A DNA stretch of 64,000 nucleotides from an uncultured Eubacteriales bacterium (GTDB lineage Bacteria; Bacillota; Clostridia; Christensenellales; CAG-917): contig URNP01000003.1 of assembly GCA_900549225.1 (NCBI GenBank), positions 17,264 through 81,263 of the forward strand, written 5' to 3'. The position numbers were made by a program, and so were the translations under genes. The notes under the pieces were generated by a model. That model made no database searches, was not told where the DNA came from, and was given only the letters and a program-made list of their open reading frames with translations. Below are positions 1 through 64,000 of the stretch, in pieces; position 1 is the stretch's first letter; each line of letters begins with the position of its first letter.

Positions 1-129
1 ATCGAGAGAGTCGTTAAGTACTACGTCGACGAAAACGGCAATCTTCCGACTAAATGTCCGCACGGCAGACCGGCTGTCGTTGCATTCAGCGCAAAAGATA
101 TCGAAAAACTCTTTAAGCGTATCGTCTGA
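1..129 (+). CDS. mutL: DNA mismatch repair protein MutL, C-terminal fragment (5' end outside window)
   Basis: Frame 1 is open from the window edge to TGA at 127-129. The tail ...NGNLPTKCPHGRPAVVAFSAKDIEKLFKRIV carries the CPHGRP motif of MutL C-terminal domains. mutL-miaA adjacency is usual in Firmicutes. Confidence 0.6.
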   Translation: MERVVKYYVDENGNLPTKCPHGRPAVVAFSAKDIEKLFKRIV

Positions 130-265
130 GCGCAGGACTTGAAAGACTTTGTGACACGGTTGCATTGTTATATAAGGAATATATATAAGGATAATATGTA
201 AATAATCAATATATAAGCAATATATACGCAACCGGCGCGGTTTTGAATCGCATCTTAAAGCAACG

Positions 266-1216
266 ATGAAACGTATGAAAAAAGTGTATCCGCCGATTTA
301 TATCGCAGGTCCGACGGCGTCGGGGAAATCCGATCTCGCCGTGAAACTCGCCTCAAAATTCGACAGCGTGATTATTTCTGCCGACAGTATGCAGATATAT
401 CGAACGCTGGATATCGGCACGGCAAAAGAAGATTCGAGCGTGCGAAATAAAATTCCGCATAAACTCATCGACGTCGTAGATCCGTGCGACGAATTTTCGG
501 TTGCAGAATTTGCTCGTATGGCTAAAATCGAAATCGAAAACGCGCAAAACGAGGGCAAATTGCCAATAATCGTGGGCGGAACGGGGCTGTATTTCGAGGC
601 GCTGCTTTATCCGATGAGTTTTGCGGGTACGAATAAAAACGAACAGTTGCGTGAAAAACTGCAAGCCGAACTCGAAGAAGTCGGAGCGCACGCTATGCAT
701 CAAAAACTCGCCGAACTCGACCCCGAAAGCGCAAACAGACTTCACGAAAACGATACAAAACGCGTAATTCGCGCGCTTGAAATAGTTTTGTCCACGGGAA
801 AAACGCTGTCCGAATCAAAGGACGAGCGCGAAAAACCCGACGTGATTATGGTTGCGCTAAACGCCGACCGTAACCTTCTGTACGAAAGAATCAATCGCCG
901 AGTCGATAAAATGTTCGAGCAAGGACTCGTGGACGAGGTTCTCGGCGTCGGAGATTTTTCATATCAATCAATGCAGGCAATCGGCTATAAAGAGTTTGCA
1001 AACTGCAACTATACGAAAATCGACGGGAAATACGTCGTCGATGAGAACGAACTCGCCGAAATCAAGGATAAAATCAAGCAACATTCTCGAAATTACGCCA
1101 AACGACAACTCACTTGGTTCAGAAAATACGATTTCGTCAAGTGGTTCGATATAAGCGACGGCGACGGCGCAATCGAGTATATCTCGCAAAAAATCCGAGA
1201 AAAAACCGCGAAATAA
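266..1216 (+). CDS. miaA: tRNA dimethylallyltransferase
   Basis: 316-aa ORF with P-loop GPTASGKS and IIVGGTGLY motifs. It follows mutL. Confidence 0.93.
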   Translation: MKRMKKVYPPIYIAGPTASGKSDLAVKLASKFDSVIISADSMQIYRTLDIGTAKEDSSVRNKIPHKLIDVVDPCDEFSVAEFARMAKIEIENAQNEGKLPIIVGGTGLYFEALLYPMSFAGTNKNEQLREKLQAELEEVGAHAMHQKLAELDPESANRLHENDTKRVIRALEIVLSTGKTLSESKDEREKPDVIMVALNADRNLLYERINRRVDKMFEQGLVDEVLGVGDFSYQSMQAIGYKEFANCNYTKIDGKYVVDENELAEIKDKIKQHSRNYAKRQLTWFRKYDFVKWFDISDGDGAIEYISQKIREKTAK

Positions 1217-1289
1217 TCTAAAATCCGTCGTGAACAATCTGCAAAATCACGATAAAATCTGAAAATAATACACTAAAAGGCATAAATTT

Positions 1290-2534
1290 ATGGACAAAAT
1301 TACGGCAAAAAATTTGCTCGCCAAATGCGAAACCGAACTGAAAGATCAGTTCGCAAGACTTGACGATATCGCACTTTATAATCAGAAAAAGGTGCTCGAC
1401 GCATACAAAAATCAAGCGATTCAGGCTCGCCATATGTTCGGAACGACCGGTTACGGCTACGACGATATCGGCAGAGATACGCTTTGCAGGCTCTACGCCG
1501 ACGTTTTTCACGCAGAAAGCGCGATCGTTTCGCCTAATATCGTTTCGGGAACGCACGCTTTGACGCTGATGCTGTTTGGCGTTTTGCGCCCGGGCGACAA
1601 ACTTTTGGCGGTGTCCGGAATGCCTTACGATACGCTTACGGACGTGATTTCGGCCGAAAATAAAGGTTCGTTGCGTGATTTCGGCGTTAAATTCGACAAA
1701 ATCGACTTGAAAACGAACCCCGATTTGACTCCCGAATTCGACTTTGAAGCCATCGAAAAAGCGCTTAAATCCGAGAAAATCAAAGCCGTTTTTGCCGCAA
1801 GAAGCCGCGGATACAGTCTTCGCCAAGCTATCAGCGTCGAAAACGTGGCAAAACTCATCGAATTTGTCAAAAAAATCAGCCCCGAAACGCTCGTTTTGAT
1901 CGATAACTGCTATGGCGAATTCGTCGAAAAAATCGAGCCTACGGACGTCGGCGCGGACCTGATTGCAGGCTCGCTTATCAAAAATATCGGTGGCGGAATC
2001 GCGCCTACTGGCGGATATATCGCAGGAAAATCCGCTCTCGTCGAGCAGGTTTCCTACCGTTTAACCGCGCCGTCGCTCGGCATGGAAGAAGGCTCGTACG
2101 CATACGGTTATTTGCCGTATTATCAAGGGCTGTTTCTTGCGCCGTCTGCCGTCAAAAACGCGCTCAAAGGCTCGCTTTTGTTTGCAAAAACGTACTCAAA
2201 ACTCGGTTTTGAAACCCTTCCGCGCGACGAGATGAAGCCTTACGATATCGTGACGAGCATTAAACTCGGTTCTGAAGACAAATTAATTGATTTTTGCGGC
2301 GCGATTCAGGAAATTTCGCCGATCGACAGCAACGTCAAACCGATGCCGTGGGATATGCCGGGCTACCAAAATCAGGTCATTATGGCCGCGGGCGCTTTCG
2401 TGCAAGGCTCGTCAATCGAATTGAGCGCAGATTCGCCGATCAAAGAGCCGTATATCGTTTACGTTCAAGGCGGCTTAACCTACGAACATGCGTATCTCGC
2501 CGTTTTGCATACGCTGGAATGCCTCAAGTTTTGA
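1290..2534 (+). CDS. PLP-dependent methionine gamma-lyase family protein (aluminium-resistance / YnbB-like)
   Basis: 414-aa ORF with full-length resemblance, from memory, to the YnbB family that commonly follows miaA in Firmicutes. Weak SD AAAGG upstream. Confidence 0.7.
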   Translation: MDKITAKNLLAKCETELKDQFARLDDIALYNQKKVLDAYKNQAIQARHMFGTTGYGYDDIGRDTLCRLYADVFHAESAIVSPNIVSGTHALTLMLFGVLRPGDKLLAVSGMPYDTLTDVISAENKGSLRDFGVKFDKIDLKTNPDLTPEFDFEAIEKALKSEKIKAVFAARSRGYSLRQAISVENVAKLIEFVKKISPETLVLIDNCYGEFVEKIEPTDVGADLIAGSLIKNIGGGIAPTGGYIAGKSALVEQVSYRLTAPSLGMEEGSYAYGYLPYYQGLFLAPSAVKNALKGSLLFAKTYSKLGFETLPRDEMKPYDIVTSIKLGSEDKLIDFCGAIQEISPIDSNVKPMPWDMPGYQNQVIMAAGAFVQGSSIELSADSPIKEPYIVYVQGGLTYEHAYLAVLHTLECLKF

Positions 2535-3025
2535 CGGGGTTTTCGGACAAAATCGGTCGGACAAAATCGGGTCGTACGAATAGAATTTTTAACGGTAAAA
2601 CCGACGGGATTATCGCAAGATTTCGCAACGAAATAACAACGTGATAATTCATCCGCAAAGAAAACAGCAAAATCAACGGTAAAGACAACCGGATTTCAAG
2701 CCGACAAATCGATAGTAAAACAAGCGGTAATATCGGGTGAATTGTCAAGTATTATCTAAAATTAAAATCTGACTTTTGAATTTGAATATAACGCAATTTG
2801 ACGGTCAATATGTCAGGTGAATCAAAATGCGCAATCGCAATCAAAGCGCAAATTGATTTTACAAAATTTTGCTGCACATTTATATAATCCTCTATTTAGA
2901 GGTGTTTTTATCACTTTCTCTGCGTAAAGCCTGTATTTTGCGAATAGTTTATATGCGGGTCAAATTGTATAATTCACTGCAAAATCGGAGATTTTTCAAC
3001 AAAGATTGATTTTTGAAATTGCATC

Positions 3026-3054
3026 TTGAATTATCCCCTTGTTGCTGATATAAT
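3026..3054 (+). promoter_or_regulatory. sigma-A type promoter candidate (TTGAAT-17-TATAAT)
   Basis: TTGAAT at 3026-3031, 17-nt spacer, TATAAT at 3049-3054, about 50 nt upstream of the 3105 ATG. Confidence 0.5.
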
Positions 3055-3104
3055 TTATCGGTGTTGATTTTCCGAAATAATACTCCTTAAACGAGGAAAA
3101 ATAT

Positions 3105-3647
3105 ATGACGCTATATCACGGTTCTGACAAAAACGGATTGACTACTCTTCGTCCGTATATTTCCGATCACGGAAAACCTTACGTGTATTTTACCGATTGC
3201 TTTAACCTTGCCGTCATGTATGCCGCTAAAAATCCGATCAATACTTATTGGTTCAAAGACGGTGTTTTGCATTACGACGAATACTTTGAGGGTCAATTTG
3301 AGGCTTTGCACGACGGGAAATCGGGCACGATTTACGGCTATGACGGAACGCTGACGAAATATGAAAGAATGCCGTGGGTGTATCTGTCGGAAACGGCGGT
3401 TGACGTTTGCGCTGTGACTCATATCGATAATATTTACGAATATCTGAATGAACTCGTCACAAAAGGAGATATTGCTCTTCACTCCTACAACGATTTTTCC
3501 GACAAGGCGAAGGAATTTCATTTGTCACAAATCCGCAACGAGATAGTTTGCAATAATCTGATTGACAAGCCCGACGATTCGTACGCTGTTTTTATGCAAA
3601 CATATTTCCCGACCGTGTGGAAAAGCGTTTTGATTGAAAATCGTTAA
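3105..3647 (+). CDS. hypothetical protein (180 aa), family not recognised
   Basis: ORF with SD (ACGAGGAAAA) 7 nt upstream, its own promoter candidate and a strong terminator. It begins MTLYHGSDKNG... Confidence 0.65.
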   Translation: MTLYHGSDKNGLTTLRPYISDHGKPYVYFTDCFNLAVMYAAKNPINTYWFKDGVLHYDEYFEGQFEALHDGKSGTIYGYDGTLTKYERMPWVYLSETAVDVCAVTHIDNIYEYLNELVTKGDIALHSYNDFSDKAKEFHLSQIRNEIVCNNLIDKPDDSYAVFMQTYFPTVWKSVLIENR

Positions 3648-3669
3648 CGCATTTTGATGGTTTGAAGAG

Positions 3670-3696
3670 AAAAAACCGCTAAAACAGCGGTTTTTT
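3670..3696. terminator. bidirectional rho-independent terminator
   Basis: AAAAACCGCT-AAAAC-AGCGGTTTTTT: hairpin flanked by an A-run and a T-run, between convergent genes. Confidence 0.8.
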
Positions 3697-3730
3697 AGAT
3701 GGATTTGTGTGGTCTTTTGGTGTTGTGTTG

Positions 3731-3820
3731 ATCGATTTGATAGTCAATTGCTTGTCGATTTATAGTCAGGGATTGACGATTTATAGTCAGGCTGCTTACA
3801 GATTTGTAGTCAGGCGTTTA
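3731..3820. repeat. four tandem about 21-23 bp repeats, core GATTT(A/G)(T)AGTCA(G/A)G
   Basis: Cores at 3734-3747, 3757-3770, 3778-3791 and 3801-3814. The last copy contains the stop codon (3810-3812) of the minus-strand gene. Confidence 0.85.
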
Positions 3821-4682
3821 TCGAGCGATCGTAGCAGTCCTTCATATAGAGCGAATCGAACATTTGCGTACCTGCGGATTCGCTGAGGATATGCGGAGTC
3901 AGATTGTTTTTGACGATGACTTCGCAAAGCGGCTCGAACTCAGGGCCGTAGACGTTGTCGGCAAAAGTGAGATGCTTGATCTCCCCTTTCGCCCCGTACA
4001 TTATTTTGCTGAAATGCACGTGCATATTCTTGGTTTTTTCCTCGCCGAGTCCGTCAAACATATCGTCGATTATCCGTTGAAAGTCGTCTGCCGTCTTTAA
4101 TGCGCCACCCCATAGACTGTTGACGTGACCGAAATCGACGCAAGGATAGACGTTGGGTGCAAGTTTGCAAAGTTCGATGACTTCTTTTACCGTGCCGATT
4201 TGCGCTTGTTTGCCCATGGTTTCGGGACATACGATAAGGTCGTCGTCACCGTTTTGCTTTATTGCATCGAGCGCACGGGCAAAATTGTCAAGGGTTCGTG
4301 CAAACGCTTCGTTGCGAGGTTGTTTGCCTTCGGCACCCGGATGAAATACGCATCTTTGACCGTGAAAGTGTCTGAGCGCTTTGAGAGAACTCGTCAGATA
4401 ATTTATTGAATTGTCGGCTTTTTCCTGCTCGACGGACGCAAAATTGATGAAATAAGGCGCGTGAACGCTGATTTCGATGTTGTATTTGTCCGACTCCTCA
4501 CCTATTGCCTCGGCGGTTGCTTCGCCGATGCGAACGCCTTTGCCGAAGGAATACTCAAAAAGGTCGAGTCCTTTTTCACTCAACCACTTGGGCATCTGCA
4601 AGGTTGCGGTGAGTCCGTCTTTTGTGAATTGTTCGTCGTGTCCGGAAGGTCCGAACAATGCTTTTTCGTGGGATTTTATCAT
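3810..4682 (-). CDS. endonuclease IV-like / xylose-isomerase-like TIM-barrel protein
   Basis: ORF 3810-4712. GAGGG SD precedes the second ATG at 4682 (MIKSHEK...). Motifs ISVHAPYFINFAS, VFHPG, ETMGK and CVDFGHV parallel the metal-ligand motifs of the AP endonuclease 2 family. Confidence 0.72.
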   Translation of the reverse strand: MIKSHEKALFGPSGHDEQFTKDGLTATLQMPKWLSEKGLDLFEYSFGKGVRIGEATAEAIGEESDKYNIEISVHAPYFINFASVEQEKADNSINYLTSSLKALRHFHGQRCVFHPGAEGKQPRNEAFARTLDNFARALDAIKQNGDDDLIVCPETMGKQAQIGTVKEVIELCKLAPNVYPCVDFGHVNSLWGGALKTADDFQRIIDDMFDGLGEEKTKNMHVHFSKIMYGAKGEIKHLTFADNVYGPEFEPLCEVIVKNNLTPHILSESAGTQMFDSLYMKDCYDRSINA

Positions 4683-4748
4683 ATATACCCTCGCTTTATT
4701 TGAAATATACATTTTGATTTATTTCAAATATAGATTTCGCTTTTTATT

Positions 4749-5708
4749 TCAAATTTGCGTCGGTTCTGTCAATACGTTGCATAACGGCTTGATATCGTAG
4801 CCGTTGAGGATTGCGATTGAGTTTTTCTCGTCAAGGTCGAGTTGCGCACGCAAGTCGTTTTGCGAGACAAACTTCTTGATATCACGCATTTTTTTGATGA
4901 AATACACCGTGATTTCTTTGCCGTAGACGTCGCTTTGAAAATCGATTATATAGGTTTCGACGGAAACAGAATCGTCAGAAAACGTGGGTTTCGTGCCGAC
5001 GTTGGTCATTGATTTGTAAATCTTGCCGTCGATTTCGCAAAAAGTCGCGTATATGCCGTTGCAAAGCGGCAATCTCGCCGCGTCGGGCAAAATATTGGTT
5101 GTGGGAAAGCCCATTCCCGTGCCTTTGTGGCGTGCGTGAACGACTTGTCCGCTAATAAAATACGGAATTGCCAAAAACTCGTTTAAGGCATCGACCTGTC
5201 CGTTTTTTACGTAATTTTTGAGAGTTGAAGTGGAAATTTTCTCACCGTTGGCGGTTTCAAAAGGCACGACCTCCAAATAGATGCCGTTTTCAACACAAAA
5301 ACTTCTGAGCGTTTCGATATTGCCTTTGGCAAATCGTCCGAAGGTGTAATCTGCTCCGACAAAAATGGCTTTTACGTTAAAATTTGACGTCAAAGCGTGT
5401 AAAAACTCGAGCGGCGACATATCTGCAAACGATTGATCGAAGTGAGCGCCGACGACTACGTCCAAACAGCATTTGTCAAGGACTTTTACTCTGTCGTCAA
5501 ACGTGTATATCTGCTTCTCTTTGCCGAAAGTCAAGTTGGGATCGTTGACGAAGGTCAAAAGCGCACTTTTCGTGCCGTGAATTCGAGAATAGGAAATCGC
5601 AGACCTGACGAGTTTCTCGTGGCCTTTGTGAATGCAATCGAAGAATCCGAGCGAAACCGCTATCGGAGCGTCGAATTTGTGATTGAAATCAACAACTCGT
5701 ATGCTCAT
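4749..5708 (-). CDS. ribF: bifunctional riboflavin kinase / FAD synthetase
   Basis: ORF 4749-5756 with probable start at ATG 5708 (MSIRVVDF...), just after the truB stop. GFFDCIHKGHEKL nucleotidyltransferase motif plus a C-terminal kinase half (GFPTTN). Confidence 0.9.
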   Translation of the reverse strand: MSIRVVDFNHKFDAPIAVSLGFFDCIHKGHEKLVRSAISYSRIHGTKSALLTFVNDPNLTFGKEKQIYTFDDRVKVLDKCCLDVVVGAHFDQSFADMSPLEFLHALTSNFNVKAIFVGADYTFGRFAKGNIETLRSFCVENGIYLEVVPFETANGEKISTSTLKNYVKNGQVDALNEFLAIPYFISGQVVHARHKGTGMGFPTTNILPDAARLPLCNGIYATFCEIDGKIYKSMTNVGTKPTFSDDSVSVETYIIDFQSDVYGKEITVYFIKKMRDIKKFVSQNDLRAQLDLDEKNSIAILNGYDIKPLCNVLTEPTQI

Positions 5709-5716
5709 AACCCCTC

Positions 5717-6604
5717 TCAAAGTCTCGTTTTCATACGCAATAAACCGTCTTTGCAAGTCGCTATGCCGAGCACATCACCGTCGCATTCCACGACGAAATC
5801 GTCTTTGGGCGCATCTTGCAATCTGATTGCGACTCCGTTGAGAACTTTGCTCTTTTGATCGTCTGAAAGTTGAATCCGCTCAAAAGATTTTAGTGCGGAA
5901 TCTATATTTTTCAAATATCTAATCGGTTCTTTTTCAAAATCAGATAAAGAAACAGAATCGGAAAGTCGAAAATCTCCGCTTTTGATTCGCTGTATCGACG
6001 ACATATACGCAAGAGTATTCAATCTTGCCGCAAGGTCTCTTGCGATCGAACGAATATACGTTCCGCTCGAACACGCTATTTCAAAGGCGTATTCGTTTTT
6101 CTGTAAAGAATACGGATTGCCGCATACGTCGTTATCGACAAGTTTTGCGTAGTAAATCGTCACTTTTTTCGGTTTCAAATCGACTTCTATGCCTGCTCTT
6201 GCCAAGTCGTAGGCTCTGACTCCTCCGACGGATTTTGCCGAGTATTGCGGCGGTATTTGCTCTACTTCACCGCAAACGCTATCGAGCGCAAGCGCAATCT
6301 CTTCTTTGCTCGGAATCATGTCGCAAGTTGCGGTCACTTTTCCCATGCAATCGAGAGTGTCGGTGGTTTGTCCGAAAACGAAAGTCGCGCGATACACCTT
6401 GACTTTTTGCTGCATATAATCAAAAAGCCTCGTTGACGTACCAACCGCAATCGGCAAAACGCCCGTGCCTATAGGGTCGAGTGTGCCGAGATGACCGACT
6501 TTTTGCTTTTCGCCGCTGACTCTGCGCAATATTCCGCGCACTTTTACGACGACGTCGCTCGAAGTCATGCCTGAAGGTTTGTTGATATTGACGAAGCCTT
6601 TCAT
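5717..6604 (-). CDS. truB: tRNA pseudouridine(55) synthase
   Basis: ORF 5717-6739 with start taken at ATG 6604 (MKGFVNINKPSGMTSSDVV). Catalytic GHLGTLDP motif. Confidence 0.93.
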   Translation of the reverse strand: MKGFVNINKPSGMTSSDVVVKVRGILRRVSGEKQKVGHLGTLDPIGTGVLPIAVGTSTRLFDYMQQKVKVYRATFVFGQTTDTLDCMGKVTATCDMIPSKEEIALALDSVCGEVEQIPPQYSAKSVGGVRAYDLARAGIEVDLKPKKVTIYYAKLVDNDVCGNPYSLQKNEYAFEIACSSGTYIRSIARDLAARLNTLAYMSSIQRIKSGDFRLSDSVSLSDFEKEPIRYLKNIDSALKSFERIQLSDDQKSKVLNGVAIRLQDAPKDDFVVECDGDVLGIATCKDGLLRMKTRL

Positions 6605-6638
6605 ATATATGGTTTTGGTATTTTGTGAAAATACCGCT

Positions 6639-7589
6639 TTAGATTCTGTCTTTTGCAAGTTTCGTGAGTTTTTCGACGATATCCTCGAGATAGCCGTTGA
6701 CTCTGCAACCTGCCGCAAGCCTGTGCCCTCCACCGCCAAACTGCATTGCGATATCCGCCGCGTCTACGGGGTCTTTGCTCCGTATGCTGAGTTTGAAATT
6801 CCTCTCGCCGACTTGGGAGAGCGCATACGCGACTTTGACGCTGTCGACGTTGATAAGTTCGGAAACGATACCTTCTGTATCGTCGCTCGTTGTGCCCGTT
6901 GCCTCGAAGTCTTCTTTCATAAAGAATATAAATGCGATTTGCTCGTCAACGAGTTTTGCCTTTGCCAACGCTCTGCGTTTGAGGTTGAATTTTTGCGTGC
7001 TTTCACTGCTGTACGCTTTGTAAATCACCTCTTGCGGATCAAAATCGTACTCGAGCAACTTGCAAGCAATCTCGTGAGTGCGTCTCGTTACGTTCGAATA
7101 TGAAAAACAACCGGTATCGGTGACGATGCCGCAAAACAGCGACTTAGCAACCGTATCGTCTATCGCTTTCATATATTTCAAAAGTTCAAAAACGATTTCG
7201 GCGCAAGCGCTTGCGTCTTTGTCAACGAGGCAAAGCGAGGCAAATCTCTCAAAAGACTTGTGATGATCAATTGCTATCTGTTCTTTTGCCGACAAAAACG
7301 ACTTCATACATTGACCTAAACGGTCAACGGCACTCGAATCAATGCTTATGGCAAGTTCGTGCACGCTTTTTTTTGGGAAATCGATATCTTGACTATACGG
7401 CAAAAATTTATATTTTTCGGGAACGAGAGAATCGCAATACGCACTCACGTTTTTACCCGCGTTTTTGAGTGCGGCGTACAGCGCAAGCATACTGCCCAGT
7501 GCGTCGCCGTCGGGTTTTGTGTGACAATAAAGCGCAATATCGTTTGCACGGCTTATCTTCTTGGAAATTTCGTGAAGAACGTCGTTCAT
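6639..7589 (-). CDS. nrnA: DHH-family phosphoesterase (oligoribonuclease / pAp phosphatase NrnA-like)
   Basis: Motifs HTKPDGDALGS, DTGCF and GGGH (DHHA1). ATGA overlap with the rbfA stop. Confidence 0.85.
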   Translation of the reverse strand: MNDVLHEISKKISRANDIALYCHTKPDGDALGSMLALYAALKNAGKNVSAYCDSLVPEKYKFLPYSQDIDFPKKSVHELAISIDSSAVDRLGQCMKSFLSAKEQIAIDHHKSFERFASLCLVDKDASACAEIVFELLKYMKAIDDTVAKSLFCGIVTDTGCFSYSNVTRRTHEIACKLLEYDFDPQEVIYKAYSSESTQKFNLKRRALAKAKLVDEQIAFIFFMKEDFEATGTTSDDTEGIVSELINVDSVKVAYALSQVGERNFKLSIRSKDPVDAADIAMQFGGGGHRLAAGCRVNGYLEDIVEKLTKLAKDRI

Positions 7590-7987
7590 TTGCTCTGCTC
7601 GTCTTGCTCGTTTTGCGCGTTTTCGGCTCTTTGCTCGTCCTGTTTCTTGATTTGATTGAGGATCTCGTCGATTTTGATGCTGTAATCGACGCTGTCGTCA
7701 ATGAGGAAATTCAGTTCGGGCAAAAGCCTGATCTGCACGCTGTCTTTGAGCATGTTGCGAATAAACGTCTTGGAGCGGCAAACGGTGTAATACGCCTCTT
7801 GCCTCTCCTCGTCGCTGTTTGCGTATATCGACAAATACACTTTTGCGTATTTAAGGTCGGGCGTGGTGTAAAGTTTGGTCACGCCGATTATAGCATTGTG
7901 AAGACGCGGGTCTTTCACGTCTTCGGCAATGATTTTGGTGATTTGTCTGGCGAGTTCGGAATTGACTCGCTCCATTTTAATTTTCAT
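7586..7987 (-). CDS. rbfA: ribosome-binding factor A
   Basis: 133 aa, RbfA-like N-terminus, GGAGA SD, positioned directly after infB. Q/E-rich C-terminal tail. Confidence 0.88.
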   Translation of the reverse strand: MKIKMERVNSELARQITKIIAEDVKDPRLHNAIIGVTKLYTTPDLKYAKVYLSIYANSDEERQEAYYTVCRSKTFIRNMLKDSVQIRLLPELNFLIDDSVDYSIKIDEILNQIKKQDEQRAENAQNEQDEQSK

Positions 7988-10709
7988 CCGTTCTCTCCAT
8001 AGTGAAGGCTTCGATGACGTCGTCTACTTTGACGTCTTGGAAGTTGGACAACATTATGCCGCAATCAAAGTTCTTCGCCATTTCTTTGACATCGTCTTTG
8101 CCGTGGCGCAAGGACGCGATTTCGCCCGTGTATTCGACTTTGCCGTTGCGGATAAGTCTTGCTTGCGCTCCTCTGACGACTTTGCCGTCGACGACGTGGC
8201 AGCCTGCAATCGTGCCGACTCCGCTGATCTTGAAGAGTTCACGCACTTCGGCAGAACCGAGTACGACTTCTCTGAACTTGGGATCAAGCATACCCTTGAC
8301 TGCTTTTTCAATGTCTTCGATTGCGTTGTAGATGATATTGTAGAATCTGATATCGATTTTCTTTTGCGCCGCAAGTTGCTTTGCGTTGCTGTCGGGGCGA
8401 ACGTTGAATCCGATGATGATTGCGCCCGAAGTTTCTGCAAGCAAGACGTCGCTTTCTTTGATTCCGCCGACTGCGGCGTGAATGATATCGATATTGACTT
8501 CTTCGTTGCCGAGTTTGGCAAGAGATTGTTTGACTGCTTCGACCGAGCCTTGTACGTCCGCTTTGATGATGAGTTTGACGGATTTGAGTTCGCCTTTTGA
8601 AATTCTGTCAAACAGGTCGTTGAGCGAAACGGAAGTTGACTCCGTCTGACTTGAGGCGAGTTTGAGTTTTCTTTCCTCTGCGAGTTCTCTTGCAAACTTC
8701 TCGTCAGCAACGACGTCGATTCTGTCACCCGCTTCGGGAACGTCGTCCCAACCCGTGACCGATACCGGCATGGAAGGTCCTGCTTTCTTGACTTTTCTGC
8801 CTTTGTCGTCGATCATTGCGCGGATCTTGCCGGTGCAAGTGCCTGCAACGACGTTATCTCCGACGTGCAACGTACCCGTTTGAACGAGGATAGTTGCAAT
8901 TTTGCCGAGTCCTTTGTCGAGTTTTGCCTCGATAATAGTACCTCTTGCGTTTCTGTCGGGATTTGCACGCAATTCTTCGACTTCGGCACGGACGAGGATT
9001 TGTTCAAGCAAATCTTCAACGCCCATACCGGTTTTTGCCGATACGCGAACGACGGGAGTGTCGCCGCCCCATTCTTCGGGAGTTACGCCGTTTTCTGCAA
9101 GTTGAGAAAGAACTCTGTCGGGATTCGCGCCCGCTCTGTCCATCTTGTTCATCGCAACGATGATGGGAACGTTTGCTTGCTTTGCATGGCTGATTGCCTC
9201 AAGAGTCTGAGGCATAACGCCGTCGTCAGCCGCTACGACCAAAATCGCAATATCGGTGACTTGCGCGCCGCGAGCACGCATCGAAGTGAACGCTTCGTGT
9301 CCCGGCGTGTCGAGGAACGTGATCGGATTGCCCTTCAACGATACCGTGTACGCGCCGATATGTTGCGTGATTCCGCCTGCTTCGCCGCCCGTGACGTTCG
9401 ACTTTCTGATATAGTCGAGAAGCGACGTTTTGCCGTGGTCGACGTGTCCCATAATGGTGACGACAGGCGGACGAGGAACGAGATTTTCAAGTTCTTCTAC
9501 GTCGTCGACTTCAAGTTGCGCTATGAGCGTATCTTCAAGCGTGACGTCGGGTTTGTATTCGAGTTTAATGCCGAATTCGTCGGCAACGAGTTCCGCAGTG
9601 GCAAAATCGATGCTGTCGTTTATGGTCTTCATTATGCCGAGCACGAAGAGCGTTTTGACGATTTCAGCCGCGGATTTGCCGATCTTTTCGCTCAAAGTCT
9701 TGATGGAAACGGGATCGGTGGTGATGACTGCGTTTTCAATGATGACCGTCGCGCTGTTGCCTCCGCCTCTGTTTTTGTTGACTTTGTAATTGCGTACGAT
9801 GGCTTCGCCGTCTTCGTCATAGGAAATTCTGTCGTCGACGAGATAGCCCCTCTTCATAAGAGCACGCTTGTTCATCGTCGATTTATCGTCGAATTTGCTT
9901 GAACCCGAGTTGGAATTCTGTTTGCCGCCTTTGCCCTTTTGCGCAGCAGGTTTAGGAGGAAATTGCTGTGCGGCGTTGGCTACGCTTGCAGACGACGACG
10001 GACGTCTTAATCCGTTTTGACCTTGACCTTGGCCTTGCGGTCTTTGTCCTTGATATCCGCCTTGATTTTGTTGCGGCTTCGGACCTCTGGGTTGTTGATA
10101 TCCGCCCTGTCCGAAAACGCGGGTTTGTACCTTCGGCTTCGGCGTCGGCGGAACGTAAATTCTGCGGACTTCGCCGTTGGGTAGAATCTCGGGGTTCTCC
10201 TGCGCAAGTTCAAAGGGAGTTTTGGGCACTACCGTAACGTGCGGTTTCTTGGTCACGTCTTGTTTTTTCTCCTCCGCTTTGGGAGCGACGGGCTCTGCCT
10301 TTTTCTCTTCCTTCTTCTCTTCCTTTTGAGGAGCGGGAGCAGGTTGCGGCTTTTTCTCTTCGCTGACGGCGGGAGTCGGTTTTTCTTCTTTTTCGACTTT
10401 CGCTTCCGCATCCTTCGCTACTTCCGCAACGGGCTTTTCTTCGGATTTATTTTGGATTTCCTTTTCTATCTCTTTCTCTTTTTCGTCGAAAACGGCTTTT
10501 TCGTTCGCTCTTGCTTCCTCTTTCGCCTTTTCGATTTCGGCGGCTTTTTGCGCAAGTTCGTCACGCTTTGCCTTGATTGACGCCATTATAACGGCGGCTC
10601 TCGATTTCTGACGAGAGATATTCTCGGTAAGTTCAACCAACTTGGTCGCCTTGTACTCGCCGAGCATTTTTACGGAATCCACGTTTGCTTCTTTTTTGAT
10701 TTCGGGCAT
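7977..10709 (-). CDS. infB: translation initiation factor IF-2
   Basis: ORF 7977-10826 with start taken at ATG 10709 (MPEIKKE...) after GAGGTG SD. GTPase motifs [20 protein letters not shown] and NKMD. Low-complexity N-terminal region. Confidence 0.96.
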
Positions 10710-10711
10710 AT

Positions 10712-10987
10712 TCACCTCAATACTCCGACAACGGCTTTTGCCAGACTGTCGTTCGTTATCGCGATAGCGTTGACGCCTTCTCTGTGCAACACTTCGCATA
10801 GACCGTCCACGATAAACACGGGACAATCACCAATCTTTCTCAATATCCTTTCTTTGTACTTATCGCTTGCCGAAGACGATACGAGCACCACTTTTGCGAG
10901 ATGAATCTTCTCGCAAATTATATCTTCGCCGTATAGCACCGAGCCCGAGCGTTGCGCAAGCCCGACGTAAGCACCGATTTTACTCAT
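10712..10987 (-). CDS. ylxQ: L7Ae/L30e-family RNA-binding protein YlxQ
   Basis: 91 aa, in the conserved slot between ylxR and infB. Confidence 0.8.
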   Translation of the reverse strand: MSKIGAYVGLAQRSGSVLYGEDIICEKIHLAKVVLVSSSASDKYKERILRKIGDCPVFIVDGLCEVLHREGVNAIAITNDSLAKAVVGVLR

Positions 10988-11237
10988 TTATCTCTCCGTA
11001 TATCTCGTCGCCTACGTTGCTTTTGAACGCGGCGTTGAGCATCTTTTTCTTGATAAGTTTGCTTGTGCAATCTTCGCTCCCGTGAACCCATACGCCTCTG
11101 CCGTCCGCTTTTTGAGTGCGGTCAAGCGCGACTTTTCCGTCTGCCGTTTTGACGAATCTGAGCATTTCCGATTTGTCGGAGTGCTCCTTGCAGACGATAC
11201 ATTTTCGAGTGTTCTTGGGATGAGACATTTTATTCAC
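10980..11237 (-). CDS. ylxR: YlxR/RnpM family (DUF448) RNA-binding protein
   Basis: 85 aa with RKCIVCKE...DGRGVWV motifs, directly after nusA. Confidence 0.85.
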   Translation of the reverse strand: MNKMSHPKNTRKCIVCKEHSDKSEMLRFVKTADGKVALDRTQKADGRGVWVHGSEDCTSKLIKKKMLNAAFKSNVGDEIYGEINE

Positions 11238-12300
11238 CTTGCACTTCTTGCTCGTCGACTTTGAGCGTGGAATAGGGCTTGACGTCTATCTTCCAACCGG
11301 TAAGTTTTGCCGCAAGACGTGCGTTTTGACCGCTTCTGCCGATTGCAAGCGAGAGTTTCTCGTCGGGAACGATGACTTTTGCGTTCTTCTCTTCCTCGTT
11401 GATGGAAACCATAAGCACTTGCGCAGGCGAAAGCGCGCGAGCAATATATTCGATGGGATCGTCGCAATACTCGATAACGTCGATCTTCTCGCCGCCGAGT
11501 TCCGCTACGACCGCGTTGACTCTCACGCCCTTGTTGCCGATGCAACTGCCGACTGCGTCGACATTGGGATCTTCGCTCGAAACCGAAAGTTTGGTGCGGA
11601 ATCCTGCCTCGCGGACGATGCTGTTGATTTTGACGAGTCCTGCTTTGATTTCGGGAACTTCAAGTTCGAAAAGTCTGCGGACGAAGCCTGCCGAACTTCT
11701 CGATACTACGACTTGCGCGCCGTGCAAACCGTCGCGGATCTTCTTGACGTAAACTTTGATCACGTCGTTGACGTTGTACGTCTCGGTGGGAACTTGGTCT
11801 TGTTGCATCATCACGCCTTCCATTTGCGTGCCGGTGATTTCAACGTAAACGGTGTTTCCTTCCTTTCTTCTGACGATTGCGCTGAGGATTTCGCCCGTGC
11901 GCTCGCTCATTTCGTTGAGAACGAGTTCTTTCTTATAATCGTTGATGCGTTGCAAAATGACTTGCTTTGCCGTTTGCGCCGCAATACGAGAAAAGTCCTT
12001 GGGCGTGATGTCTTCGATGACTACGTCGCCGACTTTGTACTTTTTGTCGATGTCTTGCGCGTCTTCAAGAGAAATTTGCGACTCTTCGTCTTCGACTTCT
12101 TCGACGACGAGTTTGTGCGCGTAAACTTTGTAGGTCATCTTTTCTTCGTTCAAACGAACGGAAATCTGACTTGCAAAGCCGTATTCCTTCTTGTACGCAG
12201 AAACGAGTCCCGCTTCGATGGATTCGATCATCGACTCTTTGGGAATGCGTTGTTCCTTTTCAAGATCGTCTAATGCTTGAAAGAACTCTTTGTTTATCAT
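11230..12300 (-). CDS. nusA: transcription termination/antitermination factor NusA
   Basis: 356 aa with NusA N-domain, S1 and two KH regions (GNKGVRV, IGRSGQNARLA). Confidence 0.96.
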   Translation of the reverse strand: MINKEFFQALDDLEKEQRIPKESMIESIEAGLVSAYKKEYGFASQISVRLNEEKMTYKVYAHKLVVEEVEDEESQISLEDAQDIDKKYKVGDVVIEDITPKDFSRIAAQTAKQVILQRINDYKKELVLNEMSERTGEILSAIVRRKEGNTVYVEITGTQMEGVMMQQDQVPTETYNVNDVIKVYVKKIRDGLHGAQVVVSRSSAGFVRRLFELEVPEIKAGLVKINSIVREAGFRTKLSVSSEDPNVDAVGSCIGNKGVRVNAVVAELGGEKIDVIEYCDDPIEYIARALSPAQVLMVSINEEEKNAKVIVPDEKLSLAIGRSGQNARLAAKLTGWKIDVKPYSTLKVDEQEVQGE

Positions 12301-12312
12301 TGTTTTGTCCTC

Positions 12313-12789
12313 CTAAAACCTGACGTACGGTTGTACTTTGGTCAATAAATTTCGTTGTATTTTCGTTTCCTTCGGATTTTTTCCGTCGGTTTTTATCGTT
12401 ATACTCTCGCCATCAAACGCTACGAGCGTTCCGTGCGATTTCTTCTTGTTCGTGTCGAAAATCTCGATTTCGGTGTCGAGCGCGCGGCGGAAATCGTCGT
12501 CGGTCACGATTTTTCTGTCAAGACCTTGCGAGGATACGTTAAGAACGTAGTCTTCGTCAAATTCGTCTTCGATTGCGTCGAGTTTTGCGGATAATACGTT
12601 GTGCACCTTCTCGCAATCGTTGAGGTCGATCCCCTCTTTTTTCCACAAAAGCGCTTCGACGACGGGCTTGCCGTACTGCTTGTAAAACGCAACGTCTACG
12701 AGTTCGACGTTTTCGTCTGCCTCTTGCACCGCTTCGAGCGCAAGATTCTTCACTTTTTCACGGAGTTCAACCGAGATTTCGCTTGCCAT
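12313..12789 (-). CDS. rimP: ribosome maturation factor RimP
   Basis: ORF 12313-12855 with start at ATG 12789 (MASEISVEL...) after AGAGGTG SD, upstream of nusA. Confidence 0.88.
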   Translation of the reverse strand: MASEISVELREKVKNLALEAVQEADENVELVDVAFYKQYGKPVVEALLWKKEGIDLNDCEKVHNVLSAKLDAIEDEFDEDYVLNVSSQGLDRKIVTDDDFRRALDTEIEIFDTNKKKSHGTLVAFDGESITIKTDGKNPKETKIQRNLLTKVQPYVRF

Positions 12790-12883
12790 ATTCACCTCTT
12801 TGGGCCGATTTTGTCGAATCGCCCCTTCTAAAACAAAGAGTGAGCCGTCGCTCACTCTAGTAAGGTTTTACTATAGTATTTAA

Positions 12884-12912
12884 ATATTAACATATAAAAA
12901 GTATTGTTGCAA
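12884..12912 (-). promoter_or_regulatory. sigma-A type promoter candidate for the rimP-nusA-infB operon (TTGCAA-17-TAATAT)
   Basis: On the minus strand: TTGCAA (12912-12907), 17 nt, TAATAT (12889-12884), preceded by TGT. Confidence 0.45.
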
Positions 12913-13051
12913 GCGTTTTGAGCCGATAATGCAAAATATATTTATATATTTTTCCCGAAAGTCGAGAATTGCTGCATTTTGATTGCGAAAATGCGAATTT
13001 CGTTTTTATAGTGAATAAGTTACGTTGCAGTTCGCGCGCAAACGGGTGACG

Positions 13052-14644
13052 TTACATTCTCTTTGCTATCTCTTGCAATGCGCCGAAAGTGGCGTAAACG
13101 TCGCTCATCGCTCTGTGCGCGTTTTCGTGAGAGATGCCGTAGGCTTTGGATATGGTTTCGAGTTTGCAATTGGGAAGTTCGGTGAGATACTTTCTTGCCA
13201 AAAGCAACGTGTCGCAAAGTTCGTTGTCGAAATTGTAGCCCATCTTTTCGCTGATTCGGGAAACGATGGGATAATCGTAACCCGCTATATTGTGACCGCA
13301 AAGAATCGAGCCGTGCGCAAACTTGAAAAAGTCGGGCATTACACTTTCGATGCTCGGCGCGTCAAGCACCATTGCGTTGGAAATGTGCGTTATCGCCGTA
13401 ATTTCCTCTGATATGGCCGCAAGAGGCTTGACGAGAGTCTGGAAGGTTTCAGTCGGAACACCGTTTACGACTTTGAGAGCGGCAAGTTCGATAATCTCCG
13501 CGATTTCGGTCTTGAGATCGGTGGTTTCGAGGTCGAAAATAACGAAGGTTTTGTCCTTGAAGAAATCACTGATAATTGGTGCGGGTTTTTCGGCATCTAA
13601 CAAGGTTTTTTCGCTCATATCGACGTATTTTTGCGGAGTGATCGTGACGTATTTTTCGGGTACGGGTTTGATCGAGGTGAGATGAATGCTTGCAAAATCT
13701 ATCTCGGCCTCAAACATTGCGTTGACTTGAAAAGACCACGCTCCCGAAAATTGCGACCAGGTGACTTTGCCCATACAAATCACTTGCGATTGGTCTTTAA
13801 GTGCGACGATTCTGTCTGCGTCTTCCTCTCTAGCGACGAAACTTACGCCCTCGATTCTGCCCGTCGTGTCGTCGAGCACGAATTTTACGAAAGGCAAAGT
13901 TTCGGGTCCGCTCTTGGGGTCGTCGGGATTGTATTTCTTGTTTTTGTAGGATTTTTTCTCGATTTGAGAAATTTTTCCGCACAAAACGATATTGTCGCAA
14001 GCGCCTTTGACGTCGATTATGTAATTTGGCATCTGCGATATGCCGTCGATTTTGCCTCTTGCATACACTTTTTCTCCGACTCTCGCGCTTACGAGGCGCA
14101 AAGAAGAGTCGGTGTGCAAAGTGGTGTCGATATGGAAATCCAAATCGTCTTCTTTTTTGTCCGAAAACAAGCCTTCTTCGACGATGATATCGATATTTTG
14201 ATTGAAAGAGCAATCAAGATACTCGTTGAGCCTATCAAGCAAGTCGCCTGCAGTCAAAAGTTTGTAAGTGGGTGTATCGAGAACGAATTTTACGTCGATA
14301 TCATTGTCGCCGACTTCGATTTTGAGCGTATCATCGTTGATGCACCTGAAAATCATCTGATTGTTGCGATTGAAAAATTCAAGAACTTTGTTTTTTACCA
14401 CGTTGTTGTCGGCATACGTTCTTATGTATTGCACGCTCACGTCAACGCCCGAAAACATTTGGCGAATTATATCGAGAACCTTTTTCTTGCTTTCTTCGTC
14501 GAAAGAACGCACCTCGAATGCGGAAATGATAAATTTGACGACCAACTCTCTTTTGTCCTTATAGTAGGTCGCACTGTTGAGTTTGAGCATCGGGAACTCG
14601 CCTTTGCTCTTTATCGTAAACTCCTCAAAAAACTTCGTTGACAT
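13052..14644 (-). CDS. PolC-like N-terminal/OB-fold protein fused to a DEDDh 3'-5' exonuclease, with no polymerase domain
   Basis: 530 aa, GAGGT SD. Exo I FVIFDLETTDL, Exo II GHNIAGYDYPIV, Exo III HRAMSDVYATF. OB-like segment IVLCGKISQIEKK...VICMGKVTWSQF. It occupies the polC position upstream of rimP. Confidence 0.8.
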   Translation of the reverse strand: MSTKFFEEFTIKSKGEFPMLKLNSATYYKDKRELVVKFIISAFEVRSFDEESKKKVLDIIRQMFSGVDVSVQYIRTYADNNVVKNKVLEFFNRNNQMIFRCINDDTLKIEVGDNDIDVKFVLDTPTYKLLTAGDLLDRLNEYLDCSFNQNIDIIVEEGLFSDKKEDDLDFHIDTTLHTDSSLRLVSARVGEKVYARGKIDGISQMPNYIIDVKGACDNIVLCGKISQIEKKSYKNKKYNPDDPKSGPETLPFVKFVLDDTTGRIEGVSFVAREEDADRIVALKDQSQVICMGKVTWSQFSGAWSFQVNAMFEAEIDFASIHLTSIKPVPEKYVTITPQKYVDMSEKTLLDAEKPAPIISDFFKDKTFVIFDLETTDLKTEIAEIIELAALKVVNGVPTETFQTLVKPLAAISEEITAITHISNAMVLDAPSIESVMPDFFKFAHGSILCGHNIAGYDYPIVSRISEKMGYNFDNELCDTLLLARKYLTELPNCKLETISKAYGISHENAHRAMSDVYATFGALQEIAKRM

Positions 14645-14686
14645 ATCAAACCTCGCGATTTTTGTCTAAAGTATTCTAATTTTGCA

Positions 14687-15751
14687 TTATTTTGACAATA
14701 CTTCTTGTAATAATTTATCAAATTCTTCCATAAGATTGGCACTTGGAACGGTTTTGTAAATTTTGCCGCGGAGCAAGATAACGCTCTTCTCTTTTCCGCC
14801 TGCGATACCAATATCGCTGTGCTCGCCCTCGCCTATTCCGTTGAGCGGACAACCGAGAATGGATATTTTGACGGGTTTATCAATGCCTGCCGTCATCATC
14901 TCGACTTTGTTGGCAAGTCCTTCAACGTCGATTTCCGTGCGCGCGCAAGTCGGGCAAGCAACAACTTCGACCGCATTTTTGCGAAGTCCGAGCGTTTGAA
15001 GAATCTTCTTGCCCGCAAGCACTTCTTCGCATACGTTCGTTGAAAGCGAAACTCTTATCGTGTCGCCTATTCCCTCGCCGAGCAACGTCCCGATGCCGAT
15101 TGCCGATTTCACAAGTCCCGTGCGGAGCGTTCCTGCTTCGGTTACGCCGATATGCAAGGGATAATCGCACGCTTTTGCAAGCATTCTGTTTGCCTTGACG
15201 TTGAGCATCGTGTCGGAAGCCTTGATTGCAATGACGATATCCTTTAATCCTGCGCTCTCAAATGCGTTTGCGCACTCGAGCGCACTCTCGCAAAGCGCTT
15301 TTGCTTCGTCCATCCCTTTGAACTTGGGATCGAGCGAGCCGCCGTTTACGCCGACACGGACGGGTACGCCCATATCTGCCATTCTTTCGGCAAGCGGTTT
15401 GATTTGCGAAAAATCACGCATATTGCCCGGATTCATACGAATCTTCTTCGCTCCTGCGTCGAGCGCCATATGAGCGAGTTTATAATTGTAATGTATGTCG
15501 GCAATGAGCGGCAATCCGCATCTCTTTGCGATTTCGCCGAAGGCAAGCGCAGACGCTTCGTCGGGAACGGCAAGGCGTATAAGGTCGCAGCCCACTGCTT
15601 TGAGCGCGTTTATCTGCGCAAGCGAGCCTTCGACGTCCGTCGTTTTGGTGTTGAGCATCGATTGAACGCTTATTGGAGCATCGCCGCCGATTGCAACGTC
15701 GCCGACGAATACCTGTCTTGTTTTTCTTCTCTCTATCATAGTTTTATCCAT
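14687..15751 (-). CDS. ispG: 4-hydroxy-3-methylbut-2-en-1-yl diphosphate synthase
   Basis: 354 aa GcpE family. C-terminal cluster ligands VACPTCART...GCPLNGIGEGE. Confidence 0.95.
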   Translation of the reverse strand: MDKTMIERRKTRQVFVGDVAIGGDAPISVQSMLNTKTTDVEGSLAQINALKAVGCDLIRLAVPDEASALAFGEIAKRCGLPLIADIHYNYKLAHMALDAGAKKIRMNPGNMRDFSQIKPLAERMADMGVPVRVGVNGGSLDPKFKGMDEAKALCESALECANAFESAGLKDIVIAIKASDTMLNVKANRMLAKACDYPLHIGVTEAGTLRTGLVKSAIGIGTLLGEGIGDTIRVSLSTNVCEEVLAGKKILQTLGLRKNAVEVVACPTCARTEIDVEGLANKVEMMTAGIDKPVKISILGCPLNGIGEGEHSDIGIAGGKEKSVILLRGKIYKTVPSANLMEEFDKLLQEVLSK

Positions 15752-15813
15752 ATCGCAAATCGGCGTTTAGCCGATTAGATTGTCGATTTTTATCTGTAAA
15801 TTATATTTCAGCC

Positions 15814-17136
15814 CTATCCTTTGACAAGGTGGAATATATCGAGGAACACCGCAAGCACGATCAATAGGACGAGTCCGACGGTGTGGATTATGCCCTCGAT
15901 TTTTCTCGGAACTGGTTTTCTGAATATCATTTCTATAAGCGTAAACAACATTCTGCTTCCGTCAAGCGCGGGAAAGGGCAATAGATTCATAACAGCAAGG
16001 TTTGCCGAGATTATCGCAACGACGTAAAGGAAACTGTCGAAGCCGAGCGAAGTGATTTGCGCCATCATCTTGATTGTGGTGATAGTGCCGCCTGCGTTTT
16101 CAATGCCCGATTTGCCCGTGATAAGCGCACCGAGCGAGGCAAGAATCTTGAATACGATGAAGAAACTGAAGCCCCACGCTCTGCCGAACGCAAGGAAAAA
16201 CGGAAGTTTTGCGTGCGTAAGACTGCGTGTGATTCCGAATCCGTAACTGTAAAAACCGTCGATATCGCTTGCAACTACGCCTTTTTGCACGCTCATCGAA
16301 CTTTGCTCTACGATTTTGCCGTCCTCGCCGTATTTTACGACGACGAGCGTGATCTTTTGAGCCGAATCTATCTCGTTTTGCTCGACGTATTCTCCGAGTG
16401 CGCTCGCTTTTATGGGGGTTTCGAGTTTTTTTCCGTTTATAACGGCAATGAAATCATCCTCGTCAAAGGGTTGATAATAGAATTTGTCCGCAGTGATTTT
16501 GACTCTCTTGCCTCCGCGAAGAACCCAAAAATACGAGTTGTCGGACAAATCCTTGAAGGCGTTGTCCAAATCTTCCTGAAGCATAATATTGACTTGCTTG
16601 CCGTTGATGTTGAGAATTACGTCGCCTTCCTGAAATACGTTTTGATAAGTGGCGGTGTTGTGAACGTCTACGACGTTTGGAAGAAGTTGTCCGTATGCGG
16701 TAAAGTAAATCGTGATTATGACGATTGCGCTCAAAAAGTTCATAAAAGCGCCCGACAAGAGCACTATAAGGCGTTTCCAAGGCTTCTGATTGTTGAAAGC
16801 GTCGGGATCTTTGACGATATTGCCGTTTTCGTCTTTGATCTGATTGCCGTTTTCGTCAACCATTGCGCCTTCGGCGTCCTCGCCGTGAAAAGCGCAAAAT
16901 CCGCCTATCGGAAACGGGCGCAACGTGAATAATTCGCCCGTCTTTTTGTTGCGTTTTTTGATGATTGCAGGTCCGAAACCGATTGCAAATTCGTCAATTT
17001 TGAAACCGAGCAATTTGCCTGCGGTGTAATGTCCCAACTCGTGGATGACGATCATCACCATAAGCGCAAGAACGGCTGCGATAACGTAGCCGATATATGT
17101 GAAAACTTCGCCTGCAGTTGCCGAAATAACGTACAC
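15814..17136 (-). CDS. rseP: RIP metalloprotease RseP (site-2 protease)
   Basis: ORF 15814-17334 with GTG start at 17136 after AGGAG, overlapping the dxr stop by 1 nt. HELGH zinc motif, PDZ region, NLLPFPALDG motif. Confidence 0.9.
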   Translation of the reverse strand: MYVISATAGEVFTYIGYVIAAVLALMVMIVIHELGHYTAGKLLGFKIDEFAIGFGPAIIKKRNKKTGELFTLRPFPIGGFCAFHGEDAEGAMVDENGNQIKDENGNIVKDPDAFNNQKPWKRLIVLLSGAFMNFLSAIVIITIYFTAYGQLLPNVVDVHNTATYQNVFQEGDVILNINGKQVNIMLQEDLDNAFKDLSDNSYFWVLRGGKRVKITADKFYYQPFDEDDFIAVINGKKLETPIKASALGEYVEQNEIDSAQKITLVVVKYGEDGKIVEQSSMSVQKGVVASDIDGFYSYGFGITRSLTHAKLPFFLAFGRAWGFSFFIVFKILASLGALITGKSGIENAGGTITTIKMMAQITSLGFDSFLYVVAIISANLAVMNLLPFPALDGSRMLFTLIEMIFRKPVPRKIEGIIHTVGLVLLIVLAVFLDIFHLVKG

Positions 17137-18287
17137 TATTTCACTCCTATCACAGAATAAGTGTATTTTCGTGCTTGCTCGTCTATGCCAAGAACGTCCT
17201 CGAGTTCGACTTTTCCGACTTTCTTGAACTTCGTCAAAACTTTCGAGAGCGCGTTTGCGATCTCGGGATATTTGATTTTGCCTTTCAAAAACTCTTCGAC
17301 GAGCACTTCGTCGGCGGCAGATACCGCTATGCAAGCGCCCTCGCCTGCATTTGCCGCGTCTATTGCGCTTTTAAGGCACGGGAATCTGTCGTAATCGGGT
17401 GCGGAAAACGAAAGCGAGCCGAGTTTTGTAAGATCGAGCGGCGCAACGCTGTCTTTGCCGTGTTCGGGATAATAAAGCGCGGTTTCGATCGCAAGGCGCA
17501 TATCGGGAACGGAGAAAAGCCCTTTCATTCCGCCGTCGGTGAACTCGACGAGAGAATGGACCACGCTTTCTCTGTGCATAACGACTTTTACGTCCTTTGC
17601 TTCAACCTCGAACAAGCGCATCGCTTCGATGACTTCAAGCCCTTTGTTGAACAACGTCGCAGAGTCTATGGTTACCTTTTTGCCCATATTCCATACGGGG
17701 TGTTTTAAGGCATCCTCTGCTTTGACTTTGGCAAGAGCGCTCGTCGGTAAATCGCGTAAAGCACCGCCGCTTGCCGTCAAAACCAGGCTTCTAACGCACT
17801 TTTTGTCCTCTCCGCGCAAGCACGAGAAGATTGCGGAATGCTCGGTGTCAAGAGGCAAAATCTTGCCGCCGTACTTTTTTTCGAGCGCTTTGAGGTGTCT
17901 GCCTGCGCATACGATGGTTTCCTTGTTGGCAATTGCCAACGTGCCGCCTCTTTTTAAGGTTGCGACTGCCGCCCAAAGTCCCGCAATGCCCGTGACTGCC
18001 AAAACGACTACGTCCGAGGGGATGCTTGCAAGTTCTTCAAGCGAAGAAAGGCACTTTGAAGTTTTGTCGTCTTCCAAAAAATCAAAAAGCGAACTTTGAA
18101 CTTCCACCGCTCCGCCCGGGAAATAATAGTGAGTGGGATTGAATTTTTCAATCTGCTCGCGAAGGAGCGTTTCGTTGGTATAAGCGGAAAGTCCGACGAC
18201 TTTGAAGGCGTCGGGGTGTGCGCAAATCGAGTCGAGCACCTGTCTTCCAACAGAGCCCGTACTTCCGAGTATTGTGATAGTTTTCAT
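17136..18287 (-). CDS. dxr: 1-deoxy-D-xylulose 5-phosphate reductoisomerase
   Basis: 383 aa with N-terminal ILGSTGSVG NADPH motif, and full-length Dxr resemblance. Confidence 0.96.
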   Translation of the reverse strand: MKTITILGSTGSVGRQVLDSICAHPDAFKVVGLSAYTNETLLREQIEKFNPTHYYFPGGAVEVQSSLFDFLEDDKTSKCLSSLEELASIPSDVVVLAVTGIAGLWAAVATLKRGGTLAIANKETIVCAGRHLKALEKKYGGKILPLDTEHSAIFSCLRGEDKKCVRSLVLTASGGALRDLPTSALAKVKAEDALKHPVWNMGKKVTIDSATLFNKGLEVIEAMRLFEVEAKDVKVVMHRESVVHSLVEFTDGGMKGLFSVPDMRLAIETALYYPEHGKDSVAPLDLTKLGSLSFSAPDYDRFPCLKSAIDAANAGEGACIAVSAADEVLVEEFLKGKIKYPEIANALSKVLTKFKKVGKVELEDVLGIDEQARKYTYSVIGVK

Positions 18288-18390
18288 TTTATCCTTAGAA
18301 ACCTGCGCGCCGCCAAGGCAGAGATTTGAAGTCTTTTGCAGGCTCTTTATTGTCAGTATAAATCGCGATTATTAAATTCAAATGAAAGAA

Positions 18391-19383
18391 TCAATAACCG
18401 TAGATGCAAGAAAATGCGACGAGCAAGACGACGAGGCAGTACATAACGCTGTCGATTCTGTCCATAAATCCGCCGTGACCCGGGAAAATCTTGCCGTAGT
18501 CTTTGATGCCGATTGCGCGCTTGATGCGTGACGCCGCAAGGTCGCCGAGTTCGCTTATAACGCCGCAGACGAGTCCGATTGCAAGGTATACGAGCGCGCT
18601 CTTCCATTGCCAACCGCTTATATCGTGCTTAAAGAACGCCGTGTAGCCGCAACCTTGAATAAAGGTGGGATATTTGTCGGCAAAAAGTTCAAATACGAGC
18701 CAGAAAAGCAAGGATACGACCATGCCGCCGACAAGTCCGCCTACACCGCCCGCAACCGTCTTTTTGGGACTGATTTTCGGGCAAAGTTTCTTGCCGCCGA
18801 TCATCGAGCCAAACCAGTAGGCAAACGTGTCGCTGCCGATGATCGGAACGAGTATGGCAAACAAAACCGCAAACAACGCGCTGTATTTGTAACTCACGAT
18901 CCACGCACTCATAAGGAATAGCGTGGGATAAACGAGAATGAATACGTTTGCGAGCAAATCTTTGAGTTCGCAAGCATTGGACGAATCGAGTTCAAGGTCA
19001 ATACCCTGCTCTTTTGCGTCGTCGACTTCTTTTTGAGTGTGTTTTGCAGGCTTGAACGTGAATATCGTGAGCGCAAGCATCGAACTTGCAAGCAATACGA
19101 TGAGCAAGCCTTGAATCCCTGCACTCGTTTGAGTCGAGCCACCGCCGACGAAGCGTTGCATCGTGTAATAAACGGGATATGCCGCAACGAGCATAAGCAC
19201 GACGGGCGCAACGAACATTTTGTAGCCTGCGTCCTTGAAGCATTTGAACATTTCGTACACAGATCCCGCAAGGAAAAGCAAGATCAGCATGTCCACAAAA
19301 ATCGGGCTGACGAAATAACCGCAGACCATAAAGCCTGCTACCAATACCAAAAGCACAAGCGCCGTTATCGTTCTTTTGAGCAT
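18391..19383 (-). CDS. cdsA: phosphatidate cytidylyltransferase
   Basis: ORF 18391-19488 with start taken at ATG 19383 (MLKRTITALV...). Multi-TM. Signature SRIKRAIGIKDYGKIFPGHGGFMDRID. Confidence 0.9.
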   Translation of the reverse strand: MLKRTITALVLLVLVAGFMVCGYFVSPIFVDMLILLFLAGSVYEMFKCFKDAGYKMFVAPVVLMLVAAYPVYYTMQRFVGGGSTQTSAGIQGLLIVLLASSMLALTIFTFKPAKHTQKEVDDAKEQGIDLELDSSNACELKDLLANVFILVYPTLFLMSAWIVSYKYSALFAVLFAILVPIIGSDTFAYWFGSMIGGKKLCPKISPKKTVAGGVGGLVGGMVVSLLFWLVFELFADKYPTFIQGCGYTAFFKHDISGWQWKSALVYLAIGLVCGVISELGDLAASRIKRAIGIKDYGKIFPGHGGFMDRIDSVMYCLVVLLVAFSCIYGY

Positions 19384-19504
19384 AAACACCTCATAGCGCA
19401 AGTCGCATACGTGCAAATTTGCGCTTTGCAAACCGTTTAAGTTTGCAAAAATATCCGAATATAAAAGGAAAAATCGGATTTTTGCCATATAGGCGTAAAA
19501 TCCC

Positions 19505-20158
19505 TCACTTTCCGAATTTTCTCACACGCTTATCGAAATCGTCGAGAATTTTGTCAACGTCGCTCTCGTCCATATCCGGCCACATTTTGTCGAGGAACAT
19601 AAGTTCGGAATAAGCGGATTCGTAAAGCATAAAGTTTGAAAGGCGCATCTCGCCGCCGCTTCTCACAACCAAGTCCAAAGGCGGTAAGTGAGATGAGGAA
19701 AGATGCTTTTCAAACGTGTCTTCAAGAAATTCGCCGTGGTCGTAGGCTACTTTCGCCGCGTGCAATATGTCCGCTCTGCCGCCGTAATTGAAGGCAATAT
19801 TGAGCCACATTCCCTCGTTGTCGCGCGTTTTCTCTTCGACTTGCTCGATAGACGAGGAAAGTTTGTCGTCAAGAGAATCAAAATCGCCCATATAGGAAAT
19901 CTTATAGTCGCCGTCGTAGGTCAAATTGAACTTTTCGACCACTTTGAAGATCGCCTGCAATTCTTCCTCGGGCCGATTGAGATTTTCCGTTGACAAAGCA
20001 TAGACGGAAACCGCTTCGACGCCGCGCTCACTGCATCTTTTTGCAACTCGATAAAGGGCTACGAGTCCGTGTGCATAACCCTCCGCGCGCGACATGCCGT
20101 GAGCAAGCGCCCACCTGCCGTTTCCGTCCATTATAAATCCAATATGTTTTGCTCCCAT
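19505..20158 (-). CDS. uppS: isoprenyl transferase (undecaprenyl diphosphate synthase)
   Basis: 217 aa with the MDGNGRWA motif. Start overlaps the frr stop (TGATG). Confidence 0.94.
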   Translation of the reverse strand: MGAKHIGFIMDGNGRWALAHGMSRAEGYAHGLVALYRVAKRCSERGVEAVSVYALSTENLNRPEEELQAIFKVVEKFNLTYDGDYKISYMGDFDSLDDKLSSSIEQVEEKTRDNEGMWLNIAFNYGGRADILHAAKVAYDHGEFLEDTFEKHLSSSHLPPLDLVVRSGGEMRLSNFMLYESAYSELMFLDKMWPDMDESDVDKILDDFDKRVRKFGK

Positions 20159-20733
20159 CAGATGGAAAGAATCTCCTGTTCCTTTTCTTTGAAGAGTCTG
20201 TCGACTTCGTCGGTGTTTTTGGAAAGATTCTTGTCAACGTCCTCGGTGTAGTTCTTCAAATCGTCTTCGGTGATAACCGAGGATTTTTGAATCTTTTTGA
20301 GATCGTCGATTGCATCGCGACGAGCGTTTCTCATGACGATTTTGGATTCTTCAACGAGAGTTTTCGCCTCTTTGACGGTCGAGCGTCTGCGCTCTTCGGT
20401 GAGTTCGGGGAAAACGAGACGGATAACGTGACCGTCGTTGTTGGGATTGATGCCGATGTTTGCCGCCAAAATCGCTCTCTCAATGGCTTTGAGTTGAGAT
20501 TTATCCCAAGGTGAAATAACCAAAAGACGTGCTTCGGGAACGGATACGTTTGCCATATTGTTGATGGGCGTAGGCGTGCCGTAATAATCCACCACGACTT
20601 TGTCGAGAATGTGCGGATTTGCTCTGCCTGCGCGAATGGAGCGCAATTCGGAGATATAGTTTTGCATTGTTTTGTCGATTTTTTCGTTCATTTCGTCGAA
20701 GATAAGATCGACTTCGTCAATACCGTAAGACAT
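20158..20733 (-). CDS. frr: ribosome recycling factor
   Basis: 191 aa with full-length RRF resemblance. GGAGGA SD. Confidence 0.96.
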   Translation of the reverse strand: MSYGIDEVDLIFDEMNEKIDKTMQNYISELRSIRAGRANPHILDKVVVDYYGTPTPINNMANVSVPEARLLVISPWDKSQLKAIERAILAANIGINPNNDGHVIRLVFPELTEERRRSTVKEAKTLVEESKIVMRNARRDAIDDLKKIQKSSVITEDDLKNYTEDVDKNLSKNTDEVDRLFKEKEQEILSI

Positions 20734-20765
20734 ATTGTGTCCTCCATATTATAAATATTAAAATT

Positions 20766-20794
20766 ATTATAACAAAAGATAAGAAATAACGCAA
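20766..20794 (-). promoter_or_regulatory. sigma-A type promoter candidate for frr (TTGCGT-17-TATAAT, TGn extended)
   Basis: On the minus strand: TTGCGT (20794-20789), 17 nt ending TGT, TATAAT (20771-20766). Confidence 0.45.
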
Positions 20795-20885
20795 TAGCGA
20801 TTTGTGAATTAATAGTTAATAATAAATAATTAATAATTATGGAAAAATGAAAACCGCTTTCCCTTAAAATTGATGTAGAGATAAA

Positions 20886-21255
20886 AAGTGTGAAAGGCAC
20901 GACTTGAATTTAATACTAAAATGAAGAACACAAAACTATTTTTTTTACTTACAAAAACGCACCAAGCAGATGAATAACGAAGAAGAGCCTCACTTATAGG
21001 CAGGAGAGCGTAATAGCAGTCTTACTAAACCTCGATATTGAGATGAAGAACGTGAAAAGCACAGATAAATAATTGTATACTAAACGACGATATTTAGATG
21101 AAGAACTCAAAAATATTTTTTTTACTTACTAAACCTCGATATTGAGATGAAGAACGCGAAAGGCACGGCTTGAACCGAAACCCAACGTACATAGCGTACG
21201 TGATTTCGGGGCAAGTCGTGCCTGAAACAGTTGTTCGCTGAATAGCGTCGTTTAG
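20886..21255. repeat. modular hairpin-rich intergenic repeat element, copy 1 (pyrH-frr spacer)
   Basis: 27-nt module at 21025-21051, 21080-21106 and 21129-21155, with a truncated copy at 20916-20929 and an inverted copy at 21230-21255. Inner hairpin 21162-21180 / 21204-21222. About 90-nt module at 20935-24 shared with 24193-24279. Confidence 0.9.
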
Positions 21256-21968
21256 TGGATTAGAGTGCCGTTGTTGAGCCCACAAACAGCATTCCTAATA
21301 CTATCCTTCTCCATCAAGGCAAAGCAGACGATGGGGATCGAGTTGTCCATACACATGGTGATGGCGGTGGTGTCCATGGCTTTGAGACCTTTGGAGATGA
21401 CGTCCATGTAGGAGATTTCGTCAAACTTCTTGGCAGAGGGATTGGTCTTGGGGTCGGAATCGTAAACTCCGTCGACGTTTTTGGCAAGAAGGAGTGCATC
21501 TGCTCCGATTTCGCAGGCACGAAGCGCCGCGCCTGTGTCCGTGGAGAAATACGGATTGCCCGTGCCGCACGCAAAGATGACGATTCTGCCCTTTTCAAAG
21601 TGGCGAATTGCCTTGCGCAAAATGTACGGCTCGGCAACTTTGGTGATCGTGAGCGCGGTTTGCACTCTGACGGGTACGCCGAGTTGTTCGAGTTTGTCCT
21701 GAATTGCCAGAGCGTTCATAACGGTTGCGAGCATGCCCATATGGTCTGCGGTGGAACGGTTCATCTTATCGTCGGCTTGGCGGCCTCTCCAGAAGTTGCC
21801 TCCTCCGATAACGATACCCACGTCAACGCCCAAAGCCTTGACTTCCGCGATCTCTTTGCAAACGTAAGTGAGTTTTTCGGGATCGATACCCGTGCCGTTT
21901 GCGCCTGCAAGAGCCTCGCCCGAGAGTTTGATTATGACGCGTTTGTATTTTGGATTGAGTTGAGTCAT
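21252..21968 (-). CDS. pyrH: UMP kinase
   Basis: ORF 21252-22010 with start taken at ATG 21968 ([20 protein letters not shown]) after AGGGGA. Confidence 0.95.
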
Positions 21969-22024
21969 ATTGTATATATCCCCTATTTTTCGAGCATCTA
22001 ATACGCTCAATCGTGATTTTGTCT

Positions 22025-22057
22025 AAAAAAAAGGAATGAATGAATCATTCCTTTTTT
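22025..22057. terminator. bidirectional rho-independent terminator after tsf
   Basis: AAGGAATGA-ATGAA-TCATTCCTT stem flanked by an A-run and a T-run. Confidence 0.85.
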
Positions 22058-22065
22058 CAAGTTGC

Positions 22066-22938
22066 TTATTTGTTGAGGTGTGCTTGAGCCATAACCTCGC
22101 CGACGAAATCGTCTTCTCTCTTTTGGAGACCTTCGCCCATTGCGTAACGAGTGAAACGAATGACGGTGACGTCGCCGTTTTGTTTGAGGTATTGTGCAAT
22201 CGTGATGTCGGGATTCTTGACGAATACTTGTTCGTTGAGGCAAACTTCTTTGTAGAATTTGTTGATTCTGCCAACGAGCATCTTCTCGATGATTGCTTCG
22301 GGCTTCTTGCTGTCCTCGTTCATTGCTTGCGCTTTGAGGATTTCTTTTTCGTGTTCGACTTCGCTTGCGGGCACTTCGTCACGGTTTACGTATTGTGCGT
22401 TTGCCGCTGCGATTTGGAGTGCGACGTCGTGAACGACTTCTTCGCTTGCGCCGTTGCTTGCTTCGACCATAACGCCGATCTTGCCGCCCATGTGGATATA
22501 GGTGTCAACGGTGGTGTCGTTTGCTTCGTATACGGTGAAACGACGGATGGAGAGTTTCTCGCCCATCTTCATAACGTATTCGTTGGTGACGGGTTGCATT
22601 GCCGCGATAACGTCTTCAACGGTTGCGTTGCTGTTGTCGAGGATATAGTCTGCGACTTTGCCAACGTACTCTTTGAACACAGGGCCGCCTGCGACGAAGT
22701 CAGACTCGCAGTTGACTTCCAAAAGGACGGATTTGCCGTTTTTGCTTGCTGCGAAAACGATGCCTTCCGCTGCGATACGCGCTTCTTTCTTTGCTGCGGT
22801 CGCCATGCCTTTTTCTCTCAAGAAATCGATTGCGGCTTCCATATCGCCGTCAGTTGCTACGAGAGCCTTTTTGCAGTCCATCATGCCCACGCCTGTGCGT
22901 TGACGAAGTTCCATAACATCTTTGCTTGTGAATGCCAT
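22066..22938 (-). CDS. tsf: translation elongation factor Ts
   Basis: 290 aa with N-terminal UBA-like motif ([19 protein letters not shown]). Follows rpsB. Confidence 0.96.
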
Positions 22939-22966
22939 ATATATTCTCCTGTTTTTCGTTTTGAAA

Positions 22967-22991
22967 CCGCACGCAGTGCTACTGCGTGCGG
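22967..22991 (-). terminator. intercistronic hairpin (attenuator/terminator) between rpsB and tsf
   Basis: CCGCACGCAG-TGCTA-CTGCGTGCGG, a perfect 10-bp stem. Only a short U tract follows on the minus strand. Confidence 0.55.
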
Positions 22992-23007
22992 AAGATTTTT
23001 GAATTGA

Positions 23008-23841
23008 TTATTCTTGTGCTTCTTTTTCTGCGATTGCTTTCTCGAGTGCTTCTTCGGGAGTGAGAGCCTTCTCTTCTACCACGGGAGCAACTTCTTCAAC
23101 TTGAGGTGCGGGAACTTCTTCGGTTGCGCCTTCCTCTTTTTGAGGTGCTGTGAAAGATTCGCCTTGTTTTGCTTCGATGACTGCGTCTGCAATGATGGAC
23201 GCAAAGAGTTGGATTGCACGGATTGCGTCGTCGTTGCCGGGGATTACGTAATCGACGAGATCGGGATCGCAGTTGGTGTCGACGACTGCCACGATAGGAA
23301 TGTTGAGTTTGCGTGCTTCTCTGACTGCGTTCTCCTCTTTCTTGAGGTCAACTACGAACAAGCAGCCGGGCAAAGTGCGCATATTTTTGATACCGCCGAG
23401 GTTCTTCTCGAGGTCGTCACGCTCTTTCTTGAGTGCGGAAACTTCCTTCTTGGGGAGAAGTTCAAACTCGCCGATGAGTTCCATTTGATTGATTTTGTTC
23501 AAGCGATCGATTCTGGTGCGAATGGTCTTGAAGTTGGTGAGCGTACCGCCGAGCCATCTTTGGTTGATATAGAACATATCGCAACGCTCTGCTTCTTGCT
23601 TGATTGCGTCTTGGGCTTGTTTCTTCGTGCCGACGAAGAGAACGGATTTGCCGTCTTGAACGACGCTCTTGACGAATTGATAAGCGGCTTCTACGTGGTC
23701 AACGGAGATTTGAAGATCGATAATGTGAATATCGTTTCTCGTTGCATAGATGTACTTGCTCATTTTCGGGTTCCAACGTTTCGTTTGGTGTCCGAAGTGC
23801 ACGCCTGCTTCGAGCAGGGCTTTCATTGTTGTTACGGCCAT
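23008..23841 (-). CDS. rpsB: 30S ribosomal protein S2
   Basis: ORF 23008-23877 with start at ATG 23841 ([25 protein letters not shown]) after AGGAGG. E/A-rich C-terminal tail. Confidence 0.96.
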
Positions 23842-23940
23842 TGTTAGGTCCTCCTGAATTGTTTTTACCTCTCGCAAACTCGACGCGTAAACCTCCTGAC
23901 GGAACAGAATACACTCCTCTGCGATGCGGGTTCGTTTTGG

Positions 23941-23969
23941 ATTATATTATATATAAAAATTTTTTGCAA
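23941..23969 (-). promoter_or_regulatory. sigma-A type promoter candidate for rpsB-tsf (TTGCAA-17-TATAAT)
   Basis: On the minus strand: TTGCAA (23969-23964), 17 nt, TATAAT (23946-23941). Leader of about 90 nt. Confidence 0.5.
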
Positions 23970-24065
23970 ATATTTTATAGTGGAATTTCCAAAATTTTTG
24001 AGAATTATGTGAAATATTTTTTGCAAAATCGTGCTTTGGGTATTTTTGTTAATAAAATGCGCTGT

Positions 24066-24406
24066 TAAGATGAAGTACTCTAAAGTCAGGGATTGTAATT
24101 TAATGCTAAACGACGATATTCAGATGAAGAACGCGAAAGGCTCGGATAAATAATTGTATACTAAACGACGATATTCAAATGAAGAACGCGAAACTATTTT
24201 TTTACTTACCAAAACGCACCAAGCAGATGAATAACGAGGAAGAGCCTCACTTATAGGCAGGAGCGTAATAGCAGTCTTACTAAACGACGATATTTAGATG
24301 AAGAACAAGGAAGAGGCATCCGAATGGCAACCCTAATTTACTATGCGTAAATGAGTTGACAGGCGGATGCCTCTGACACAGTTGTTCGCTAAATAGCGTC
24401 GTTTAG
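24066..24406. repeat. modular hairpin-rich intergenic repeat element, copy 2 (DUF1292-rpsB spacer)
   Basis: 27-nt module at 24106-24132, 24161-24187 and 24280-24306, with an inverted copy at 24381-24406. Inner hairpin GAGGCATCCG 24313-24322 / CGGATGCCTC 24364-24373. 87-nt module at 24193-24279. Confidence 0.9.
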
Positions 24407-24759
24407 TGTTTGCAGTCGTGATGACAGCACGCACAATCGGAGTCATCGCATTCACAGCCTTCCATCTTCTCGACTTCTGCCATAAATTCGTCGAAAACTC
24501 TTTGCAAGAGCGCTTCGTCTTCGATTGCCATAAACACGTCGTTGCCGTCTTCGTTTTCGGCAATTTCGTAAATGAGAACTTCGTCTTCTTCGATATCGTC
24601 GAGTTTCTCGACGGGTTTCATAACCACAAACCATCTGTTGTCGACGTCAAGAGTTGCGAGATGATAGAAATCTTCGTCTCTGTCCGCGACTTCGTTGTAC
24701 AAAGTGATGATATCGTCGTCTTCGGTCGTATTGTTTTGGTCGTCAAAAAAATCTGCCAT
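24403..24759 (-). CDS. DUF1292 (YrzB-like) protein with Cys/His-rich C-terminal tail
   Basis: ORF 24403-24849 with start at ATG 24759 (MADFFDDQ...) after AGGAGA. Acidic DUF1292-like body directly after ruvX, as in Bacillus yrrK-yrzB. Confidence 0.78.
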   Translation of the reverse strand: MADFFDDQNNTTEDDDIITLYNEVADRDEDFYHLATLDVDNRWFVVMKPVEKLDDIEEDEVLIYEIAENEDGNDVFMAIEDEALLQRVFDEFMAEVEKMEGCECDDSDCACCHHDCKH

Positions 24760-24863
24760 AGTGTTTCTCCTTGCGATGCAAAGCGTCGTCGTTTGCATCC
24801 GATATTTTGATAGTAACATATTTTGCGCAATTTGCAAGCAAAATATCAAATCCTAAAAGATTT

Positions 24864-25286
24864 TCAGCGATGAGAATCGAGGAAAGATTGCAAAATTATG
24901 GTTGCGGCAACCTTGTCGATGACCTTTTTGCGTTTCTCCCTTCTCACGTCCGCGTCGATGAGCATACGCTCTGCCGAAACGGTGGTAAGTCGCTCGTCCT
25001 GATAGAGTACGGGCAATCCGCTCGCCTCTGCGAGCATATCGCCGAACTGCCTCGTCACGAGCGCTCTGTCCCCTTCCGTGCCGTCCATGTTTTTGGGAAG
25101 TCCGAGCACGAATGCGTCTGCATCCTCTTTTTTTGCGTAATCGCAAAAATATGCGATATCCGCATCGATATTATCCTTTTTTCTGACGTAGGTTTCGCGC
25201 GGATTTGCGGTTATGCCGAGCAAATCGCTCACAGCAACGCCTATACGGACGTCGCCCACGTCCAACGCTATCTTTCGTTTCATCAT
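24864..25286 (-). CDS. ruvX: Holliday junction resolvase-like nuclease RuvX (YqgF)
   Basis: ORF 24864-25391 with start at ATG 25286 (MMKRKIALDVGDVRIGVAVSD). ATGA overlap with the upstream permease stop. Confidence 0.9.
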   Translation of the reverse strand: MMKRKIALDVGDVRIGVAVSDLLGITANPRETYVRKKDNIDADIAYFCDYAKKEDADAFVLGLPKNMDGTEGDRALVTRQFGDMLAEASGLPVLYQDERLTTVSAERMLIDADVRREKRKKVIDKVAATIILQSFLDSHR

Positions 25287-27013
25287 CTCATCAACCTCCG
25301 TGAGCCGATATCGTTTTTGCGTGCTTTCGGTTTCGGCTTGTTCTCGCCTATAAACTCGTACCAAGCAAGCCCTAATTGCTTGAGCAGGCACAGTCCTACG
25401 ATAAGCACTATCGCGGAAAACAGAGTTGCTACCGCCCAGAATATAACCTTTATCGTCACCGCGCCCAAAGTTTCGGCAAACGAGGCAAGCACTATGCCTA
25501 ATACGAATAGCACGATTGCGGGAACTATCGAGGCAAACGCAGATATGATTTGATAGGTGTTTTGCGAGGCGCTTTTGATTTGCGACACCTGCTCCCAGTG
25601 TTGATTGCCCTTCTTCATATCGAAAAGTATGGACATACTGCAGATGCCGACTATCATCATAAGCGTGTCTATGCCGACGAACAGCGTGGATACGATATCG
25701 ATTTTGTAAAGCAACAGCGCGATAAGCATAATCGGCACGAGAATAACGCTCGGCACGATTATTGAAAGCAAAAGTTTGGCTTTTATGCTGTCTGCAGGCT
25801 TGATGGGCAACGTCTTGCTTGCAAAAAACGACTTGCCTTCCCTAGTGTACGCCATATTGGCAAGCATATTTGCACCGGCAAGAAATATCATCGAATACAT
25901 AACTACGAAGCCGATGCCTATCATCTCCGATACGAGCGACGACATTTCCTCTTCCGCTCCCGACTTGAAATCGGTGATAAAGTACATTACGACGATGAAA
26001 AGAGGCGCCATAAGCAAGTTGGCAAACGACGTCATAGCAAGCGAACTGTTGCGCATTATCGAGGTGAAATCCCTCTTCATAAGAGATACGACGACGTTGC
26101 TTTGCTTGAGCGTCGAACTCTTGGACTCGACGGATTGAGTGTTTTCGATTTTCTTTGCGTTGATACGTTTGTAAAACAAAGCCGAAAGCAACAGCATAAG
26201 CGCAATCATTCCGACGGTTATGGCGGCGGATATGCCGAAGTTTTTGCCCGCTTCGATGCCGAGGCAGAAACTTACGAGAACTTTGTCGGGATAAAGCACG
26301 TCGGCAAGCGTAGCAAGCGACGACAGTGCGCCTTGAGATATGACGACGTCGCCCTCTTGTCCGAATCCGCGCGTGTTCATATAGTAGACGAGCACCATGT
26401 ACCCCGCCATAAGCAACATATAGAACAAAATCACGAGTACGCTCTTGAGCGTGGGCTTGCCTTTGAAATACGAACCTATCCAAACAATCGGCATGGAAAG
26501 CACCGCAACGATAAACAACGGAAGTATCGGTGCAACGAGCAACAGGACGATTAGAAGCGGATAGAATCCGTAAAACATAAAACCATTGGCTACGTTAAAC
26601 GCTATTGCGCCGACGAGTACCGTGGGCAAAATTATCGTGGTTGAGAGTTCAAACGCGTTGACGTAGGTCATTGCGAATTTGGCGAAAAATATCGACGTTG
26701 GACGAAGCGGCAACGAGTTGAGAAAAGGTGTATCGTTCGAGCCGTAGAGCGTTGACACGATGGAAAACATCGACAAAAACAGAACCATAAGTTGCGTCGC
26801 GCCTACGATTGCAACAACGAGCAAAGAAAACTCTTTTACGGTTTTCAGGCTCACCGCCATAAAACCGACCGTTGCGGCAATCATTAGGATGAGCGGAAGC
26901 AAGGAAAGAAGCGCTTTCACGCCCGATGAAAGTTTTTTCTTGCCGTCTGCGCCCTCCGACCTCGCACTTGCGTTTCTGTACAAGGTTTTGAATACGATAA
27001 GAAAATCTCTCAT
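25283..27013 (-). CDS. ABC exporter permease, multi-TM (about 576 aa)
   Basis: ORF 25283-27031 (TTG) with ATG 27013 preferred after GAGG. At least 10 hydrophobic helices. Directly follows an ABC ATPase. Confidence 0.72.
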   Translation of the reverse strand: MRDFLIVFKTLYRNASARSEGADGKKKLSSGVKALLSLLPLILMIAATVGFMAVSLKTVKEFSLLVVAIVGATQLMVLFLSMFSIVSTLYGSNDTPFLNSLPLRPTSIFFAKFAMTYVNAFELSTTIILPTVLVGAIAFNVANGFMFYGFYPLLIVLLLVAPILPLFIVAVLSMPIVWIGSYFKGKPTLKSVLVILFYMLLMAGYMVLVYYMNTRGFGQEGDVVISQGALSSLATLADVLYPDKVLVSFCLGIEAGKNFGISAAITVGMIALMLLLSALFYKRINAKKIENTQSVESKSSTLKQSNVVVSLMKRDFTSIMRNSSLAMTSFANLLMAPLFIVVMYFITDFKSGAEEEMSSLVSEMIGIGFVVMYSMIFLAGANMLANMAYTREGKSFFASKTLPIKPADSIKAKLLLSIIVPSVILVPIMLIALLLYKIDIVSTLFVGIDTLMMIVGICSMSILFDMKKGNQHWEQVSQIKSASQNTYQIISAFASIVPAIVLFVLGIVLASFAETLGAVTIKVIFWAVATLFSAIVLIVGLCLLKQLGLAWYEFIGENKPKPKARKNDIGSRRLMR

Positions 27014-27020
27014 ATGCGCC

Positions 27021-27764
27021 TCATTCCGCAAAATGCTCGGTTGAAGTGTCGGTGAGTTTCAAGAACAAGTCCTCGAGAGATTTGTCTTTGTTTTTCTCTT
27101 TGAGTTCGTCTATATCGCAGGTGGCGATGAGGTGTCCGTCCTCGATTATGCCCACTCTGTCGCATACTTTTTCCACGACTTCGAGAACGTGCGAGGAGAA
27201 AAATACGCTGTTGCCCTTGTCGGCGTGCTCGCGCATAAGTTGCTTGAGGTTGTACGCAGAGCGTGGATCGAGCCCCGTCATCGGCTCGTCGAGAATCCAA
27301 ATTTTCGGCTCGTGTATGAGCGCGCCAATTATGTTGAGCTTTTGCTTCATCCCGTGCGAATAGGTGGAAATCTGCTTCTTCACCGCATCGGTCAAAGAGA
27401 AAAGTTCGCAATACTTGTCGAGCCTTTCCTGCCTTTGCGCCGTGGGAACTTCAAAGACGTCGCATATGAAATTAACATATTCTACGCCTGTCAACCCCTC
27501 GTACAAAACGTGGTCGTCGCTGACGTAGCCGATGAGTTTTTTCGCTTCGATGGGAGAGGCTTTGAGGTCGATACCGTCAACGGTGACTCTGCCTTCTTCA
27601 AAGGAGATAATGCCCGTGATGCTCTTTATCGTCGTGGATTTGCCTGCGCCGTTCGGTCCGATAAATCCGAAAATCTCGCCGTCGTTGACGGTGAGAGATA
27701 AATTTTCGACGGACGGCTTTTGATTGCCCGAATACGTTTTGGTTAAATTTTCGATCGTTAACAT
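27021..27764 (-). CDS. ABC transporter ATP-binding protein
   Basis: Walker A GPNGAGKST, signature YSHGMKQKL, Walker B ILDEPMTGLD. Confidence 0.92.
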   Translation of the reverse strand: MLTIENLTKTYSGNQKPSVENLSLTVNDGEIFGFIGPNGAGKSTTIKSITGIISFEEGRVTVDGIDLKASPIEAKKLIGYVSDDHVLYEGLTGVEYVNFICDVFEVPTAQRQERLDKYCELFSLTDAVKKQISTYSHGMKQKLNIIGALIHEPKIWILDEPMTGLDPRSAYNLKQLMREHADKGNSVFFSSHVLEVVEKVCDRVGIIEDGHLIATCDIDELKEKNKDKSLEDLFLKLTDTSTEHFAE

Positions 27765-27815
27765 ATTTCGCAGATGAAACGAATCAAAGATTCGTTATAA
27801 TTCATTTTTCGTTAT

Positions 27816-29108
27816 TTATTTTCGTTTTTCTTGTCTTTCTTTTACGACTTTTTCAAAGCCGTTTTCGGTCGGCTCGTAGAACACTGCGTCCTTGATTTCG
27901 TCGGGCAAATACTGCTGTTTCACCCAACCGCCGTAAGAGTGCGGATATTTGTAGCCGCTGACTTTTTCTTCGTTGCCCTTGTAATTCGGGTCGCGAAGAT
28001 AAAGAGGTACGGTTTCGTGCTTTATCGTCTTGACGGCGTTTTCCGCACCGCCGAGCGCTTCGACCACTTTGTTGGACTTGGGCGCTTCGGACACGTAAAT
28101 TATGCCCTCTGCAAGCGGAATACGACCTTCGGGAAGCCCGATTTTCTCAAACGCCTGCACGCAAGAAGTGGCAACTACGATGGCGTTGGGATCTGCCATG
28201 CCGACGTCCTCGCAAGCGTGAATCATTATTCTGCGCCCGATGAGCATGGGATCGCAACCTGCCTCGATGAGCCTCTCCGCCCAATACAGCGCCGCGTTGC
28301 TGTCACTGCCGCGCATACTCTTGATGAATGCGGAAATCATGTCGTAATACATATCTTCCGTCATCGAAAGCGCTTTTTGCTGTATTGATTGCTCGGCTTC
28401 GGTTTTGCCGACTCTTATTACGCCGTCGGAGTCTGCGTGCGTGGTGAGCGCGGCAAGTTCAAGAGCGTTGAGCGCAGTGCGCATATCCCCTGCGCTTGCC
28501 CACGCCAAGTGCGAGTACGCCTCGTCGCTGACTTGAAGATTCATATTTCCCAAGCCTCTTTCCTTGTCCTTGACCGCGCGCTCGAGCCCTGCTCTTATAT
28601 CCTGTTCGGATAACCTCGAAAACGAGAAAATGCGGCATCTCGACACGATTGCCCTCGTCATCGAAACGTAGGGATTCTCCGTCGTCGAGCCAATGAAAAT
28701 TATGTATCCTTGCTCTATTGCTTGCAATACGCTGTCGCTTTGCGCTTTGTTCCAACGATGACACTCGTCCAAAAGCAAATATGTGCGTTTTCCGTACATT
28801 CTGAGCCTGTCGCGAGCCTCGTCGATAACCTTTTTTGCGTCCGCAACGCCGCTGGTCACTGCGTTGAGTTTCACAAACGCCGCGTGCGTGTTTTCGGCAA
28901 TAATGTTGGCAAGAGTGGTTTTGCCCGTGCCCGGAGGTCCGTAAAATATGCAACTTCCAAGTTTGTCTGCGGCAATCGCCCTGCTCAAAAGCGAGCCTTG
29001 CCCCACGATTTTGCCTTGCCCTAAAAACTCGCCCAAAGTGCGAGGACGCATACGCTCCGCAAGCGGAGCCATAGTTTTTTCATTGTTTTGAAGATCGAAT
29101 AAATCCAT
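27816..29108 (-). CDS. rarA: replication-associated recombination protein A (AAA+ ATPase)
   Basis: Walker A GPPGTGKTT, Walker B LLLDECHRWNKAQ, C-terminal MgsA-type domain. Confidence 0.92.
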   Translation of the reverse strand: MDLFDLQNNEKTMAPLAERMRPRTLGEFLGQGKIVGQGSLLSRAIAADKLGSCIFYGPPGTGKTTLANIIAENTHAAFVKLNAVTSGVADAKKVIDEARDRLRMYGKRTYLLLDECHRWNKAQSDSVLQAIEQGYIIFIGSTTENPYVSMTRAIVSRCRIFSFSRLSEQDIRAGLERAVKDKERGLGNMNLQVSDEAYSHLAWASAGDMRTALNALELAALTTHADSDGVIRVGKTEAEQSIQQKALSMTEDMYYDMISAFIKSMRGSDSNAALYWAERLIEAGCDPMLIGRRIMIHACEDVGMADPNAIVVATSCVQAFEKIGLPEGRIPLAEGIIYVSEAPKSNKVVEALGGAENAVKTIKHETVPLYLRDPNYKGNEEKVSGYKYPHSYGGWVKQQYLPDEIKDAVFYEPTENGFEKVVKERQEKRK

Positions 29109-29173
29109 ACCGCTATTGTAGCAACAAGCGCGGAATTTGTAAAGATAATTAAAAAAAAGTCATAGTATATATC

Positions 29174-29845
29174 GTGCAAAAAAGAGAACGCATCTCAAAA
29201 ACTATGAAACCGAAACTTTTCCGCGTCGTGATTGCGATTGCGGTTTTCCTTGCGATTTTCATTTTTTGCACGGTGTATTTCCGCTCGAATATCGTGCCTA
29301 CGGTTATGGACAGTTCGGTTGCGCAAATGCGTGCGGTGACCACAAATGCCGTAAACCTTGCCGCTACGAGCGTTCTGAGCGGAGGGCTTACCTACGATAT
29401 GCTCTTTGACATAGTCAAAGACGGCGAGGGAAATATTGCGATGATAAAGGCAAATTCGCCCGAAATAAACAAAATCGCAAGGCAAATCGCCAACCTTGCG
29501 CAAGCCAATCTCGACTCGCTCGGCACACAAGAAATTCAAATATCCGCAGGAACGTTCACGGGACTTGCGTTGCTTATGGGATTCGGCCCTGACGTAACCA
29601 TAAAAATCACGCCAATAGGCATGGCAAACTGCGATTTCGTGTCATATTTTCAGTCGGCAGGCATAAATCAGACCTTGCACAAAATCTACATAGACGTTTA
29701 CGCCGACGTGAGTATCGTCACGCCGATCGATCAGCCCACGATTCAAGTGAAAGCGGAAGTTTTGGTGTGTGAAAACCTTATAGTCGGCAAAATCCCCGAT
29801 AGTTACCTTAATTTGTACGGCAGCGAGGAAATGTATCCTCTGTAA
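29174..29845 (+). CDS. yunB: sporulation protein YunB
   Basis: N-terminal TM helix. The C-terminal part ...SAGINQTLHKIYIDVYADVSIVTP...VLVCENLIVGKIPDSY resembles B. subtilis YunB. Start is uncertain (GTG 29174 or ATG 29204). Confidence 0.78.
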   Translation: MQKRERISKTMKPKLFRVVIAIAVFLAIFIFCTVYFRSNIVPTVMDSSVAQMRAVTTNAVNLAATSVLSGGLTYDMLFDIVKDGEGNIAMIKANSPEINKIARQIANLAQANLDSLGTQEIQISAGTFTGLALLMGFGPDVTIKITPIGMANCDFVSYFQSAGINQTLHKIYIDVYADVSIVTPIDQPTIQVKAEVLVCENLIVGKIPDSYLNLYGSEEMYPL

Positions 29846-29863
29846 ACGTGATGGGATAAGCGA

Positions 29864-30241
29864 TTAAATCTTTTTGGAGCGGGAACGGGAAATGAGTCCG
29901 AATACGAAGCCGCAGACTATAACGGTCGTGAGTCCTGCCGAAACCGCGCTCATACCACCAGTGATTGCACCCAAAAATCCGTCTTTCCGCACGCCTTCGA
30001 GCGCACCTTTTGCAAGATTCGAGCCAAAACCCATTATCGGGATGGTTACGCCCGAACCTGCAAATTCCTTCATAGGCTCGAATGCGCCGCAAACTTCCAG
30101 AACGACGCCTATGAGCATATAAGTCACGAGAATGCGAGCCGACGACATCTTTGTTTTGTTGATGAGAATCTGTCCGAGCATACACACAAGACCACCGACG
30201 GCAAAGGTTTTGAGATAATCCAAAAATATATCCATATTCAC
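29864..30241 (-). CDS. spoVAE: stage V sporulation protein AE
   Basis: 125-aa membrane protein. FAVGGLVCMLGQIL...FAGSGVTIPIMGFG resembles SpoVAEB. Follows spoVAD. Confidence 0.85.
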   Translation of the reverse strand: MNMDIFLDYLKTFAVGGLVCMLGQILINKTKMSSARILVTYMLIGVVLEVCGAFEPMKEFAGSGVTIPIMGFGSNLAKGALEGVRKDGFLGAITGGMSAVSAGLTTVIVCGFVFGLISRSRSKKI

Positions 30242-30391
30242 TCCGATTCGGCTATAAAGACCGAAACTATTATAAATTTTGCCTGTTTTTATAATACTTT
30301 TATCTTAAAATCGACTCAAATCGATACGACAATAACGATTATAGATGATTTGAGATTTTTTACGAAGCCCCTTCCTCCCGCCCCGTATTCA

Positions 30392-31585
30392 CTACAAAAA
30401 CGGGTGACTTTCAAAAGTTATCGCGTGCGAAACGCCGGGAATCGTTTCCTTTTGAAGAGGCGTATCCTTGTTCAAAAGAGCCCCCGTGGGAACGACGAGT
30501 ACTCTCTTCAACTCTCCCCTTTGCATTTTTTTGAGGATATACGCGTTGAAAACAGTGTTTACGCAACCTGCGCCCGAACCGCCCTGGAACGTCTTTTGCT
30601 CGGGCGTAAAGTAACTTGCGCCGCAATCCATATAGTATTTGGGAAGCGTTATACCCTCTTTCGAGAGCAAATATTCAAGCATTTTCTTGCCGTGTCTGCC
30701 CAAATCGCCCGTAAAAATGCCGTCGTAATAGTCGGGAGAGCGACCGCTGTCCTTGAAATGCGTCACTATCGTGTCGCAAGCGGCAGGAGCCATCGCAGCC
30801 CCCATATTCGCTTCGTCGTCAATGCCTAAATCTATGACTCTGCCCATCGTTCCGCCCGTCACGGTGACGTAATTTGTGTTCGGCTTGGCGTAATCGTTGC
30901 TTTCCTTGTCAAAATTGTCTTCAATTATGTTGGATTTTTCCTTATCGATGACTTTTTTCTGCTTTTCTATGCTCTTTTTGTACTTTTCGAGCGTTTTTTC
31001 GTCGATATTCATACTATCATCAATTGCAATGATATCGTCCTCGTACACTCTTTCGTTCATCATTGACGGTTTTTGAGAGGACAAAACGGTGCAACCTGCT
31101 CCCGTAACCGTCCATTGCGACGTCGGAGTGCGCTGATTGCCAAGTTCGAGCGGAAAACGATATTGCCTTTCGGCAGAAGCGAAGTGACTCGAAGTGGAAC
31201 AGGTCACGTTTTCGGCAAAACCGCCCGATATCGCCATAGAGCCGACGATTATACTCTCGCTGAACGTCGAGCAAGCGTTGTATAATCCTAAAAACGCACA
31301 CGGAAAATTGCGAGCGGCAAGCGACGTTGCGGCAAGTTCGTTGAGCAAATCTCCGCCGAGCATTATATCTATATCTTCTCTTTTCAAGCCTGCCTTTTTG
31401 ATTGCGCCGCTCACTGCGTCACGATGCATTTTGCTTTCGCATTTCTCAAAGGATTTTTCGCACCAAACGTCGTTTTTCAAGACGATATCGAACTTATCTG
31501 CAAAGTTTCCGTCGCCCTCTTTCGGACCGACGATCGTAAATCCGCTTTTTATATATATAGCCTTAGATAACTGAAAAGTGCGCAT
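30392..31585 (-). CDS. spoVAD: stage V sporulation protein AD (thiolase-fold), with a lineage-specific insertion
   Basis: 397 aa with the SpoVAD pattern ...GDLLNEL...LYNACST...MGAAMAPAA...GGSGAGC. There is an extra segment of about 60 aa, rich in K/E/D/N, at residues about 172-238. Confidence 0.9.
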   Translation of the reverse strand: MRTFQLSKAIYIKSGFTIVGPKEGDGNFADKFDIVLKNDVWCEKSFEKCESKMHRDAVSGAIKKAGLKREDIDIMLGGDLLNELAATSLAARNFPCAFLGLYNACSTFSESIIVGSMAISGGFAENVTCSTSSHFASAERQYRFPLELGNQRTPTSQWTVTGAGCTVLSSQKPSMMNERVYEDDIIAIDDSMNIDEKTLEKYKKSIEKQKKVIDKEKSNIIEDNFDKESNDYAKPNTNYVTVTGGTMGRVIDLGIDDEANMGAAMAPAACDTIVTHFKDSGRSPDYYDGIFTGDLGRHGKKMLEYLLSKEGITLPKYYMDCGASYFTPEQKTFQGGSGAGCVNTVFNAYILKKMQRGELKRVLVVPTGALLNKDTPLQKETIPGVSHAITFESHPFL

Positions 31586-31593
31586 TTTTCACC

Positions 31594-32037
31594 TCACATA
31601 TACACGAAATAGCCGATCAATCCGACTACGAAACTTGCCACGACGCCGAAAACGATGATCGGACCTGCGATCACGAACATTTTTGCGCAAACGCCGAAAA
31701 ACACACCCTCTCGGTTATATTCCATTGCGGGAGAAACCACCGAGTTTGCAAACCCCGTGATGGGAATTATCGAGCCGCCTCCGGCAAAATGTCCGAGTTT
31801 GTCGTAAAGTCCGACCGCAGTGAAAAAACTACCGAGGAAAATCATTATGCAACTTTCGTAAATCGCAACGTTTTTGTCGCTCATATCCTTGAATATGAGC
31901 CGCAAAATATCACCGATTCCTTCGCCAATGCAACAGATTATTCCGCCCACAAAAAACGCCGCAAGCAACGTTCTCACCATAGGTGACTTCGGCGCGTCTT
32001 CTTTGACATACTTTTGATACTCTTCTCTTTCTATCAT
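31594..32037 (-). CDS. spoVAC: stage V sporulation protein AC
   Basis: 147-aa membrane protein with the SpoVAC pattern (FFVGGIICCIGEG..., PITGFANSV). Confidence 0.9.
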   Translation of the reverse strand: MIEREEYQKYVKEDAPKSPMVRTLLAAFFVGGIICCIGEGIGDILRLIFKDMSDKNVAIYESCIMIFLGSFFTAVGLYDKLGHFAGGGSIIPITGFANSVVSPAMEYNREGVFFGVCAKMFVIAGPIIVFGVVASFVVGLIGYFVYM

Positions 32038-32040
32038 AAT

Positions 32041-32208
32041 TCACTTCGTCGGATTTGCGTTTTCACTTGCGGCAGAGATTTTTTCGGCACTTGAAGAATC
32101 GGCGTTTTTCACGCCTTCGACAACACCTTCGACGTTCAGATTCTTCTTGAAATACACTTCTTTGTCCTCTACGTTCTTTGAAAACAGCGCATCCATATGC
32201 GCAATCAT
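32041..32208 (-). CDS. possible small ORF (55 aa) between sigF and spoVAC
   Basis: ATG 32208 to TGA 32041, ending 3 nt before the spoVAC ATG. Codon style resembles neighbouring genes, but there is no clear SD and it is below the ORF-track cutoff. Confidence 0.25.
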   Translation of the reverse strand: MIAHMDALFSKNVEDKEVYFKKNLNVEGVVEGVKNADSSSAEKISAASENANPTK

Positions 32209-32324
32209 TGCCAACGAGAGTAATTTTTAATCAAAAAAATAATAAAAACGCCCGACGGGTAGTCGAGCATAGGATCGTTTTGAAAATCTAAAAACCGAAC
32301 GGACGATACGACGTTTTGATAAAG

Positions 32325-33038
32325 TCAATTTTCCATACCGTCTTTGAGTTTTTGAAGCACTTTGTTTTCTATGCGGCTCACCTGAACTTGAGATACGCCA
32401 AGTTCTTTTGCGATTTCGCTCTGCGTTTTATCCCTGAAATAGCGCAAAACTATGACTTTTTTCTCCCTTTGAGGCAAGTCTTCGATGAGGTCTTTGAGGA
32501 GCATTTTGTCAATGTTTTCGTCCTCACACTCTTCGGTTGCGATTTTGTCGCCGAGTTCCAAATCGTCGTCGCCGACGGTTGCCGAAAGCGAGAGCAAATA
32601 ATGCTGCGCGTCCATTGCGAACACGATTTCCTGCGCGTCTACGTCAAACGCGGTCGCAAGTTGCTCAACGGTTGGCTCTGCCTCGCCGTTTTTGAGTTTT
32701 TCATCGATATACGCCGAGATTTTCTGCGCAAGAGATTTCGTCCATCTGGAAACCTTTATCGCGCCGTCATCACGCAAAAATCGCTTGATTTCACCGCTTA
32801 TCATCGGAACTGCGTACGTTGAAAAGCGCACGCCGTATTCTACGTCGAAATTTTGCATCGCTTTGATGAATCCGATTGCCCCGAGTTGCATCAAATCGTC
32901 GTATTCGAGCCTGCCTTTGAATCGCTTTACGATGGATTTTATCAGCGGAACGTTTTCCTCGATTAGTTTTTCTTTCGCACCGTCGTCGCCTGCCTGAGCC
33001 TTTTTGAGAAGTTCGAGCGTGGCTTGATGCTCTAACAT
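32325..33038 (-). CDS. sigF: RNA polymerase sporulation sigma factor SigF
   Basis: 237-aa sigma-70 family protein (regions 2-4) directly after spoIIAA-spoIIAB. Confidence 0.93.
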   Translation of the reverse strand: MLEHQATLELLKKAQAGDDGAKEKLIEENVPLIKSIVKRFKGRLEYDDLMQLGAIGFIKAMQNFDVEYGVRFSTYAVPMISGEIKRFLRDDGAIKVSRWTKSLAQKISAYIDEKLKNGEAEPTVEQLATAFDVDAQEIVFAMDAQHYLLSLSATVGDDDLELGDKIATEECEDENIDKMLLKDLIEDLPQREKKVIVLRYFRDKTQSEIAKELGVSQVQVSRIENKVLQKLKDGMEN

Positions 33039-33460
33039 TCTTTTATCACCTTTTTCATTCTGACAACAGTGCCCTCACCAACCACGGAAGTCACGTCCAT
33101 TTCGTCCATAAAAGTTTCGATAATCGTGAAGCCCATACCGCTACGCTCGTCGCTCGCCGCCGTGGTGAAAAACGGCTCGATCGCCTCTTTTACGTCCGCT
33201 ATGCCCTTGCCGAAGTCGCGCACAACAATTTCTATCGTGCGATTTTGTTTGTCAACACGGCACTCGATTTGCATAATTCCGCTCTCGTCACTGCCGTATG
33301 CGTGCACCACTACGTTGGTCACCGCTTCGCTTACCGCGGTTTTTATGTCGTTTATCTCCTCGAGCGTCGGGGAACATTCTATGGCAAACGACGCCACTAC
33401 GTTGCGTGCGAACGCTTCATTTTTGGACGTCGCAAGCAGTTTCATATCAAAATAATTCAT
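33032..33460 (-). CDS. spoIIAB: anti-sigma F factor (serine kinase)
   Basis: 142-aa HATPase with N-box AVSEAVTNVVVHAY and G-boxes DFGKGI and GMGF. Confidence 0.93.
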   Translation of the reverse strand: MNYFDMKLLATSKNEAFARNVVASFAIECSPTLEEINDIKTAVSEAVTNVVVHAYGSDESGIMQIECRVDKQNRTIEIVVRDFGKGIADVKEAIEPFFTTAASDERSGMGFTIIETFMDEMDVTSVVGEGTVVRMKKVIKEC

Positions 33461-33469
33461 ACTTTCTCC

Positions 33470-33781
33470 TTATTCAACAATCGGTACGAAGCGGTACACG
33501 CCGCTCGCGCAAAAAACTTTGTCCACTTGTTTGGGTACTGCGGCAAGCAACAGTTCGGCGTGCCGCGCCTTGAGTTTCTTGTATCTTCCGAGCACGAATC
33601 CGAGTCCCGTGCTGTCGATGAACGTCACGCCGCGCATATCGAATATCATCGAACGTAAATCGCGGGTGTTTTCGATGATATCGTCAATTCTCGATCTGAC
33701 CATCTTCACGCAGTATTCGTCGATTTCGCCCGAAAGCACAACGCGCACACAATCTTTTTCAGATATAAATTCAACTTCCAT
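33470..33781 (-). CDS. spoIIAA: anti-sigma F factor antagonist (STAS)
   Basis: 103-aa STAS protein with the FIDSTGLG phospho-serine motif. Confidence 0.9.
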   Translation of the reverse strand: MEVEFISEKDCVRVVLSGEIDEYCVKMVRSRIDDIIENTRDLRSMIFDMRGVTFIDSTGLGFVLGRYKKLKARHAELLLAAVPKQVDKVFCASGVYRFVPIVE

Positions 33782-33899
33782 ATTGCCTCCGTCATTAGAA
33801 TAAACAGTATCTAATCGAAGATTTTGACGAGTTTTGCGTTTTTTGCGAAAATCAAAAATTTTTATGTCAAAAAATTCTTCAAATCTATCAAAAAAATCA

Positions 33900-33928
33900 T
33901 TGACAACTTTTTTGATTTATTGTATATT
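33900..33928 (+). promoter_or_regulatory. sigma-A type promoter candidate for the tRNA cluster (TTGACA-17-TATATT)
   Basis: TTGACA at 33900-33905, 17 nt ending TG, TATATT at 33923-33928, about 34 nt before tRNA-Pro. Confidence 0.6.
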
Positions 33929-33961
33929 GTTGTAGTCGCAATGAACGACGCGAAAATCTTT

Positions 33962-34039
33962 CGGGGTGTAGCGCAGTTTGGCTAGCGCGTCTGATTTGGG
34001 TTCAGAAGGTCGGGAGTTCGAATCTCTTCACCCCGACCA
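33962..34039 (+). tRNA. tRNA-Pro (anticodon TGG), CCA encoded
   Basis: Hand-folded cloverleaf: acceptor CGGGGTG/CACCCCG, anticodon loop TTTGGGT, T-loop TTCGAAT. Confidence 0.92.
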
Positions 34040-34072
34040 GCACAACTTCACCGATATGATTCGGGCCTTTAG

Positions 34073-34149
34073 CTCAGTTGGTTAGAGCAGTCGGCTCATA
34101 ACCGATCGGTCCGCGGTTCGAGTCCGTGAAGGCCCACCATAAAATATAA
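34073..34149 (+). tRNA. tRNA with anticodon CAT (Met, or Ile2 if lysidine-modified), CCA encoded
   Basis: Acceptor GGGCCTT/AAGGCCC, anticodon loop CTCATAA, T-loop TTCGAGT. Confidence 0.9.
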
Positions 34150-34166
34150 ATTATTTGGCCCGGTAG

Positions 34167-34243
34167 TACAGTTGGTTAGTACGCCAGCCTGTCACGCTGG
34201 AGGTCAGGGGTTCGAGCCCCCTCCGGGTCGCCATCAACCGTCA
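34167..34243 (+). tRNA. tRNA-Asp (anticodon GTC), CCA encoded
   Basis: Acceptor GGCCCGG/CCGGGTC, anticodon loop CTGTCAC, T-loop TTCGAGC. Confidence 0.92.
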
Positions 34244-34280
34244 CTGCCATAAAACTAAAAAAGGGATCGAAATCCCAAAT

Positions 34281-34356
34281 GCCTCGGTAGCTCAGGTGGT
34301 AGAGCAAGGGACTGAAAATCCCTGTGTCGGTGGTTCGAGTCCGCCCCGAGGCACCA
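34281..34356 (+). tRNA. tRNA-Phe (anticodon GAA), CCA encoded
   Basis: Acceptor GCCTCGG/CCGAGGC, anticodon loop CTGAAAA, T-loop TTCGAGT. Confidence 0.92.
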
Positions 34357-34368
34357 ACAACTCAATAC

Positions 34369-34444
34369 GCTGGTGTAGCTCAACAGGCAGAGCAACTGAT
34401 TTGTAATCAGTAGGTTGTTGGTTCGATTCCGATCACCAGCTCCA
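34369..34444 (+). tRNA. tRNA-Thr (anticodon TGT), CCA encoded
   Basis: Acceptor GCTGGTG/CACCAGC, anticodon loop TTTGTAA, T-loop TTCGATT. Confidence 0.9.
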
Positions 34445-34447
34445 TAT

Positions 34448-34532
<85 letters not shown>

Positions 34533-34536
34533 ACAA

Positions 34537-34569
34537 AATCCGTGTCAGTTGGCACGGATTTTTCTTTTG
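34537..34569 (+). terminator. rho-independent terminator of the tRNA cluster
   Basis: AATCCGTG-TCAGTTGG-CACGGATT followed by TTTCTTTT. Confidence 0.85.
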
Positions 34570-34899
34570 AAAAATCCTTTGCCGTTTGACAGTATTTTCT
34601 TGGTACTACCGCACAATCGTCCGTATGCTCTAAAAACAAGCACGGACAAAAAACCATACCGCAATTCCGCACGCCCGATTGTTTGGTGAAAGCGTGCTAC
34701 GCACGCAATGCGAATATAATCATAAAATTTTTGCTATTTTCGCTGTGTTCTGTCACATAAAGTGTCACATATTTATCCGATTCAAGCAGTAATACTGAAA
34801 TATTGCAGTAAAGATTTTTGCTGTGAATGTGTACGATTTTGTATTAAAGTTGGAAATAACCCAATAAGATTTTTTTGTTTATAACTACATATGAAATCG

Positions 34900-34928
34900 T
34901 TGACAATCCAAAAATAGGGTCACATACT
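34900..34928 (+). promoter_or_regulatory. promoter candidate (TTGACA-17-CATACT) overlapped by a GTCACATA motif
   Basis: TTGACA at 34900-34905, 17 nt, CATACT at 34923-34928. The -10 is weak. Confidence 0.35.
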
Positions 34929-34963
34929 TATGGCGGAAATACGGCATAAAGGAAGTTTTGGAT

Positions 34964-36013
34964 ATGGTGTGGGTATTGTTGGCTCTCGGCGGTGCTGTTT
35001 GCACTTCGATGACAACCATTCTTGCAAAAATCGGCATTAAAGACGTTAATTCAAACTTTGCAACGGCGTATAGGACGCTTATCGTCATCGTTTGTGCGCT
35101 CGTAATGTGTCTTGCCACGGGCGATATAAGTCAATTCGGAGCGCTGAGCGGCAAAAACTGGTTGTTTTTGGTGCTGTCCGGATTTGCAACGGGTATTTCC
35201 TGGCTGTTTTATTTCGGAGCGCTCAAAGAAGGCGACGTAAACAAAGTCGCGCCGATTGACAAGTCAAGTTTCATTTTGTCCGCAATCTTGTTTTTGATAT
35301 TTTTCTTTGACGACACGACCAAAGGCGGAGATACGCTCACGATTTGTATGCTTTGTCTGACGATGGTGTTGATGCTCGCAGGCACGATACTTATGCTGCC
35401 CAAGCACACGATCGAGTTTAAAAAGCATCATAAACCTCAATCCAACGTATTAGATGCTCAAAATTCGCAGGTCGTTGCGGACGGCACGAGCGATGAAAAC
35501 AGTCAAGATAACGTCAAGGAATCCGCTTCTCAATACACCGAATCTACTCTCACCGCAACCGCCGATACGGAAAAGAAAAGCAAAAAATGGGTTGTTTACG
35601 CCGTATTGAGCGCAGTGTTTGCCGCTCTAGTTTCGCTATTTGCAAAACTCGGTCTTAAAGATATTCCCTCCGACGTCGGAACTTTTTACAGAACAATTGT
35701 CGTGTTTATCTTTGCAACGTCGATAGTGCTCGCAAAAAAAGATTACCGTGGCATAAAACAGATTAACCCGAAATCTTGGATATTCCTCACGTTTTCGGGC
35801 ATCGCAACGGGCGGCGCGTGGCTCTGTGAATACTATGCGCTCAACTTTTCTGGCGCAAATCCCGTCGCGGTCAACTGTATCGGGAAACTTTCGATACTTC
35901 TCACAATGTTCTTATCCTGGCTGATTATGAAAGAAAAATTCACCGCTCGCTCACTCGTCGGGCTCGGTTTGCTCACCGCAGGCATAGGTTTGATTATCGG
36001 ATTCAGTTTGTAA
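34964..36013 (+). CDS. EamA/DMT-family transporter (two EamA halves joined by a hydrophilic linker)
   Basis: ORF 34958 (TTG) to 36013 with ATG 34964 preferred, 8 nt after AAGGAAG. There are two blocks of about 140 aa with 4-5 TM helices each, and a 60-aa polar linker. Confidence 0.78.
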   Translation: MVWVLLALGGAVCTSMTTILAKIGIKDVNSNFATAYRTLIVIVCALVMCLATGDISQFGALSGKNWLFLVLSGFATGISWLFYFGALKEGDVNKVAPIDKSSFILSAILFLIFFFDDTTKGGDTLTICMLCLTMVLMLAGTILMLPKHTIEFKKHHKPQSNVLDAQNSQVVADGTSDENSQDNVKESASQYTESTLTATADTEKKSKKWVVYAVLSAVFAALVSLFAKLGLKDIPSDVGTFYRTIVVFIFATSIVLAKKDYRGIKQINPKSWIFLTFSGIATGGAWLCEYYALNFSGANPVAVNCIGKLSILLTMFLSWLIMKEKFTARSLVGLGLLTAGIGLIIGFSL

Positions 36014-36035
36014 AACGCAATATGGTTAAATCAAG

Positions 36036-36068
36036 CGAAAACCGCACTGTTTAGTGCGGTTTTCGTTT
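36036..36068. terminator. rho-independent terminator (bidirectional hairpin)
   Basis: AAACCGCAC-TGTTTAG-TGCGGTTT followed by TCGTTT, between convergent transporter genes. Confidence 0.8.
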
Positions 36069-36164
36069 GCCAACCTTATTAATCAAAACCAAAACATCCG
36101 TTGTGTTTTTGAAAATACTTTACAATATTGAAAATTCTATTGAATAAATCCTCTTATATTTTGA

Positions 36165-37409
36165 TTAAATTTTCTTATACTCGTCGCAAGGAATGAAATA
36201 CTTGCGCTTCATCTTCACATTGAGAATTTCGCACATAACGAGCATCAAAACCGCAAATATCAGCAAATAGCCCCAATAAAGTCCTATTGAAACGTTTTGA
36301 GCAATTACGCCGAAAAGAGGCGGCATTGCAGTGATTCCGATATATGCAAACGCCATTTGTACTCCGATTATCGCTTGGGAATTCTCTTTGCCGAAATTGT
36401 ACGGCGTTGAGTGGATTATCGCAGGATAAATCGGCGCACAACCGAGCCCTATGACAATGAGTCCGACAAGCGACGGCGCGGCTTCTTTTACGGGAATCGC
36501 AAGAAGCAAAATTCCTACCAAAATGATTATCGTGCCAAGTCGTATGAGCGTTTTGTCCCCTGCTTTGTCGGCGAAAAAACCGCTTAGCGCACGCCCTGCC
36601 GTGATTCCGATATAGAAAAACGAGGCAAATTTTGCCGCTACGGTGGCATCGATGCCTTTGTATTCGACAAGATAACTCGTTGCCCAAAGTCCTGCGGTCT
36701 GTTCCATTGCACAATATGCGAAAAAGGCTATGAGAACGAGAAATATTCCTTTGATTCTAAACACGGAAAGCGTTGAAACTTTTGAGGTATCTTTTTGCTC
36801 GGAAAGTTGCGTTTCCGACAATCTATCGATATTTTTTTGCAAATACGAAGCCTTTTTGCCACTTCCTTTTCTCCATATGGGAAGCGTGAAAAACAAAAGT
36901 GCGGAGAGAGCAATCTGTATGTAGAAAACGATGCGGAAACCGCTTGGCCAACCAAGTCCGCCCGTAAGTGCAAAACTCATAATATACGGGCTTATCGACG
37001 CGCCTACGCCCCACATACAATGAAGCCAACTCAAATGTCTTGCGGGATAATTGAGCGCAACGTAATTGTTGAGCGCGGCGTCAACCGCGCCTGCTCCAAG
37101 TCCGTACGGAATGGCAAATACGCAAAGCATCCAAAAAGCCTTTGCAAAAGAAAATCCCAAAAGTCCGAGCGCAGTAAGCGTAACACTGATTGCCGTGACG
37201 AGTCCCGTGCCGAGTTTGTTGGTCAATGAATTTGAAAAGAAACTCGAAATTATCGTGCCGACGGAGATAATTATCGTAATTATGCCTGCCGACGACATAG
37301 ATACGCTCAAATCTGCGTGCATAATCGGCCACGCAGACCCTATGAGTGAATCCGGAAGCCCCAAACTAATGAATGAAAGATAGATGATTGCAAGAAGCAA
37401 TGAGTACAT
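36165..37409 (-). CDS. MFS transporter
   Basis: 414 aa with about 12 TM helices in 6+6 layout and a central polar loop. Confidence 0.85.
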   Translation of the reverse strand: MYSLLLAIIYLSFISLGLPDSLIGSAWPIMHADLSVSMSSAGIITIIISVGTIISSFFSNSLTNKLGTGLVTAISVTLTALGLLGFSFAKAFWMLCVFAIPYGLGAGAVDAALNNYVALNYPARHLSWLHCMWGVGASISPYIMSFALTGGLGWPSGFRIVFYIQIALSALLFFTLPIWRKGSGKKASYLQKNIDRLSETQLSEQKDTSKVSTLSVFRIKGIFLVLIAFFAYCAMEQTAGLWATSYLVEYKGIDATVAAKFASFFYIGITAGRALSGFFADKAGDKTLIRLGTIIILVGILLLAIPVKEAAPSLVGLIVIGLGCAPIYPAIIHSTPYNFGKENSQAIIGVQMAFAYIGITAMPPLFGVIAQNVSIGLYWGYLLIFAVLMLVMCEILNVKMKRKYFIPCDEYKKI

Positions 37410-37513
37410 TTGCGAGTATAGATACTATTTTTGTTAACACAAAGGAAACTTGCTTATAATTCATTTCCGTTTCAAAATTTGCGATGATTTGACGTGAATT
37501 TCGTTAAATTTCC

Positions 37514-38083
37514 CTACGGTCTGCGCATTGCGACATGGGTGATGCCTCTCCACTCTACGATTTCACACACCTCAAAGCCAAGTTTTTTGTAGATTGCAAC
37601 GTCGCTCGGATCTTGCGTTTCGAGGAATACCGGCATATCCTTGCATATCTCGTTGAGCATCTTTTTAAGTTTGCCTTGTCCTCTGCACTTTTCGATTACG
37701 CCGATATTTTTGATATAGCAGTCGGTTTGCGGATCGTAATACTTTTGCGCGACGGAATCTGCCATTTCGACGTATTGCTTTGCGATTTTTGCCTGTTTGA
37801 TACCGACGTTGAGGAAAAACGCCAAATCGAAAAAGGGATTTGCGAACGCTTTTTTGAGTTCGATTTCAGTGTCCGAGGGCGTTTTGATTGAGCATAAAGC
37901 AAGAAAATCGCCGTCCTTATAGGTGAAATTCTGCGCGCAAAAAACTTCCGCGCGGAAGAGATAATACATTCTTTTGAGGCGATTGCGCTTGCCGAACAAA
38001 ACATCGTAGGCTTCGTACTTTGAGAAAATGTCCGTGAAAACAGCAGACGCTTTTTTGATTTCTTTGCGAGTGATTTTTTCCAT
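37514..38083 (-). CDS. GNAT-family N-acetyltransferase
   Basis: 189 aa with acetyl-CoA motif A, IGVIEKCRGQGKLKKML. Confidence 0.72.
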   Translation of the reverse strand: MEKITRKEIKKASAVFTDIFSKYEAYDVLFGKRNRLKRMYYLFRAEVFCAQNFTYKDGDFLALCSIKTPSDTEIELKKAFANPFFDLAFFLNVGIKQAKIAKQYVEMADSVAQKYYDPQTDCYIKNIGVIEKCRGQGKLKKMLNEICKDMPVFLETQDPSDVAIYKKLGFEVCEIVEWRGITHVAMRRP

Positions 38084-38317
38084 ACGTACATTCTATCATC
38101 TTTTCGAGCACATTTCAACCGAAACGATACGCTCGTCTTGCGCTTTGCGCCCCTCTTTTTAGCGGAAAACGCAAGTTTTCATTGCAAAAGTACTTTCGTT
38201 TTTCTACATACGATAATTCTATCCCGTAACTGCGCTGTATACGGTATAGAATATTGACATTTTACGCATAGTTTGATAAAATTAAATCACCAAAATTAAA
38301 CGTCAAGGAGGCCCAAA

Positions 38318-39391
38318 ATGGCAAATTATTTCAGCGAACGCGACAAGAACACCACTGCAAGATTGCGCAATCTCAGAGATCAACTTCCCGAATTTTGCGA
38401 GGACTTTTTCGTGGGAATCGAACCGCAAACAACCACGCTCACAAGGCTAAATTACGCCTACGATTTGCGGATATTTTTCGACTATTTGCTCAAAAACGTG
38501 CGTGCTTTCCGCTCTTATAAGGACGTTTACGACTTCACCGTTTCCGACCTTGACAAAATCACGCTCGGAAATTTGGAGGCTTATATGGAATATCTCTCCT
38601 ACTACTCCTTCGACGGCAAGGAAAAAACCAACGGAGAAAAAGGCAAATCGCGCAAAATTTCAACCGTGCGCACCTTTTTCAAATATATGTACAATCACGA
38701 CAGAATCCAGCAAAACGTGTCGGCAAAGCTCACTATGCCCAAAAATCACGATAAGGATATTATTAGGCTTGAAAAAAAGGAAGTCGAGCGCATTTTGGAC
38801 GCTGCGGAAACGGGCGCAGGTATGAGCGAGCATCAGCGCAAAGTGCAACGCAACACGCACGCGCGCGATTTTGCCATAGTTTCGTTGCTTTTGGGCACGG
38901 GTATTCGTGTGAGCGAATGCGTGGGATTGAATCTTTCGGATATCGACTTTGAAACCAACGCCTTCACCGTCACCCGAAAAGGCGGAAATCAAGCGATACT
39001 CTATTTCGGCGACGAGGTTGCGGACGCTTTGAAAAACTATATCGATACCGAGCGCAAGGCACTCGTTGACAGATGCGAAAAACTAAACGTCGGAGATACG
39101 GACGCAGTGTTTTTGTCGTTGCAGGTGACGAGGCTTTCGGTGCGCGCGATTCAGAATATCGTCAAAAAATACGCTCAAACCGCCGCTCCGCTCAAAAAAA
39201 TATCTCCGCACAAACTGCGCAGTACATTCGGCACGAATCTGTATAGAGCCACCGGAGATATCTATCTCGTTGCCGACGTTCTTGGTCACCGCGACGTAAA
39301 CACCACCAAAAAGCACTACGCCGCAATCGAAGAAGATCACAGAAAACTCGCCGCTCAAGTGGTCAAACTCCGTCCCGACAAAAACGGCTGA
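38318..39391 (+). CDS. site-specific tyrosine recombinase (XerC/XerD family)
   Basis: 357 aa, AAGGAGG SD. Catalytic pattern GIRVSE (Arg), HKLRSTFGT (His-x-x-Arg) and LGHRDVNTTKKHY (His...Tyr). Confidence 0.9.
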   Translation: MANYFSERDKNTTARLRNLRDQLPEFCEDFFVGIEPQTTTLTRLNYAYDLRIFFDYLLKNVRAFRSYKDVYDFTVSDLDKITLGNLEAYMEYLSYYSFDGKEKTNGEKGKSRKISTVRTFFKYMYNHDRIQQNVSAKLTMPKNHDKDIIRLEKKEVERILDAAETGAGMSEHQRKVQRNTHARDFAIVSLLLGTGIRVSECVGLNLSDIDFETNAFTVTRKGGNQAILYFGDEVADALKNYIDTERKALVDRCEKLNVGDTDAVFLSLQVTRLSVRAIQNIVKKYAQTAAPLKKISPHKLRSTFGTNLYRATGDIYLVADVLGHRDVNTTKKHYAAIEEDHRKLAAQVVKLRPDKNG

Positions 39392-39447
39392 ACGGACAAA
39401 AATCGAGTTTTTCGACAACAATTTGCATAATTACTATTATATAATAT

Positions 39448-39476
39448 TGACTATTTTATAATAGTTTGCTAAAATT
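39448..39476 (+). promoter_or_regulatory. sigma-A type promoter candidate (TTGACT-17-TAAAAT)
   Basis: TTGACT at 39448-39453, 17 nt, TAAAAT at 39471-39476, 26 nt upstream of the 39502 ATG. Confidence 0.6.
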
Positions 39477-39501
39477 ATTATATCAATTTTCGGAGCGATT
39501 T

Positions 39502-41514
39502 ATGGATATCTCTTCAGTCAACAGCGACCTTATACGAGGCAACGTCACGACGATCATTCTCGGTTGTCTTTGGAACTCGGATAAGTACGGCTACGAAATC
39601 CTCAAAGAGATCGAGGACAAGAGCAATTCGCAGTACGTTTTGAAGCAAGCCACCTTGTACAATCAACTCAAACGTCTTGAGAAACAAGGGCTCGTTTCCT
39701 CCTACGACGGCGACCCCGACGATACGGGCGGTGGCAAACGTCGCTACTACACCCTCACCAAAGAAGGCAGAGCCTACCTCACAAAAGAAAAGAGCGAATA
39801 CGAATACTCGCGCACCATTCTCGACAAACTCGTGTCGAACGACGAGTTCGACTTCACTGTTCCCATTCCTTTTGACGCAAGCGAATTGCGCCCCTATTCA
39901 AAACGCGACGTCGAGGACAAACCCAAAGTGGTTTACAAAGACAAAATCGTCGAGAAGAAGGTGTTTTTTGACCGCTACGGCAACGAAGTGAGCGAAGAAG
40001 AAGCCTCTGCGCTAAAAGAACAAGCCGAACGCGAGGACGAAGATGCTCGTCTTAAAGACGAACAATTGCGACTCAAAGAAGAGGAAACTCAAAAGGTCAG
40101 CGAACAATTGCGTTTGTCCGAAGAAGAAGCACAAAAACGTGAGGAATTGCTCAAAAAATCCGAAGAGGACGCAAGAGCCAAGGAAGAGCAAATCAGACTT
40201 CATGAAGAAGAGGCAAGACAAAAGGACGAGCAACTCAGAAAGACCGAAGAGCAACTCAAGAAGTCCGAAGAGGATCTCGAACTCGTAAAATCTATGCTTC
40301 GCAGAATGGAGGAAGAAAAACTCCGCGCCGAAGAAGAAAAACGACTTGCCGAGGAAGAGGAAAAACGCCGTCAGGAAGAAGAAAAACGCCGTCAGGAAGA
40401 AGAAGCCGAACGCAAACGTCAACAACAGGCAAAACCCGCTCAGACTCTTGAGGAAATGTTTGCGAAACTCGACGCTGAAAGCGAATATAAAAAACAAGAA
40501 GAGACGCGCGTATATTCGTTCAACTCCTCTGCCACTCCGCAAGAACACACCTACATAAACGGCTACACCAATCAAGTCGAACAAAATCAACGCTCTCAAA
40601 CTTCGCTGAAAGATATTTTCAAACAACTCGACGAGCGCGAGGCGCAAATCGACGATAAACTTGCAAAAGAGCATCAGGAGCAACAAGAGCAAGAAGCGTT
40701 GCAACAAGCCGCGGCGGAACAGGCTCGTCAAGCCGAAATTCAAGCGCAACAAGCACAGCAAAAGCAAAACGAGCAACAGAGCATCGATCAGTTCTACCCC
40801 GCCGAACTCGAAAGCAAGAATCAAAATTATACCGCAAACAACGACAAAGGTCATTTCGTGACCTCTGCCGTCGTATCAAGGCAAGAAGGCGGTTTCGATT
40901 ACGAAAAAGACGACGTGAATTATCGCGACTTCTTCGTATCCTTGCAAGACAAAGGCGAACCCCAACCACAACAGGAAAAAGCACAACAAAACGACTATTC
41001 GGACAGCGATATAAAGACAAGATTGTACGCAAAGGGCTTCAAAATCCGTCCGTACGACAGAGGAAACACGTCGGAATACTACACTTTCAACTTCATTCAG
41101 TCAAACAGACTGAATCGCGACACTTTCCTCATCATTCTTGCGTTCTTCGCCGTCGAAGTCGCAATTATGTGGGCGTCGCTCGCAACAAAAATCAGTTATA
41201 CGTATTTCCTTCCCATACTGCTTGTGGGTAGCGCACTCTGCCTCGTGCCGACCGTCATCTATCTGACAAATCCGACCAAACGGTCAAGGGCAAACTTCAA
41301 TTTCAAACTGTCGATACTCAATCGCACGATGCTGTTTATCGAATTGACCGTTGTGTGCATTCTCATCGGTTTCTTCGGACTCGGCGCAAACGTCAACGAC
41401 GTCAATCTGATTTTGGAATCGATAGTGCTTCCGATGGTGCTCCTCACCAACCTCCCGTTGAGTTCGCTCATATATTGGTTGTTGTATAGAACAAGGAAGT
41501 ATCACACAGCATAG
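39502..41514 (+). CDS. membrane-anchored PadR-like winged-helix protein with a long E/K/Q-rich coiled coil and 4 C-terminal TM helices
   Basis: ORF 39466 (TTG) to 41514 with ATG 39502 preferred after GGAG. N-terminus ...IILGCLWNSDKYGYEILKEI...LYNQLKRLEKQGLV...RRYYTLTKEGRAYL is PadR-like. It is followed by about 350 aa of charged heptad-like repeats and four hydrophobic helices at the C-terminus. Confidence 0.8.
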   Translation: MDISSVNSDLIRGNVTTIILGCLWNSDKYGYEILKEIEDKSNSQYVLKQATLYNQLKRLEKQGLVSSYDGDPDDTGGGKRRYYTLTKEGRAYLTKEKSEYEYSRTILDKLVSNDEFDFTVPIPFDASELRPYSKRDVEDKPKVVYKDKIVEKKVFFDRYGNEVSEEEASALKEQAEREDEDARLKDEQLRLKEEETQKVSEQLRLSEEEAQKREELLKKSEEDARAKEEQIRLHEEEARQKDEQLRKTEEQLKKSEEDLELVKSMLRRMEEEKLRAEEEKRLAEEEEKRRQEEEKRRQEEEAERKRQQQAKPAQTLEEMFAKLDAESEYKKQEETRVYSFNSSATPQEHTYINGYTNQVEQNQRSQTSLKDIFKQLDEREAQIDDKLAKEHQEQQEQEALQQAAAEQARQAEIQAQQAQQKQNEQQSIDQFYPAELESKNQNYTANNDKGHFVTSAVVSRQEGGFDYEKDDVNYRDFFVSLQDKGEPQPQQEKAQQNDYSDSDIKTRLYAKGFKIRPYDRGNTSEYYTFNFIQSNRLNRDTFLIILAFFAVEVAIMWASLATKISYTYFLPILLVGSALCLVPTVIYLTNPTKRSRANFNFKLSILNRTMLFIELTVVCILIGFFGLGANVNDVNLILESIVLPMVLLTNLPLSSLIYWLLYRTRKYHTA

Positions 41515-41670
41515 CAAAAACCGTCGTCAAGGCAACGGCAACACGCAAGTTTGCGTATTGCCGTGAGCCTTGCTAGGTTTATTGCTCCACTCCGCGCAAC
41601 CGATACACGCTATCAGTTCGGGCAAGGACAAAAACTCAAACCACAATTCCGCTATATCGCTTGCTTGGGG

Positions 41671-41693
41671 ACGTGCCGTTCGGCACGTTTTTT
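41671..41693 (+). terminator. rho-independent terminator
   Basis: ACGTGCC-GTTC-GGCACGT followed by TTTTT. Confidence 0.85.
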
Positions 41694-41725
41694 ATGGAAA
41701 TAATTTGCATAATTGTCCAAAATCA

Positions 41726-41754
41726 TTGACTATACAGCAATGAATTGATATAAT
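41726..41754 (+). promoter_or_regulatory. sigma-A type promoter candidate for tRNA-Trp (TTGACT-17-TATAAT)
   Basis: TTGACT at 41726-41731, 17 nt, TATAAT at 41749-41754, 21 nt before the tRNA. Confidence 0.7.
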
Positions 41755-41775
41755 AATCAAGCATTAAATCTACTT

Positions 41776-41850
41776 AGGGGAGTGGCTCAATGGTAGAGCA
41801 ACGGTCTCCAAAACCGTCGGTTGCGTGTTCGAGTCGCGTCTCCCCTGCCA
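41776..41850 (+). tRNA. tRNA-Trp (anticodon CCA), CCA end encoded
   Basis: Acceptor AGGGGAG/CTCCCCT, anticodon loop CTCCAAA, T-loop TTCGAGT. Confidence 0.93.
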
Positions 41851-41908
41851 AGAAGAAGTCCTTTTAGGACTTCTTTTTTTGTCCTGTTTCCGCGAATCGA
41901 ACACGCAA
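41830..41908 (+). repeat. direct repeat copy 1: last 21 nt of tRNA-Trp plus terminator plus about 28 nt of flank
   Basis: CGAGTCGCGTCTCCCCTGCCAAGAAGAAGTCCTTTTAGGACTTCTTTTTTTGTCCTGTTT... recurs at 42015-42094. Confidence 0.9.
41853..41880 (+). terminator. rho-independent terminator of tRNA-Trp
   Basis: AGAAGTCCT-TTT-AGGACTTCT followed by a T-run. Confidence 0.85.
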
Positions 41909-42014
41909 CAAAATCGCGGCGGAACGATGTCCTTGCGCTTAGGTTGCATCTGACACTTCGCTTCGCAAATTTTCATTTGCTGTGCTTTGTTATTTTAGCC
42001 GCTTTGCGCTTTCA

Positions 42015-42094
42015 CGAGTCGCGTCTCCCCTGCCAAGAAGAAGTCCTTTTAGGACTTCTTTTTTTTGTCCTGTTTTAGCGAATTTACACGCAAC
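42015..42094 (+). repeat. direct repeat copy 2: orphan tRNA-Trp 3' end plus second terminator copy
   Basis: Near-identical to 41830-41908, with one extra T in the T-run and small differences in the distal flank. No upstream tRNA body. Confidence 0.9.
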
Positions 42095-42180
42095 GCAATT
42101 ATTGCTTTTTCGGGTGTGGGGCGAAGCCCCACCCGCAATTATTAATTATTCATTATTAATTATTAATTAAAACCATAGTC

Positions 42181-42209
42181 TTGCAAAGAATTTCAAAATT
42201 GTGTACAAT
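42181..42209 (+). promoter_or_regulatory. sigma-A type promoter candidate for rnhA (TTGCAA-17-TACAAT)
   Basis: TTGCAA at 42181-42186, 17 nt, TACAAT at 42204-42209. The rnhA ATG lies 7 nt downstream. Confidence 0.5.
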
Positions 42210-42215
42210 GAAATC

Positions 42216-42698
42216 ATGAAAAAACAAGTTGAAATCTACACTGACGGTGCGTGTTCCGGCAATCCGGGTATCGGAGGCTGGGGTTGCGTTATGCTCTACA
42301 AAAACCATAAAAAAGAGGCTAGCGGAGCAGAACAATCCACCACCAACAACCGTATGGAACTCACCGCCATCATACAAGGGCTCAAAATGCTCAAAGAACC
42401 GTGCATCGTCACCGTTTACAGCGACAGCGCGTATTCCGTCGAGCCGTTTCTCAAAGGCTGGATAAACGGCTGGATTATGAAAGGTTGGCGCACGTCGAGC
42501 AAAGACGAAGTGAAAAACGTCGATTTGTGGAAGGAACTTCTCTCTCTCATGCAAATCCACGAAGTGTCTTACGTTAAAGTCAAAGGTCACGCCGACAACG
42601 AACTCAACAACCGTTGCGACGCTCTTGCCCGCGGCGCAATAAAAGAACTTCAAAAAACTCTGCCTGCCACTCTTCCGCCCATTCCCGACGGAATTTAA
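42216..42698 (+). CDS. rnhA: ribonuclease HI
   Basis: ORF 42201 (GTG) to 42698 with ATG 42216 preferred (MKKQVEIYTDGACSGNPGIGGWG). DEDD pattern: TDGA, NNRMEL, SDSAY, GHADNELNNRCDALA. Confidence 0.9.
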   Translation: MKKQVEIYTDGACSGNPGIGGWGCVMLYKNHKKEASGAEQSTTNNRMELTAIIQGLKMLKEPCIVTVYSDSAYSVEPFLKGWINGWIMKGWRTSSKDEVKNVDLWKELLSLMQIHEVSYVKVKGHADNELNNRCDALARGAIKELQKTLPATLPPIPDGI

Positions 42699-42760
42699 GG
42701 ATATACTCATTCCGATTCGTTCTGTAAGAACAAAATTGTCCAACTCAAAAATAAATATAA

Positions 42761-42795
42761 AAAAACCGTTGCGCTAGGCAACGGTTTTAGTTTTT
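42761..42795. terminator. bidirectional rho-independent terminator between rnhA and ispH-rpsA
   Basis: AACCGTTGC-GCTAG-GCAACGGTT flanked by an A-run and a T-run. Confidence 0.85.
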
Positions 42796-42807
42796 ATCAA
42801 ACAAGGA

Positions 42808-45156
42808 TTATTCAGCGGGTTCTTCAACTTTTTTCTTGCGAGTGGTCTTCTTTGCAGGAACAGGTTCTGCTTCTTCGTCTGCAAGGTTGAGGTTGAGGTT
42901 CTTGAACAAATCGCCGAGAGTTGCGGAAGAACTTCCGGAAACCCATTCTTTGGGTTCGTTTGAAGTTTCTTTCTTCGCACCGCGACGTTCGCGTTTGTTT
43001 TCGCCGTCAGCGACCTTTTGCTCGAACTTCTTGACTCTTGAAGATCTCTTTGCCGCTTTCTCTTCGTCGGTTGCATCAACTTGACCCTCTGCTTGTGCAG
43101 TTTCTTCGGGTGCGGGGAGCAATTCCTTGATGGAGAGAGTGATGCGGTTGTCGTCGAATCCGATGATCTTTGCTTCAACTTCTTGACCGACCGTCAACGC
43201 TTCGTTTGCGTCTTTGATCCAGTTGTGAGAGATTTGAGAAACGTGGACGAGTCCGTCAACGCCGTCGTCGATTGAAACGAATGCGCCATAGGGGAAGATT
43301 CTTTCAACTTTGCCCTTGATGACCGTACCGACGGGGAACTTCTCTGCCGCAACTTCGTAAGGTTTCTTTTGGAGTTGCTTGTAGCCTAGAGAGATCTTGC
43401 CCGTTTCTCTGTCCATCTTGAGGACTACGAAGTCGTAACTCTCGCCGATGGTGAGAACCGTGGACGGATCGGTGATCTTGTTCCAGGAAAGTTCGGAGAT
43501 GTGTGCGAGGCAATCGAAGCCGCGAACGTTTACGAACGCGCCGAATTGCGTGAATCTCTTAACTTTGCCGGTGACGATGTCGTGCACGTGAATATTGTTC
43601 CAGAAAAGATCTTCTTTCTCTTTCTTCTCTCTTTCGAGGATGATGCGTTGAGACGCGAAGAGGTATCTGGATTTCTTTTGGGGTTTGTCCTCTGCTTGAG
43701 CGGTTTCTTCGCCCTCTGCTTCGGTGTTTTCTTTTTCCTTCGGAGGCATAAGCGTCAAGCGGAGCGTTTTGCCCTTGTAGTCTTCGAGGTTGCTGACGTA
43801 GCCCATTCTGATTTGGCTTGCCGGCACGAAGATGGTGTATTGACCGAGTCTTCCTCTCAAACCGCCCTTGACAACTTCAGTCATGGTCAAAGAGAATTCG
43901 CCTTGAGCAAGAGCCTTTTCTGCTTCTTCCTCTTCAAGACGCACTGCGTCGACGTCCTTCTTGGACAAAGACACGTACTCTTTGTTGACAGCAAGAATAG
44001 TTGCTTGAATTTCGTCGCCTTCTTTGAAGTCGGCAGGATTGTAGTTGCCGTCCAAAGATGCTTCACTCTTATCAATGAAACCGTCTTTCTTTCCGCCGAT
44101 TGCGACGTAAATGCCGCTATCGCCTGCGCTGATGACTTTTCCTCTGATGCGTTTGCCGACTTTGTAATTGGTGTAGCCGACGGATGTTGCAGATTTCAAA
44201 AGGTCTGCCATCGTGGTGGGTTCTTTTTCTTCGGCGACTTGTTGCTCTTGAAGTGTTGCCTCGTTTTTCACTTCAGTTTCTACTGTTTCCACAGCGTTCT
44301 TTTGAGTTTCACTCATAAGTCTTGTTACCTCCTGTATCAACCACGGCGGAGTCGACGCTCCTGCGACAATCGATACACTTTGAATATCCTTGATAAATTT
44401 TGTTTGATTCAGAGCGTCGTTTGCGTTTTCGACGAAAAACGTACTCGGATTGACCTCTTTTGCCACCTCGTACAAACGTCTCGTGTTTGCACTGGTGTGA
44501 CTTCCGAGAACCAAAACCGCGTCGGTTTTTGCAGCGAGTGCGCGCGCTTCGTCCTGTTTCACTTTTGTAGTATAACAAATAGTGTTAAAAATGCCAACTA
44601 ATTTATTGTAGTTTTTTGCAAAAATCTTTGCATTTTCTTCAATTTTTTCATATTTTTCGGGCAATATCGTGGTTTGGAAGAGAATCGAGGTCGGTTTGTC
44701 GCCGATCGGCAGGATTTCATCGTCCGAAACGACTTTGCAATTTTCGCCTGCGTAAGAGGCTACGCCGACGACTTCGTCGTGATTTTTGTCTCCAACGATA
44801 ATCACGTCGTCGCCGAGTTGCGCCCTTTCGTTCGCTATCTTCTGATTGCGCTTGACGACGGGACAAGTCGCATCGAAAAGCACTACGCCCCTACGCTTCA
44901 ATCTCTCTTCGAGCTCTTTGGTTATGCCGTGGGCGCGTATGAGGGCAACGTCGCCCTCTTTGAGATTGTCCGCATCCGCTATATCGATGCAAATCGCGCC
45001 TTTTTCTAAAAGGAAAGCCGTGACGAGTTCGTTGTGTACGACCTCGCCCAAAGTATAGATTTTTCCGTACTTTTCGGCAAGCGCGACGGCTTGGTCAACC
45101 GCACTTTTAACGCCCTTGCAAAAGCCTGCGTTTTTTGCGAGAATAACTTTCAACAT
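42808..45156 (-). CDS. ispH: bifunctional 4-hydroxy-3-methylbut-2-enyl diphosphate reductase (IspH) / ribosomal protein S1 fusion
   Basis: 782 aa. The N-terminal part of about 280 aa is LytB-like (NAGFCKGV, ATCPVV, ICYTT). It is followed by four S1 repeats and a K/E-rich tail. The start could be the TTG 3 nt downstream. Confidence 0.9.
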   Translation of the reverse strand: MLKVILAKNAGFCKGVKSAVDQAVALAEKYGKIYTLGEVVHNELVTAFLLEKGAICIDIADADNLKEGDVALIRAHGITKELEERLKRRGVVLFDATCPVVKRNQKIANERAQLGDDVIIVGDKNHDEVVGVASYAGENCKVVSDDEILPIGDKPTSILFQTTILPEKYEKIEENAKIFAKNYNKLVGIFNTICYTTKVKQDEARALAAKTDAVLVLGSHTSANTRRLYEVAKEVNPSTFFVENANDALNQTKFIKDIQSVSIVAGASTPPWLIQEVTRLMSETQKNAVETVETEVKNEATLQEQQVAEEKEPTTMADLLKSATSVGYTNYKVGKRIRGKVISAGDSGIYVAIGGKKDGFIDKSEASLDGNYNPADFKEGDEIQATILAVNKEYVSLSKKDVDAVRLEEEEAEKALAQGEFSLTMTEVVKGGLRGRLGQYTIFVPASQIRMGYVSNLEDYKGKTLRLTLMPPKEKENTEAEGEETAQAEDKPQKKSRYLFASQRIILEREKKEKEDLFWNNIHVHDIVTGKVKRFTQFGAFVNVRGFDCLAHISELSWNKITDPSTVLTIGESYDFVVLKMDRETGKISLGYKQLQKKPYEVAAEKFPVGTVIKGKVERIFPYGAFVSIDDGVDGLVHVSQISHNWIKDANEALTVGQEVEAKIIGFDDNRITLSIKELLPAPEETAQAEGQVDATDEEKAAKRSSRVKKFEQKVADGENKRERRGAKKETSNEPKEWVSGSSSATLGDLFKNLNLNLADEEAEPVPAKKTTRKKKVEEPAE

Positions 45157-45184
45157 TCACCTCGAAACGACTAAACACGATCGA

Positions 45185-46603
45185 TTATTTCTTCTTTTTG
45201 CCCTTCGTCACTTTTTCGACGTACTCGTTGCAAAGACGACGGGTTTCGTCCATTTTTTCTTTGATGACTTCGGTTGCGGCGTGATTTTCGTCAATTGTGC
45301 GCGCACCGTAGAATTGCTCGAGCGTAAACGGCTCGCCGACGTAAAGCCAGTTCTTTCTGAACGCCTTGGGGCTTTGATAATAAATCATCGGCACGATGGG
45401 CACCTTGGATTTGATCGCAAAACGAGCGGTACCCGTCTTGAATTCCGCCATATGTTGCGTACCCTCTTTATTTCTCGTTCCCTCGGGGAAAATGAGCAAT
45501 TGTTTGCCGTCTTTGAGCACTCTCAAAACCTGCTTGACCGATTCGATATCGGCTTCGCCTCTGCGTACGGGAATCGCACCCATTTTGTGAAGAAACCAAC
45601 CCGCAACGGGATTGGTGAACAGTTCGTACTTTGCAAGTGCGTGCGCCTCTTTTTTAAAGAGAACGAAGTACGGAATCATCGAGTCCATCTTTGAATAGTG
45701 GTTGCAAGTGAAAAGTGCGCCCTTGACCTTTTTTGCATTCTCCGCGCCGATGACTTTTGTCGGCCACACGAGCATTTGCACGGGGCGAAGAATCACTCTC
45801 AAAAATCTGTAGAAAGCAAAACTCTTTTCGGGATTATAATACGTCTTGATTCTTGCAAGCGTTTTCTTGTCCATCTCGCTTGACGGAATTATGGTTGACG
45901 GCTGTTTTTCGGCATTCTGTTCGGCTAAATTCTCTTTTTTCGTTTTGATATGAACCACCTCTTTGACGTGTGAGACGACGTCCTCGACGCTCATTTGCGT
46001 GGTGTCCACGAAGTCTGCGTCTTCCGCTTGTTTGAGCGGCGCAACCTCGCGGTGCGAGTCGTTGTAATCACGCTGAATTATATCTTTCAAAAGCGTGTCG
46101 TAATCGACGGTTTCGCCTTTTTCCTGCAAATCTTTAAGGCGTCTTTTCGCTCTTTCTTCGGCAGAAGCGGTGAGATAGAACTTGCAGTTTGCGTTCGGAA
46201 GAACGAATGTTCCGATATCTCTGCCGTCAAGCACGACATCGTTTTTGCTTGCAAAATCACGCTGTAAATCCACCATTTTGTATCTTACGCAAGGCAACGC
46301 GGATATATCGCTTGCGGCTTTTGACATATAGTGTTCGCGAAGATGCGGCGTGGCGTCGATTCCGTTGACGAAAATGTGTTGCACGCCGTTATCGTCGTAT
46401 TTGACGTCCATTTTCAAATCTTTGAGCATCTCGGACACCTTCTCTTCGTCCTTGACGTCGATACCGTTTTGGATTGCCAAATAGGCAGTCGCGCGATACA
46501 TTGCGCCCGTGTCGAGATAGATGATTCCAAGATCTTTTGCCACCGCTTTTGCGATCGTGCTCTTGCCTGCGCCGGCAGGTCCGTCTATTGCGATATTAAT
46601 CAT
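45185..46603 (-). CDS. cmk: cytidylate kinase fused to 1-acyl-sn-glycerol-3-phosphate acyltransferase-like domain
   Basis: 472 aa. N-terminal Cmk (IAIDGPAGAGKST, LDTGAMYR, DGRDIGT). C-terminal LPLAT motifs CNHYSKMD (NHx4D) and FPEGTRN. Confidence 0.88.
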   Translation of the reverse strand: MINIAIDGPAGAGKSTIAKAVAKDLGIIYLDTGAMYRATAYLAIQNGIDVKDEEKVSEMLKDLKMDVKYDDNGVQHIFVNGIDATPHLREHYMSKAASDISALPCVRYKMVDLQRDFASKNDVVLDGRDIGTFVLPNANCKFYLTASAEERAKRRLKDLQEKGETVDYDTLLKDIIQRDYNDSHREVAPLKQAEDADFVDTTQMSVEDVVSHVKEVVHIKTKKENLAEQNAEKQPSTIIPSSEMDKKTLARIKTYYNPEKSFAFYRFLRVILRPVQMLVWPTKVIGAENAKKVKGALFTCNHYSKMDSMIPYFVLFKKEAHALAKYELFTNPVAGWFLHKMGAIPVRRGEADIESVKQVLRVLKDGKQLLIFPEGTRNKEGTQHMAEFKTGTARFAIKSKVPIVPMIYYQSPKAFRKNWLYVGEPFTLEQFYGARTIDENHAATEVIKEKMDETRRLCNEYVEKVTKGKKKK

Positions 46604-46716
46604 ATTCCCTCCGATTTTTCAGAGAATTGTTCTTTGGTTTATACTTTACGGACAAAGTCCGTAGATTTTCGGATAATAATTCGTTTTTCCGCCTTTTGGG
46701 CCGATTTATCGTAGAA

Positions 46717-47937
46717 TCAAGCGGATTTTTTGAGGATATCTCTTGCCGCGCACACGGCAGTCGCAAACGCAAGTTGCAGATTGAATCCGCCCGTAAGAGC
46801 GTCGATATCGATGGTTTCGCCAACGAAATACACTCCCTCAGTCGTTCTGCTCTCGCAAGTGGGTTTCAAGCACTTGAGGTCAACGCCGCCCGAGGTCACT
46901 ATCGCCTCGGTGAACGGAGCAAGCGAGGATACGTCGAATCGGAGATTCTTTACGGTTTTCACGAGTCTTGCCCTCTCCTCTTTGGTGATTTCGTTCACTT
47001 TTTTGCTCTCAGCGATATTGGCGCACTTGAGAACGTAGCAGTTCAGCCTTTCGGGCAAAAGCGCGCGAGTGACGTTTTTGATATCCTGATTTTTTCTCTC
47101 GTCGAAATCTCGCAAGATGCGTCTGTCCAGTGTGTTTTCGTCAAGAGCGGGCTTCAAATCGAGCGATAAGGCAACGCCCGTTTTTCTGTTGATATACGAC
47201 GACACCGTGAGCGCGATAGGTCCTGACAAGCCTCTGTTTGTAAACAACATTTCGCCAAATTCGCTTGCGATTTCCTTTCCGTTTGGGTCAAGAGCGCAAA
47301 GACTGACGTTTTTGAGGGATATCCCCTGCATCGACGAAACGTTTTGCTTGACGATAATCGGCACGAGCGCTTGTCTCGGCTCGACGATTTGCATGCCGAG
47401 CGATTTTGCAAATATATATCCGTCGCCCGTAGAACCCGTGGAGGGGTAACTCACTCCGCCCGTAGCCACGACGACTTTGTCACAATCGACGCTCTCGTAG
47501 TTGGTGACAACGCAAAAGCGTTCGCCGCATTTTTTTATCTCTTTGACTTGCGTATCGAGCAAAACTTCGACTCCGAGCCTATCGATTTCGATTTGCAAGG
47601 CTTTTATCACGTCGCTCGACTTTTGAGAAAACGGGAAAACCCTGTTGCCTCTCTCTACGACGAGTTTAAGCCCCAAGTCCTCGAAAAACGACATAGTATC
47701 CTGCGGAGTAAAGCCGTACAGCGCAGAACGTAGGAATTTTTCGCCTCTGACGACGTTGCCGAACAAGTCGTCAATCTCGCAATCGTTGGTCAGATTGCAT
47801 CTTCCCTTGCCCGTTATGTACAGTTTTTTGCCGAATTTCTCGTTTTTTTCGACGAGCACGACGTCGACTCCGCCTCTTGCGAGGACGATCGAAGCCATCA
47901 TACCTGCCGCGCCTGCTCCGATAACGCACACTCTCAT
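46717..47937 (-). CDS. NAD(P)/FAD-dependent oxidoreductase (HI0933/BaiN-like flavoprotein)
   Basis: ORF 46717-48039 with start at ATG 47937 (MRVCVIGAGAAGMMA), in ATGA overlap with the surE stop. Rossmann GxGxxG motif. Confidence 0.82.
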   Translation of the reverse strand: MRVCVIGAGAAGMMASIVLARGGVDVVLVEKNEKFGKKLYITGKGRCNLTNDCEIDDLFGNVVRGEKFLRSALYGFTPQDTMSFFEDLGLKLVVERGNRVFPFSQKSSDVIKALQIEIDRLGVEVLLDTQVKEIKKCGERFCVVTNYESVDCDKVVVATGGVSYPSTGSTGDGYIFAKSLGMQIVEPRQALVPIIVKQNVSSMQGISLKNVSLCALDPNGKEIASEFGEMLFTNRGLSGPIALTVSSYINRKTGVALSLDLKPALDENTLDRRILRDFDERKNQDIKNVTRALLPERLNCYVLKCANIAESKKVNEITKEERARLVKTVKNLRFDVSSLAPFTEAIVTSGGVDLKCLKPTCESRTTEGVYFVGETIDIDALTGGFNLQLAFATAVCAARDILKKSA

Positions 47938-48695
47938 AACTCGAACTTCGCCTCTTTGAGTTTTTCGAGCGTCGCAAGATCGTTTGCGAGCATCTGAACG
48001 GGAGTTATCGTTATGTATCCGTTGTCGAGTTGATAGCAATCGCCGCCAACGATTTCGTCAACGTGCGGGATTCTGTGTCCGTCAACGGAGAAATAGGTCA
48101 AACCGTCCTCTCCAACCGTGCTAACGTACTTTTCATCGTAAGGCTGATACGCAACGGGCGCGATTTTCACGCCTTTGATATCTTCCTTTTTCACGCACGG
48201 AATATTGAGATTTATCGTGACGTTTTCGGTTGCGAAAGACAAAAGTCTTTCCAGATTGTTCGCCGTAAACTCGGCGGCAAACTCGTAGTCGGGTACGCCG
48301 TGCGTCCTGAGCGACACGGCAAGCGACGGTATACGCTGAAAAGTGCCCTCTTGCGCCGCGCCGAACGTGCCCGAAAATATAATATCGCTGCCGGCGTTCA
48401 GACAAGTGTTTATGCCCGACACGACTGCGTCGATTTTTTCGTCTTTGAAGAGGTATTTCACGCCGAACAGCACGCAATCTCCGGGAGAGCCGCTCACTGC
48501 GTAAGTTGGGATTCCGTCTATAACGCCCTTATTTTCGTAAGTTATTCCGCTAAAAAAACTCACCGAATGGCTCGAACCCGACCTTTCGGACATAGGTGCG
48601 ACGATACGCACGTCGTGATTTTTTGAAAGTGCTTTTGCGAGCGCCTTTATGCCGGGCGCAAAATAGCCGTCGTCGTTTGCAATGAGAATTTTCAT
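47934..48695 (-). CDS. surE: 5'/3'-nucleotidase SurE
   Basis: 253 aa with N-terminal MKILIANDDG motif. Confidence 0.93.
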   Translation of the reverse strand: MKILIANDDGYFAPGIKALAKALSKNHDVRIVAPMSERSGSSHSVSFFSGITYENKGVIDGIPTYAVSGSPGDCVLFGVKYLFKDEKIDAVVSGINTCLNAGSDIIFSGTFGAAQEGTFQRIPSLAVSLRTHGVPDYEFAAEFTANNLERLLSFATENVTINLNIPCVKKEDIKGVKIAPVAYQPYDEKYVSTVGEDGLTYFSVDGHRIPHVDEIVGGDCYQLDNGYITITPVQMLANDLATLEKLKEAKFEL

Positions 48696-48740
48696 AGTGA
48701 TTTTGAGATTATTACGTGTGCAAATACAGAGTATTTGATT

Positions 48741-49676
48741 TTATTTTTGAGTGGTTTGCACTTTGTCGCAGAGAGTTTGCAAGTATGCAATCTCCATTTC
48801 GTTCAACGGACGATACGCTCCTCTTGCAAGTCCGCCGAGGCGCAACTCTCCGATTGCGACGCGCTTCAAGAAAACGACTTTCTTTTCGACCGCCTCGAAC
48901 ATACGGCGGATCTCTCTGTTTTTGCCCTCGAATATGATGACTTCAAGGCGCGTAAACACTCCGCTCATATCTTCCGAGCATTCGATTGCTTCTCTTGCAA
49001 GCGTATCTTTGGGATCGATGACGGCTTTTTTGATGTCTTTGATCTTCTCTATTCCCGTCACCTTCACCTTGCTTCTGCCGTATTTGACTCCGTCGACGGT
49101 TACGCCTTTTCTGAGTGCGGCAAGATCGCTTTCTTCGATCGTGCCTTCGATTTTCACAACGTAAGTTTTGGGAATTTCGCTCGACGGATGCGTAAGTTTG
49201 TAGGTCAAATCGCCGTCGTTGGTCAAAAGAAGCAAGCCTTCACTGTCGTAATCCAGTCTGCCGACGGGATACAAACGCTTGTTTTTGTAGTCGTCACCGA
49301 TAAAATCGGTGATAATCTTGCGCGGTTTTGTGTGTTCTTTTTGCTCTTCCGCGATTCCCTTTGCGGCAAGTTTTTCTGCGCGATTCTTGATTTCTTCAAG
49401 TTCTTTTTCGCTCTTTTTTCTGCCGCTCTTGTTGTCGTTGTCCTCGTTGAGAGTGGTCACGCAATTCTTCGGCTTGTAAAACAAAAGATAATCGTAATGC
49501 GTCACTCTGACGACTTTTTTTCCGTCCACAAAGACAACGTCTTTGCTTTCATCAACGTCAGTGCCGACTTCTCTGACCACTTTTTTGTTGACGCTCACTC
49601 TGCCTTGTTTGACAAGTTCGTCCGCTTTGCGCCTCGAACATACACCGCATTCCGCAAGATATTTGTTGATTCTCAT
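48741..49676 (-). CDS. rluB: pseudouridine synthase, RsuA/RluB family
   Basis: S4 domain (MRINKYLAECGVCSRRKADELV) and catalytic PVGRLDYDSEGLLLLTNDG. There is a K/E-rich insertion between them. Confidence 0.87.
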   Translation of the reverse strand: MRINKYLAECGVCSRRKADELVKQGRVSVNKKVVREVGTDVDESKDVVFVDGKKVVRVTHYDYLLFYKPKNCVTTLNEDNDNKSGRKKSEKELEEIKNRAEKLAAKGIAEEQKEHTKPRKIITDFIGDDYKNKRLYPVGRLDYDSEGLLLLTNDGDLTYKLTHPSSEIPKTYVVKIEGTIEESDLAALRKGVTVDGVKYGRSKVKVTGIEKIKDIKKAVIDPKDTLAREAIECSEDMSGVFTRLEVIIFEGKNREIRRMFEAVEKKVVFLKRVAIGELRLGGLARGAYRPLNEMEIAYLQTLCDKVQTTQK

Positions 49677-49778
49677 AAGTCCTCTCGCGCTCGCACCGCA
49701 AGCGCCCGTAAATTAAACAAAGTATACAGAAAAAATCTAAAATAGGCAAGCGTATTGCGCAATCAAAACCTCTCACGA

Positions 49779-49806
49779 TAAAAAAAAGAAAAGGCTTTCG
49801 CCCTTT
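49779..49806 (-). terminator. rho-independent terminator candidate downstream of the dacB 3' repeat array
   Basis: Minus strand AAGGGC-GAAA-GCCTTT (one G-U pair) followed by TCTTTTTTTT. Confidence 0.55.
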
Positions 49807-49956
49807 CAATCGTTCTTGATTCTACGTTCAAATGTCCCTAGTTTTGCATTCAAACGATTCGAATTTTGCATTAAAATGTTCCTAATTTCGCATAAAATGG
49901 TCTTGCTTTCACATCCAAATGCTCTTGATTTTGCATTCAGTGCTCCTGATTTGCAT
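49806..49956. repeat. seven tandem about 22-bp repeats, consensus TCAAATGnTCnTnATTTTGCAT
   Basis: Units at 49806-27, 49828-49, 49850-71, 49872-93, 49894-914, 49915-36 and 49937-56. Confidence 0.9.
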
Positions 49957-49995
49957 AGAAACAGTAAAGACTTTTGTAAAACGTGCTTTTGTCTT

Positions 49996-51063
49996 TCAGA
50001 TTTGTTCGACTTCGAGTCTTTCGCTTCCGTCCCTTTTGATCGGATACTTTATACTCCGCCAATCCGGCGTAACGTTTTGATCGATTTGGATTTTTACGAC
50101 GTCTTTTCCGCTTGTCAACAACGCATTGTCAATTGCAATCATTTTATAGTTGTCAAAACCAAAATTCAGCATTCTAACCGTGTCGTTCCACATATCGCCG
50201 TGATTGAAAACCACCGTTATAAGTTGCATATCCCCTCTTCTTGCACCGCCGACAAGGCATCTGCCGCTCTTTTTTGTAAATCCCGTTTTCGCACCGTTTG
50301 CGCCGTAGAAAAGTTTGAGCAATTTATTCTTGTTTGCAATGTATCTTGCCTCGTCGTTCACCGTGATTTTTCTTTGTTTTGTGCTCACGATTCTCACAAA
50401 TTCATCGTTCTCATACGCTTTTGCGCAAATAAGCGCCATATCGTACGCCGTCGTATAATGATCGTCGTCGTGAAGTCCGTGCGGATTTACGAAATGCGAG
50501 TTCACCGCGCCTATATTTGCGGCTTTTTCGTTCATAATATCCGCAAATTCGGATATATCGTCGCTAATTTCAAGCGCGAGAGTGACGGCGGCGTCGTTTC
50601 CGCTTCTAAGCATCAATCCGTAAAGCAAGTCTTCAACGCTGATTTTATCCCCCTCTTTGAGATATATCGACGAGCCTTCGATTCCGACGCCTTCCTTTTT
50701 GACCGTTACGATCTTATCGAGCGGCAAACGTTCGATAGCGATAAGTGCCGTCAAAACCTTGGTCGTGCTTGCAGGATAACACTTTGTGTCTTTATGCTCT
50801 TCATACAAAACTCGCCTCGTTGATTGCTCGATACATATTGCGCCCCTTGCGCCTCTTTCAACGTTAATCGTCGTTTCGCAGTCTGCATTGACGATCGTCG
50901 ATTTTTGCTTAAAATCGTCAAAACAGTTCTCATTATTTATGTTTTTTAGAATAGTTTTTATCGGATTTATAACATTTCCTATCGAAAATGACGAAATAAT
51001 CGCAATGGTCAGACACACCACCGCAATTGCCATAACAAACGCTTTTTTGCCGAAATCGTCCAT
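49996..51063 (-). CDS. dacB: D-alanyl-D-alanine carboxypeptidase (peptidase S11), DacB-like
   Basis: ORF 49996-51126 with start at ATG 51063 (MDDFGKK...) after GAGAGGGAAG. SxxK (STTK), SGN and KTG motifs. N-terminal TM helix. The position after scpB parallels B. subtilis dacB. Confidence 0.82.
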   Translation of the reverse strand: MDDFGKKAFVMAIAVVCLTIAIISSFSIGNVINPIKTILKNINNENCFDDFKQKSTIVNADCETTINVERGARGAICIEQSTRRVLYEEHKDTKCYPASTTKVLTALIAIERLPLDKIVTVKKEGVGIEGSSIYLKEGDKISVEDLLYGLMLRSGNDAAVTLALEISDDISEFADIMNEKAANIGAVNSHFVNPHGLHDDDHYTTAYDMALICAKAYENDEFVRIVSTKQRKITVNDEARYIANKNKLLKLFYGANGAKTGFTKKSGRCLVGGARRGDMQLITVVFNHGDMWNDTVRMLNFGFDNYKMIAIDNALLTSGKDVVKIQIDQNVTPDWRSIKYPIKRDGSERLEVEQI

Positions 51064-51077
51064 ATTACTTCCCTCTC

Positions 51078-51413
51078 TCAATCCTTTTTCACAACGTTTG
51101 CAACGCTTTTGAGAAGTTCGAGCCACTTGTTTTCTTCACCGTCCACCCTTACGAATTTCTTTTGCGCTCCGCACACCAAAAATCCTATCGGGGTTACGCT
51201 CACGCCACCGCCGCTTATTCCTGCGGGCGATTTCACTTTCTTGTCGTCTTCGTAGTCCATGCCGCCTGCGACGAATCCTACGCTGATTTTGCTCACGGGC
51301 AAAACTATCGTTCCGTCACCGTTCACGATGGGTTTCCCGACGATTTCGTTGAACTCTGCGGATTTTTTCAAACTTTCTATCGTTTGCTTCAACACCTCTT
51401 CAAAACTTTGCAT
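51078..51413 (-). CDS. ytfJ: sporulation protein YtfJ (GerW family)
   Basis: 111 aa. ...GKPIVNGDGTIVLPVSKISVGFVAGG...GGGVSVTPIGFLV is typical of YtfJ. Confidence 0.85.
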   Translation of the reverse strand: MQSFEEVLKQTIESLKKSAEFNEIVGKPIVNGDGTIVLPVSKISVGFVAGGMDYEDDKKVKSPAGISGGGVSVTPIGFLVCGAQKKFVRVDGEENKWLELLKSVANVVKKD

Positions 51414-51414
51414 T

Positions 51415-51933
51415 TTACCTTCCTTTGCTTATCACAATTGCTTTCGTCGCCTGAACGGCGTTGATTTTTATATCGATTGCGCACTCTGCGTCAAATCTGT
51501 CATCGAAACAATCTTTCACGATCGTTTTTTCAAAAATCGACGACATTTGCATAATAGCACTCAAAATCGCGCCGCTCTTTGCGTCTTTAGCACCGACGTA
51601 AGCGATCAAATCGTTTGCCGACATAATTCTGTTTTGCACGATAAACGCTATCAATTTTCCTATCGCTTGAGGGCTTATGCCTTGACTTTTAACGGTTTTT
51701 CCGTTGATTTTGACAATCAAGCCGTCTGACAATTTGACGTTTATTCTCACGATAGACACTTTTGCAAGTTTAACTTGTACGTTTACGCTTGAATTTGCCA
51801 ATGAAAAATGTGCCGTTGCCGTCAGTTTTATCGGAAACAGCAAAGCAATCAACACAATTTCAACGCATACTGCAATCAGTGCAATCGTCATAGCGTTATT
51901 TTGAGCGTTAGGCGCATTTTTATGTGAAATCAC
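51415..51933 (-). CDS. DUF2953 (YtfI-like) sporulation-associated membrane protein
   Basis: N-terminal TM helix. The position immediately upstream of ytfJ matches the B. subtilis ytfI-ytfJ pair. Start is uncertain (51933 or ATG 51891). Confidence 0.5.
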   Translation of the reverse strand: MISHKNAPNAQNNAMTIALIAVCVEIVLIALLFPIKLTATAHFSLANSSVNVQVKLAKVSIVRINVKLSDGLIVKINGKTVKSQGISPQAIGKLIAFIVQNRIMSANDLIAYVGAKDAKSGAILSAIMQMSSIFEKTIVKDCFDDRFDAECAIDIKINAVQATKAIVISKGR

Positions 51934-52079
51934 AAAAAAAATAAGCCATCAAAAAGCATTCAATGACTTTTACATAAAAAAAGAACGGCGTCGACCGTCC
52001 TTTTTATGCAAATTAATAATAATTGAATATTTCGATATTCTAACTTTTCGGATTAAAACTATAATTTAACAGAATCCAA

Positions 52080-52772
52080 TCAGTCAAACACTTCAAATTG
52101 CTCGCCTTCGAGGAATTCGGGGATTTCTTCCTCTTCCTCGTCAACGTCTGCGGCGGCAGCCATATTCGCAAGCGTTTCGTTTTCAACTTCCTCTTCGTCC
52201 ATAATGGTTCTGTTGTGGAACAGCGTTTCTTGCGAGGGCGCATTGATGAGCATAAGTTTTTCAAGCACTTCGTCATAGTCGGGCAACTCGTCGATCGTTT
52301 CGATTTGAAATTTCTTCAAAAACTCGTCCGTCGTGCCGTAAAGCAAAGGTCTGCCGACGGTTTCTTTTCTTCCGACCGCTTCGATAAGCCCTGCTTTCAA
52401 AAGCCCCGTAAGCGCGTACTCGGAGTTTTTGTTGCTTCTCATCTCGTCTATTTCAAGACGGGTTATAGGCTGTTTATACGCAATCGTAGCAAGCACTTCG
52501 AGCAAAGTTTTGGTCAGTTCTTTTTCTCTGAGCGGCGTGAGAACGTCCGCAACAGTGTCGCCGTATTTGGGATTCGATGAGAATTGAACTTTTCCGTTGA
52601 ATTCCAGAAGTACGATACCCGAGTCGTTACAGTAGCGTTTTTGCAAGGATTTTATGATAGAATTGAGTTTCTGCGTGGTGAGTTCGGGCACTTTTTCGCA
52701 AATGTCGCTCTTGAGTATAGCCGAGCCGCTCGCAAAAATAATAGCCTCGACAACGTTTTCAATATTTTCCAT
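52080..52772 (-). CDS. scpB: segregation and condensation protein B
   Basis: ORF 52080-52823 with start at ATG 52772 (MENIENVVEAIIFASG) after GAGGAGGG. Acidic C-terminal extension. Confidence 0.9.
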   Translation of the reverse strand: MENIENVVEAIIFASGSAILKSDICEKVPELTTQKLNSIIKSLQKRYCNDSGIVLLEFNGKVQFSSNPKYGDTVADVLTPLREKELTKTLLEVLATIAYKQPITRLEIDEMRSNKNSEYALTGLLKAGLIEAVGRKETVGRPLLYGTTDEFLKKFQIETIDELPDYDEVLEKLMLINAPSQETLFHNRTIMDEEEVENETLANMAAAADVDEEEEEIPEFLEGEQFEVFD

Positions 52773-53712
52773 CGTCACCCTCCTCAAAATCAATCGGGAC
52801 GTCTTCCGTGCCCTCAACCGCAAATATCGTTATTTCTCCGAAAACTTCCTCTTGTTCGGCGCGGAGTCTTCCGTACTTGAGCAATTCGAGCACCGCAAGG
52901 AACGTCGTGACAATATCGCTCTTGTCATAGTCGGGCTCAAACAAGTCGGTGAACTTCATCTGTTTGCGCACGCCTATCATAAGGCGGATATTTTCCATTT
53001 GCTCGTGCACGGAGAATCTATCCTTGACAACCTTTTTGGGTATGATTTCCTGCTCGTGTATGGCGGCGTTTGCAAGCACTCTGGCAAAAGCGTCAACGAG
53101 TTTTGGCAAAGAGAAATTGACGAGCGCAACGCGATAATCCTTGTCTGTGAACACGGGCGCGCGGTAGAATCGGTTGATGGTTTCTATTTCACGCAACTTT
53201 TCGCTCTGCTCGACGAGCAAGGCGTACTCCTTGATCTTGTTGATGAGAAGTTGACGCTCGTATTCGGGATCGTCCTCGGTGATTTCCTCGTCGTCTTTGG
53301 GCAACGTGCGAATGGATTTGAGATACACGAGTTCTGCCGCCATGGTGATAAACTCGCCTGCGTAATCGAAGTCAAGTTCCTCTTTGGGCGTATTGCGGAT
53401 AATCTCGACGTACTGGCTCGTAACCTCGGAAATGAATATATCCTCGATTGCGATTTTCGCGCTCTTAATGAGTTCGTAAAGCAAAGGAATCGGACCGTCG
53501 AAGTCGCTCAAATGGTAGACGATTTCGGGTTTTGCAACGACAAAATCGCCCTCGATTGCCTCGGGCTCGACGATTTCGGCGTTCGTAGCGCCTTGCGCCG
53601 TCGCAGACGAATTTTGCTCGTCGTCTTGCAAAACTTCTTGATCGCTTTGCACGTTGGACTGCAACTCTTCTTCTGCTTTGGCGGATTCGAATTGCAAAAC
53701 TTCCTCTTGCAT
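52759..53712 (-). CDS. scpA: segregation and condensation protein A (kleisin)
   Basis: ORF 52759-53760 with start at ATG 53712. Core FDGPIPLLYELIK... is preceded by an acidic/Q-rich N-terminal extension of about 70 aa. Confidence 0.88.
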   Translation of the reverse strand: MQEEVLQFESAKAEEELQSNVQSDQEVLQDDEQNSSATAQGATNAEIVEPEAIEGDFVVAKPEIVYHLSDFDGPIPLLYELIKSAKIAIEDIFISEVTSQYVEIIRNTPKEELDFDYAGEFITMAAELVYLKSIRTLPKDDEEITEDDPEYERQLLINKIKEYALLVEQSEKLREIETINRFYRAPVFTDKDYRVALVNFSLPKLVDAFARVLANAAIHEQEIIPKKVVKDRFSVHEQMENIRLMIGVRKQMKFTDLFEPDYDKSDIVTTFLAVLELLKYGRLRAEQEEVFGEITIFAVEGTEDVPIDFEEGDDGKY

Positions 53713-53802
53713 ATCAATCCTTCGTAAAGATAAATAACGTATAAATATTAACACGCGCACGCAAAAAAGTCAAAACAAATAAAAAATTATACTTATGTAG
53801 CG

Positions 53803-53831
53803 CCGAAAACCGCCACGCAGGCGGTTTTCGG
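53803..53831 (-). terminator. strong hairpin downstream of the carboxypeptidase gene (terminator candidate)
   Basis: CCGAAAACCGCC-ACGCA-GGCGGTTTTCGG, a 12-bp stem. No immediate U tract on the minus strand. Confidence 0.45.
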
Positions 53832-53866
53832 ACAGAGTTTTAGATTCTCGTTTCAAGTTGTTACGT

Positions 53867-55090
53867 TTATTTTGTCGTGGACCAATTTTTTGCGATTTCG
53901 CCGATTGCGTCAAAGAAACTCATTCTTTCCACGTCTTCGTTTGCAACGATCGCAACTTTGTCAACGATCACGCCGTCTTTCACGAGATACGCTTCGCCCA
54001 CTTTGTCGCCCTTTTTGATAGGTGCTTTGACAGTGCTCGGCAAATCGTATTTTATCTCGTAATTTGCCTTTTCGTCACGGGACACGAATCTTGTCACGTC
54101 ACGCTCGACGCCGAGTGCGACACTTTGGTTTTTACCGCCCGAAACGGCAAGCGTGATATCGAGATTTTCCCCTGCTTTGAGCATTATTTCGTTTGAAAAA
54201 TTCGAGAAGGAATAATCGAACATTGCGCTGATTGCGGCATTGCGGATTTTTGAACTGTCCGCACCGATAATCACGGCAACGACGCGCATATTATTCTTCT
54301 TTGCGGTTGCGCACAGACAGAATTTCGCCTCGCTCGTGAAGCCCGTTTTGCCACCGTCGCAACCGTTGTAGAATCTGACGAGTTTGTTGGTGTTGGTGAT
54401 AGTTGTCACTCTACCGTCCGGGTGTTGATAATCCTCGAGCCACACCTTTGCAAACTCGAAATATTCGCTATGTTTTATGAGTTCTCCAAACATAATCGAA
54501 ACGTCCTTTGCCGAGGAAAAACTCTCTGCGGCAGGCAAGCCCGTGCAATTTTTGAACGCCGTATCGGTCATGCCGAGTTCCTTTGCTCTTGCGTTCATTC
54601 TCGCAACGAAAGCCTCAACGCTTCCCGAAATATGCTCTGCGAGCGCGACGCACGAGTCGTTTGCCGATGCAACGATAACGGTTTTGAGAAGTTCTCTTGC
54701 CTTATGAGTCGTGCCTGCGTCCAAAAAGACCTGCGAGCCGCCCATACTTGCCGCATTCTGACTCACTTCGACGTCGTCGTCAAGAGAGATGTCTCCCCTT
54801 TCAGCCGCCTCGAATGTGAGCAAAGACGTCATGATTTTGACCATACTTGCAATAGGCAAGCGTTCCTTTTCGTTTCGTGCATAGAGCAACTCTCCCGTTG
54901 CGTAATCGACGAGATATGCGGATTTTCCGACGGTTTTGAAATCGGTTGCGGCTTCGCATACGGACGGACGAATTGCAAATATCGACGCAACAACGAATGC
55001 AAACACAAGCAAAATCGACACGACGATCCCGCCTATTTTTGCAGCATAGCCCTTTTTATCCTTTGAATTTTCGTAAGTTTTGTAGTTCAT
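53867..55090 (-). CDS. D-alanyl-D-alanine carboxypeptidase (peptidase S11 with PBP5 C-terminal domain)
   Basis: 407 aa with signal/TM helix. SxxK (SMVK), SAN and KTG motifs. Confidence 0.88.
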   Translation of the reverse strand: MNYKTYENSKDKKGYAAKIGGIVVSILLVFAFVVASIFAIRPSVCEAATDFKTVGKSAYLVDYATGELLYARNEKERLPIASMVKIMTSLLTFEAAERGDISLDDDVEVSQNAASMGGSQVFLDAGTTHKARELLKTVIVASANDSCVALAEHISGSVEAFVARMNARAKELGMTDTAFKNCTGLPAAESFSSAKDVSIMFGELIKHSEYFEFAKVWLEDYQHPDGRVTTITNTNKLVRFYNGCDGGKTGFTSEAKFCLCATAKKNNMRVVAVIIGADSSKIRNAAISAMFDYSFSNFSNEIMLKAGENLDITLAVSGGKNQSVALGVERDVTRFVSRDEKANYEIKYDLPSTVKAPIKKGDKVGEAYLVKDGVIVDKVAIVANEDVERMSFFDAIGEIAKNWSTTK

Positions 55091-55224
55091 TTTTCACCTC
55101 ACGCATTTTCGTTAGCGTGTATAAAACGTGCAAAATTATGCAAAAACGGCAATTAATCGCTTTCGATACACCATATTGCGATACGCGTAACGTACTAAAA
55201 ATAACGACGATAGGACTACGACTT

Positions 55225-55410
55225 ACGACTTTGAAAACGCAATACGCGCACGACTATGTTTTGAAATTATTGCGCATGTCAATTTATCTATGAAAAGACT
55301 TTATCAATACGGCGCACGGCTATGTTTTCAATCATAGCAAACGTCAATTCATCAAGTTGAAAGACATTGTCAATACAGCGATACGACGATGACTTTGAAA
55401 ATCGAGCCGA
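55225..55410. repeat. about three tandem repeats of about 65 bp
   Basis: CAATAC(G)GCGCACG(A/G)CTATGTTTT... units start near 55240, 55305 and 55371. The third unit runs into the 3' end and stop (55370-55372) of the minus-strand gene. Confidence 0.75.
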
Positions 55411-55960
55411 GTATAATGAAAAGCACGAACGCAATCGCAACGTTTACGCCGAGTATTTTCATCGTGGAGACGAAAGACGGTTTAAGTCCCGTTTTGCAAC
55501 ACGAGCAATCGGGAGCAACGACGACCGTCGCACACAGCACGAAACAACAAAACGTGCAAAGGAAAAACGGCAAATATATCAACAGCAAGTTTATAAGTCC
55601 CGTCGTTTCGTATCTTGCAATCAGCGTGGCTGAATACTCTCCCGTAATAAATCCAAGTGCACAGAACGGCAAAATTATCAAAAACACCGTCACGTTGTTT
55701 ACTCCTGCAATCAAAAATACGCCGTAACAACCTATAAGCGCAAGCAACGAGATGAAAAACACCTTTGCCGCGCCGAACTCCATATCCGCTCTGGCAACGC
55801 GCTCGAATCCGTCCTCTCCCACCGCTCTGAACGCCGAAATAATCCCGACGGTAATGCCGAGAGCGAATATCACGACGGCGCAAATAATCACCTTTTTGTT
55901 GTCGGAAACGAAGGATTTAAGAGAAGATAAAAAAGATTTTGCCCGCAAATAACCTTGCAT
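55370..55960 (-). CDS. polytopic membrane protein, possibly stage II sporulation protein M
   Basis: ORF 55370-56020 with ATG 55960 (MQGYLRAKSF...) preferred on spacing grounds. It has 5 hydrophobic helices and SpoIIM-like size and layout. No SD at either start. Confidence 0.45.
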   Translation of the reverse strand: MQGYLRAKSFLSSLKSFVSDNKKVIICAVVIFALGITVGIISAFRAVGEDGFERVARADMEFGAAKVFFISLLALIGCYGVFLIAGVNNVTVFLIILPFCALGFITGEYSATLIARYETTGLINLLLIYLPFFLCTFCCFVLCATVVVAPDCSCCKTGLKPSFVSTMKILGVNVAIAFVLFIILGSIFKVIVVSLY

Positions 55961-56064
55961 ATATAAAAGATATGAACGCCGCGCACGGATATGACAAAAA
56001 GTGCGATAATCAGCGGGCATACTTTGCTATTTGCCAAATAAAACGCCTGCGAAAATGATAGCAT

Positions 56065-56406
56065 ATGCTCGTGAAAGAAAACGAAATAAAAACCAAAGAG
56101 TATCTTCTCAAACTCGGATTTCAGCCAAACCTAAAAGGATACAGACTCCTTTCGAGACTCATATGCTACGCACTTGACGGCGTTGATATTCTGCCGCTCA
56201 AGTATAAGGGATACGAATCTCTATCCTCGGATTTCGACGCTTCAAAAGCAAGCGTGGAAAAGGATATTCAAAATGCGATATCGTCCGCGTTTTTGCGAGG
56301 AAACGTTGACGTGTTGTACTCGGAATTTGGCGAAACGCTTGACGAAAACAAAGGCAAACCTACAAACAAACAGTTTGTTCTTACTGCGCTTGAAAGAATA
56401 AAATAA
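56065..56406 (+). CDS. stand-alone Spo0A C-terminal (effector) domain protein, no receiver domain
   Basis: 113 aa. LKGYRLLSRLI..., ...ASKASVEKDIQNAISSAFLRGNVDVLYSEFG...NKGKPTNKQFVLTALERI aligns by eye with the B. subtilis Spo0A C-domain (IKGYLYLREAI...[29 protein letters not shown]...KAKPTNSEFIAMVADKL). Confidence 0.75.
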   Translation: MLVKENEIKTKEYLLKLGFQPNLKGYRLLSRLICYALDGVDILPLKYKGYESLSSDFDASKASVEKDIQNAISSAFLRGNVDVLYSEFGETLDENKGKPTNKQFVLTALERIK

Positions 56407-56463
56407 TCAAATTGAGCACATTAGAATGCTTGTTTTGAACGAAACAACAAAAATCGCAACTAT

Positions 56464-56491
56464 AAAAAAGAGCGAGCGGACATAAGTCCGC
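56464..56491 (-). terminator. terminator candidate after spoIVB
   Basis: GCGGAC-ATAA-GTCCGC hairpin. On the minus strand the T-run follows after 6 nt. Confidence 0.5.
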
Positions 56492-56529
56492 CCTATATCA
56501 ACGTCACTCTTTTCAGGCGACGGGTTTGA

Positions 56530-57708
56530 TTACGCAGCAAGTTTAAGATCTTCGGTGTCGTGCGCACAGTCTATGCTTTGCGCTTTTTCATACATAAATC
56601 TCGAATGAACGGCGTATCCTCTCGTCGGATCTTGCACGAACACGTGTGTGATTGCGCCTATGAGAACACCGTCTTGAACGATCGGGCTTCCGCTCATACC
56701 TTGCACGATACCGCCCGTTTTTTCAAGCAATTCCTTGTCGCTGACCTTCACAACCATACCTTTTTCGGCAGGTTCGCTCTGCGATACGACTTTGACGATT
56801 TCAACTTCGTAAAACTTAGGCGTCGAACCGACTATCGTCGTCAAAACTTGCGCTTTTCCTATGCGAGCCTCGCCTTTTGCCGCAATTTTGTATAATTTTC
56901 CGTCGTATTCACCATCAAACTTACCGTACAATCCGATATCCGTGTTTGCCGAGATACTTCCGATGCTCTTTGAAAATCTGTTTACGTCGGCAACGAGTCC
57001 TCCTGCTTTTCCTCTCTCACCCTTGACAACGCCGTTTACTGTGGCATTATAAATATTTCCCGTATTAAGTTCTTCAAAAATTCCTTCAACGTCGCTGATT
57101 CTGTGACCGAGAGCCGCAAAACTACCGTCTGTAGTGACGAACGTGAGCGTTCCCACACCCCCGACGTCCTCTTTCAAGGCAAGTCCGAGTTTATATCTTC
57201 CGTCGGATTTATCCTTTGCAAGCACCACTCTGTCGCTATAATCGACGTTTTGATGAGAGTATTCTATAGTTACACCGGGAGAAGTCAGTTTTGAAAGAAT
57301 ATCTTTGAGTTTATAAAGAGAATTGACTTTTTCGCCGTTGATCCCCAAAAGCACGTCGCCACCGCTTATTTTGGAGTTTTTCAAAGGTATAGCCTCACCG
57401 CTTGCCGTCTGAACTTTGTCCTTCGACACGACGATAAGACCTTGAGTTTTTATGCTGATACCGATGGGTTTTCCGCCTATTCTCACGTATTTGTTTGCCG
57501 CCGTGTCACACGGAGTGATTTTGTCGTATAGCGAATTTTGTTCGTGAATCGTGCCGTTTTGCTCAATAGTATTATTGTTTTCTACGTTTTTCAGAACACT
57601 CATATTGCTTATGAGTGCACAAAAAGCGCAAAAAAGTATCATTGTCACAATCAGGGCAAGCACGCTTTTCTGCGTTTTTATATAGTTTTTTCTATCGTTT
57701 GTCTGCAT
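56530..57708 (-). CDS. spoIVB: SpoIVB peptidase (S55)
   Basis: 392 aa with N-terminal TM helix, PDZ segment (GDVLLGINGEKV) and catalytic region GTLTFVTTDGSFAALGH...GMSGSPIV. Confidence 0.92.
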   Translation of the reverse strand: MQTNDRKNYIKTQKSVLALIVTMILFCAFCALISNMSVLKNVENNNTIEQNGTIHEQNSLYDKITPCDTAANKYVRIGGKPIGISIKTQGLIVVSKDKVQTASGEAIPLKNSKISGGDVLLGINGEKVNSLYKLKDILSKLTSPGVTIEYSHQNVDYSDRVVLAKDKSDGRYKLGLALKEDVGGVGTLTFVTTDGSFAALGHRISDVEGIFEELNTGNIYNATVNGVVKGERGKAGGLVADVNRFSKSIGSISANTDIGLYGKFDGEYDGKLYKIAAKGEARIGKAQVLTTIVGSTPKFYEVEIVKVVSQSEPAEKGMVVKVSDKELLEKTGGIVQGMSGSPIVQDGVLIGAITHVFVQDPTRGYAVHSRFMYEKAQSIDCAHDTEDLKLAA

Positions 57709-57761
57709 ACGCTTATCTTGCGCAAAGGCAAAAGTTTATCGCTTGTAAATTTATGTAAAAG

Positions 57762-57782
57762 AAAAAGCGGACGAAAGTCCGC
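57762..57782 (-). terminator. rho-independent terminator after the FAD-dependent oxidoreductase gene
   Basis: Minus strand GCGGAC-TTTC-GTCCGC followed by TTTTT. Confidence 0.78.
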
Positions 57783-57852
57783 TCTATCTATTTGTGATTT
57801 TCATTTGTAAAAAAGTCTTCTACGTTGTAAACGCAACTATGAAAGAATCTTA

Positions 57853-59268
57853 TTATTTATTCTTCTCTGCTTCGAGAATGTTGCGTGCCATATACACGCC
57901 CATAACCGACGCCATCATAAGACCTCTCGTCCAACCGCTGCTGTCGCCGAGGCAATGCAGACCGTGAATTGACGTGTTAAGATGATCGTCCATCTTGATT
58001 TTGTTGCTGTAGAATTTAAGTTCGGGGCTATAAAGCAAGGTTTCGTATCCTGCAAAACCGGGCACGACTTTATCCACTGCCTGTATAAAGTTGATAATGT
58101 TAAGCATTGCTCTATACGGCATACCTGCGGTTATATCGCCCGCAACTGCGTCTTTGAGCGTCGGACGAACGTTCGAGAATCCGAGTTCTCTCTGCCAAGT
58201 GCGTTTTCCGCTCAATATGTCGCCGTAGCGTTGCACCATAATCTTGCCTGCGCCGAGCATATTGGTGAGTTCACCGACGCGCTGTGCGTACGCAATAGGT
58301 TCTTTGAACGGCTCGGTAAAGGAGTGCGAACAAAGAATCGCAAGATTCGTATTGTCGCTCTTCTTTTCCTTGTAACTGTGACCGTTGACGACTGCAAGGT
58401 CGTTGTCGTAGTTCTCTTGCGACACGAATCCGCCCGGGTTTTGACAGAAAATACGCACTTTGTTCTTGAACGGTTCGGGATATCCGATGAGTTTCGACTC
58501 GTAAAGCACGTCGTTGACCTCTTCCATAATCTCGTTGCGCACTTCCACTCTCACGCCGATATCGACGACGCCGGGAGCGTGCGCGATGTTGTGTTCGGCG
58601 CACATTTTTTCGAGCCAGTCGGCGCCGCGGCGACCGGTGGCGATAATGGTTTTTTCTGCATAAATATTCTCTTTGTTGTCGCCTTTGCTGTCTTCGATGC
58701 ACACGCCTTTGCATACGTCGCCCTCGAGAATGATGTTGTCACACTGTCTGCCGAAGATGAGTTCTACGCCGTTGTCACGCAAATAATTCTCGATTGCAAG
58801 GTACAAATCGTGAGCCTTTTCTGTGCCGAGGTGGCGAATGGGACAATCAACGAGTTTCAAGCCTGCCTGAATGGCTTTTTTGCGGATTTCTTTGACTTTT
58901 TCCTCGTTTCCCAAACCTTCGATATGCTCGTCTGCACCAAATTCGAGATAGATTCCGTCCGTATAGTCGATAAGTTCCTGCGCTTTGTCCGCACCGATAA
59001 GTTGAGGTAGTTCTCCACCCACTTCGTAGGAAAGAGAAAGTTTGCCGTCGGAAAACGCGCCTGCGCCCGAAAAACCCGTCGTGATATGACAATAAGGCTT
59101 GCAATTGCGGCACTCGCCTCCGAAAGTTTTGGGACAAACTCGTTTTTCAACGGGTTGACCTTTTTCGATAATACACATTTTTTTCTTGCTGCCGTTGCGC
59201 AAAAGTTCGATTGCGGTAAAGATTCCGGCAGGGCCTGCGCCCACTATGCAAATATCGTATTTTCTCAT
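57853..59268 (-). CDS. FAD-dependent oxidoreductase (uncharacterised dehydrogenase family)
   Basis: ORF 57853-59295 with start at ATG 59268 (MRKYDICIVGAGPAGIF) after GAGGTAG. Rossmann GxGxxG motif. Confidence 0.8.
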   Translation of the reverse strand: MRKYDICIVGAGPAGIFTAIELLRNGSKKKMCIIEKGQPVEKRVCPKTFGGECRNCKPYCHITTGFSGAGAFSDGKLSLSYEVGGELPQLIGADKAQELIDYTDGIYLEFGADEHIEGLGNEEKVKEIRKKAIQAGLKLVDCPIRHLGTEKAHDLYLAIENYLRDNGVELIFGRQCDNIILEGDVCKGVCIEDSKGDNKENIYAEKTIIATGRRGADWLEKMCAEHNIAHAPGVVDIGVRVEVRNEIMEEVNDVLYESKLIGYPEPFKNKVRIFCQNPGGFVSQENYDNDLAVVNGHSYKEKKSDNTNLAILCSHSFTEPFKEPIAYAQRVGELTNMLGAGKIMVQRYGDILSGKRTWQRELGFSNVRPTLKDAVAGDITAGMPYRAMLNIINFIQAVDKVVPGFAGYETLLYSPELKFYSNKIKMDDHLNTSIHGLHCLGDSSGWTRGLMMASVMGVYMARNILEAEKNK

Positions 59269-59620
59269 TTCTACCTCGTATATCGTTATTTTCAAACGAA
59301 TATAAAATAATACATTATTTTAGATATCATTTTTTGTCGTCGACGAAAGTTTTGCACCCCGCGACCTGTTGGATTATAATTCTAAAACGCCAATCTGTCA
59401 ACACATTCGATAGGTTTGAAGAAAATGTTTTTTTTCTTTGCAAATAATCGGTTCGCTTCGTCATTTTCGGCTATACGAGTTTTGGTCAAATTCTTTTCGT
59501 TTTGAGTATAATTTGAACTTCTGCGTGATACGCGGTTTTGCGAAAACGTTTGCCTGCTTTGTCGATAATTGTCAATTTTTGAGAGGTAACGCCATAAAAT
59601 ATACAACTCGGAGGACGTAA

Positions 59621-60316
59621 ATGGCTTTGGAAAATCTGCTGACTCTCTTGAAAAATCTTATCATATTTTCTTCCTATATGACGGAAAAGAGTTCTTTTCC
59701 AAAGCCATTGTCCAAAGAAAAAGAGCAAGAATACCTGCTTTTGAGCGCAAAAGGAGACAAGGAAGCAAAAGAAATCCTCGTGAAACACAATCTGCGATTG
59801 GTTGCCCATATCGCAAAAAAATACGCGAACTACGGCGACAACGACGAACTCATTTCAATCGGTTCTATCGGGCTTATAAAGGCTATCGAGAGTTTCAAAA
59901 GCGACAAAGGCACGTCGCTTGCAACCTACGCTTCGCGCTGTATAGAAAACGAGATATTGATGACGATGAGAACGAGCAAAAAGCACCGCTCCAACGTATC
60001 GCTCAACGAGCCGATAGGCGTTGATAAGGACGGAAACGAACTCGTAATCATGGATATGCTCGAATCCGACAAAAACGTCATCGAGGACGTTGAAAACTCT
60101 ATAATGATGGAAAAACTGTCCGCAATCACGAAATCCGTGCTTGACGAGCGCGAATATCAGATAATAAAACTCCGCTACGGACTTGAAAACACGGGCGCGC
60201 TCACGCAAAGAGAAGTCGCAAAAAAATTCAATATATCTCGCTCTTACGTTTCGCGAATCGAGAAAAAAGCACTCGAAAAAATCAAAAAGTCGGTAAACAA
60301 AGACGATTTGGTGTGA
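59621..60316 (+). CDS. sigK: RNA polymerase sporulation sigma factor SigK (pro-sigma-K), uninterrupted
   Basis: 231 aa, GGAGGA SD. Pro-sequence then SSFPKPLSKEKEQEYLLLSAKGDKEAKEILVKHNLRLVAHIAKKY...CIENEILM, matching the SigK pattern. Confidence 0.88.
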   Translation: MALENLLTLLKNLIIFSSYMTEKSSFPKPLSKEKEQEYLLLSAKGDKEAKEILVKHNLRLVAHIAKKYANYGDNDELISIGSIGLIKAIESFKSDKGTSLATYASRCIENEILMTMRTSKKHRSNVSLNEPIGVDKDGNELVIMDMLESDKNVIEDVENSIMMEKLSAITKSVLDEREYQIIKLRYGLENTGALTQREVAKKFNISRSYVSRIEKKALEKIKKSVNKDDLV

Positions 60317-60404
60317 ATAAACTGCCTTGGAAGCAGGCGAAAAAGCGTGAGATACGACAATATAATTTTGGTCTGACGGTTTGAATTTTTAGAGGATAAA
60401 TCGT

Positions 60405-60436
60405 ATAAAAAACGCTCTCGCGTGAGAGCGTTTTGT
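60405..60436. terminator. bidirectional rho-independent terminator between sigK and nrdR
   Basis: ACGCTCTC-GCGT-GAGAGCGT flanked by an A-run and a T-run. Confidence 0.85.
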
Positions 60437-60541
60437 GTGTAGTCAACGGTGTGCGTGCATATAAGATTTGCCACTGTTTAGCGGGATTTTCACCGCAAAA
60501 TGAAATCCGCTGCGGAATTGACGGTTGCAAAGAGTTGAAGA

Positions 60542-61021
60542 TCAGTCGTTTTTCTTGGTCATCTCTTCTTTGAGTTTGACAAGGCTTTCGATCTCGTCAA
60601 GCAAAGTGTTGATATCTTTGAATTGACGGTGCACGGAAGCATAACGGACGTATGCCACTTCGTCGATGCTCTTGAGACCTTCCATAACCATATCGCCGAG
60701 CGCGGCTGAGGAAACTTCCTGATCGAGCGAATTGAGAACCTGACGTTGAATGTCCCCTACAAGTCTGTCGATCGACGACATGGAAATGGGGCGCTTTTCA
60801 CAAGCCTTCATTATGCCGATTTTGATTTTGTTAAGGTCAAACGCTTGACGAGAGCCGTCTTTTTTGATGACCATAATCGGTGTGGATTCAACCGTTTCGT
60901 AAGTTGTGAAACGCTTTCCGCAAACGACGCATTCTCTGCGACGACGGATCGAAGTGCCGTCCTCGTTTTGTCTGGAATCAACGACTTTGCTTTCCATACT
61001 ACCGCAATATATACATTTCAT
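60542..61021 (-). CDS. nrdR: transcriptional repressor NrdR
   Basis: ORF 60542-61171 with start at ATG 61021 (MKCIYCGSMESKVVDSR...) after GAGGT. Zinc ribbon CxxC...CxxC plus ATP-cone. Confidence 0.93.
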   Translation of the reverse strand: MKCIYCGSMESKVVDSRQNEDGTSIRRRRECVVCGKRFTTYETVESTPIMVIKKDGSRQAFDLNKIKIGIMKACEKRPISMSSIDRLVGDIQRQVLNSLDQEVSSAALGDMVMEGLKSIDEVAYVRYASVHRQFKDINTLLDEIESLVKLKEEMTKKND

Positions 61022-61342
61022 TTGGTTTTTACCTCGACGTTTAATGCAAATATTATATAATAAGAAATAAAAAAAGTAAACATTAATTTTGGAAAATATA
61101 CAATATTTAGTGCTTAAAAGACACTTTTGGACACAATAAACGGCGTTTGCATGCAATAAGGCGGCAAACATGGAAGGGAAATGTTATTTGAGCGGAAAAA
61201 TTGAGCGCGGTATTCTTTGAGAACTTAAGAAAAGATGACGGAGCGATTTGATTAAAATTGTTTACTCGGTTTTGAGAATCCAAACGCAGAATTTGCAAAA
61301 AAAACGTCGGAATAAAAGACGACGCGCGGAATATGATTTAAT

Positions 61343-61654
61343 ATGAATCAAAGACAATATTCCTTTGCAGAACTATCGCGAAAAAGCGTTATAAACGTTG
61401 CAGACGGCAAAGAACTCGGTAAAGCGTGCGATTTGATATTAAACAGTTGCGGAAGCGTATGCGGAATCGTCGTGCCGGGCAAAAAAAGCCTACTGAAAAG
61501 TATCACGAGCGCGGAAACGATATTTATCGGTTGGAATCGTATCGTAAAAATAGGAGCGGACGCGATTTTGGTGGAATTGGTGGGAAATTACGCCTCGACG
61601 ATGAGCGAAGAAACACCGCCCGCACAAGAGCAAAACAAGGATATTCCCTACTAA
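61343..61654 (+). CDS. ylmC: YlmC/YmxH-family sporulation protein (PRC-barrel)
   Basis: 103 aa. ...ELSRKSVINVADGKELGKACDLIL...IVVPG...IGWNRIVKIGADAILVEL is typical of YlmC/YmxH. It lies near sigE-sigG as in Bacillus. Confidence 0.85.
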   Translation: MNQRQYSFAELSRKSVINVADGKELGKACDLILNSCGSVCGIVVPGKKSLLKSITSAETIFIGWNRIVKIGADAILVELVGNYASTMSEETPPAQEQNKDIPY

Positions 61655-61809
61655 ATACTAGGGAAAACAAAGGCATTTTCTGCTAAACACTAGGGACAAA
61701 AAAAGCATTTCCTACTAAACACTAGGGACAACAAAGATATTTCATACTAAACACTAGAGACAACAAAGATATTCCCTACTAAACACTAGGGAAAACAAAG
61801 ACAACGTTG
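61625..61809. repeat. five tandem 32-bp repeats plus a partial copy, unit CTAAACACTAGGGACAACAAAGATATT(C/T)C(C/A)TA
   Basis: Units start at 61651, 61683, 61714, 61746 and 61778. The partial copy at 61625-61650 forms the last codons of ylmC, and the TAA stop (61652-61654) lies in unit 1. Confidence 0.9.
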
Positions 61810-62023
61810 ACTGAAAACCGAGAAAAAAACGACAATATTTCTTATTGAAAACAAGAACGCAATAAAAACTACTTTTTCTAAAACCGAGAAACGAATCGAT
61901 TTAATTCGGATATAAAAACTCGTTTGAAAAAACAAAATCTTGCGCAAGGAATATCTGCATAATTATGCAAAAGTTATATCAAAAATCCGCACAAAATATC
62001 AAAAAACGGTTGTAAAAAAGTTA

Positions 62024-62051
62024 AAAAACACGGTAAAAACCGTGTTTTTTA
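62024..62051. terminator. bidirectional rho-independent terminator between ylmC and sigG
   Basis: ACACGG-TAAAAA-CCGTGT flanked by an A-run and a T-run. Confidence 0.8.
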
Positions 62052-62192
62052 ATTCAAATTGTATACGATTGTATAAACTGACTCGACGCTCGATAAAAGC
62101 AACTTCTTCTCTCCCACGATACGTTCGATGACGAACGTTCAAGGAGGAAAATTTGCGTTTTTACGACGAAGATTTCGACACTCGAAGAAACT

Positions 62193-62963
62193 TCAAACCA
62201 TACGTTCTTTGATGCGTTTGATCGCCGACTTCTCCAGACGTGATACCTGCGCTTGAGAGATGCCGACGATTTTGCTGATTTCGATTTGCGTTTTGCCGTC
62301 GAAGTAACGAAGTTTGACAACTTGCATTTCTCTTTCGGGCACGTCCTTCAACGCCTCATACAAAGCAATCCTTTCCGTCCAGTTTTCACCGGTCTCTTTT
62401 TTGTCGGCGAGTTGGTCGATGAGTTCCTGCCCTTCGTCTGCATCGTTATACACCGGTTCGTAAAAAGAGACGGGTTCGCTCACGGCGTCGAGCGCACACG
62501 CAACCTGACGTAGAGGTACGCCGATCTCCTCGGCAATCTCCGTCATCGTGGGATCGTTGGCGTTGCACTTTGACAAGTCTTCTCTTGCCTTCAACGCCCT
62601 ATACGCCGTGTCACGCATACTCCTCGATACCTTTATCGTGGTGCGGTCGCGGATTGCCCTTCTCATTTCGCCTATAATCATCGGAACGGCGTAGGTGGAG
62701 AATCTCACGTCGAGATTGACGTCGAAGTTGTCAAGGGCTTTGAGAAGCCCTACCATGCCAACCTGAAACAAATCGTCGGCACTTTCGGACGACTTTGAAA
62801 ATCTGCCCACGCAAGAAAGGACGAGTCGCATATTGGCACGCAGAAACAAATCTCGCGCGTCTGAATCTCCCTGCTTGATTTTCAAAAGCAGTTGATCGCA
62901 ATCTTTTGCGCTTATCTTGGGTAACGCGGCGGTGTCTATGCCGCAAATCTGAACTTTGCCCAT
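62193..62963 (-). CDS. sigG: RNA polymerase sporulation sigma factor SigG
   Basis: 256 aa. KVQICGIDTAALPKIS...DLFQVGMVGLLKALDNFD...FSTYAVPMIIGEMRR matches the SigG pattern. Follows sigE. Confidence 0.93.
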   Translation of the reverse strand: MGKVQICGIDTAALPKISAKDCDQLLLKIKQGDSDARDLFLRANMRLVLSCVGRFSKSSESADDLFQVGMVGLLKALDNFDVNLDVRFSTYAVPMIIGEMRRAIRDRTTIKVSRSMRDTAYRALKAREDLSKCNANDPTMTEIAEEIGVPLRQVACALDAVSEPVSFYEPVYNDADEGQELIDQLADKKETGENWTERIALYEALKDVPEREMQVVKLRYFDGKTQIEISKIVGISQAQVSRLEKSAIKRIKERMV

Positions 62964-63030
62964 ACAAGCCTCCTTTGAGTATGTAAGCCTGTAGGGGCAA
63001 ATTAAACCGATTAGATATGCGATTTTGTGA

Positions 63031-63744
63031 TTATCCGAGTTTGAGCATATCCTTTTTGAGATTGTCTACGATTTTCTTTTCAAGCCTCGATATGTAGGAT
63101 TGAGATATGCCCATCATATCGGCGATTTCCTTTTGAGTCATCTCGTCTTTGCCGTAAAGTCCGAATCGCAACTCTAATATCTGTCTTTCCCTTTTAGGAA
63201 GTTTGTCAAACGTATCTTTGAGAATTTTCTTCTCGTCGGACGCTTCGACACGATTGTAAACGGCGTCTGCGTCCGTGCCTATTATGTCGCAAAGTAGAAG
63301 CATATTCCCCTCCCAATCGACGTTTAGAGGCTCGTCGAGAGAGACTTCGGCACGCTGTTTGCCCGTCTTTCGCAAATGCATGAGGATTTCGTTTTCTATG
63401 CACCGTGAGGCGAACGTGGCAAGTTTTATGTTCTTGTCGGGATTGTAACTCCCCACAGCCTTGATAAGCCCGATAGTGCCGATTGAAACGAGGTCGTCCA
63501 TATCCACTCCCGTATTGTCGAAACGCTTGGCTATGTACACCACGAGGCGCAAATTGTGCTCGATGAGCGACAGTCTTGCTTCTTCGTCGCCTGCAAGATA
63601 CTTCCTGACCGTTTGCGCCTCTTCGTCGGGAGTCAGCGGCGACGGGAGCGAATTGCCCTGCGATATGTAGTTGACAAACGACTTTTCTTTGAGACCGAGT
63701 TTTTCAAGCAGCCTTTGAAACAACGCTTTGATTTTGCCTTTCAT
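63031..63744 (-). CDS. sigE: RNA polymerase sporulation sigma factor SigE (pro-sigma-E)
   Basis: 237 aa. Pro-sequence then LPSPLTPDEE...HNLRLVVYIAKRFDNTG...CIENEILMHLRK...EVSLDEPLNVDWEGN matches the SigE pattern. Confidence 0.93.
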   Translation of the reverse strand: MKGKIKALFQRLLEKLGLKEKSFVNYISQGNSLPSPLTPDEEAQTVRKYLAGDEEARLSLIEHNLRLVVYIAKRFDNTGVDMDDLVSIGTIGLIKAVGSYNPDKNIKLATFASRCIENEILMHLRKTGKQRAEVSLDEPLNVDWEGNMLLLCDIIGTDADAVYNRVEASDEKKILKDTFDKLPKRERQILELRFGLYGKDEMTQKEIADMMGISQSYISRLEKKIVDNLKKDMLKLG

Positions 63745-63837
63745 ATATTTTCTCCGTTATTTTCGTTTTTATTTACGCAAACGAAAATTTGTCGTTTGCG
63801 TGCGGATCGTTACGTCGTAAAATTTAATTTAATGCGG

Positions 63838-64000
63838 TTAGAACATCGAATTTTGTAAGACTACGTCGTAATCTCCGAACACTTGGTCGCTGAGCGCGCC
63901 GAGTGCGTGTTCGGTTTTTTGTCCGACTTTTACGCTCTCGAAAGAGACGAGCGGCATACACTTTTGCCCACTAACCGTTGAGGCGTTTACATAGCCTTCG
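63838..64000 (-). CDS. spoIIGA: sigma-E processing peptidase SpoIIGA, C-terminal fragment (5' end outside window)
   Basis: The minus-strand frame is open from the window edge to TAA at 63838-63840 (...GALSDQVFGDYDVVLQNSMF). The call rests mainly on its position immediately upstream of sigE. Confidence 0.55.
   Translation of the reverse strand, partial: EGYVNASTVSGQKCMPLVSFESVKVGQKTEHALGALSDQVFGDYDVVLQNSMF

Follow-up and report, generated by a model that had tools for sequence, protein, structure and literature searches.

Which gene occupies the polC position in gut Clostridia of the Christensenellales type, and does it still encode a replicase? In low-GC Gram-positive bacteria, PolC counts as the replicase that is both essential and defining, and the label given to Clostridia is 'PolC + DnaE1'. 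In the window analysed here, a stretch of 64,000 nucleotides from an uncultured Eubacteriales bacterium, a gene for a protein of 530 aa lies directly upstream of rimP-nusA, at the position of polC in B. subtilis. An earlier note on this DNA had described the product as the front half of a PolC, without the PHP domain and the polymerase core.

Gene and locus

The gene is a complete coding sequence on the minus strand (13052..14644, 530 aa), the strand being absent from the earlier note, and its ATG start is preceded at a distance of 7 nt by the Shine–Dalgarno sequence GAGG (14651..14654, minus strand). Pfam and NCBIfam assignments yield the minus-strand order frr-uppS-cdsA-dxr-rseP-ispG-[530-aa gene]-rimP-nusA-infB, which bears out the order from uppS to nusA claimed previously. 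The stop codon of the upstream neighbour, ispG (14687..15751, minus strand), is separated from the gene by only 42 bp, and the downstream neighbours rimP and nusA (11230..12855, minus strand; the likely true start of rimP is the ATG at 12789) mark the canonical polC position. The assignment of this position as the polC slot agrees with established knowledge of B. subtilis and with the polC-rimP-nusA order seen in a Firmicute contig (L095) found by a profile search with the clostridial PolC N-terminus. As had been noted, no polC of about 1400 aa is present in the window, in which the longest ORF is infB (949 aa).

The spacer on the 3' side of the gene (195 bp) contains hexamers resembling a promoter and, after them, a hairpin and a T-run (12830..12898, minus strand; pattern matches only). 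These elements probably serve the rimP-nusA-infB unit as leader or terminator, and co-transcription of the 530-aa gene with ispG is therefore more likely than co-transcription with rimP. The neighbours of the gene, including rimP, nusA, infB, rbfA, nrnA and truB, are ribosome- or RNA-related. The window also displays a strong gene-strand bias and purine asymmetry.

Domain composition and homology to PolC

The N-terminal domain (NTD) of 160 residues was modelled by AF2 (pLDDT 90.8) as two alpha-beta-beta-alpha-alpha-beta units in tandem, both of the type II KH-like form according to the model and hhalign, which occupy residues 1–77 (14414..14644, minus strand) and 78–160 (14165..14413, minus strand). 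The NTD of PolC has been predicted to consist of two KH-like units, as in the present model (PMC3919608). Foldseek matched the domain to tandem KH, BON and ring-building-motif folds, including NusA KH1-KH2; no PolC structure, 9QPC and 9QRN included, resolves the N-domain, and such a comparison with the PDB is consequently no test of PolC membership.

An acidic disordered linker (residues 161–182; 14099..14164, minus strand; pLDDT <50) leads to an OB fold (residues 183–320; 13685..14098, minus strand), delimited by PF01336, hhalign and invariant columns. The OB fold carries the PolC-type signature L-D-D-T-T-x-x-I-x-x-V-x-F, and its D259 is invariant; PF01336 is weak in the window protein (E 0.005) and matches all 33 family members (best E 9e-9). 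The PolC-like OB segment proposed earlier (residues 219–310) is thus substantiated. It is followed by a conserved linker peptide, K-P-V-P-x-x-Y-x-x-V-x-P-x-P-Y (residues 321–344; 13613..13684, minus strand), with near-invariant P329, Y332 and P337, which aligns with the R-x-D-x-A-P junction of PolC just before the PHP domain.

After a spacing of about 40 residues from the OB fold, the DEDDh 3'-5' exonuclease domain (residues 363–530; 13055..13558, minus strand), identified by Pfam, NCBIfam and invariant residues, completes the protein, which ends right after Exo III. RNase_T (PF00929; residues 368–519, E 8e-34) is the sole family past Pfam thresholds in the window protein, the catalytic residues D371, E373, D457, H510 and D515 do not vary among 33 family members, and the motif peptides FVIFDLETTDL (367–377), GHNIAGYDYPIV (450–461) and HRAMSDVYATF (510–520) are present, all of which confirms the C-terminal exonuclease that had been recognised before. 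The fold, with its Exo I, II and III-epsilon motifs, is that of DnaQ/epsilon. The domain scores 90–176 bits against PolC, DnaQ and DinG DNA exonucleases and 26–28 bits against RNase T chains, so that RNase T and the DEDDh exoribonucleases are not its closest relatives. The family models for whole proteins remained below their cut-offs, both for PolC (NF001688, 135.8 bits versus 873; TIGR01405, 120.3 versus 1043) and for DnaQ/epsilon (TIGR00573, 68.8 versus 71.5; TIGR01406, 53.9 versus 222.7).

The proposal that residues 1–340 resemble the N and OB domains of PolC was upheld by three kinds of comparison, more weakly for the N-domain than for the OB fold. In hhalign, the family N-terminus (residues 1–342) aligned with ten PolC N-termini over 309 collinear columns (probability 99.1%, E 7e-18); OB against OB gave 98% (E 2e-13) and NTD against NTD 68% (E 4.7e-5, 132 columns), while cross-domain, reversed and 20 column-shuffled controls gave E >= 0.17, except for the reversed OB (0.006). 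In tblastn, B. subtilis PolC produced a single HSP over PolC residues 219–583 (OB and Exo) in five homologues, in which the first PHP segment appears as a gap. Foldseek ranked E. faecium PolC first (9qpc; 375 columns, E 3e-16), and the best PDB sequence matches were the PolC-type exonuclease of T. maritima (2p1j) and E. faecium PolC. In addition, residues 362–527 match positions 420–585 of the NCBIfam PolC model. The Pfam models for the PolC N-terminus (PF14480, PF11490) found no match in 33 members, even at E <= 1; the N-domains of PolC are poorly conserved (PMC3919608).

The description as a front half of PolC also stands with respect to what is missing. PHP (PF02811) was matched neither in the window protein nor in 33 family members, and the Pol3 core (PF07733, PF17657) and HhH (PF14579) are absent, Pfam and NCBIfam matches being confined to residues 361–530 and the OB fold. 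The tblastn search with PolC matched nothing beyond PolC residue ~590, and no PHP-C or Pol3 coding DNA was detected in the window with B. subtilis PolC and a clostridial DnaE1 N-terminus as tblastn queries. The domain homology and the collinearity with PolC support the descent of the 530-aa gene from polC.

Family distribution, conservation and linker motif

Independent assemblies of gut metagenomes contain the identical protein, flanked by the same genes, on at least 21 contigs, which rules out the misassembly or deletion considered in the earlier note. The family comprises about 657 clusters at 50% identity, none of the best 150 exceeding 589 aa. When 1.84 billion representatives were searched with a profile of the N-terminal half of the family, the best 150 matches, which were those examined, were all family members, with no PolC-length protein among them. 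In most of 80 related genomes the gene lies directly upstream of rimP-nusA; five have 2–8 kb of inserted genes before rimP-nusA, and eleven are represented by contigs or fetched stretches without rimP or nusA. The survey of relatives suggested earlier thus revealed the 500–590-aa architecture to be common at this locus. No polymerase gene was found at these 80 loci, covering up to 10 kb a side, by inspection of long ORFs or by tblastn with PolC and DnaE1, and the large ORFs there and in the window encode only LRR surface proteins, SMC, a GGDEF/EAL protein, PurL-like proteins and IF-2. An ORF of 1183 aa right after the homologue at two loci (L010, L071) was considered as the missing polymerase and rejected, as it encodes an LRR/Listeria-Bacteroides repeat protein.

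The dN/dS ratio is 0.02–0.06 in every domain, which shows purifying selection and speaks for a functional gene. The family clusters looked up for cultured hosts came from uncultured sources only, and neither a polymerase-less PolC nor the loss of PolC in a Christensenellales-like lineage was found described in the literature. Public databases label family members 'DNA polymerase III polC-type' or K03763-like, and some '3'-5' exoribonuclease', so name- or KO-based surveys may wrongly score such genomes as PolC-positive. An apparent second family of truncated PolCs, 'fragments' of 527–690 aa obtained in the profile search with the clostridial PolC N-terminus, was rejected as an artefact: in the one contig set checked (P0367), all host genes were chopped under table 11, and the source organisms probably belong to a UGA-recoded lineage.

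Column conservation in the linker before the exonuclease revealed a clamp-binding-like pentapeptide at residues 345–349 (13598..13612, minus strand), a segment of low pLDDT with the family consensus Q-x-[S/D/T]-[L/M]-[F/L] (QxxLF type). The pattern Q-x-[small/polar]-[LMIVF]-[FLI] is matched at this column by 93 of 117 members, against a background elsewhere of 0.00028 per residue. Clamp motifs listed for PolC and DnaE1 of Clostridia, including QLSLF and QMSLL (PMC3919608 supplement), share the form of the QxxLF motif. The window protein has the weaker variant E-K-T-L-L, and its closest relatives likewise have E at the first position; this replacement of Q suggests that clamp binding may be weak in the species from which the window derives.

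Proposed role, alternatives and significance

The reading that we favour, with a confidence only somewhat better than even, is that of a polC-derived, clamp-tethered, free-standing 3'-5' DNA exonuclease acting as a proofreader in trans. The ancestral protein would have lost its two PHP segments together with the entire polymerase core (Pol3, HhH) and kept the N-domain with its two KH-like units, the OB fold and the DEDDh exonuclease, the latter two now being joined by the linker of about 40 residues. The QxxLF-type motif found in most members would tether the protein to the sliding clamp, and the N-domain may dock it to the clamp loader, a role proposed for this domain in PolC. The OB fold would hold single-stranded DNA, the presumed substrate, while the DEDDh site would remove mispaired 3' ends left by another C-family polymerase, either DnaE1 or a PolC copy elsewhere, making the protein an epsilon-like proofreader at the replication fork. 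The PolC exonuclease of B. subtilis can proofread DnaE errors in trans, as cited in PMC12926913, and some Clostridia possess DnaE1 only (PMC3919608). Replication proofreading in the host clade is probably organised differently from that of textbook Firmicutes. On the other hand, the homology of the N-domain taken alone is moderate (68% probability), and in Clostridia the PHP proofreader of DnaE1 is usually intact (PMC12926913), so an additional proofreader is not obviously needed.

A more far-reaching version, which we offer tentatively and regard as less likely than not, is that the PolC polymerase has disappeared altogether from an order-level clade of gut Clostridia, comprising Christensenellales-like MAGs (among them CAG:314, Ca. 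Coproplasma, Ca. Scatosoma and Ca. Onthoplasma). DnaE1 would then be the only replicase of this clade, and the PolC N-domain, the OB fold and the exonuclease would survive as a separate proofreading subunit bound to the clamp and clamp loader.

The protein might instead be a truncated paralogue in a genome that has a further PolC, intact or Exo-less, at another site. It would then act at places other than the fork and serve repair or recombination as a 3'-5' DNA exonuclease, like ExoX, ExoI or the DinG exonuclease. Genomes with two PolCs and PolCs without the Exo insertion are known in Clostridia and Negativicutes (PMC3919608), the strand bias and purine asymmetry of the window are statistically tied to PolC-bearing genomes (PMC11040001), and the best PDB sequence match is a stand-alone PolC-type exonuclease (2p1j). 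We nevertheless judge this explanation unlikely: the ancestral position is held in most of the 80 genomes by the truncated gene and not by a full polC, so a full copy would have moved before the clade diversified; the strong purifying selection on the N-domain and the gain of a clamp motif point to association with the replisome; and named hosts of Exo-less PolCs (Acidaminococcus) are not among the family matches. Still less probable is an RNA 3'-end processing enzyme acting in rRNA or tRNA maturation, in which the KH-like units and OB fold would feed a DEDDh RNase, as RNase T, itself a DEDDh enzyme. The resemblance of the N-domain model to tandem KH domains such as NusA KH1-KH2, the neighbouring ribosome- and RNA-related genes and the exoribonuclease label of some homologues speak for it, and the KH-like and OB modules in a ribosome-biogenesis neighbourhood are also compatible with an RNA substrate. 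The neighbourhood, however, was inherited from polC and carries no evidence of a functional link, the promoter-like site and hairpin intervene before rimP, the exonuclease scores favour PolC, DnaQ and DinG over RNase T, and the OB fold bears the PolC signature. The linker contains a QxxLF-type motif, which is not known to play a part in RNA processing.

On a further reading, which the earlier note had named as its own refutation, the protein would be a DnaQ-like exonuclease of a generic kind, and its first 340 residues would have no relationship to PolC. This is consistent with RNase_T alone passing Pfam thresholds, with the unmatched Pfam models for the PolC N-terminus and with the absence of PolC-length proteins among the best 150 N-terminal-half matches. 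The hhalign and tblastn results largely refute it and leave it very improbable: profile–profile comparison, tblastn and Foldseek align the OB fold, and the NTD more weakly, collinearly with PolC while the controls stay flat, and PolC N-domains are poorly conserved in any case (PMC3919608). An assembly artefact or a decaying polC pseudogene, suggested by the unexpected length only, is refuted by the identical ORF on at least 21 independent contigs and by a family of some 650 clusters (best 150 <=589 aa) with low dN/dS (0.02–0.06) and invariant catalytic residues.

The proposed polC-derived trans proofreader shares with PolC of B. subtilis and E. faecium (PDB 9QPC) the order and kind of its parts, an N-domain that probably corresponds to that of PolC (as a pair of KH-like units), an OB fold with a 'TD-T-SI' signature and a DEDDh exonuclease, as well as the genomic position directly upstream of rimP-nusA. 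It differs in lacking both PHP segments, palm, thumb, fingers and HhH, in its length (530 versus about 1400–1450 aa), in its score of 136 bits, where the PolC equivalog model requires 873, and in having no C-terminal clamp motif, a clamp-type motif lying instead in the new OB–Exo linker. Epsilon provides the model for proofreading in trans, being a subunit distinct from the polymerase, and E. coli DnaQ (Pol III epsilon) is likewise a free-standing DEDDh exonuclease with a clamp-type motif beside the catalytic domain. Epsilon, however, has neither N-domain nor OB fold, its clamp motif and alpha-binding tail are C-terminal to the exonuclease, whereas here all such parts are N-terminal, and its similarity is far below that of PolC Exo (74 versus 145–176 bits). 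T. maritima 2P1J, the best exonuclease-domain match (E 1e-50 with the family profile), is also a PolC-like Exo encoded apart from the polymerase, but it is a single domain of 186 aa without N-domain, OB fold or linker motif. The Exo-less PolCs of Clostridia and Negativicutes have the arrangement NTD-OB-PHP-Pol3-HhH (Timinskas et al. 2014, PMC3919608). In them it is the exonuclease that is lost and the polymerase that stays; a mirror image of the 530-aa protein, they demonstrate the modularity of the PolC domain set in this region of the tree. In a member of polymerase family X a nuclease module also outlives the polymerase module, although the polymerase family, the nuclease (PHP) and the lineage differ and the likeness is an analogy only.

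A large, abundant gut lineage carries a strongly conserved polymerase-less PolC-type protein at the polC position. If the polymerase is truly gone, this would constitute a natural experiment in which a replicase has been reduced to a trans-acting proofreader, would add one more replisome type to the three recognised, and would make the function of the PolC N-domain, long a puzzle, testable, since that domain would persist in the absence of the polymerase. Inhibitors of PolC are being developed clinically against C. difficile, and commensals that have no PolC polymerase would escape them. Should replication by DnaE1 alone hold true, these commensals would be intrinsically unaffected by antibiotics that target PolC, ibezapolstat for example, and the protein would represent an epsilon subunit of independent, Firmicute-style origin that arose by replicase reduction. 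Even if a full PolC is encoded elsewhere, the family would still constitute a widespread, undescribed group of candidate replisome-associated exonucleases.

The polymerase-less gene and its surroundings

The target gene (13052-14644, minus strand) begins with an ATG 7 nt downstream of a GAGG ribosome-binding site, encodes 530 residues and follows ispG after a gap of just 42 bp. All peptides quoted in the earlier note were found in this ORF at the relative positions given there, and its gene order uppS-cdsA-dxr-rseP-ispG-target-rimP-nusA is upheld by Pfam and NCBIfam matches, which on the minus strand run from frr through this series to infB. The claim that the window holds no polC of about 1400 residues also stands, as infB (949 aa) is the longest ORF and tblastn with B. 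subtilis PolC and a clostridial DnaE1 N-terminus as queries detected no polymerase-like DNA in the window. In B. subtilis, polC lies directly upstream of rimP-nusA-ylxR-L7Ae-infB, and polC also precedes these genes in one fetched Firmicute contig (L095).

The 195 bp spacer between the target and rimP contains promoter-like hexamers (TTTATA-17-TATAGT) followed by a hairpin with a 9 bp stem and a T-run (12830-12898, minus strand); the hairpin resembles a terminator or attenuator in the leader of rimP-nusA-infB. Since a strong ribosome-binding site and ATG (12787-12789) follow on the rimP side, the likely start of rimP is 12789, not the GTG at 12855.

Elsewhere in the window, an IspH-ribosomal protein S1 fusion (42808-45156, minus strand, 782 aa; 562 bits to NF000907, under its cut-off of 624) adjoins a fusion of cytidylate kinase with a PlsC-type 1-acylglycerol-3-phosphate acyltransferase (45185-46603, minus strand, 472 aa). 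The plus strand carries a six-tRNA cluster (Pro, Met, Asp, Phe, Thr and Tyr; 33962-34532), a lone tRNA-Trp (41776-41850) and a 682-aa ORF (39466-41514) matched solely over its PadR-like N-terminal 100 or so residues. Three ORFs gave no NCBIfam match at E <= 1e-10: 25283-27031 (minus strand, 582 aa), 57853-59295 (minus strand, 480 aa) and 1290-2534 (plus strand, 414 aa).

Conservation and relationship to PolC

A protein search gave, among the matches listed, at least 120 homologues of 510-590 aa, with identity down to 27 %, all from uncultured Clostridia. When the N-terminal half was run exhaustively with HMMER against 1.84 billion representatives, it matched 657 clusters (498 at E <= 1e-10), and the best 150 are all 589 aa or shorter. 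The identical 530-aa protein, each time with the same neighbours, recurs in at least 21 contigs that were assembled independently from gut metagenomes. The catalytic residues D371, E373, D457, H510 and D515 are unchanged across a 33-member alignment, and dN/dS against three orthologues (87-90 % identity) is 0.02-0.06. By domain, dN/dS is 0.006-0.05 for the N-domain and 0.02-0.05 for the OB fold, a constraint equal to that on the exonuclease. Misassembly, including the collapsed or truncated locus considered in the earlier note, and pseudogene formation are therefore excluded.

Standard profile searches of the target detect the exonuclease and a weak OB fold, and nothing else; the OB family PF01336 is matched in all 33 family members. 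The ten PolC N-termini used as a reference include that of B. subtilis PolC (validated at 1966 bits against the E. faecium PolC structure 9QPC). Another is E. faecium PolC, from a PDB alignment, and eight are Clostridia and Negativicutes sequences from the supplement of Timinskas et al. 2014 (PMC3919608). Family residues 1-342 align collinearly with these N-termini in hhalign (99.1 %, E 7e-18, 309 columns); compared singly, the OB folds give 98 % (E 2e-13, 95 columns) and the N-domains 68 % (E 4.7e-5, 132 columns). Of the controls (cross-domain, reversed and 20 column-shuffled), the reversed OB reached E 0.006 and all others stayed at E >= 0.17. With B. subtilis PolC as the tblastn query, one HSP spans PolC 219-583 in five homologues (E 1e-22 to 1e-32), covering OB and Exo with the first PHP segment aligned as a gap, and the best Foldseek match of the whole-protein AlphaFold2 model (pLDDT 84) is 9QPC over 375 columns. 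The suspected likeness of residues 1-340 to the PolC N and OB domains is supported, clearly for the OB fold and more weakly for the N-domain. The N-domain modelled separately (pLDDT 90.8) forms two alpha-beta-beta-alpha-alpha-beta units, in line with the two KH-like units that PMC3919608 predicts for PolC, and its PDB neighbours have tandem KH (NusA KH1-KH2 among them), BON or ring-building folds; the PolC N-domain is not resolved in PolC cryo-EM structures, which precludes direct structural comparison.

Relative to PolC, the target lacks both PHP segments, the Pol3 core, the HhH and the C-terminal clamp motif. It scores 136 bits where the PolC cut-off is 873, which marks it as derived from PolC, yet not a PolC. 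The OB-Exo linker is new. A nearly invariant peptide, K-P-V-P-x-x-Y-x-x-V-x-P-x-P-Y (13613-13684, minus strand, residues 326-340), starts where PolC has the R-x-D-x-A-P junction ahead of its PHP domain. Although this is a linker, residues 331-340 are modelled with high confidence (block-mean pLDDT 92, against 71 for 321-330), and the peptide may serve to dock a partner. Just downstream, a positionally conserved Q-x-[S/D/T]-[L/M]-[F/L] motif is present in 93 of 117 members (background 0.00028 per residue), within a low-confidence model segment. Its form is that of beta-clamp-binding motifs tabulated for clostridial PolC and DnaE1, QLSLF, QMSLL and QLNLL among them (PMC3919608); the window protein has a weaker variant, EKTLL.

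The locus and the polymerase in related genomes

The survey of relatives suggested in the earlier note covered 80 genomes, whose GC content is 28-60 % and whose labels are Clostridia, Christensenellaceae, CAG:314, Ca. Coproplasma, Scatosoma or Onthoplasma; most of them have the homologue between ispG or rseP and rimP-nusA-infB. Five loci have 2-8 kb of inserted genes ahead of rimP, and in 11 contigs or fetched stretches neither rimP nor nusA is seen. No polymerase gene was found at any of the 80 loci in the fetched DNA (up to 10 kb per side where the contig allows). An ORF of about 1180 aa between the homologue and rimP in two loci (L010 4964-8509, L071 11498-15046), considered as the missing polymerase, encodes an LRR and Listeria-Bacteroides repeat protein.

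About 28 of the 80 loci (including L012, L018, L021-L024, L027, L032, L034, L035, L037, L039, L040 and L042) lack dxr and ispG and read frr-uppS-cdsA-rseP-homologue-rimP, which suggests that MEP-pathway genes are absent or located elsewhere in those lineages; some 30 further loci have ispG and no dxr.

One protein search for a lineage-specific PolC, with a clostridial PolC N-terminus profile, gave only 527-690-aa fragments among the matches listed. These were rejected as a second truncated-PolC family, as the examined set (P0367) consists of genes chopped by table-11 calling; in this one contig set, such calls account for the fixed-length 'PolC N-terminal fragments' that dominate the profile matches. 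The organisms concerned probably belong to a recoded lineage. On contig L091 (10001-14781; also L092 and L093), gene calling breaks PolC into four successive ORFs of 604, 222, 503 and 245 aa, PBP and LepA are likewise split, and UGA is probably a sense codon.

Proposed function and public annotation

In the best-supported reading, whose structural and evolutionary steps are established, the target works on its own, tethered to the clamp, as a 3'-5' exonuclease on DNA, editing the 3' ends left by another C-family polymerase; that it binds the clamp, acts on DNA and proofreads in trans is inferred. The linker motif is predicted to tether the protein to the sliding clamp, the N-domain would dock to the clamp loader, as put forward for the PolC N-domain (PMC3919608), the OB fold would bind single-stranded DNA, and the DEDDh exonuclease would edit 3' ends made by a separate polymerase. 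There are two precedents: in B. subtilis, errors made by DnaE are corrected in trans by the exonuclease of PolC, as cited in PMC12926913, and some Clostridia, such as Ammonifex, have DnaE1 only (PMC3919608).

The KH-like and OB modules and the adjoining ribosome-biogenesis genes would also suit a rival role in RNA 3' processing; however, the gene order is a legacy of polC, the target is set apart from rimP by a promoter-like site and a hairpin, and likeness to DNA exonucleases is far stronger than to RNase T. Another rival is a repair role, with the target as a paralogue of an intact PolC. Three scenarios remain for family-bearing genomes: DnaE1 only, a complete PolC at another site, or a PolC at another site that has no Exo. 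About 70-78 % of window ORFs lie on the minus strand, which is purine-rich (plus-strand GC skew -0.027, AT skew -0.068, 1-64000). Strand-biased genes and purine asymmetry are statistically linked to PolC-bearing genomes (PMC11040001) and here, judged from 64 kb alone, point weakly to one.

The literature searched yielded no description of a polymerase-less PolC or of PolC loss in this lineage, and two systematic C-family polymerase surveys (PMC3919608, PMC12926913) list Exo-less PolCs and stand-alone DnaQ homologues, not the target architecture. Public names of family members, which include a CAG:314 homologue (locus L056, 10001-11500), conflict: the 530-aa CDE71515.1 is named 'DNA polymerase III polC-type', a JGI fragment is labelled 'DNA polymerase-3 subunit alpha (Gram-positive type)', and others appear as 'ribonuclease H-like domain-containing protein', '3'-5' exoribonuclease' or 'hypothetical protein'. 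As a result, surveys based on names or KO assignments could score genomes carrying the family as PolC-positive.
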